A stretch of 24,111 bases of DNA from contig JBHIAV010000045.1 of NCBI GenBank assembly GCA_046758745.1, forward strand, positions 1-24,111, read 5' to 3'. A program made the position numbers and the translations under genes. The notes beneath the pieces were generated by a model. The model worked only from the letters and a program-made list of their open reading frames with translations. It did no database searches and was not told where the DNA came from. Origin of the DNA: Gemmatimonadota bacterium (lineage in GTDB: Bacteria > Gemmatimonadota > Gemmatimonadetes > Palauibacterales > Palauibacteraceae). This document shows, piece by piece, positions 1-24,111 of the stretch (its first letter is position 1; each line of letters starts with the position of its first letter).

Positions 1-47
1 GGGTGCTCTACTGGGCGCTGCGGGAGGTGTGCCCCTCTTTCCGCTGA
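1..47 (+). CDS. Possible 3' end of an unidentified gene entering the window (...VLYWALREVCPSFR*)
   Basis: The frame starting at base 3 reads GTG CTC TAC TGG GCG CTG CGG GAG...CGC TGA (stop 45-47) with G/C at almost every third position. It converges on the gene ending at 66. Too short to identify. Confidence 0.3.
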   Translation, partial: VLYWALREVCPSFR

Positions 48-65
48 GAGCGCGGCGGGCGCCGG

Positions 66-656
66 CTACTTCCGCCGATACATTCCCACAAGCTGGCCCT
101 GCGCCAGGATGTGCCCCTCCATGGCGCGGACCACATCCTTCTTCTCGGCCCCGTCGGGCAGCGTGAGCGTGGCATCCAGCGCATAGAGCTTGAAGAAGTA
201 GCGGTGAGGTGCGCCGCGTGGCGGGCAGGGACCGCCGTAGCCGATCCGCCTGAAGTCGTTCCTCCCCTGCCTCGCGCCTTGCAGTACGGTCGGCGTGGTC
301 GGGAGTCCCTCCGGGAGTTCCGCGACATCGGCGGGGATATCGTACAGCACCCAGTGGACCCATGTGCCGACGGGCGCATCGGGATCGTCACCGATCAGAG
401 CAAAGGTCACCGTACCCTCGGGCGCGCCCGTCCACGAGAGCGGTGGCGAGAGATCCTGGCCGTCACATGTGTAGCGGACGGGAATCGACGCTCCGTCCTC
501 GAAGGCGGAGCTCGTGATGGAGATCGTCATCGGGCCCTCGCGTTCCGACAGGGTGGCATCCGCATCGCGGGAGCACGCCGCAGCGGTGAGGAAGAGAAGG
601 AGCACGGCGGGGGAGGCCGCGCCTGACGGGGTCCACCTTCCGTTCAGAAGATCCAT
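66..656 (-). CDS. YbhB/YbcL family Raf kinase inhibitor-like (PEBP) protein, probable lipoprotein
   Basis: Motifs ITSSAF..G..IP..YTCDG.D.SPPL.W, DPDAP.GTWVHW, GYGGPCPP, HRYFFKLYALD. GGAGGGG Shine-Dalgarno precedes ATG 656; a hydrophobic stretch ends in LTAAAC. An alternative start at ATG 530 (MTISITSS) is possible. Confidence 0.93.
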   Translation of the reverse strand: MDLLNGRWTPSGAASPAVLLLFLTAAACSRDADATLSEREGPMTISITSSAFEDGASIPVRYTCDGQDLSPPLSWTGAPEGTVTFALIGDDPDAPVGTWVHWVLYDIPADVAELPEGLPTTPTVLQGARQGRNDFRRIGYGGPCPPRGAPHRYFFKLYALDATLTLPDGAEKKDVVRAMEGHILAQGQLVGMYRRK

Positions 657-708
657 TCGTCCCCTCCGAAACGAAAAGTTAATTTACCGCCGCGTGCGGG
701 GGTGCGCA

Positions 709-1518
709 TCAGCGTCGCGCGAGCGCCCGTCCAGATCTCACCTCGCTCGCCATCTCGCCGGTGCGGGCGCGCGGCCGGCGCGCGAAGTGGTGGGCCTGTC
801 GGATCGGTTCCGGAAGCCGGAAGCGCGGCGAGCAGCGCAGCACGTACTCGAGCGCGCTCGCGAGGCAGATCCGGTGTCCGACAGAGACGTACACGGGCTT
901 CACGTTCGACCGCGTGCGCAGGGCCATGCCGACCGTCTCCTCGCCGTCGACCAGCCGGCGGCTCGCTCCACGCTCGGGAGGAAGAGGCGCGTGGTGGCCT
1001 ACAAGGAGGCTCTTCGCCACACCTATGGCCGGCGTGTCGGTCAGCAGGCCGAGATGGCAGGCCAGCCCGAAACGGCGCGGGTGGGCAACACCGTGCCCGT
1101 CGCACAGGAGGAGATCCGGCGGCTCGCCCAGCCCGGCGAGCGCCTCGAGGACCGGCGGCAGCTCGCGGAAGGCGAAGAGGCCGGCGATGTACGGGAAGGA
1201 TACCGCGCGGCTCGCGGTCACGACCTCCACCCGCTCGAGCGAGGGATAGACGAGCACCGCCACCGCGGCCTGGGCCGCCCCGCGGCAGCGATCGAAGTGT
1301 ACATCCACGCCCGCTATCCGGCGTATCTTTCCCCGTGAGTCCTCGGCGACTACACGCGGAGCCAGACGCTTCTGAACCGCGATCGCTTCTGCGGGGGAAA
1401 CCTCCCGGGCCATCGGGCCCTGGTGCATCAAGCCCTTGTGCGTCGAGCCCTCGTGCATCGAGCCCTCGTGCATCGAGCGTCGTGACCCCGCCAGAGGCCG
1501 TGACACGGATGCCTCCAC
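709..1518 (-). CDS. nfi: Endonuclease V (deoxyinosine 3' endonuclease); start uncertain (several in-frame ATGs in the 1411-1478 repeat)
   Basis: Motifs IAGVDV, FPYIAGLFAFRE, DLLLCDGHGVAHPRRFGLACHLG, IGVAKS, PVYVSVGHRI, RLPEPIRQAH; the catalytic D/E/D/H positions are present. Confidence 0.93.
   Translation of the reverse strand: MEASVSRPLAGSRRSMHEGSMHEGSTHKGLMHQGPMAREVSPAEAIAVQKRLAPRVVAEDSRGKIRRIAGVDVHFDRCRGAAQAAVAVLVYPSLERVEVVTASRAVSFPYIAGLFAFRELPPVLEALAGLGEPPDLLLCDGHGVAHPRRFGLACHLGLLTDTPAIGVAKSLLVGHHAPLPPERGASRRLVDGEETVGMALRTRSNVKPVYVSVGHRICLASALEYVLRCSPRFRLPEPIRQAHHFARRPRARTGEMASEVRSGRALARR
1411..1478. repeat. 15-bp tandem repeat, about 4.5 copies (consensus CATCGAGCCCTCGTG)
   Basis: Units: catcgggccctggtg (1411), catcaagcccttgtg (1426), cgtcgagccctcgtg (1441), catcgagccctcgtg (1456), catcgagc (1471). 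Encodes MHEGS-like pentapeptides on the minus strand. Confidence 0.9.
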
Positions 1519-1807
1519 CGACTCCCTCTGCCAGCGCTACAGGGTGCGCAGGAACGCCAGGGACACGCTGCGGTCGCTCGCGGAGAGGGCGTAACTACTA
1601 CCGGCGACCGGCCCCGAAGTGCCCGGCGCGAGCCATGCGTGGCAGGGACCGAGGCGGTGATGTATATGGAGGTGGCGGAACACGGCCGCGGGAAAGCGTG
1701 GTCGGGTCATCCCTCCATCTGACTGCGGCCCTGCTAGGTTGACTGTCGCCGTTCCGGATCTGGCCGCGGCCGTGCCCTGTCCCGACACCCGTACCCGGAG
1801 GACCACC

Positions 1808-3034
1808 ATGAGACGGCTTTCCCTCATCGCCGCGCTCTTCATCGGCGCGCTCACCGCCTGCGAAACCGATTCCGTCGGCCCCGTCGGTCCGAGCCCCGAG
1901 GGGATGCAGGCAGCCAGGGGCGGCAATGGCAAGGGCGACGGAGGGGGCGGAGGCGGTGGCAAGAAGAACAACTCCCCGCCGGTCGCCGATCCGGGCGGGC
2001 CCTACTCCGGTATCGAGGGCACGCCCGTGCTCTTCGACGGGTCGGGCTCCTCCGATCCCGATGGCCCGACTCCCAAGCTCGAATACGCGTGGGACTTCGG
2101 CGATGGCGCCACGGGGAGCGGAATGTCCCCGAGCCACGGCTACGCCGCCGAGGGCATCTACACGGTGACGCTGATCGTGACGGACCGAAAGGGTGGGAGC
2201 GGCCAACCGGCCACCACGACCGCCACCATCTCGGTTGCGCCGCCCGGCTCGGGGGTCGTGCTGGTAGGAGCAGGAGATATCGCCAGCTGCACCTCGAGCG
2301 GAGACGAGGCGACCGCGGCCCTTCTCGACGACATCGGCGGCACCGTGTTCACCGCCGGAGACAACGCGTACAACAGCGGGACGGACGCCGAGTTCGCCGA
2401 CTGCTACGCTCCCACGTGGGGACGGCACAGGTCCCGCACCCGGCCCTCCCCCGGCAATCACGACTACGGCACGGCGGGAGCGGCGGGGTATTTCGGCTAC
2501 TTCGGGGCGGCGGCGGGCGACCCGAACGAGGGCTACTACAGCTACGACCTCGGCGCCTGGCACATCCTGGCGCTGAACAGCAACATCGCGCGGGGCGTCG
2601 GCTCGGCCCAGGAGCAGTGGCTCCGGGCGGATCTCGCGGCGAGCAGCGCCTTGTGCACGCTCGCTTACTTCCACCATCCCCGCTTCACCTCGGGCAGTCA
2701 CGGCGATGACCCATCCATGCAGGCGCTCTGGCAGGCGCTATACGACCGGGGAGCCGACGTCGTCGTGTCCGGGCACGACCACGACTACGAGCGCTTCGCG
2801 CCCCAGACGCCGACCGGCGCGGCCGACCCCGCGAACGGGATCCGAGAGTTCGTGGCCGGGATCGGCGGCAAGAGCCTGCGGAGCTTCAAGATCCCGCGCC
2901 CGAACAGCGAGTTTCGCTACAACGCCACCTTCGGCGTTCTCAAGCTGACGCTGCGGGAGACCGGGTACTCGTGGGAACTCGTCCCCGTGGGCGCCGGTGG
3001 CTCTCCCGACGCCGGGAGCGCGTCCTGCCACTGA
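1808..3034 (+). CDS. Lipoprotein with PKD domain and calcineurin-like (purple acid phosphatase-type) metallophosphoesterase domain
   Basis: GGAGG (1797-1801) before ATG 1808; lipoprotein signal [18 protein letters not shown]; Gly-rich linker; PKD signature PVADPGGPY...[11 protein letters not shown]...YAWDFGDG...YTVTLIVTD; phosphoesterase motifs GDIA, GDNAY, GNHDY, HHP, GHDH. Confidence 0.9.
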
Positions 3035-3063
3035 GCCGGGACCGTCCTTCGCAGGTGCGACAT

Positions 3064-3108
3064 CCCGCCGGCAAGGCACCAGCGTGCCGGTGGGCCTTGT
3101 TGGGCGGG
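3064..3108 (+). terminator. Long GC-rich stem-loop 30 nt after the phosphoesterase stop; possible terminator or 3' stabiliser (no U-tract)
   Basis: cccgcc-ggcaaggc-acc pairs with ggt-(gg)-gccttgtt-(g)-ggcggg, about 17 bp including G-U pairs. Confidence 0.3.
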
Positions 3109-3325
3109 GCCGCCGGCGCGACCTTGCCGACCGCAACCGTGAGTGCGGTCACAGCCCGCTCCGCTGCCCCGACGAGTGGGCGCCGGATTTCGGGCGCGTC
3201 GCCGGGGCGCGGGCCGCATCAGCGAAGGCATGAGCCGGACAGGGCTCGGTGCCGGAAAGAAGTCGATCGAGTCGGTCCCGATCAGGAGGAACCCCGGCCA
3301 CCGCACCCGCGTGCAGGAGGAGCGA

Positions 3326-4309
3326 GTGACCCTCTCCGCGGCTCCATCCCGCGCCATGCGGGCGGTGTGGCTCGAAAACCGTGCACTCCGTCTCCGCCAC
3401 GACGTCCCCGTCCCCGACCCACCGCCCGGCGAGGCGCTCATCCGCGTCCTTCTCGCCGGCATCTGCAACACGGACCTCGAGCTGGTTCGCGGCTACTACC
3501 CGTTCACCGGGATCCTCGGGCACGAGTTCATCGGCCTGGTGGAGGAGGGACCCGACCATCTGGTGGGCCGCCGCGTGGTCGGCGAGATCAACGCCGCCTG
3601 CGGGGGCTGCCGGGCCTGCACGGCCGGCAGGCGGACCCACTGCGACAACCGCACCGTGCTCGGGATCGTGGGTCGCGACGGGGCGTTCGCCGACTACCTG
3701 GTGCTGCCGGCGGAGAACCTCCACCGGGTGCCGGACGCGGTCCCAGCGGAGGCCGCCTGTTTCGTGGAGCCGCTCGCGGCGGCGCTGGAGATCCAGGAGC
3801 AGGTACCGATCGGACCCGAAGACCGCGTGGTCGTCGTGGGTGCCGGCAAGCTGGGCCAGCTGATCGCGCGAACGCTCGTCCTCACCGGCTGCGACCTCAC
3901 GGTGGTGGGACGAGAACCGGGGAAGCTGGCGACGCTGGCGGAGCTCGGCATCCGAACCGGGGCAGGGCAAGGGCTCGAGCCGGCCGCCTTCGACGTGGCG
4001 GTGGAGTGCACGGGCAACCCGGATGGCTTCGAGATCGCCCGCCGGGCCGTGCGCCCCCGCGGGACGCTCGTGATGAAGAGCACATACGCGGGGCGGCTTA
4101 CCCTCGATGCCTCGGCGCTGGTGGTGGACGAGATCACCCTCGTCGGGTCGCGCTGCGGGCCGTTCGCCCCGGCGATCGAGCTGTTGCGGGAGGAGCGGGT
4201 CCGGGTCGAGCCGCTCATCGACGCCCGCTACCCGCTGGAGCAAGCGCTCCTGGCGTTCGAGGCGGCGGCCCGGCCGGGCGCCCTCAAGGTCCTGCTGGAG
4301 ATCACGTAG
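3326..4309 (+). CDS. Zinc-dependent alcohol dehydrogenase (MDR superfamily), substrate unknown
   Basis: AGGAGGAG precedes in-frame GTG 3326 (alternative ATG 3356). Catalytic Zn motifs GICNTD, GHE, EPLAAA; structural Zn C-xx-C-xx-C-x7-C; Rossmann motif VVGAGKLG. Confidence 0.92.
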   Translation: MTLSAAPSRAMRAVWLENRALRLRHDVPVPDPPPGEALIRVLLAGICNTDLELVRGYYPFTGILGHEFIGLVEEGPDHLVGRRVVGEINAACGGCRACTAGRRTHCDNRTVLGIVGRDGAFADYLVLPAENLHRVPDAVPAEAACFVEPLAAALEIQEQVPIGPEDRVVVVGAGKLGQLIARTLVLTGCDLTVVGREPGKLATLAELGIRTGAGQGLEPAAFDVAVECTGNPDGFEIARRAVRPRGTLVMKSTYAGRLTLDASALVVDEITLVGSRCGPFAPAIELLREERVRVEPLIDARYPLEQALLAFEAAARPGALKVLLEIT

Positions 4310-4373
4310 GCCGGTCCGACGCGACCCCTTCCCCACGACGGCGTACGGCCCCACTAGCCAGATTCCCCCGCTC

Positions 4374-4402
4374 CTGACACGTTTCATCTATCCAGGTATC
4401 AT
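4374..4402 (+). promoter_or_regulatory. Sigma70-type promoter for the xdh operon
   Basis: CTGACA (4374-4379), 17-nt spacer, TATCAT (4397-4402): 5/6 match at both boxes, in an AT-richer patch about 70 nt upstream of the GTG start. Confidence 0.65.
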
Positions 4403-4471
4403 CTGTTCCAGGAACTCCGCCCCGTTCACCGGAGCGGCGGACGAGGCGTCGGACCGGGAGAAGCACGGAAA

Positions 4472-7159
<2,688 letters not shown>

Positions 7160-7172
7160 GGCCCGGGGAGCA

Positions 7173-9338
7173 ATGGCAGAGCTCCGCCCGGTCCCGTTCC
7201 CGGACCTGCTGCGCCGCATGCGGCGCGAGGTCGAGGCGAAGAGCGCGATCTTCGATCTTCCCGTTCGCAAGTGGCACATCCCCGATGGGAAGCTGGACTT
7301 CTCGGCCGTTCACTTCTCGCGCCGCGCCTCCACGCCCGTAGGCCCCGCCGCCGGCCCCCATACGCAGCTCGCGCAGAACATCGTGCTCGCGTGGCTCGCC
7401 GGGGGACGGATCATGGAGATCAAGACGGTGCAGGTGAACGACCGGCTCCAGATCCCACGCCCATGCATCCACGTTCCGAACATCGGCTACAACGTCGAGT
7501 GGTCCCAGGAGCTTCGTGTTCAACAGTCGCTGCTCGAGTACGCGAAGGCGGCCTATCTCATCGAGGTCCTGAAAGCCACGCGGGGTTTCGGGATCTTCCC
7601 GACGGACTTCGGCTTCGAGACGGTGTTCGACATCAGCGTGGGCTACGACCTCGACGGGATCCGCAGCGAGAAGGTGACAGGCTTCATCGAGGCGCTGAAG
7701 ACTCCGGGACCGGTCTTCGATGAGCTGCGGGGTCAGCTCGCCGGGGACCTGGCCGAGTTCCGAGATCTGGCACTGCCCGAATCGATCTCCGACTGCGTCA
7801 CTCTGTCCACCTTCCACGGCTGTCCCGCCGATCAGATCGAATCGATCGGACGCTACCTGCTCCAGGAGCTAAGGCTCCACACGATCATCAAGCTGAACCC
7901 CACGTTGCTCGGCTTCGAGCGCGTGCACGAGATCCTCATCGATCGCCTCGGCTATACGCACCTCGAGCTCCGGCGTCAGGCGTTCGATGTCGATCTGCAG
8001 TACGAGGAGGGGATCGAGATCCTGCGGCGTCTCCGCTTGGTGGCGGAGAGCATCGGGTCCATGATCGGGGCGAAGTTCACCAACACGCTCGTGGTGGAGA
8101 ACGACCCCGGCATCTTCCCCACCCACACGGATCCTTACATGTACGTCTCGGGTGCGCCGCTGCACGTCATCTCGATGAACCTGATGCAGCGTTTCCGCGA
8201 AGATCTCGGCTTCGAGTTCCCCGTCTCCTTCTCGGCCGGAATCGACGTCAGGAACTTCCCGGCCGCGGTAGCGTGCGGGATGGTGCCTGTCACCACCTGC
8301 ACCGACCTCCTGCGTCAGGGCGGATTCGGCCGGCTGCCCGGGTACCTTCGCGCTCTCGGCCGAGAGATGGCCCGATGCGAGGTCACGACCCGGGAGGCGT
8401 ACGTGCTCGCCGCCATGGGGCACGGCGCCGAGGCGGTCGAGGAGACACTCAAGGCCTTTCCCGGGGGGGCCGCGCTCTGGGAGCGCGACGGAGCACGACT
8501 GAAGGCCATCGCCCAGGAGGCTCCCGACGACCTTCCTGCGGCCCTGCGCCAGGCTGCGACGGCCGTCGATCTCGACGGGGATGCGATGGTTCTGCACGCG
8601 ACGCGCGTAGCGGGTCGACTCAACGGACGGGAGATCGTGCCGTCCCTCGTCGGCGACCGCCGCTATCACGCCGCCGCCAACGCGAAGACGCCGCGCCGCA
8701 TCGACAGCGTCCTCGAGCTGTACGACTGCATCAACTGCGACCTGTGTATCTGGGCATGCCCCAACGACGCGATCTTCGCCTACGAGGTGGAGGCGGTGGA
8801 GACATCCACGGATCTCCTCCGGCTCGCCGGCGACGGCAGGCTCGACCGCTCCCCCGGCGAGGGGTTCGCCGTTCAGTCCGAGCACCAGTTGGCCGTGCTC
8901 GAGGGGGCGTGCAACGAGTGCTCGAACTGCGAGGTGTACTGCCCGGAGCACGGAGCCCCATTCAAGCTCAAGGAGCAGCTGTTTGTGGAGCGCGATGTCT
9001 TCGGCAGCTCCACCGGGGACGGATTCTGCCGGGTCGGGAATGCCCTGCATGCCCGGCTGCGCGGTCGTGAATACCGGCTCGAGGTCGACGCGGCGGGGAA
9101 TCGGGGGACGGTGTTCTGTGATGGCTTCACCCTCGAGCTGTCGTGGGAGCCCCTCGAGGTGTTGGACGGCCGGCGCACCGGTGACGGCGAAGGGGCGACA
9201 GGCGCAGACGGATCCGCAGCGCAGGGCGACGCTGCCGATCGCCTCATCGATACGGCCGTGCTGTGGCGCATGAAGACGGTGTGGGATTCGATCTACCACT
9301 CCTCGAAGCCGAATCCGCTGAACATCGGGCCCGCGTGA
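7173..9338 (+). CDS. ygfK: YgfK/UacF-like oxidoreductase: N-terminal FMN/DHOD-like domain + 2x[4Fe-4S], lacking the central GltD-like FAD/NAD(P)H module
   Basis: YgfK N-terminal signatures LRPVPF, TPVGPAAGPHTQLAQNIV, GGR.MEIKTVQ, NVEWSQE, TLSTFHGCP, KLNPTLLG, KFTNTL, MY.SG.PL, SFSAGID, TCTDLL..GG. C-terminal CINCDLCIWACP (8727-8762) and CNECSNCEVYCP (8910-8945). Only 721 aa. Confidence 0.85.
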   Translation: MAELRPVPFPDLLRRMRREVEAKSAIFDLPVRKWHIPDGKLDFSAVHFSRRASTPVGPAAGPHTQLAQNIVLAWLAGGRIMEIKTVQVNDRLQIPRPCIHVPNIGYNVEWSQELRVQQSLLEYAKAAYLIEVLKATRGFGIFPTDFGFETVFDISVGYDLDGIRSEKVTGFIEALKTPGPVFDELRGQLAGDLAEFRDLALPESISDCVTLSTFHGCPADQIESIGRYLLQELRLHTIIKLNPTLLGFERVHEILIDRLGYTHLELRRQAFDVDLQYEEGIEILRRLRLVAESIGSMIGAKFTNTLVVENDPGIFPTHTDPYMYVSGAPLHVISMNLMQRFREDLGFEFPVSFSAGIDVRNFPAAVACGMVPVTTCTDLLRQGGFGRLPGYLRALGREMARCEVTTREAYVLAAMGHGAEAVEETLKAFPGGAALWERDGARLKAIAQEAPDDLPAALRQAATAVDLDGDAMVLHATRVAGRLNGREIVPSLVGDRRYHAAANAKTPRRIDSVLELYDCINCDLCIWACPNDAIFAYEVEAVETSTDLLRLAGDGRLDRSPGEGFAVQSEHQLAVLEGACNECSNCEVYCPEHGAPFKLKEQLFVERDVFGSSTGDGFCRVGNALHARLRGREYRLEVDAAGNRGTVFCDGFTLELSWEPLEVLDGRRTGDGEGATGADGSAAQGDAADRLIDTAVLWRMKTVWDSIYHSSKPNPLNIGPA

Positions 9339-9344
9339 GGCGAG

Positions 9345-10757
9345 GTGCGCGCCCCGCGTAGACGTTTCACCAACCTGCGGATTCCTTCGGACGGAGACGG
9401 TACGGCCCCGGCGGAGATCCTCGTTATCGGCGGCCGGATCGCCGACGTCGGGCCTCCGAGCTCGGCGCCGGTCGAGGCGGACGAGGAGATCGTTGACCTG
9501 GGCGGTGGGCTGGTATTGCCCGGTGTGATCGATGTTCACGTGCACTTCGACGACCCGGGCTTTACACACCGCGAGAACTTCGAGACGGGCACGCGCGCCG
9601 CCGCAGCGGGCGGGGTTACATGCATCGTGGACATGCCCGGCACGTCGCTGCCGCCGGTGACTTCCGGCGCGAACCTGCGCGAGAAGCTGGAGGTGATCGC
9701 GCCCAAGGCGCACGTCGATTTCATGCTGTGGGGCGGCGTCTCCGGCAACGCGATCCAGGAGCCGGAGTGGCGTCGCCATCTGGAGGAAGTCGTCGAGCAG
9801 GGCGCGGCGTCGATCAAGGTCTACACGCTTTCCGGAATGGACACGTTCCGGGACCTCTCGGCCAGCCAGATCGGGAAGGTGCTGCGGGAGACACGGCGAC
9901 TCGGCGTCCCGGTGGGGGTGCACGCCGAGGACCGCGACATGGTGCATGCCCTCACCCGGCAGCTTCGGGAAGAAGGCCGGAACGATCCGCTCGCCTACGC
10001 GGCCTCCCGGCCTGCGTCAGCGGAGGTCGAGGCAGTCGAGGCGATGCGCGACCTGTGCCGGGAGACCGGCGCGAGGGTCCACATCGTCCACCTGGCAACG
10101 GGACGTGCCCTGGACGTGGTCAGCATCGCCCGTGGCGAGGGCCTTCCCCTGACGGCGGAGACCTGCCCGCATTTTCTCCAGTTTACGGCCGAGGATCTGG
10201 CGGCACAGGGTGCCCTCCTCAAGACCGCGCCGGTGGTGAAATCGGCGGCCGACCGGGATCGCCTGTGGCGAGGGCTCGCGAGCGGCGAGCTCGAGTTCGT
10301 GGCCACGGACCACGCGGCGGGGCAGTGGCCGGAGGAGAAGAACACCGGCTCCATCTGGACGGACTACGGCGGAGTTCCCGGGGTCGAGCTCTCACTTCCC
10401 TACCTGTTCTCGGAGGGGGTCCGCAAGGGACGGATCACCCTCGAGCGGCTCACCGAGGTCACGGCCTCCGCGCCTGCCCGCTTCCTCGGGATCGAGCACC
10501 GGAAGGGTCGGATCGCACCCGGGCTCGACGCGGACCTGACGGCGCTGGACGAAAACGAGACCTGGACGGTTCGCGGCGAGGCGCTCCACAACCTCAACCG
10601 GTACACGCCACTCGAAGGGATCGAGCTCACCGGTCGGGTGCAGGCGGTGTACCTTCGCGGCGAGCTCGTCTACCGGCGGGAGCCCGACGGCAGCGAGGTC
10701 TTCGGACCGGCGGGCTTCGGGGAGCGCATACGTCGGGAAACCAGGGTGGCGGTGTGA
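9345..10757 (+). CDS. Cyclic amidohydrolase, allantoinase (AllB)-like
   Basis: DVHVHFDDPG.THRENFETGTRAAAAGGVTCIVDMP, SIKVY (carboxylated Lys), HAE, HIVH, ETCPH, ATDHA, KGRIAPG.DAD. Confidence 0.85.
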   Translation: MRAPRRRFTNLRIPSDGDGTAPAEILVIGGRIADVGPPSSAPVEADEEIVDLGGGLVLPGVIDVHVHFDDPGFTHRENFETGTRAAAAGGVTCIVDMPGTSLPPVTSGANLREKLEVIAPKAHVDFMLWGGVSGNAIQEPEWRRHLEEVVEQGAASIKVYTLSGMDTFRDLSASQIGKVLRETRRLGVPVGVHAEDRDMVHALTRQLREEGRNDPLAYAASRPASAEVEAVEAMRDLCRETGARVHIVHLATGRALDVVSIARGEGLPLTAETCPHFLQFTAEDLAAQGALLKTAPVVKSAADRDRLWRGLASGELEFVATDHAAGQWPEEKNTGSIWTDYGGVPGVELSLPYLFSEGVRKGRITLERLTEVTASAPARFLGIEHRKGRIAPGLDADLTALDENETWTVRGEALHNLNRYTPLEGIELTGRVQAVYLRGELVYRREPDGSEVFGPAGFGERIRRETRVAV

Positions 10758-10767
10758 GAGAGGCTCG

Positions 10768-12141
10768 ATGAGCGACACTGTCCTGCTCGGAAACGGGGTG
10801 GTGGCCACCGGCGGACCCGATCCGCAGGTGATACCGGAGGGCGCGGTCGCGTGGCACGGGGAGCGGATCGTGGCCGTGGGCCGGGAGGATCAGCTGCTCG
10901 GGGAATGGCGCGACGCGCGGTACCTGGACGCGCGCGACGGCCTGATCCTTCCTGGCCTCGTCAACCTTCACCACCACTTCTACTCCGTGCTGGCGCGCGG
11001 CCTCGACCCCGCGGCGAGCATGAAAGACTTCACGCAGGTACTCGATCGCCTGTGGTGGAGGCTCGACCGCGCGCTCGACATCGAGGCGGTTCGCATCTCG
11101 GCCCTGCTCTCCGTGGCGGAGTGCGTGCGACAGGGCTGCACCACCGTGTTCGATCACCACGCGTCGCCCTCGTGCATCGACGGCAGCTTGGACGCGATCG
11201 CGGAGGCGGTCCAGGCGGGTGGCATCTCCGCCGCCCTGTGCTACGAGGTCACCGACCGCAACGGTCGCGAAGGAGCTGTCGCCGGGATCGAGGAGAACCT
11301 CCGCTTCCTGGCCGAACGCGAGGACGACCGCCGCATCCGCGGTGTGTTCGGGCTCCACGCCAGCTTCACGCTGAGGGACCAGACCCTCGCCGCCGTCGCC
11401 GAACGGCGGCCACCCGACACCGGCTGTCACATCCACGTGGCGGAGGATCCGATCGATGTCGAGGCCTCCATGCAGGCGTTCGGCGCCGGCCCCGTGCAGC
11501 GACTCCAGCGGTTCGGCCTGCTGGACGAGCGCGCGCTTCTGGCCCACGCGATCCACCTGGAGAGAGAAGACTACGAAGCGGCCGCGCGGGCCGGCGCCGT
11601 CCTGATCCACAACCCCGAGTCAAACGCGAACAACGGGGTCGGACGGCTGGACGTCTGCGAGGCGGCGAGCCTCGGATGCCTCGTCGGCTTGGGTACCGAC
11701 GGCATGTCGTCGGCCGTTCTTCGTGCGCTACGCTTCGCCTTCCTCACGCACCGCGGCGCGAGGCGAGATCCCGCCTCGGGCTTCGAGTTCCTGCCCGAGC
11801 TGCTGGCCAACAACGCGCTCGCGGCGCGGCGCTTCTTCCCGGAACCGCTACTGGGGGAACTCGCGCCGGGCGCCCCGGCCGACGTCATCGTCGTCGACGC
11901 GGCGCCTCCCACTCCGGTTTCGCCGGACAACCTTTTCGGGCACCTCGCCTACGGCGTGAGCGAGGCCCCCGTTCGGCACACGGTGGCCTACGGGCGGCTT
12001 CTCCTCGAGGACTTCCGCCACACCACCCTCGACCCCCAGGAGTTGGCGGCCCGGGCCCGGAAGCTCGCGCCGGGGCTCTGGCAACGCTTTCGCTCCCTTG
12101 GCTGGGGCACCAGCTTCCTCGGGAGTGACGCGCGCGGCTAG
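10768..12141 (+). CDS. ssnA: SsnA-like aminohydrolase (amidohydrolase superfamily)
   Basis: GLVNLHHHFYS.LARG, LWWRLDRALD, GCTTVFDHHASP, CYEVTDRNG, FGLHASFTL, HIHVAED, HNPESNANNGVG, LGTDG; GAGAGAGG SD before ATG 10768. Confidence 0.88.
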   Translation: MSDTVLLGNGVVATGGPDPQVIPEGAVAWHGERIVAVGREDQLLGEWRDARYLDARDGLILPGLVNLHHHFYSVLARGLDPAASMKDFTQVLDRLWWRLDRALDIEAVRISALLSVAECVRQGCTTVFDHHASPSCIDGSLDAIAEAVQAGGISAALCYEVTDRNGREGAVAGIEENLRFLAEREDDRRIRGVFGLHASFTLRDQTLAAVAERRPPDTGCHIHVAEDPIDVEASMQAFGAGPVQRLQRFGLLDERALLAHAIHLEREDYEAAARAGAVLIHNPESNANNGVGRLDVCEAASLGCLVGLGTDGMSSAVLRALRFAFLTHRGARRDPASGFEFLPELLANNALAARRFFPEPLLGELAPGAPADVIVVDAAPPTPVSPDNLFGHLAYGVSEAPVRHTVAYGRLLLEDFRHTTLDPQELAARARKLAPGLWQRFRSLGWGTSFLGSDARG

Positions 12142-12210
12142 GTCGGCGGCTGCACGGCCGGCCGCCCCACAGCCACACCAGCGCGTTCAACACAAGGAAG
12201 GAGTGCAGGC

Positions 12211-13701
12211 TTGACCCACGTGGTCGATGAGGAAGTACGCCAGCGAGCCGCGGCGAGGTGCCGGGCACGAGGGATACTGATCCCGACCTTCGCGCAGATG
12301 CGGGATCCGTCCGGTCTGCACCCGACCATCATCGAGGCCCTCGCCCGGGTCGACATGCAGGCGGTGGACCCGCTCAACCTCTTCCGGATCACCTGGCGCA
12401 ACGATCCGGAGTCAGGTCGTTTCGGGGAGGTGAACGCGCTCGAGCTGCCCGCGCAGCTGACGGGCGTCCCGGCCCGCATCGTGGGCCTCGTCGGGAAGTA
12501 CTTTCCCACCGGTGCTCACAAGGTAGGGGCCGCGTTCGGTTGCCTGGTGCCCCGCCTCGTCACCGGTGAGTTCGACCCATCCGTGAACCGCTCGGTGTGG
12601 CCGTCGACGGGGAACTATTGTCGGGGAGGCGCATTCGACAGCGCGCTGCTGGGCTGCCAGGCGGTGGCGATCCTGCCCGAGGAGATGAGTCGGGAGCGCT
12701 TCCGTTGGCTGGAAGAAATCGGGGCGGAGATCATCGAAACCCCCGGCGGCGAGAGCAACGTCAAGGAGATCTTCGACGTCTGCCGGGAGATCCGCCGGAC
12801 CCGGCCCGAGGCAGTGATCTTCAACCAGTTCGACGAGTTCGGCAACTACCTCTGGCATTATGGCGTGACCGGTCCGGCCGTCGAATCGGTCTTTCGCCGA
12901 ATCGCCGGTCCGCGAGACCGCTGCGCCGCCTGGGTGGGAGCCACCGGATCCGCAGGTACCCTCGCGGCGGGCGATCACCTCAAGCGACAATTCCCCGGCT
13001 GCCGCATCGCCGCCGCCGAGGCCCTCCAGTGTCCCACGCTGCTGATGGCGGGATTCGGCGACCACCGCATCGAGGGCATCGGGGACAAGCACATTCCGTG
13101 GATCCACAACGTGCGCAACACGGATGTGGTGACGGCCATCGACGACGAGGCGACGTTGCGTCTCCTCCGCCTGTTCAACGAGCCGGCCGGGCGGCCGCTG
13201 CTGGTAGATCGTGGCGTCCCCGAGGAGGTCGTCGCCCGTCTCCCACTGCTCGGCATCTCGAGCATCTGCAACGTGCTCGCCGCGATCAAGACGGCCCGCT
13301 ACCTGGAGCTCGACGAGCACGACGTCGTCTTCACCTCGTTCACCGACTCGGTGGAGCTCTATCGGACCCGCCTCGAGGAGCTCCGGACGGAACGCGGCCC
13401 TTACTCCGCCAGGTCAGCCGAGGTCGACTTCGAGCGGTACCTCCAGGGCGTCACCACGGACAACCTCCGGGAACTTCGCTACACGGACCGAAAAGCGATC
13501 CACAACCTCAAGTATTTCACTTGGGTGGAGCAACAGGGGAAGGCCGTGGAGGAGCTGAACGCTCTGTGGAGCCCCACCTTCTGGGAAGATCTCGCCGGAG
13601 AGCTCCCCGCGTGGGACGAAGCCATCGAGGCGTTCAACCGCGAGAGCGGCGCTTGGGACGCGGTACGGCATCGGGCCGCACAGGGGGCGAACGAGCAATG
13701 A
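12211..13701 (+). CDS. Extended fold-type II PLP-dependent enzyme (cysteine synthase/CBS-like), function unknown
   Basis: AAGGAAGGAG SD before TTG 12211; PTGAHKVG (PLP Lys), PSTGNY, TGSAGT phosphate loop, HRIEGIG, GISS; long N- and C-terminal extensions (496 aa). Confidence 0.85.
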   Translation: MTHVVDEEVRQRAAARCRARGILIPTFAQMRDPSGLHPTIIEALARVDMQAVDPLNLFRITWRNDPESGRFGEVNALELPAQLTGVPARIVGLVGKYFPTGAHKVGAAFGCLVPRLVTGEFDPSVNRSVWPSTGNYCRGGAFDSALLGCQAVAILPEEMSRERFRWLEEIGAEIIETPGGESNVKEIFDVCREIRRTRPEAVIFNQFDEFGNYLWHYGVTGPAVESVFRRIAGPRDRCAAWVGATGSAGTLAAGDHLKRQFPGCRIAAAEALQCPTLLMAGFGDHRIEGIGDKHIPWIHNVRNTDVVTAIDDEATLRLLRLFNEPAGRPLLVDRGVPEEVVARLPLLGISSICNVLAAIKTARYLELDEHDVVFTSFTDSVELYRTRLEELRTERGPYSARSAEVDFERYLQGVTTDNLRELRYTDRKAIHNLKYFTWVEQQGKAVEELNALWSPTFWEDLAGELPAWDEAIEAFNRESGAWDAVRHRAAQGANEQ

Positions 13702-14915
13702 GCGATGGTGCGGGACGCGCGGCTCTGGAGGACGCGCGACGCCACGAGGACGAGATCGTGCGTTTCCTGCGCGAGATGATCGCCATTCCGGCGGAGAGCC
13801 GTCGCGAGCGAGAGCGCTGCGAGCGGGTGCGGCGGGAGTACGAGAGCCTCGGGTTCGACGAGGTCTTCTATGACCGGCTCGGCAACGTAGTGGCGCGCCT
13901 CGGGGATGGTCCGCTCACCATACTGATGGACGGTCACATCGACTGCGTCGGCGTCGGCGACCCCAAAGCCTGGGATCACGACCCCTATGAAGGGAAGCTC
14001 GAGGACGGGAAGGTGTGGGGCCGCGGTGCAGTGGACGAGCTGCCCGCGATCGCCTGCATGGCCTACGGCGCCAAGCTGGCGCGCGATCGCGGCCTGTGGG
14101 GCGAGGTCACGCTGTACGTCACCGCCTCCGTGATGGAGGAGGAGTGCGACGGCTATTGCCTTCTGCACCTGATTGAGAAGGAGGGGATCCGGCCCCACGT
14201 CGTGGTGATCGGGGAGCCTACGGACCTCGGAGTCTGCCGGGGCCACCGCGGTCGGGTGGAGGCCACGATCTCGACGACGGGAGTATCGTCGCACGCTGCG
14301 CACCCCGAGCGCGGTGACAACGCGCTGTACAAGCTGGCCCCGATCATCTCGGATATCGAGGCTCTGAACGAACGGCTGCCCTCAGACGACTTCCTGGGCA
14401 AGGGAACCGTCGTGGTCTCCTTCGTAGAGTGCACCTCGCCCTCCCTCAACGCCGTTCCCGACAGCGGCCGCATTTACATCGACCGCCGGCTGACGGCCGG
14501 CGAGACGGTCGAGAGCGCGCTGGCGGAGCTACGGTTGCTTCCCCACCTGGGCGATGCCGAGGTGGAGCTCCTCGCGTACGACGAGGTGAGCTGGCGGGGC
14601 GAGCGCGCCCGGCAGGAGAAATACTTTCCGACCTGGGTGCTGCCGGAGACGCACGCCCTGGTTCAGGGCGTCACAGCCGCTGCAGGCGCCGTGCTCGGCG
14701 CGCCGCCCGAGGTCTCCCGGTGGGCGTTCTCCACCAACGGGGTCGCGACCATGGGTCGTCACGGCATACCGACCGTGGGATTCGCGCCCGGCAAGGAAGA
14801 GCTCTCGCACACCACCGGTGAGTGGGTCGCCGTCGAGGATCTGGTGCGAGCCACGGCCGTGTACAGCCTGATCCCGGACTCCCTAGCCGGACGCAAGGGA
14901 GAGCTCATGGGATGA
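13698..14915 (+). CDS. ygeY: YgeY-family M20 metallo-hydrolase (ureido/carbamoyl hydrolase)
   Basis: ATGA overlap with the upstream stop; DGHID, GRGAVD, VMEEECDG, EPT, RGHRGR, H...PERGDNA, FLGKGT, NAVPD, DRRLTAGE, YFPTW, WAFSTNGV, GFAPGKEELSH. The ORF-track start at 12597 is an overextension. Confidence 0.9.
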   Translation: MSDGAGRAALEDARRHEDEIVRFLREMIAIPAESRRERERCERVRREYESLGFDEVFYDRLGNVVARLGDGPLTILMDGHIDCVGVGDPKAWDHDPYEGKLEDGKVWGRGAVDELPAIACMAYGAKLARDRGLWGEVTLYVTASVMEEECDGYCLLHLIEKEGIRPHVVVIGEPTDLGVCRGHRGRVEATISTTGVSSHAAHPERGDNALYKLAPIISDIEALNERLPSDDFLGKGTVVVSFVECTSPSLNAVPDSGRIYIDRRLTAGETVESALAELRLLPHLGDAEVELLAYDEVSWRGERARQEKYFPTWVLPETHALVQGVTAAAGAVLGAPPEVSRWAFSTNGVATMGRHGIPTVGFAPGKEELSHTTGEWVAVEDLVRATAVYSLIPDSLAGRKGELMG

Positions 14916-15886
14916 GCGTCGACCTGAGGGGACGGGATCTCATCACGACGCAGGACTGGACGATGGAGGAGCTGGAGACGTTGCTCCAGCTCGCGGACCG
15001 GCTCAAGAAGGCTAGAGCGGCCGGAGAGCGGACGCCGCTCCTGCCGGCCAAGACGTTGTACATGATCTTCTTCGATGCCTCGACCCGCACCCGGAACTCA
15101 TTCGAGACGGGGATCACGCAGCTCGGGGGGCACGGGATCTACCTGTCGCCGGACCATATGCAGATCAGCCATGGCGAGAGCGTCCGCGATACGGCCAAGG
15201 TTCTTTCCCGGTACGGCGAAGGCATCGCCATCCGGCACTGCACGTATGGAGAGGGAAACGCCTACCTGCGTGAAATGGCCGAGCATGCCAGCATACCGGT
15301 CCTCAACATGCAGTGCGACGTCTACCACCCGTGCCAGATCCTGGCCGATTACATGACCATCCGCGAGCGATTCGGCGACACGCGCGGGCTCAAGCTGGGC
15401 GTCGCCTGGACCAGCGCGCCCAAGTACGTGCGGCCGCTCTCCGTTCCGCAGAGCCTCATCCTCATGATGCCCCGTTTCGGCATGGACGTGACGCTCGCCT
15501 ACCCGCCGGAGTTCCGCCTCATGCCGGAGATCGAGGAGCAGGCGCAGGCGAACGCGGACCAGGCCGGAGCGCGCTTCGAAACAACGCAGCAGTTCGAGTA
15601 CGCGTTCGAGGACTCCGATGTAGTGATCCCCAAGTCGTGGGGCCCGCTGGTGACCACGCAGGACGTCGAGGAAGGGCTATCGCTCATCGAGCGGTATCCG
15701 GACTGGCGGTGCGACGAGGAACGCATGGCGCTCGGAAAGGAGCACCTCATCTACATGCACCCGCTTCCCGCCGATCGGGGGCGTGAGGTGACGGATGGGG
15801 TGATCGACGGGCCGCAGTCCGCGGTATTCGACGAAGCCGAGAATCGGCTCCACGTGCAGAAGGCCCTCATGGCCCTCACGATGTGA
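14912..15886 (+). CDS. Carbamoyltransferase (ATCase/OTCase superfamily), compact YgeW-like
   Basis: ATGA overlap at 14912-14915; STRTR, HPCQ, HPLP; YgeW-like segments QISHGE, GNAYLRE, NMQCDVYHP, W..AP.Y..PLSVPQ, RFGMDVTLA.P, PKSW; OTCase-like tail EVTDGVIDGPQSAVFDEAENRLH. Confidence 0.88.
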   Translation: MSVDLRGRDLITTQDWTMEELETLLQLADRLKKARAAGERTPLLPAKTLYMIFFDASTRTRNSFETGITQLGGHGIYLSPDHMQISHGESVRDTAKVLSRYGEGIAIRHCTYGEGNAYLREMAEHASIPVLNMQCDVYHPCQILADYMTIRERFGDTRGLKLGVAWTSAPKYVRPLSVPQSLILMMPRFGMDVTLAYPPEFRLMPEIEEQAQANADQAGARFETTQQFEYAFEDSDVVIPKSWGPLVTTQDVEEGLSLIERYPDWRCDEERMALGKEHLIYMHPLPADRGREVTDGVIDGPQSAVFDEAENRLHVQKALMALTM

Positions 15887-17121
15887 GCAGCTTCCGGCTT
15901 CGCTGTATCGAGTGCGGGAGGGAATACGCCGAGCAGGGGACGCGGCTGGTGTGCGACGACTGCTCCGCTCTACAGGAGCCCGGCGCACCGACGCGGGGCG
16001 TGCTGGAGGTGCGGCTGGACGACCTGCCCGCGGTCTGGCCCTCCGCGGCCCCCTCGAGCGCGGGGTTCCTGACGGCTTTTCTGCCGCTCGCGTCCCCCGG
16101 CTCGCTGCCCCCGCTGGCAGTCGGAGGAACCCCGTTGCTGGACGTTCCCGAGCTCCGGAAAGCGCTCGATCTCCCGCGTCTCACCCTGAAGGACGACACC
16201 CGAAACCCGAGTGGCTCCACCAAGGACCGGGCATCCCTTCTGGTGGTGGCGAAGGCCCGGGAGTACGGCTACGAGACGGTCGCGGCCGCTTCGACCGGCA
16301 ACGCAGCGGCCGCTCTGGCCGCCGTGGGCGCCGCCGCCGGGATCCGCACCGTCGTGTTCGTCCCCGCCTTTGCCCCCGAGGCGAAGCTCGTGCAGATCCT
16401 CAGCTACGGCGCCATGGTCCTTCCGGTGGAGGGAAGCTACGACGAGGCCTTCGAGCTCTGCCTGGCGGCCTGCGATGCGTTCGAATGGTACAACCGCAAC
16501 ACCGCCCTGAATCCGTTCACCATCGAAGGAAAGAAGACGGCCGCGCTCGAGATCGCCGCTGCCATGACTCCGGAATCTCCGGACGCCGTCATCGTGCCGA
16601 CGGGTGACGGGGTCATCCTGGCCGGAGTGGCCAAGGGGTTCGCGGACCTGGTGCTCGCCGGTCTGATCGAACGAGCTCCCCGCCTCATCGCCGTGCAGCC
16701 GGAAGGATCGGGTGCCATCGTCCGGGCGCTTCGCGATGGGGCCGATACGATCACGCCGGTGCCCGACGCAGTCAGCATTGCCGACAGCCTCACCGTTCAG
16801 GCTCCCCGCAACGCCATCCTGTGCCTCAGGCGAATCAGGGAGTCGGGGGGCGGGGGGGTGGCCGTGCCCGACGAAGCGATCCTGGAAGCCGCCCTCTACC
16901 TGGCGCGGCACACGGGAGTGTTCGCGGAGCCGGCCGGCGCGGCATCGCTCGCCGGTCTGCACGCGGCGCTCGCCGAGGGCCTGGTGGAGCGGAACGAGAG
17001 GATCGTCCTTCTCGTTACCGGCACCGGCCTGAAGGACGTTCCGGCGGCAGCGCGCGCCGTCCGCCGTCCGGAACCGATCCGCCCGGAGCTCGATGCCGTG
17101 GGGGAGCGGCTTGGTCTGTGA
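15883..17121 (+). CDS. Threonine synthase-like PLP enzyme (fold type II) with N-terminal Zn ribbon
   Basis: GTGA overlap; CIECG...CDDC; GGTPL, NPSGSTKDR (PLP Lys), ASTGN, NPFTIEGKKT, VPTGDG, SIADSL, EPAGA, TGTGLKD. Confidence 0.88.
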   Translation: MSSFRLRCIECGREYAEQGTRLVCDDCSALQEPGAPTRGVLEVRLDDLPAVWPSAAPSSAGFLTAFLPLASPGSLPPLAVGGTPLLDVPELRKALDLPRLTLKDDTRNPSGSTKDRASLLVVAKAREYGYETVAAASTGNAAAALAAVGAAAGIRTVVFVPAFAPEAKLVQILSYGAMVLPVEGSYDEAFELCLAACDAFEWYNRNTALNPFTIEGKKTAALEIAAAMTPESPDAVIVPTGDGVILAGVAKGFADLVLAGLIERAPRLIAVQPEGSGAIVRALRDGADTITPVPDAVSIADSLTVQAPRNAILCLRRIRESGGGGVAVPDEAILEAALYLARHTGVFAEPAGAASLAGLHAALAEGLVERNERIVLLVTGTGLKDVPAAARAVRRPEPIRPELDAVGERLGL

Positions 17122-17154
17122 CCACACCGCCCGAAAGAAGCGGCGTGAGGAAGT

Positions 17155-17264
17155 CGACAGCCGTGGGCGGAAGGCGGGGACGGAAGCCTTCCGAAGGTCG
17201 CGACAGGCGCGGGCGGAAGGTGGGGACGGAAGCCTGCTGAAGGCGACAGGCGTGGGCGGAAGCC
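17155..17264. repeat. Degenerate 43-46-bp tandem repeat, about 2.5 copies, in a convergent intergenic region
   Basis: cgacagccgtgggcggaaggcggggacggaagccttccgaaggtcg (17155), cgacaggcgcgggcggaaggtggggacggaagcctgctgaagg (17201), cgacaggcgtgggcggaagcc (17244). Confidence 0.8.
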
Positions 17265-17295
17265 ACGACGGACGCCTGCGGAAGCCGGCGCCGAT

Positions 17296-18132
17296 TCAGC
17301 CCACGGCCCGGCCTGCCGGCGCCCGCGGTGCGGGCGAGTGCTCTCGCCTGTACCAGCGGAAGAAGATGGCCGTGATGACGGACCAGTGGACGACCATCCC
17401 TCCGACCTTCATCACCACGCCGGCCGTCTGATGGTCCCCGCGCGCCGTGATCCCGGCGACCCGCGGCGCGAGCTCGTAGACCCCGTAGAGGGGGTAGTCA
17501 CCGAATACGAGGAAGAGAGAGATCGCCCCCATGATGATGGTGTTGCCGAACAGGTATCCCATCCTGGCCAGATCATGAAAGCGCGGCCGCTCGGGGACCG
17601 GGCACACGATCGGCCACCACAGGACCAGCCCTCCGGTGAACCACAGGGCGTCGATGGCGAAGGAGCCCGGCTGGGAGACCATCAGGTGATCCACCACCGA
17701 GGGGAGGTGCGTGAGCGCCAGAATGGCGTTGAAGGCCACAAGGGCCGCCACGGGCTGCGTCAGGAGGCGGACGAAGCGGATCCACCGCTTCCGGGCGGCC
17801 AGTCGCGCGAAGGCATTCGGCGGAAGCCCCGCGAGGAGGAGCGGCGGAACGACGAGCCCGACGAGCAGGAACTGAACCATGTGCAGGCTGACCAAGTAGC
17901 CGCCGCCCAGCGCCCCGAGAGGCCAGTCGAGCGCCACCCACAGAAGCAGTGCGCCGAGACGGAAGAGGCCGCGTCTGCGGCGGCCGGCGGCCCCGTCGGT
18001 CCCCCTGGCCTCTCTATCGAGCGTTTGATGGGCGAGGATGAGCAGCGCGACGACCGCCCACACGCCGGGGTAGGGCCGCCACACCCACTCCCACGCCCCC
18101 CCCTGAGCGGAGCACCACCAGCGAACGCTCAA
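17296..18132 (-). CDS. ctaG: Cytochrome c oxidase assembly factor CtaG (Caa3_CtaG family)
   Basis: TTG start with GGGAGAG SD; multi-TM protein with ALDWPLG.LG.GYLVSLHMVQFLL..LVVPPLLL.G, TH.P, WWP, PLY..Y, D.QTAGVVMK.GG. Confidence 0.88.
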   Translation of the reverse strand: MSVRWWCSAQGGAWEWVWRPYPGVWAVVALLILAHQTLDREARGTDGAAGRRRRGLFRLGALLLWVALDWPLGALGGGYLVSLHMVQFLLVGLVVPPLLLAGLPPNAFARLAARKRWIRFVRLLTQPVAALVAFNAILALTHLPSVVDHLMVSQPGSFAIDALWFTGGLVLWWPIVCPVPERPRFHDLARMGYLFGNTIIMGAISLFLVFGDYPLYGVYELAPRVAGITARGDHQTAGVVMKVGGMVVHWSVITAIFFRWYRREHSPAPRAPAGRAVG

Positions 18133-18187
18133 CAGCCGCTCTCCCGAGCGGAGCGCTGCCAGCGAACGCGCAACTCACCCGACCCCC

Positions 18188-18422
18188 TCACGGCGCGGAG
18201 AGGTTCGATCCCGCCAGGATCGGGAGATCGTGCGCCCAGTCCCTCTGGCGCGTGCCGAACGTGTAGGCGACCCGATGGCCGCCGTCGCGCGTGAACGCGA
18301 TGAGGCGCGCGCCGCTCCGAGCCGGAGCCGCACCCCGCCAGCGCGATGAGAGCGCACGCCGGCAGCGCCACAGAGGCGGCCGCACCCATCTGCCCTGTTC
18401 GGCGGCACACGACTCGCTGCAT
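18188..18422 (-). pseudogene. Probable SCO-family copper chaperone remnant with a large out-of-frame internal deletion
   Basis: A purine-rich SD and ATG 18422 give a lipoprotein signal (...ACALIALAGCGSGSE). From about 18313 a different frame reads GARLIAFTRDGGHRVAYTFGTRQRDWAHDLPIL..., which resembles a SCO C-terminus, with stop at 18188. It lies directly upstream of ctaG. No CxxxC or His ligands remain. Confidence 0.6.
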
Positions 18423-18647
18423 GACCCCCTCTTCCCCTCTCCCTAAGGAGATCGGCCCAAATCGGTCCTGAAGGATAGCGCCTATCCGAGGGCGGGAGCG
18501 AGTCTCGTCGGTCCGATTGCAGGGCCCCCCGGCGGCTTCTTGAGCCTTGTCTCCTCGCTGGCCGGTCGATAGGGTAGGGACGGAATGAGGCCGGCCCGCG
18601 GCTTTCCTGCGGCGCCGGCTTTTTCGGCGGTGGACAGGGAAGATTTC

Positions 18648-20294
18648 ATGCAAGCAGAGCGAGGCCGCCCGCCCCGCTGTCGCCGCGCATCCTGCGAGTC
18701 GTCGGATCTAAGGGGAGGAAATGGGCACTGCGGTCGGGCCGGTGGGGGGCGGCGGTCGGGCCTTCGCCCTTCTGCGGCGGGATTCTCCCTGCTCGCCTCT
18801 CTCTTCCTTCTCCTCGGCCTCGTGAGGGCGACGTTCGGACAATCCTCCGAGGTCCCGCAGGAAGTCCCCGCCGCTCTTCCCGCGCCGACGCCTTCGCCCA
18901 AGCTCCCGCCTTCGCTCCGGATGCCGCCTCCAGCCCAGCTCCCGGCTTCGCTCGATCCGGCGCCTTCGGCCCAGCCTTCGCGTCCGTCCGGGGCGGCGCG
19001 TCCGCCCAGGGGTGCGCCGGCCGACCCGGAAGCCGATGCCGCGGTGCAGGAAGACTCGATCGTCGTGATCGAGCGGGGGACCCCCGCCGTCAACGGCTGG
19101 GACGTGGCGGAGCTCCCGTTCAGGCTCGTCACCCTCCCCATCCTGATCATCGGGAACGGCAGCAAGCTTGCATTCGGCGGCAAGGGCTACCTGATCCCGA
19201 ACGTCACCCACCTGTTCGGTCAGATCCAGGCGAGAGGCGTCCACCCCTTGATCCACCGGCAGGGAGCAAGCTCCAGCATTGGGGGTGGCCTTCTTCTCGG
19301 CGTCCCGCCCACGCGCGAAGGCCCGTGGGCCCACGTCCTCGGTGGCGCCACGATCAAGGAGTACTGGCTGCTGGGCGCCCGCCTCGGGTACGGCTCGGAG
19401 TACCCGGAGCCGCGCCCGCGGCTCGGGATACGGCGCGGCGGCCCCTTCACGGTCCAGGGGTACGGATTCCGGGCGCACCGGGCACAGGACAAGTTCTACG
19501 GCCCGGGCCGGGACAGCCGGAACGAGAACCGCTCCGACTACGACCGAGATCAGTACGAGGCGGGAGCGGTGGTCATCCTGCGTCCCCTCCCCAACTCGGA
19601 ACTCCGGTTCTTCGCCCGGTGGACGCAGGACGATATCGGGGCGGGGGACGCCGATGATCTGCCGGACGTCGATTCCACCTTCGCCGCCAGCGAGATTCCG
19701 GGCTTCGGGGAGCGCTGGCGGTACGTCTCGTTCGGGACCACGGTGGGGTGGCGCGTGGGGCGCCTGCACACGATGCAGAGGCACGACCGGTGGCTCGAGG
19801 CGAGCTACACGTGGAACGACAGCCGGAGCGACGGGGCCGCCGACTACGGGCGCCTGGAGCTGTCGGCCGGGATCGAGCTCCCGTTCGACCGGAAGCGGGA
19901 GAGCCTTGCTTTCGCGCTTCGCTACGTGGCGCTCCGGCCGAGCGGCGAAGGGGCGATTCCCTTCTACCGCCTGGCATCCCTGGGGGGCAGCCACAGCCTG
20001 GCCTCCTACCACACGTATCGATTCGCCGATCAGGAATCCATCCTCGGTCAGGCCGAGTATCGATACCGTGTGTGGAGCGAGGTGCGTGACGAGTTCTGGC
20101 TCGACGGGATCCTCTTTCTGTACGAGGGGATGGTCGCCGAGAGCCTGAGCGACGAGTTCCGCTTCGAGCGACTGAAGGAGAGCTACGGCTTCGGTCTCGC
20201 CTTCATAACGCCGGAGTCGGAGGTCGCCCGGATCACCTTCAACTGGGGAGACGACGGGTTCCTGGGTCGTTTCTCCTTCCTGTTCGGCCTGTGA
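18648..20294 (+). CDS. Omp85/BamA/TamA-like outer-membrane beta-barrel protein without obvious POTRA domains (start uncertain: 18585 or 18648)
   Basis: Signal-like h-region FSLLASLFLLLGLVRATFG; Pro/Ala-rich linker; amphipathic strands; FYGPG..S, IPFY.L.SLGG....Y...RF.D...L.QAEYRY, SYGFGL and terminal FSFLFGL are typical of surface-antigen barrels. Confidence 0.72.
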   Translation: MQAERGRPPRCRRASCESSDLRGGNGHCGRAGGGRRSGLRPSAAGFSLLASLFLLLGLVRATFGQSSEVPQEVPAALPAPTPSPKLPPSLRMPPPAQLPASLDPAPSAQPSRPSGAARPPRGAPADPEADAAVQEDSIVVIERGTPAVNGWDVAELPFRLVTLPILIIGNGSKLAFGGKGYLIPNVTHLFGQIQARGVHPLIHRQGASSSIGGGLLLGVPPTREGPWAHVLGGATIKEYWLLGARLGYGSEYPEPRPRLGIRRGGPFTVQGYGFRAHRAQDKFYGPGRDSRNENRSDYDRDQYEAGAVVILRPLPNSELRFFARWTQDDIGAGDADDLPDVDSTFAASEIPGFGERWRYVSFGTTVGWRVGRLHTMQRHDRWLEASYTWNDSRSDGAADYGRLELSAGIELPFDRKRESLAFALRYVALRPSGEGAIPFYRLASLGGSHSLASYHTYRFADQESILGQAEYRYRVWSEVRDEFWLDGILFLYEGMVAESLSDEFRFERLKESYGFGLAFITPESEVARITFNWGDDGFLGRFSFLFGL

Positions 20295-22111
20295 TGCGGC
20301 GAGCGCTCGGTTCCGGCCCCGTCGCCAGGTGGGGGGAGAGTCGCCTCTCGCTCGCCGGCCCGGCCCGGATCGCGGGCCCCCTTCCGAAGCGACTCAAGCC
20401 GCTCGCGGCCCTGCTCATGGCGACCGCGCTGGCCGGGTGCTCGTCGAACCGCGTCGTGGTGCGCCAGGGCTCGAGTCCGGCGCCGGAGCCCCGGCCGCTC
20501 CCCGACGCCCTGGCGGAGAGGGACCCGAGTGTCCTCGGCGACTTCCTCGAGCACTCCGTCCTCCGACCCGGCCTTCACACCTTCAACCTGCCGTTCACGC
20601 TGAAGCGCTGGGTGGGCTACCGCACCGAGGCGTACAACGTGACGGCCGAGGACGACGTGTCCGACCGGGCGTGGTTCGTCCACCGCAATGCCCGTCACCG
20701 GATGTCCCCGGAGGCGGTGGCCAGCGGCCCCATGCCCGGCGGAGCGCCCGACACGAGCGAAGCCCTGACGATCATCCGCGCTAAGGCCGTCGGGATCACG
20801 CCGGGCTTCACGATCCGGGACCGGAACGGAGCGGTCTTCCAGGTGAAGTTCGACCCGCCCGGCTACCCGGAGATGTCGAGCGCCGCCGAGGTGATCAGCG
20901 GCCGCCTCTTCCATGCAGCCGGGTACCACGTGCCCGCGACCTACATCGTGGCCCTCGATCCGTTGAAGCTCGAGGTGGCGCCCGACGTCACCTACCTCGA
21001 CAAGCTCGGACGGGAACATCCCTTTACCCAGCAACGGGTGAACGAGCTCCTGGGCCGGGTGGCGCGGCTCCCCGACGGCCGCGTCCGGGCGGTGGCCAGC
21101 AGGTTTCTGGAGGGCACGAACATCGGCCCCTTCTCCTTCGACGGTACGCGGCGCGACGATCCGGCCGACACGATCCCCCACCAGCACCGCCGGGAGCTGA
21201 GGGGCCTGTACGTCATGGCCGCGTGGCTCAACCACGTCGATATCCGCCAGCACAACACCCTGGACATGGTGGTGGAAGAGAACGGGCGCCGCTTCGTCCG
21301 GCACCATCTGATCGACTTCGGCGCCTCACTCGGAAGCGGCAGCATCCAGCCCAACTTCCCGCGGGACGGCGTGGAGCACGACGTGGACCTGACCGACATC
21401 TTCGCCCGCATCCTCACCGCGAACATCTACTCGACTCGATGGGAGCGGTACGACGGCGGGGTCAAATATCCATCCGTGGGGTTCTACACGTCGGATCTCT
21501 TCGACCCGGGGAGCTGGACGGCGGACTATCCGAACCCGGCCTTCTACGAACGGACGGCGCGCGACGGCTACTGGGGCGCCAAGCTCGTGGGGAGCTTCAG
21601 CGAAGAGCAGATCCGGGCCGCCGTGGCGGCCGGTCAGCTGAGCGATCCGGCCGCGGCGGAGTACCTGACGGGCGAGATCCTCAAGCGGCAGGAGATGACC
21701 CTGCGCTACTGGTTCCTGCGCGCCACACCGCTCGAGGAGCTCGCCGTCGCGGGCGGGCCCGACGCACCCTCCCTCTCCTTCCGTGATCTGGCGGCAGCGC
21801 ACGGCTACGTGCGCGCCGGTGAACGCGCGTACGAGGTCCGCTTCGAGTTCCCGGCCGTCCACCTGAAGTCCAGGGAAACCGCTCGACTGCGGCTGGATGC
21901 GAACGGGAGGGGGAGGCTCGAGCTCCCCTTCCCCGCTGGAGCCGACCGGGAGTTCTGGGACGAGCTCCGCCGGCGTCCGGCCCGCAAGCGCATCGCGAAG
22001 CTCGAGGTCAAGGCGATCCCCGGGCCGGGCGACCCCGGGGCGCGCTCGGTTCGCATCTACCTCCTGCCGAGCCGCAAGACCGGATACCGAATCGTCGGGC
22101 GCGCGTATTAG
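20291..22111 (+). CDS. Lipoprotein with atypical protein-kinase-like catalytic domain (HipA/PI3K/CotH-like motif set)
   Basis: GTGATG overlap with the upstream stop; lipobox ALAGC (Cys codon 20438); K186 in FQVKFD, E200 in SAAEV, D317-x4-N322 in WLNHVDIRQHN, D342-F-G in LIDFGASLG. Confidence 0.7.
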   Translation: MMRRALGSGPVARWGESRLSLAGPARIAGPLPKRLKPLAALLMATALAGCSSNRVVVRQGSSPAPEPRPLPDALAERDPSVLGDFLEHSVLRPGLHTFNLPFTLKRWVGYRTEAYNVTAEDDVSDRAWFVHRNARHRMSPEAVASGPMPGGAPDTSEALTIIRAKAVGITPGFTIRDRNGAVFQVKFDPPGYPEMSSAAEVISGRLFHAAGYHVPATYIVALDPLKLEVAPDVTYLDKLGREHPFTQQRVNELLGRVARLPDGRVRAVASRFLEGTNIGPFSFDGTRRDDPADTIPHQHRRELRGLYVMAAWLNHVDIRQHNTLDMVVEENGRRFVRHHLIDFGASLGSGSIQPNFPRDGVEHDVDLTDIFARILTANIYSTRWERYDGGVKYPSVGFYTSDLFDPGSWTADYPNPAFYERTARDGYWGAKLVGSFSEEQIRAAVAAGQLSDPAAAEYLTGEILKRQEMTLRYWFLRATPLEELAVAGGPDAPSLSFRDLAAAHGYVRAGERAYEVRFEFPAVHLKSRETARLRLDANGRGRLELPFPAGADREFWDELRRRPARKRIAKLEVKAIPGPGDPGARSVRIYLLPSRKTGYRIVGRAY

Positions 22112-22217
22112 CTGCGGCACCGCGGGGGCGACCGGCCGTCCCGCCCCGGCAGGCGCGAAGCGACGGCCCGCTCCCTCCGGTCGCCCACCTGCGAGTCAGG
22201 GCCCGTGACCGGCCCCT

Positions 22218-23795
22218 TTACGCGGCGCGCCGGTCCTCGCCGACGCAGGGCGCCCGACCCGCCTCAACCAGCCGCCTGTACTCCCTGCCGATGAGAGCGG
22301 CGGTCACCAGCGCGAGCGCGACGATCGCCACGTTCACCACCGCGAAGTGGCGCGTTCCCAACGCCAGATAGGTGGTCCCCACGAAGACCAGACCGGCCGA
22401 TGACACGTCTCCCGCCCGAACGAAGAAGGTGTCGATCGCTTGCTTGGCCTTGTACTTCTGCTCGCGCGTGCAGGGGAGGAAGATCACGTTCCGCACCGTG
22501 TTCTGCAGGGAATAGTCCGTGGCGTTCTCCACCGTCTTCGCCCAGCGCACGTAGCCGAGGACCGGCAGGGATGCGATGAGGAGGTTGGAGCCGAGGGCGA
22601 TCAGCGGCAGGATGAGGAGCGAGGCGCGCATGCCCAGATACTTGATCACACGCGAGACGAGGAAGAGCTGGATCAGGAGCCCGAGCGTGTTCACCCCGCC
22701 GTAAAAGCCCGCCAAGAAGCTCCCGATGTACTCCTTTTCGGAACCGGCCATGAGCGCTCCCCTGGATACGGCTTGCGCGGCGGTGTTCTCCACCAGCTTG
22801 TCGAGGATATACCCTCCGTTGGTGTTCACCCAGGTCAGAAAGAGCATCAGCAGACCGATGAGAAGGAGGTACCGGCAACGCAGTACCGTCCGGTAGGGGT
22901 TCTCGCGGCTCCCCCCCAGCTCGACCTCCTCGAGGCTCGCCTCCAGCGTCGCCTTCCGGCGGGCCTCCGGCTCGGGGGGCGCCTCGCCCTTCTCGAGGGC
23001 CCTTCGCACCTCGGCCAGCGAGATCTCGCCGGTGATCGCCTTCCGCACGTCGTCGATCCGCATCTCGCCGGTGATCGCCTTACGCACCTCGGCGAGCGGG
23101 ATCTCCTGCGAGGCGGCGGGCATCGCCCCGCTGGTGAGCACGTTCGGGAGGTCAGCCTCCGTCCGCCGCCGCTCGCGGGCGTCCACGTAGTTCGTGACCC
23201 ACAGGCTGGCGACGAGGATGCCCCCGGCGACCAGCATCGGCGGATAAACGCCCGCCAGGTCGATGACGCCCCCCGTGCTGAAGCTCCCGGCCACGGCGCC
23301 CAGCGACGCGCCGACGGCCACGATCGGGAAGAGCCGCTCCCCTTCCTCGTTGCTGTAGACGTCGTTGGCGAACGCCCAGAGCTGGGCCACCACCATCACG
23401 TTGAAGATCCCCGTCCACAGAAAGAACGCGACCCCCTGGACGAGCAGCGAGACGGGGAGCTGCCCGATGAAGAAGAAGACGACGAGGCAGGCTGCGAAGA
23501 AGAACGTCACCACGTTGATCAGCCGGCGGCGCGGCATCCGATTGGCCAGCGCTCCGTAGGCGGGAACGACGAAGAGGAGGAGCAGGACGAGCCCGGCCGA
23601 CAGGTAGCTCTTCAGCTCCGCGCCGCCGCCCGTGATAATGAGGGAGTCCCGCACCGGCTTGATGAAGGAATACGCCGCGAGGATGAGGAAGAGGTTGATG
23701 GCGAGAAGGAGCGCCGTGGCCCCCTCGCCCGACCGCACATCGGCGAACAGGCGAAGGAAGCGGTCGATGGGGCTCAGGCGCCGCACTCTGTGCAC
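22218..23795 (-). CDS. NTT/TLC (Npt1/Npt2, ATP/ADP translocase-like) MFS nucleotide transporter
   Basis: AAGAGAGGAG SD before GTG 23795; about 12 TM; AYSFIKPVRDSL, FFLW.GIFN......WAFANDVY..EEGERLFP, ENATDYSLQNT, REQKYKAKQAIDTFFVRAGD. Confidence 0.85.
   Translation of the reverse strand: MHRVRRLSPIDRFLRLFADVRSGEGATALLLAINLFLILAAYSFIKPVRDSLIITGGGAELKSYLSAGLVLLLLFVVPAYGALANRMPRRRLINVVTFFFAACLVVFFFIGQLPVSLLVQGVAFFLWTGIFNVMVVAQLWAFANDVYSNEEGERLFPIVAVGASLGAVAGSFSTGGVIDLAGVYPPMLVAGGILVASLWVTNYVDARERRRTEADLPNVLTSGAMPAASQEIPLAEVRKAITGEMRIDDVRKAITGEISLAEVRRALEKGEAPPEPEARRKATLEASLEEVELGGSRENPYRTVLRCRYLLLIGLLMLFLTWVNTNGGYILDKLVENTAAQAVSRGALMAGSEKEYIGSFLAGFYGGVNTLGLLIQLFLVSRVIKYLGMRASLLILPLIALGSNLLIASLPVLGYVRWAKTVENATDYSLQNTVRNVIFLPCTREQKYKAKQAIDTFFVRAGDVSSAGLVFVGTTYLALGTRHFAVVNVAIVALALVTAALIGREYRRLVEAGRAPCVGEDRRAA
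22989..23105 (-). repeat. 39-bp / 13-aa triple repeat in the central loop of the transporter
   Basis: EIPLAEVRKAITG / EMRIDDVRKAITG / EISLAEVRRALEK; the 20-mer atctcgccggtgatcgcctt occurs exactly at 23023 and 23062. Confidence 0.85.
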
Positions 23796-23981
23796 GAGGG
23801 CTCCTCTCTTCTCGACCCTCAGTCGTGCCTTCCGCGGGCCACCTAGCGAAGCAGCCGCTCCCGATCCGCCGTCGCCCGCGCCGACGGGCGCGTTTCGCCA
23901 TCAGCACGGCGATGAGCAGAACGGCGCACAGCACGACCCCGACGCGCCGCGGGCGAAGCAGCGCTCGCCACGGAAGAGGCA

Positions 23982-23998
23982 TGCAGACTTTTTGCCAG
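23982..23998 (-). promoter_or_regulatory. Candidate sigma54 (-24/-12) promoter for the NTT gene
   Basis: The minus strand reads CTGGCAAAAAGTCTGCA: TGGCA...TGCA with exact GG-N10-GC spacing, about 185 nt upstream of GTG 23795. Confidence 0.45.
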
Positions 23999-24111
23999 GG
24001 GAGCGGAAGCCGGCCGTCCGCAGGATACGGGTACGGGCGCTCGCCCGCGACAGGGAGGCGAGTCGACGGCGTAGGCAGGAGCGCCGTTCCGGCGGAGGCG
24101 GGGGCGATCGC

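Follow-up and report, generated by a model that had tools for sequence, protein, structure and literature searches.

Overlapping genes for a predicted POTRA-less Omp85 barrel and an exported kinase-fold lipoprotein, often linked to NTT-family carrier genes: a candidate module for envelope phosphorylation

Genes of the locus

The window (the whole 24,111-nt stretch of DNA that was analysed) contains three neighbouring genes and a spacer that are considered here:

18585..20294 (alternative start 18648), + strand: barrel gene, predicted POTRA-less Omp85-superfamily outer-membrane barrel
20291..22111, + strand: kinase-like lipoprotein gene, predicted atypical protein-kinase-like fold with a C-terminal Ig/FN3-like beta-sandwich
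22112..22217, no strand: convergent spacer, 106 nt between both stop codons
22218..23795, - strand: TLC/NTT-family carrier gene (P0003), inner-membrane, MFS-type, short type without HEAT repeats

A first-pass annotation had described a barrel gene overlapping a lipoprotein gene, with a transporter gene convergent to them, and all three genes are present at the places given there. The GTGATG overlap can be read directly from the letters 20291-20296, where the TGA stop codon of the barrel gene (20292-20294) overlaps a start at GTG by 3 nt and a start at ATG 20294 by 1 nt. Upstream of Met43 the kinase gene has no in-frame ATG, GTG or TTG besides this overlapping start, so the coupled start is the sole workable one, and ATG 20294, overlapping the barrel stop codon, is the likely start as judged from the sequence. 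The start of the barrel gene is uncertain and is either ATG 18585 or ATG 18648, the in-frame ATG at residue 22. The 106-nt convergent gap to the carrier gene (22112-22217) is as previously described, and a consensus scan of it found no terminator-like site. The contrast in codon-position GC of the three genes (0.84-0.91 at position 3 and 0.44-0.54 at position 2), together with the many homologues found for each, shows that they are real genes and not open frames arising by chance at high GC. A purine/pyrimidine-catabolism-like cluster precedes the module in the window.

The encoded proteins

The barrel protein is predicted to comprise a signal peptide, a Pro-rich disordered linker and two helices followed by 16 beta-strands. 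Its AlphaFold2 model (53-row alignment, mean pLDDT 77.5, barrel blocks mostly >90) has a barrel of the usual 16 strands, including an L6 loop, and a Foldseek search against the PDB matched it to BamA and TamA barrels at E ~1e-10 (120 matches at E<=0.001), including barrel-only TamA (8us4, TM 0.75 by target) and BamA-RcsF (6t1w). As modelled, the protein therefore has the 16-stranded C-terminal barrel of BamA/TamA type expected of an Omp85 member, and its earlier description as Omp85-like is borne out by predicted structure and fold search although the Pfam score is below the cut-off (PF01103, 19.6 bits against 24). The score for NF047779 (34.6 bits) is likewise below the cut-off, while an orthologous barrel (L054) passes that of PF01103 with 36.8 bits. 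Within the barrel family the lid-lock residues are common, with the L6 Arg found in 46 of 53 members and the beta-13 Asp in 44 of 53. The window barrel has Ala in place of the Arg and Tyr in place of the Asp (L-A-S-Y; F-L-Y-E-G) and so departs from the Omp85 motifs (L/V)RG(F/Y) in loop 6 and FxDxG in beta-13. No Pfam match to a POTRA domain was found in the protein, only the disordered Pro-rich stretch and two helices preceding the barrel, which places it with the noNterm (POTRA-less) class of Omp85 proteins (Heinz and Lithgow 2014, PMC4104836).

The product of the second gene carries both the lipoprotein signal and the kinase-like motifs previously attributed to it. K/R-rich and hydrophobic stretches lead into a lipobox (K-R-L-K-P-L-A-A-L-L-M-A-T-A-L-A-G-C, with LAG before Cys50) that conforms to the pattern [LVI][ASTVI][GAS]C after an n-region and h-region, and a Pro-rich linker of ~30 residues would tether the protein in this lineage. 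Among the 83 closest relatives, at least 90% keep the Cys of the lipobox column; in a wider sample 43 of 106 do, the remainder having Sec-type signals. A signal h-region is present in 104 of the 106, and the predicted location is extracytoplasmic, as had been supposed.

K186, D317, N322 and D342 are invariant across 83 aligned sequences, in a catalytic loop of the form H-x-D-x-(K/R)-x-x-N followed by DFG, and the set is intact in 103 of 107 relatives, with or without a TLC gene nearby. In the lipoprotein model (pLDDT 91, pTM 0.89) these positions fit beta-3, the catalytic loop and DFG, and would thus provide the beta-3 Lys, loop Asp/Asn and DFG Asp typical of the kinase superfamily. The model also has a predicted bilobal kinase fold. 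Its top matches in the PDB are all atypical kinases (probability 0.96-1.00, at low TM scores of 0.26 by query and 0.51 by target), the best being CtkA (3akl, E 1.8e-4), Fam20C (4kqa, E 2.1e-4) and Hydra Fam20 (5xom, E 6e-4), with actin-fragmin kinase and PI4KII-alpha further matches. Two of the best, CtkA and Fam20C, are secreted or secretory-pathway enzymes. Together, the conserved residues and the modelled fold suggest that the protein may be a phosphotransferase.

Family assignment by sequence alone is weak for two of the three genes (barrel and kinase), the TLC gene passing its cut-off. None of the kinase Pfam models passes the cut-off for the lipoprotein: HipA_2 (PF20613) reaches 17.6 bits against 27, PF06702 (Fam20C) and PF00454 (PI3_PI4_kinase) gave no profile match, and in the Atlas these three families appear solely as low-score leads (0.77-0.80). 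A profile of the 83 kinase-family sequences found no PDB chains at E<=1. The kinase family comprises 4109 representative clusters at E<=1e-3; the >3900 homologues of the lipoprotein are every one annotated as 'hypothetical' and none has a Pfam domain, and the named homologues come from at least seven phyla. In long relatives (~1150 aa) the catalytic residues are degenerate, as P0126 shows. Fusions of the kinase to NTT/TLC or Omp85-like barrel genes, which the first-pass annotation had thought worth looking for, were not found among the homologues. In one natural fusion (P0243), a kinase domain with a signal peptide is linked to a PAP2 phosphatase domain that is membrane-bound and has a PSGH motif. 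PSGH is a PAP2 signature and the PAP2 active site faces the periplasm, and this fusion speaks for the module proposed below.

When the mature lipoprotein (50-606) was co-folded with residues 145-548 of the barrel, counted from the start at 18648, the score was 0.45 (runs 0.51, 0.03 and 0.45; best of three controls 0.00), the runs sharing at least 46% of contacts with partner pLDDT of at least 82. In calibration, 58 of 80 solved complexes and 2 of 110 mismatched pairs attained the mark, counts that hold roughly since our own alignments were used, and passing at a score <=0.60 were just 7 of those 80 complexes but both of the passing mismatches. For the docking of lipoprotein on barrel suggested earlier, the run at 0.03 is unfavourable, and taken together the models weakly suggest that the two proteins may be in physical complex.

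The window carrier passes PF03219 (46.6 bits against a cut-off of 21; MFS_1, 37.9 bits) and fails TIGR00769 (NTP/NDP exchange transporter) by a wide margin (38.5 bits against 387.2). It matches the solved NTT chains 9j3n (E 4.9e-5) and 9j3j weakly, over stretches that cover the W-x-F-A-N-(D/E) and P...EQK-x-K-x-K-x-AID...R-x-G motifs, and R49, W140, K451, D455 and R460 are kept in 86-94% of 58 kinase-linked carriers. Orthologues have 41-58% identity and many lie elsewhere directly downstream of a kinase gene. By these profile and motif matches the carrier is a distant relative of ATP/ADP translocases; it is so far from characterised NTTs in its TIGR00769 and PDB scores that its substrate could differ.

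Conservation of gene linkage

Conserved linkage had been set beforehand as a test of the module, and the outcome was positive. Where at least 600 nt of upstream sequence is present, the kinase gene is immediately preceded by a barrel gene on its own strand in 23 of 24 loci from genomes of the phylum and in 62 of 63 from metagenomes, and a barrel gene is upstream in all four Bryobacterales loci (two of four under a strict gap rule). A TLC-like gene is found within 5 kb of the barrel-kinase pair in 48 loci out of 109, a sample in which short flanks are common. If long flanks are required, it is found in 10 of 12 loci from metagenomes and in 7 of 16 from phylum genomes. This is a strong enrichment over the chance expectation of ~1% by our own rough arithmetic (~3 such genes per 3.1-Mb genome). 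Three carrier subtypes are linked to the kinase family, and when the kinases are clustered at 50% identity, 16 of the 25 clusters include a member that has a TLC gene within 5 kb. In 28 loci the TLC gene is a direct neighbour (<400 nt) of the pair: it follows on the same strand in 20, precedes on the same strand in five, is upstream and divergent in three and convergent in one, with one of the 28 falling in two classes. The convergent case is the window alone, and in this orientation co-transcription of the carrier gene with the pair is impossible.

Across 300 genomes of the phylum, 18 of the 24 that have the kinase and 20 of the 276 others contain an orthologue of the window carrier (E<1e-40), the 20 including one unpublished genome (G057). 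In the window's own family the orthologue occurs in five of six kinase-positive and none of 17 kinase-negative genomes. All five of these relatives have the carrier gene on a different contig from the kinase gene, and the pattern of co-occurrence fits a shared function even with the genes unlinked. A 97% complete genome that has both barrel and kinase (G060) gave no match to PF03219, and four Bryobacterales genomes have TLC genes located away from the barrel-kinase pair. The link of carrier to pair is frequent, not obligate. The interpretation offered at first pass is thus supported in part: linkage and export signals speak for it, and a carrier that is obligatory or fused does not form part of the picture.

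A proposed envelope phosphorylation module

In the textbook view the periplasm is free of ATP, and the machines of the envelope are explained by their working without it. We propose, with a probability of about 0.5, that the barrel and exported kinase form a widespread envelope module that often includes an ATP/ADP-exchanging carrier for periplasmic phosphorylation. Its invariable core would be the gene for a POTRA-less Omp85 barrel translationally coupled to that for a Sec-exported kinase-fold protein. At the outer membrane the two proteins would most likely be joined in a complex, in which the kinase domain is docked at the barrel, or handled by it, from the periplasm. A frequent third partner would be an inner-membrane carrier of the NTT/TLC type, or several of them. 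These carriers would most likely swap cytoplasmic ATP for periplasmic ADP and so provide the phosphate donor for the exported kinase. In a free-living cell that respires, the membrane potential would favour such exchange, which moves one net negative charge outward. The kinase would have to share the exported ATP with competing phosphatases and nucleotidases of the periplasm. It may act on an envelope component, which would be either a protein (at Ser/Thr) or else a glycan or lipid head group. The more specific statement that free-living diderms of many phyla export ATP through NTT-family carriers, and that this powers a Sec-exported kinase at a POTRA-less barrel, is put forward tentatively, at somewhat less than even odds.

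Of the alternatives, the one that survives best, although we consider it unlikely, accepts the pair as real and has the TLC carriers move other cargo (candidates being NAD or some other nucleotide or cofactor, nucleotide sugars and cyclic nucleotides) or serve as regulated partners of neighbouring membrane Ser/Thr and histidine kinases; as part of the same reading, the kinase-fold protein would use a different donor or carry out another nucleotide-dependent transfer, for example AMPylation. The window carrier is a distant TLC member, an orthologue occurs in the 20 genomes without the kinase, and HEAT-repeat carriers, membrane Ser/Thr kinases (~6 TM + Pkinase) and histidine kinases recur in the clusters. 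Moreover, characterised NTTs carry NAD and other NTPs too. A report of NAD transport by Chlamydia Npt1 is cited in the reference list of PMC5381601. However, the hallmark motifs and charged residues of NTTs are conserved, the catalytic loop and DFG match the ones found in ATP-dependent phosphotransferases, and the presence of three TLC subtypes beside one kinase family points to a property common to the carrier family.

It is distinctly unlikely that the TLC gene of the window is a functionally unrelated neighbour of the pair, a relic or there by chance, the unit in the window being the pair alone with, for example, a barrel that displays the lipoprotein on the surface. The convergent orientation unique among adjacent cases and the separate contigs in five of five family relatives with both genes would be expected if this were so, and in Leptospira noNterm Omp85 genes precede unrelated lipoprotein genes, for which a role in lipoprotein export is discussed in the available part of PMC11358297. 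On the other hand, many other lineages have a carrier gene of the same orthologous type immediately downstream and in the same orientation, and the carrier orthologue follows the kinase in the family's genomes, present in most that have it and absent from all that do not.

Import by nucleotide scavenging, in which the barrel admits nucleotides, the kinase-fold protein binds or re-phosphorylates them and the TLC carrier takes them up as in intracellular parasites, is very unlikely. Characterised NTTs all import nucleotides, according to the available text of PMC5381601. The window module comes after its nucleotide-catabolism-like cluster, and in four Bryobacterales loci the module follows pyrR-, pyrB- and pyrC-like genes, but such neighbours are not conserved in other loci. 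Omp85 barrels are not known to act as solute channels, and the window barrel is modelled with the usual strands and loop. Furthermore, re-phosphorylation would itself require periplasmic ATP, and fully conserved catalytic residues favour catalysis over mere binding.

The least probable alternative, that the kinase-fold protein has no catalytic activity, or works with a donor other than a nucleotide, and has a structural or adhesive outer-membrane role, could draw on the degenerate long relatives, on the C-terminal Ig/FN3-like domain and on the one known periplasmic phosphorylation, that by LpxT, which uses undecaprenyl pyrophosphate and not ATP (PMC2229476, as far as its available text goes), but the K/D/N/D set is intact in nearly all relatives including the window copy, a strictness unusual for a pseudoenzyme.

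If the proposed phosphorylation module is correct, a widespread pairing of kinase and carrier would challenge the view of an ATP-free periplasm and be an exception to the rule of no ATP-dependent chemistry there. A large unexplained set of NTT and NTT-HEAT genes in free-living bacteria would also gain a testable function, a role would be suggested for one group of POTRA-less Omp85 barrels, and the kinases would stand as a new family without a Pfam model. No description of a module of barrel, kinase lipoprotein and NTT was found in literature searches, and its parts are best compared with separate known systems.

The NTT/TLC antiporters (TC 2.A.12: Rickettsia Tlc1, Chlamydia Npt1, plastid NTT1) share PF03219 and motifs with the window carrier, which differs in scoring far below the TIGR00769 cut-off and in a net direction that we propose to be outward. 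Uncharacterised NTT and NTT-HEAT proteins of free-living bacteria were described by Major, Embley and Williams (2017, PMC5381601), and the HEAT-fused carriers of sister loci fit their NTT-HEAT clade; the available part of that paper makes no mention of a kinase or Omp85 neighbour of NTT genes. As presented in the available part of PMC11358297, Leptospira LIC12252/12254/12258 resemble the window in having a POTRA-less 16-strand Omp85 barrel with a lipoprotein gene immediately after it, but their partners are DUF1566 or Big-domain lipoproteins rather than a kinase-fold protein. LptD-LptE and BamA-RcsF likewise combine an outer-membrane barrel with a dedicated lipoprotein. In these complexes the lipoprotein is small, acts as a plug or sensor and has no enzyme fold, and the interface in the window is weakly predicted.

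Among kinases, the HipA-like atypical Ser/Thr enzymes are related to the window protein by a weak HipA_2 profile match below the cut-off. Helicobacter pylori CtkA, the top structural match, is likewise exported. Unlike the window kinase, it lacks a lipobox, a C-terminal Ig-like domain and any known partner of barrel or carrier type, and it acts in host cells, where ATP is available. The closest parallel in logic is that of eukaryotic Fam20C (Golgi casein kinase) and Fam20B, in which an extracytosolic atypical kinase is combined with a carrier that brings ATP, an ER/Golgi ATP/ADP exchanger supplying the kinases of the secretory pathway. The window kinase has no family-level sequence match to Fam20 (no PF06702) and a TM of ~0.2-0.3, and the proposed module differs in its carrier of NTT/MFS type, its outer-membrane barrel partner and its bacterial host. 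If it functions as proposed, it would be a bacterial counterpart of this eukaryotic kinase system.

Gene content of the window

The window is an entire contig (C45) of 24,111 bases, with a G+C content of about 69%, from a genome that is 87% complete and 3.08 Mb in size, and its genes have their closest named homologues in Gemmatimonadota. The module comprises three genes.

18585-20294, + strand: barrel open reading frame; an in-frame ATG at 18648, the start chosen in the first-pass annotation, is residue 22
20291-22111, + strand: kinase-fold gene, with a GTG or ATG start within GTGATG (20291-20296)
22218-23795, - strand: TLC-family carrier (protein P0003), convergent to the kinase-fold gene with a gap of 106 nt

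The kinase-fold start overlaps the TGA stop of the barrel gene within GTGATG, and open reading frame and sequence checks bore out every detail of the genes, overlap and convergent gap as first described. The G+C content of all three genes is 0.84-0.91 at codon position 3 and 0.44-0.54 at position 2, which argues that all three are real. No match to promoter or terminator consensus sequences in 18000-24111 rose above the shuffled expectation.

The barrel has no in-frame start between 18648 and its signal peptide, and as annotated an unusually long stretch precedes that peptide. At 18700-18760 a strong Shine-Dalgarno-like sequence (AAGGGGAGGA) is followed by an ATG at 18721, out of frame in the barrel 5' region and ahead of a G-run. 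A frameshift near this G-run, at about 18740, would tidy the signal peptide. The contigs of runs X1-X4 contain no insertion or deletion there (X3 and X4 give partial cover), so a frameshift finds no support in them.

The remaining features of the window are as follows.

66-656, - strand: PEBP-family protein
1739-3034, + strand: protein with a PKD domain and a calcineurin-like metallophosphoesterase domain, 17 kb from the module, to which no link was made
4472-7159, + strand: molybdopterin xanthine-dehydrogenase-family protein with 2Fe-2S domains
7173-9338, + strand: 4Fe-4S protein
9345-10757 and 10768-12141, + strand: two amidohydrolases
12211-13701, + strand: PLP enzyme (PALP)
12597-14915, + strand: M20 peptidase, in the C-terminal part of the open reading frame
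14822-15886, + strand: OTCase-family protein
15883-17121, + strand: second PLP enzyme
17296-18132, - strand: caa3-type cytochrome oxidase assembly factor CtaG
18129-18653, - strand: 174-residue open reading frame with no Pfam match, which would overlap the earliest possible start of the barrel

The long same-strand cluster at 4472-17121 (+) has the appearance of purine/pyrimidine or amino-acid catabolism, and we take it to resemble the ygeW-ygeX-ygeY-hyuA region of E. coli. Within it the reading frames at 12211-13701 and 12597-14915 share about 1.1 kb, each in its own frame; the M20 peptidase probably starts near 13700, or else the frame is at fault.

An exported kinase-fold protein and its upstream barrel

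The kinase-fold protein begins with a K/R-rich segment and a hydrophobic one, followed by an L-A-G-C lipobox containing Cys50. A word-indexed search found more than 3,900 homologues, all unnamed or annotated as hypothetical and none with a precomputed Pfam domain, while a profile search of 1.84 billion representatives gave 4,109 clusters at E<=1e-3 and 1,492 at E<=1e-30. Named homologues come from Gemmatimonadota, Krumholzibacteria, Calditrichota, Zixiibacteriota, Marinimicrobia and Poribacteria; the family is likewise present in Bryobacterales, and the Atlas shows clusters from Myxococcota and Acidobacteriota. In an alignment of 83 sequences K186, D317, N322 and D342 are invariant, and 103 of 107 relatives at the fetched loci, whose metagenome part is the best 80 of 421, retain the full K/D/N/D set. 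The catalytic loop, H-x-D-x-(K/R)-x-x-N, resembles those of Ser/Thr kinases.

The AlphaFold2 model (pLDDT 91, pTM 0.89) places the conserved residues on beta-3, at the DFG turn and in the catalytic loop that follows a long helix; residues 481-605 form a beta-sandwich. All of the top fold matches in the PDB are atypical kinases, namely H. pylori CtkA and the Golgi casein kinase Fam20C, which are the nearest structures, Hydra Fam20, actin-fragmin kinase, PI4KII-alpha and haspin. The matches have E values of 1.8e-4 and weaker and low TM scores. These relatives came from fold comparison only: the family profile has no match at E<=1 among PDB sequences, and no kinase Pfam model passes its cut-off on the window protein. 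As modelled, the fold class is clear and the protein fits no known family. PADLOC returned no match for any of the three module proteins, and so nothing points to a known defence system.

Export signals bear directly on the extracytoplasmic location originally proposed for this protein, which they uphold across the family. A signal-peptide hydrophobic region is present in 104 of the 106 relatives with an evaluable N-terminus (metagenome part again the best 80 of 421), whereas only 43 of the 106 have the lipobox Cys; in the rest a Sec-type signal precedes a conserved K-F-Y-x-D-D-P stretch. Export is therefore the conserved property and lipidation a clade feature. In non-lipoprotein relatives (for example at loci L001, L112 and L119) K-F-Y-x-D-D-P-(L/V) directly follows the signal peptide, and the matching stretch of the window lipoprotein is E-R-D-P-S-V. 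This motif may serve for docking to the barrel.

A search for longer proteins yielded six of about 1,150 residues (P0126-P0131) with a kinase-like N-terminal half. P0126, the one aligned, is degenerate at the Lys, catalytic Asp and DFG positions, and the four scanned (P0126, P0127, P0128 and P0130) gave no Pfam domains; by their sequences the six are possibly pseudokinase offshoots. P0264, a GT4 glycosyltransferase joined to a kinase domain, was set aside as perhaps a merged gene call, its N-terminal part not matching the barrel profile. The first-pass annotation had raised fusion of the kinase to Omp85-like or NTT genes, and none was seen in this search, which can argue only weakly that they are absent. 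In one representative, P0243, a long disordered stretch links a kinase domain, which has a signal peptide and lacks the C-terminal beta-sandwich, to a membrane PAP2 phosphatase domain with a PSGH motif. The active sites of PAP2 enzymes face the periplasm. This fusion, a single case, would suit an enzyme that works in the periplasm and is a hint of lipid-linked phosphate chemistry.

Profile matches of the barrel fall below cut-off (PF01103, 19.6 bits versus 24; NF047779, 34.6 versus 200). Its AlphaFold2 model, made with a 53-row alignment (A2) built from the upstream genes of related loci, begins with a signal-peptide helix and a disordered Pro-rich stretch, and continues with two moderate-confidence helices and a 16-strand barrel, most blocks of which have pLDDT >=90. 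Foldseek matched it to the BamA and TamA barrels with E about 1e-10 (TM 0.75 by target for the barrel-only TamA chain 8us4). The protein lacks POTRA domains, which makes it a noNterm-type Omp85 protein. The residues of the Omp85 lid-lock are largely kept in the family (loop-6 Arg in 46 of 53, beta-13 Asp in 44 of 53), and the window barrel has lost both, with Ala for the Arg and Tyr for the Asp.

19990-20130: lost lid-lock site, barrel residues 450-496 numbered from the 18648 start

Linkage of barrel and kinase genes (the pair) was assessed in 24 phylum loci from 301 genomes (27 genomes matched besides the window, 24 of them strongly), four Bryobacterales loci and the best 80 of 421 confirmed metagenome loci. 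A single-protein scan of genome contigs gave five loci, one of which, a match of 60 residues from Salimicrobium, is spurious. A crude GC3-based gene caller often chose the opposite-strand shadow of the barrel gene, and the counts accordingly rest on tblastn maps. The presence of an Omp85-like neighbour, a check named at the outset, proved nearly universal: the barrel lies directly upstream on the same strand at 23 of 24 phylum loci and at 62 of the 63 metagenome loci (from the best 80 of 421) whose upstream sequence spans 600 nt or more. By the strict gap rule it is upstream at two of the four Bryobacterales loci, and at the other two it lies 600-900 nt upstream. Two loci depart from the upstream arrangement: L059, which is a divergent second copy, and L077.

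Co-folding of the barrel with the mature lipoprotein, also suggested at the outset, scored 0.45 (runs 0.51, 0.03 and 0.45), the best of three controls scoring 0.00; contact agreement was at least 46% and partner pLDDT at least 82. Among calibration cases, 58 of 80 solved complexes and 2 of 110 mismatched pairs attained the mark, passes at <=0.60 comprising only 7 of the 80 complexes and both mismatches; these counts hold only roughly here since custom alignments were used. The predicted complex has weak support from co-folding, with one of three runs at 0.03. Given the strong prior from gene coupling, an outer-membrane complex of barrel and kinase is likely, and we put the probability that the two form a module at about 0.9.

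Linkage of the pair to carriers and other neighbours

P0003 passes PF03219 (46.6 bits versus 21) and falls far under TIGR00769 (38.5 versus 387.2). It weakly matches the solved NTT chains 9j3n (E 4.9e-5) and 9j3j (E 0.043), over stretches that include W-x-F-A-N-(D/E) and P...EQK-x-K-x-K-x-AID...R-x-G, and each of R49, W140, K451, D455 and R460 is retained by 86-94% of the 58 carriers linked to a kinase. A central loop at residues of about 233-270 (window about 22980-23100, -) contains a tandem nine-residue repeat, with two units of (E/D)VRKAITGE ahead of EVRRALEKGE; the loop is variable, and orthologue matches break into two pieces at it. The linked carriers are of the P0003 type (about 440-500 residues, 41-58% identical), a HEAT-repeat type of about 750 residues and a type of about 900-950 residues, often in tandem.

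The first-pass annotation had made gene linkage the test of a carrier's involvement, and the result is favourable. At 48 of 109 loci (metagenome part the best 80 of 421) the pair has a TLC-like gene no more than 5 kb away, compared with a chance of about 1% by simple arithmetic from the three TLC-like genes in the 3.08 Mb of the window's genome. At 28 loci the TLC-like gene is adjacent (<400 nt), being downstream on the same strand in 20, upstream on the same strand in five and upstream divergent in three, with one locus counted twice; the window alone among the 28 has a convergent arrangement. Among metagenome loci from the best 80 of 421, a carrier is directly downstream, always on the same strand, at 17 of the 66 with at least 600 nt of downstream sequence and within 5 kb at 10 of 12 with long flanks, the latter figure being 7 of 16 for phylum loci and 0 of 4 for Bryobacterales. 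With kinases clustered at 50% identity, a member of 16 of 25 clusters has a TLC gene within 5 kb and one of 9 of 25 has it adjacent.

At the level of whole genomes, P0003 orthologues (E<1e-40) occur in 18 of 24 kinase-positive versus 20 of 276 other genomes (one of the 20, G057, is unpublished), and within the window's own family in 5 of 6 kinase-positive versus 0 of 17 kinase-negative genomes, all five orthologues being on another contig than the kinase. In G060, a 97% complete genome with the pair, no PF03219 match was found, and Bryobacterales genomes have TLC genes only elsewhere, away from the pair. In the window the carrier and kinase genes, on opposite strands, cannot share a transcript. 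Together these observations make the carrier a frequent and not an obligate partner, and we regard a functional tie between the pair and such carriers as probable.

Other recurrent neighbours are membrane Ser/Thr kinases (about six TM helices and a Pkinase domain), histidine kinases, HtrA-like proteases, NhaA, Lon protease, UbiE-type methyltransferases and class-V aminotransferases, none near the frequency of the barrel or carrier. Only the Lon, membrane Ser/Thr kinase, histidine kinase, methyltransferase and aminotransferase genes occur at six or more loci, and no conserved phosphatase cluster was found among neighbours at that frequency. At L040, L047, L050-L054 and L056 paired membrane Ser/Thr kinases flank the pair, several with Ku and LigD next. 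In the Bryobacterales loci (L001-L004, about 2300-5400) pyrR-, pyrB- and pyrC-like genes are directly upstream of the pair on the same strand; the likeness of pyrB and pyrC to the OTCase-like and amidohydrolase genes of the window looks like paralogue similarity and was dropped as shared synteny.

Proposed mechanism and known systems

The analysis shows the genes with their folds, export signals, intact catalytic residues and conserved linkage. Beyond this, we propose that the barrel and the exported kinase would form an outer-membrane complex, that NTT-type carriers would swap cytoplasmic ATP for periplasmic ADP, and that the kinase would then phosphorylate an envelope target. ATP/ADP exchange carries one net negative charge outward, and an inside-negative membrane potential favours it. 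Besides protein Ser/Thr, the substrate may be a glycan or lipid, as the Fam20B-like and PI4K-like structural matches and the PAP2 fusion would allow. The original idea, that an NTT exports ATP to fuel an extracytoplasmic kinase beside an Omp85-like barrel, holds in its gene linkage; its biochemistry we infer. We give the whole chain even odds, and ATP export as such is a tentative suggestion, somewhat short of that.

P0003 belongs to the NTT family, as do members from free-living bacteria that are of unknown function; the available part of one account describes links of NTTs to HEAT and cNBD domains and none to a kinase or Omp85 protein (PMC5381601). The barrel is of the noNterm Omp85 class, and Leptospira barrels of that class, equally unexplained in the portion of the source available, also precede lipoprotein genes (PMC11358297). 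The one periplasmic phosphorylation found in print, by LpxT, avoids ATP altogether according to the accessible part of its description (PMC2229476). As a system the module is unlike any characterised one, and no published description of it was found in the limited collection of literature searched. Its nearest analogue in logic, a kinase with an ATP carrier, is Fam20C of the eukaryotic secretory pathway, where the ER/Golgi has an ATP carrier that supplies that compartment.

Follow-up and report, generated by a model that had tools for sequence, protein, structure and literature searches.

What does a lipoprotein that looks like a kinase, encoded next to an outer-membrane barrel, do outside the cytoplasm? 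The periplasm and the outer membrane are taught to be free of ATP, and the envelope modifications known so far draw on other donors. The question arose from a gene in the window, by which we mean the whole 24,111-nucleotide stretch of Gemmatimonadota DNA analyzed here. A preliminary description had assigned an atypical kinase to this gene, and translation confirmed its ORF (20291..22111, plus strand) and every motif coordinate that it quoted. The gene, its export signal and its upstream partner are as follows, residue n of the lipoprotein starting at position 20291+3(n-1):

18585..20294, plus strand: POTRA-less Omp85-family outer-membrane barrel (longest ORF, with a true start that probably lies downstream of 18585)
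20291..22111, plus strand: kinase-fold lipoprotein gene (start at GTG 20291 or, likelier, ATG 20294; product of 605/606 amino acids)
20291..20440, plus strand: signal peptide and lipobox LAG-C (Cys50 codon 20438-20440)
20441..20620, plus strand: linker at the N-terminus plus two helices (aa 51-110; predicted to touch the N-terminal strand and helix of the barrel; pLDDT 51-75)

The likely start codon of the lipoprotein gene is ATG 20294, which shares one base with the TGA stop of the barrel gene; 605 residues is also the length of the same protein in its database record. The signal peptide shows a K/R-rich n-region and the hydrophobic stretch PLAALLMATALAG, followed by LAG-C50, which fits the lipobox [LVI][ASTVI][GAS]C. 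Cys50 was invariant among the 31 sequences of alignment A1 and a lipobox Cys was present in 73 of 82 ORF translations, the misses including shortened or mis-started ORFs. The lipoprotein signal models LPAM_MltD and YgdI/YgdR gave weak matches. The lipoprotein export proposed earlier is thereby supported, but the word 'secreted' fits only in part: the protein is exported, and the lipobox and the complex model presented below describe it better as a lipid-anchored protein that docks on an Omp85 barrel. At 50% identity its family falls into 3756 clusters, of which 1300 have E<=1e-30, and it is spread over Gemmatimonadota, Bacteroidota/Ignavibacteria, Calditrichota, Zixibacteria, Acidobacteriota, Latescibacterota and others. 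As had been anticipated, 'hypothetical protein' was the sole name among the named relatives in the 120 matches listed, and no publication on the family was found in the literature.

The domains and motifs of the lipoprotein are listed below, with conservation counted over 82 homologues that come from 80 fetched loci and the window, one locus having two copies:

20603..21724, plus strand: protein-kinase-like core including a C-terminal helical bundle (aa 105-478; AF2, Foldseek, hhalign)
20783..20809, plus strand: Gly-containing beta1-beta2 hairpin loop KAVGITPGF (aa 165-173; K165 80/82, G168 80/82, P171 78/82)
20846..20848, plus strand: beta3 Lys186 (82/82; in strand 182-187)
20888..20890, plus strand: alphaC Glu200 (Glu 39/82, Gly 31/82; in helix 195-210)
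21149..21202, plus strand: charged motif R287-x-D-D-x-x-D293-x-x-x-H297-x-H-R-R301-E-L-R304, specific to the lipoprotein family
21233..21256, plus strand: catalytic loop H315-V-D317-I-R-Q-H-N322 (D317 82/82, N322 82/82, H315 78/82)
21314..21322, plus strand: DFG (D342, F343, G344; D 81/82, F 81/82; third position G in 45 and A in 34 of 82)
21731..22105, plus strand: C-terminal beta-sandwich (strands across aa 481-605, pLDDT ~90)

Two AF2 models of the lipoprotein were made, with pLDDT values of 85.6 and 93.1, the latter for the kinase-like core (pTM 0.93, 56-sequence alignment). A Foldseek comparison of the core model with the PDB returned chain 3akl_C of CtkA as the best match (E 4.2e-5, probability 1.00, query TM-score 0.41, target TM-score 0.53). 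Next came Golgi casein kinase/Fam20, actin-fragmin kinase, PI4KIIalpha and CotH. All 35 matches listed were kinases or kinase-fold proteins, 17 of them with E<=1e-3, in agreement with the kinase-like fold first suspected from the motifs, and the full-length model returned the same families. The TM-scores are moderate (0.41-0.53 for CtkA) and the rmsd is high. As modeled, the core belongs to the protein-kinase-like (PKL) fold superfamily by its bilobal fold and its Lys/D-x4-N/Asp set. HMMER linked the lipoprotein to no solved structure, CtkA included. The C-terminal beta-rich domain of the preliminary description is real according to the DSSP strands at 481-605, and showed partial Foldseek matches to FN3 and cytokine-receptor domains.

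Short motifs of this kind could appear by chance in a single sequence; here they stand above chance because they are conserved in homologues and placed in a kinase fold. The DSSP assignment of the model puts KAVGITPGF, where the hairpin had been predicted, in the loop joining strands 159-164 and 172-176, HVDIRQHN (D317 codon 21239-21241, N322 codon 21254-21256) after helix 301-313 and DFG after strand 333-340. The claimed motif set held for K186, D317, N322, D342 and F343, and for the alphaC Glu only in part: E200 is at least 90% conserved in A1 but is found in only 39 of the wider set of 82. E194, also at least 90% conserved in A1, could be its substitute. The charged motif immediately precedes the helix running into the catalytic loop, and its R287, D293, H297, R301 and R304 occur in 82/82 homologues each, D289 in 80/82 and D290 in 81/82. 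A protein of kinase fold may also catalyze a different reaction, or none at all; catalytic Lys/Asp/Asn/Asp residues kept in nearly all homologues are typical of active enzymes.

At the sequence level, no Pfam or NCBIfam model reached its cut-off with the lipoprotein. The nearest family was HipA_2 (PF20613), at 17.6 bits (cut-off 27; E 0.0024) and only over aa 160-252; among 31 homologues it was found below threshold in seven (E<=1, best 0.0011), and HipA_C in four. An hhalign comparison of alignment A2 with 15 bona fide HipA_2 proteins (alignment A3) gave an E-value of 1.5e-4 and a probability of 51.9% over 218 columns, with the N-lobe and DFG in register and the catalytic loop mis-registered. 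It paired K186 with K39, which is invariant in HipA_2, E200 with E53, G168-P171 with G23-P26 and LIDFG with LIDHG, and set KAVGITPGF opposite REGGSLPA. Both the lipoprotein and HipA_2/HipA (PF07804) share the G-x-x-P hairpin, the (V/I)KF Lys, AE in alphaC, WL...D-x4-N and LID(F/H)G. As far as sequence comparison reaches, HipA_2/HipA are the only detectable relatives of the lipoprotein. However, HipA_2 proteins are ~250-330 aa long as ORFs, with no lipobox at their starts in A3, whereas the lipoprotein family has a signal peptide, the beta-sandwich and a ~100-aa insert (aa 222-300) that holds the invariant R-x-DD-x-x-D-x3-H-x-HRR-x-x-R motif.

Among structural relatives, Fam20C/Golgi casein kinase, Fam20B and CotH (E 1.9e-4 to 5e-3) act outside the cytosol, as is proposed for the lipoprotein, but they resemble it at TM-scores of 0.26-0.38 and 8-12% identity, show no sequence relation and carry other accessory domains. 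Fam20 is eukaryotic and its ATP is supplied in the Golgi lumen. The best match, CtkA (JHP940) of Helicobacter pylori (PDB 3akj/3akk/3akl), has chains of ~280 aa that lack a lipobox, the N-terminal docking region, the helical bundle and the beta-sandwich. It is described in PMC5536186 as a bacterial Ser/Thr kinase acting outside the producing cytoplasm, and is encoded on an ICE and associated with a type IV secretion system rather than an Omp85 barrel.

In 67 of the 68 related loci with more than 1500 nt of upstream sequence, under at least eight phylum-level labels, the barrel gene immediately precedes the lipoprotein gene on the same strand. Gaps between the two genes cluster around 0-13 nt across loci and in the window the stop and start codons overlap; the lipoprotein gene is translationally coupled to the barrel gene. 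Neither this partner nor the adjoining TLC/NTT gene was noted in the preliminary description, nor were the phosphoesterases that accompany the pair in related loci. The window's barrel scored 19.6 bits with Pfam Omp85 (PF01103), under the 24-bit cut-off, and its ORF contains a Pro-rich linker at aa ~95-150 that the homologues lack. PF01103 matched 39 of 42 aligned barrel homologues (best E 1.7e-25), and their alignment (A4) shows a conserved loop-6-type motif and a C-terminal aromatic residue. None of the 42 matched a POTRA family at E<=0.01 and most have only ~100 aa ahead of the barrel; therefore, the partner barrel resembles the noNterm class. The noNterm Omp85 loci of Leptospira show the same layout, a POTRA-less barrel followed by a lipoprotein gene, and are of unknown function (PMC11358297). 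The Leptospira lipoproteins bear DUF1566 or Big/integrin domains, and a role as adhesins is discussed for them; none is a kinase, a word that does not occur in that text. Even if the lipoprotein were inactive, the pair described here would still be a new kind of Omp85-lipoprotein complex.

Modeling of the two proteins together gave ipSAE values of 0.67, 0.60 and 0.68, against 0.00 for the best of three controls, with runs agreeing in at least 85% of contacts and a partner pLDDT of at least 84. In calibration, 58 of 80 solved complexes and 2 of 110 mismatched pairs attained this ipSAE mark, counts that are approximate for own alignments such as those used here. The predicted interface consists of 174 contacts, made on the barrel side by the N-terminal extension, which is the main docking site in the model, and by turns 435-439 and 492-510, and on the lipoprotein side by residues 51-60, 80-121 and 564-605, the last in the beta-sandwich. 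The segment right behind Cys50 pairs with the N-terminal strand of the barrel. By strand order the docking turns would be on the periplasmic side, so that the catalytic domain would project from the outer membrane into the periplasm. The model supports a stable complex between lipoprotein and barrel.

The gene on the other side of the lipoprotein gene is the following:

22218..23795, minus strand: TLC/NTT-family nucleotide-transporter homologue (MFS fold), convergent, with 106 nt between it and the lipoprotein gene

This protein scored 46.6 bits with Pfam TLC (PF03219; cut-off 21) but only 38.5 bits with TIGR00769, far under the 387.2-bit equivalog cut-off of the characterized ATP/ADP exchangers. 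TLC-like genes were present within 6.5 kb in 35 of 81 loci, the window included, and none was found at that distance in the other 46; Metallophos-like genes occurred in 24 loci, one or the other in 48 and both in 11. In seven loci the TLC gene is directly downstream on the same strand, at 80 nt or less. Exported metallophosphoesterases directly flank the barrel-lipoprotein pair, many with lipoboxes and some with PhoD or purple-acid-phosphatase signatures. In a sample of 151 genomes of the phylum, a TLC match was found in 9 of the 17 that have the kinase core and in 11 of the 134 that lack it, figures in which related genomes do not count as independent observations; in 5 of the 9 the two genes lie no more than 7 kb apart. 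At E<=1e-5 nothing matching TLC turned up in the remaining 8 genomes with the core, which are 95-97% complete. Since such genomes and loci exist, the NTT cannot be an obligatory part. The neighbor gene and its relatives match TLC above the cut-off, some of them with HEAT_2 repeats; NTT genes of this kind, NTT-HEAT fusions included, are reported from free-living bacteria as being of unknown function (PMC5381601). The words 'periplasm' and 'export' are absent from that text, and it draws no link to an exported kinase.

Starting from the observed fold, motif conservation, lipobox, gene pairing and neighborhood statistics, our preferred reading, with a probability of roughly 0.55, is a barrel-complexed, lipid-anchored atypical periplasmic kinase with ATP supply by an NTT and opposing phosphatases. 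Its parts are not equally firm. We are highly confident that the gene encodes an exported lipoprotein of kinase fold whose catalytic set is intact, and that its partner is an Omp85 barrel. That this lipoprotein is an active phosphotransferase facing the periplasm is somewhat favored by the conserved residues and the modeled docking, and its feeding with ATP by the NTT is a tentative suggestion from gene neighborhood. The protein would be an exported, lipid-anchored kinase of HipA_2/CtkA-type fold, Lys, D-x4-N and DFG intact, made together with a POTRA-less Omp85 barrel and bound to it through the barrel's N-terminal extension and two turns, with the catalytic domain under the outer membrane. 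Most likely it would phosphorylate an envelope substrate (protein, lipid or glycan) with a nucleotide as the donor. In many lineages the TLC/NTT carrier encoded nearby would bring ATP across the inner membrane and take ADP back; an exported metallophosphoesterase, also encoded alongside, would undo the modification or remove its products. Counted against this reading are the Gly in place of the alphaC Glu in 31/82 homologues, the moderate TM-scores, the hhalign probability of 52% and a complex that is a model.

A complete ATP-dependent periplasmic phospho-cycle, in which the NTT exports ATP and takes back ADP, the barrel-anchored kinase marks and exported phosphatases erase, is a possible but doubtful extension. 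The periplasm is held to lack ATP, and we know of no NTT for which an ATP-exporting role has been shown; both points weigh against the preferred reading as well. Antiport chemistry would allow the export direction, and PAP2 phosphatases may be alternative erasers.

It is rather improbable that the kinase is instead displayed on the cell surface, with the barrel as its dedicated translocon (type V-like or Slam-like), extracellular nucleotide as donor and extracellular or neighboring-cell substrates. The barrel-then-lipoprotein gene order would agree with it, as the authors of the Leptospira noNterm study discuss a role in lipoprotein flipping or export and Omp85/TpsB relatives export passengers, yet the same article also contains arguments against transport through noNterm barrels (PMC11358297). 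The structurally closest proteins, CtkA, Fam20C and CotH, do act outside the producing cytoplasm; however, the extensive modeled interface is on the presumed periplasmic side and the stretch behind Cys50 is engaged with the barrel N-terminal strand. Moreover, the acidic motif after the Cys that marks surface lipoproteins in Bacteroidota was not found after the lipobox Cys of this protein.

Scavenging of nucleotides or organophosphates is a still poorer explanation. The lipoprotein would bind nucleotide without phosphorylating, the barrel would be the entry channel, the phosphoesterase would trim and the NTT would import. This would suit the flanking exported metallophosphoesterases with their PhoD or purple-acid-phosphatase signatures and the characterized NTTs, all of which import nucleotides (PMC5381601). 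The habitat label, hydrothermal vent metagenome, points the same way and deserves little weight. Nevertheless, catalytic Asp317, Asn322 and Asp342 are kept beyond the binding residues, which is unexpected for a mere binding protein, and a detectable NTT is absent from half of the kinase-positive genomes. To our knowledge, Omp85 barrels do not act as solute channels.

We give little credence to a pseudokinase scaffold that replaces the missing POTRA in outer-membrane assembly, its cleft being a relic or a regulatory nucleotide sensor. Fam20A, which is a pseudokinase, appeared among the Foldseek matches, the POTRA-less barrel is docked mainly at its N-terminal extension, and BamA-type barrels work with lipoproteins (PMC11358297), but the Lys and the Asp/Asn/Asp residues are retained in 81-82 of the 82 homologues, which span many phyla. 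Finally, a HipA-type toxin of a toxin-antitoxin or defense module, suggested by the weak HipA_2 and HipA_C matches, is already contradicted by the signal peptide with its conserved Cys, by an upstream gene that is an Omp85 barrel in 67/68 loci and not a HipB-like regulator, by PADLOC models that at E<=0.01 match neither the kinase, the barrel nor the TLC protein, and by the genuine, ~250-330-aa HipA_2 proteins of the phylum, which are encoded elsewhere in 16 of 151 genomes and were not found in the genome of the window.

The preferred reading of a periplasmic, barrel-bound kinase concerns a very large family: its members are exported lipoproteins with the kinase active site intact, predicted to be anchored on an Omp85 barrel, and their gene neighborhood hints at phosphorylation of something outside the cytoplasm. 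The recurrent nucleotide-carrier and exported phosphatase neighbors would make bacterial extracytoplasmic phosphorylation directly testable. If true, this reading would provide the first functional handle on POTRA-less Omp85 barrels and on the NTT and NTT-HEAT carriers of free-living bacteria.

The kinase-lipoprotein gene lies in a window of 65-73% GC, and it is considered here together with its two flanking genes.

18585 to 20294, forward strand: barrel gene of the Omp85 superfamily
20291 to 22111, forward strand: kinase-lipoprotein gene, 606 aa with a GTG start, 605 aa if translation begins at ATG 20294
22218 to 23795, reverse strand: TLC/NTT homologue, convergent with the kinase gene

The database record identical to the lipoprotein has 605 aa. 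The TGA of the upstream ORF overlaps the kinase ATG by one base and the GTG by four, and therefore the two genes are translationally coupled. The kinase-fold lipoprotein is exported; its signal runs from an n-region rich in K/R through the hydrophobic stretch PLAALLMATALAG to the lipobox LAG/C50, and NCBIfam gave nothing beyond a weak lipoprotein-signal match. A scan of positions 17900-24111 was uninformative, with no promoter-like sites and two terminator-like sites against 2.0 expected. The gene is single-copy in the host assembly (3.08 Mb, 130 contigs, 87% complete), and the closest relatives of its product are Gemmatimonadota MAG proteins of 50-65% identity. Four DNA runs, all from one study and labelled hydrothermal vent metagenome, contain the stretch, and two of them are possibly its source; among the runs listed none is of RNA.

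The preliminary description had proposed that this lipoprotein carries an atypical kinase active site. Its motif coordinates were all correct when checked on ORF 20291..22111, and the kinase-like fold was borne out by AlphaFold2 models compared with the PDB. The whole lipoprotein was modelled from 31 homologues with a pLDDT of 85.6 and a pTM of 0.86, and the core (aa 105-478) from 56 trimmed homologues with values of 93.1 and 0.93. Foldseek with the core model gave 17 PDB matches at E<=1e-3, headed by H. pylori CtkA (3akl_C, E 4.2e-5, probability 1.00, TM 0.41/0.53); next came Golgi casein kinase/Fam20, actin-fragmin kinase, PI4KIIalpha, PINK1, MK2, haspin and CotH. Among the matches listed, all 35 rows were kinases or kinase-fold proteins, and the full-length model led to the same families. 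Since the TM-scores were moderate and the rmsd high, the protein counts as divergent within the fold. The nearest named clusters in the ESM Atlas were Fam20C (0.80), HipA_2 (0.78), LepB_N (0.78) and PI3_PI4_kinase (0.77), scores that are all below 0.9 and hence leads only. In the DSSP string of the predicted model the motifs fall at kinase positions, listed here with the number of homologues that keep each residue, out of 82 from 80 genomic loci and the window.

KAVGITPGF: beta1-beta2 hairpin
K165 and G168: 80/82; P171: 78/82
K186: in beta3; 82/82
E200: in the helix after beta3; 39/82, with Gly at this position in 31
HVDIRQHN: after the long helix 301-313
H315: 78/82; D317 and N322: 82/82
DFG: after strand 333-340
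D342 and F343: 81/82

The exported lipoprotein combines a kinase-like fold with an invariant catalytic set. The proposed motif proved to be conserved at K186, D317, N322, D342 and F343 and only in part at E200. A charged, family-specific motif before the catalytic-loop helix (R287, D289, D290, D293, H297, R301, R304) was essentially invariant, as were D325 and H338. The family is large: 3912 relatives were found at E<=1e-3 among 8000 candidates scored, and an exhaustive profile search of 50%-identity clusters returned 3756 at E<=1e-3, 2622 at E<=1e-10 and 1300 at E<=1e-30, nearly all of them of about 530-590 aa with the core beginning at residue ~70-100. The expectation that such proteins would be annotated only as hypothetical was right, 'hypothetical protein' being every source-given name among the 120 relatives listed, none of which had a precomputed Pfam domain.

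Sequence libraries did not point to this fold. Pfam matched the lipoprotein to HipA_2 alone, below threshold (17.6 bits against a cut-off of 27, aa 160-252). HMMER searches of all PDB sequences with the single protein, with the profile of 31 homologues and with the core profile gave no meaningful match; what appeared was a single Lhca6 hit (E 0.61), a single AbxO hit (E 2.6) and designed armadillo proteins matched through repeats. For a direct comparison we took 15 genuine HipA_2 proteins encoded in genomes of the window's own phylum, where HipA_2 occurs in 16 of 151 sampled genomes, the window's genome not being one of them. The core profile aligned with them in hhalign at E 1.5e-4, with a probability of 52%, over 218 columns. 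Kinase-family AK..GxxPGF was paired with HipA_2 RE.GGSLPA, (I/V)KF with VKF, AAEVI with VAELI and YLIDFGxxLG with WLIDHGAAL, and the C-terminal helices of both families were also paired. The catalytic loop was mis-registered; read by eye, WLNHxDxxxxNxLD corresponds to WLDALVxNPDRTxRNPNLL with D-x4-N in register. The HipA_2 profile matched no PDB chain, so CtkA is not tied to HipA_2 by sequence here. We conclude that the lipoprotein is probably a distant relative of HipA_2, HipA and CtkA and a member of neither Pfam family.

The upstream partner, which the preliminary description had missed, is an Omp85-superfamily barrel. PF01103 was matched by 39 of 42 aligned barrel homologues (best E 1.7e-25), the window's own barrel scoring 19.6 bits, under the 24-bit cut-off, and no POTRA family was found at E<=0.01 in any of the 42. 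Their alignment shows a conserved loop-6-type motif, IPFYxLxxLGGxxxLRGYxxGRFRD, and a C-terminal strand. In the window's barrel (aa ~95-150 of 18585-20294, forward strand) a Pro-rich low-complexity linker separates the signal peptide from the conserved N-terminal strand; the linker is absent from all aligned homologues among those listed, and the ORF start at 18585 is probably over-extended. Related loci were taken from one-genome-per-species contigs, where 546 of 599 pattern matches proved to encode relatives; the 80 best of them were retained. Their labels cover Gemmatimonadota, Ignavibacteria, Cytophagia/Bacteroidota, Calditrichia, Zixibacteriota, Latescibacterota, KSB1, Acidobacteriota, Aminicenantes, Krumholzibacteriia, Poribacteria, Marinimicrobia and Eisenbacteria. 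Sequence upstream of the kinase gene exceeded 1500 nt in 68 of the 81 loci, window included, and in 67 of these the barrel lay directly upstream on the same strand; the exception, L008, is a truncated second copy. Gaps between the two genes cluster around 0-13 nt. The pairing of the kinase lipoprotein with a POTRA-less Omp85 barrel is obligate. A search for longer forms (1062-3030 aa), in which finding none is weak evidence, returned one record, P0122 (ENA, 1123 aa). It matches barrel and then kinase in patches with Arg/Pro-rich stretches between, and was read as a frameshifted gene call in GC-rich DNA and not as a fusion.

A complex of barrel aa 150-569 and lipoprotein aa 51-606 was predicted with a separate alignment for each. 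The ipSAE values were 0.67, 0.60 and 0.68, and 0.00 for each of three controls; 58 of 80 solved complexes attained this mark, as did 2 of 110 mismatched pairs, counts that apply only roughly because our own alignments were used. The runs share at least 85% of contacts, with a partner pLDDT of at least 84. The prediction supports, rather than demonstrates, binding between the two proteins, and through an interface that in the model is large and specific:

barrel side: N-terminal strand and helix aa 158-209; turns 435-439 and 492-510
lipoprotein side: 51-60, immediately following the lipidated Cys; 80-121, N-terminal helices and strand
lipoprotein side: post-DFG region 356-388; beta-sandwich 564-605

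The N-terminus of any Omp85 barrel is on the periplasmic side. Counting strands from the loop-6 motif, turns 435-439 and 492-510 would be periplasmic as well, so that in the model the kinase would hang beneath the outer membrane. Near the barrel turns in this model are H297/H299 and the post-DFG region, so the substrate may be a barrel client, the barrel itself, or a membrane lipid or glycan.

Across the 81 loci, every ORF lying up to 6.5 kb from the kinase gene was clustered, and representatives were compared with Pfam. Beyond the barrel, just two families recur across phyla: TLC/NTT homologues (PF03219 above cut-off, with HEAT_2 repeats fused to some of them), found in 35/81 loci, the window among them, and exported calcineurin-like metallophosphoesterases, in 24/81 by a local HMM. 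A single-linkage cluster had overstated the latter count at 26 loci, with Metallophos in 7 of 10 tested members. The phosphoesterase genes adjoin the barrel-kinase pair directly and many have lipoboxes; the TLC/NTT gene follows directly on the same strand within 80 nt in seven loci. At least one of the two families occurs in 48/81 loci, and 11/81 have both; in Ignavibacteria, Zixibacteria and Calditrichia the one-strand order is barrel, kinase, phosphoesterase, NTT, NTT-HEAT. TLC-like genes occur at three places in the 3.08 Mb of the window's genome, so by our own arithmetic a 15-kb segment taken at random would contain one in roughly 1-2% of cases; no TLC match was found in 14 control genomes. 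Among the 151 sampled genomes of the phylum, 17 had the kinase core and 20 a TLC match, the latter in 9 of 17 kinase-core genomes against 11 of 134 without the kinase, related genomes not being independent. The two genes lie less than 7 kb apart in five of the nine genomes with both. The linkage of the barrel-kinase pair to NTT carriers and exported phosphoesterases is non-random. An obligatory kinase-TLC link is contradicted, because no TLC match at E<=1e-5 was found in 8 of the 17 kinase-positive genomes (95-97% complete).

Other neighbours, namely Pkinase, UbiE-type methyltransferase, amine oxidase, histidine kinase, EamA, bPH_2, HAD, LytB, aminotransferase V and pyridine-nucleotide disulphide oxidoreductase, recur within subgroups only and were rejected as parts of the system. 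In seven Gemmatimonadota loci (L009, L018, L025, L041, L052, L059, L080) the same strand carries, upstream of the pair, a gene for a Ser/Thr protein kinase of cytoplasmic type (Pkinase E 6e-44 in L018:650-2299) and one for an NTT-HEAT protein, an arrangement that may reflect a regulatory link. The window's TLC-like protein (22218-23795, reverse) has at aa ~225-300 a central insert that is charged and contains a near-repeat, …EVRKAITGEMRIDDVRKAITGEISLAEVRRAL…, and a weak GvpG-like match at aa 260-290 (E 0.18); the insert apparently separates its two halves and is possibly a regulatory loop. About 15.5 kb before the barrel gene, at 1739-3034 on the forward strand, the window encodes a phosphoesterase (Metallophos E 7.5e-9) of the class found in 24/81 loci, preceded by a PKD domain (PKD_4 E 3.5e-23).

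The rest of the window contains the following.

66-656, reverse strand: PEBP-family protein (E 9.2e-47), at the window start
4388-7279, reverse strand, and 4472-7159, forward strand: long overlapping opposite-strand ORFs of 963 and 895 aa, the former with no Pfam match at E<=0.001
9345-17121, forward strand: run of co-directional genes for two amidohydrolases, an M20 peptidase, an aspartate/ornithine carbamoyltransferase and PLP-dependent (PALP) enzymes; a PALP ORF at 12211-13701 overlaps
17296-18132, reverse strand: CtaG, an assembly factor of caa3-type cytochrome oxidase (E 1.7e-41); its gene diverges from that of the barrel

The 9345-17121 run has the appearance of a catabolic cluster for amino acids or ureides, with no relation to the barrel-kinase pair.

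Several explanations compete for the role of the pair. The lipoprotein may be displayed at the surface through the barrel: in PMC11358297, lipoprotein genes follow Leptospira noNterm Omp85 genes and a flipping role is discussed; the predicted complex points to the periplasmic side. Nucleotide scavenging without catalysis is a second rival, to be set beside the conserved catalytic residues, as is a third, a pseudokinase scaffold standing in for POTRA. A HipA-type toxin was rejected on the lipoprotein signal, the lack of a HipB-like partner and the lack of a PADLOC match.

The fold itself is already known. As far as searched, in the open-access literature and bioRxiv, there was no description of the family, no kinase-fold lipoprotein paired with an Omp85 barrel and no link of NTT carriers to an exported kinase, so that family, lipid anchoring, barrel partner and neighbourhood are not in print. 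The reading we favour is that the lipoprotein would be an active phosphotransferase on the periplasmic face of the outer membrane. The characterised NTTs, according to PMC5381601, are exchangers that import in parasites, and export by an ATP-rich cell would be our own extrapolation from them. Where an NTT is present, it would deliver ATP and take back ADP, and the phosphoesterases would undo the mark or remove products. Together these parts may form an ATP-fed phosphorylation cycle in the periplasm, a tentative proposal to which we assign a probability of about 0.3.
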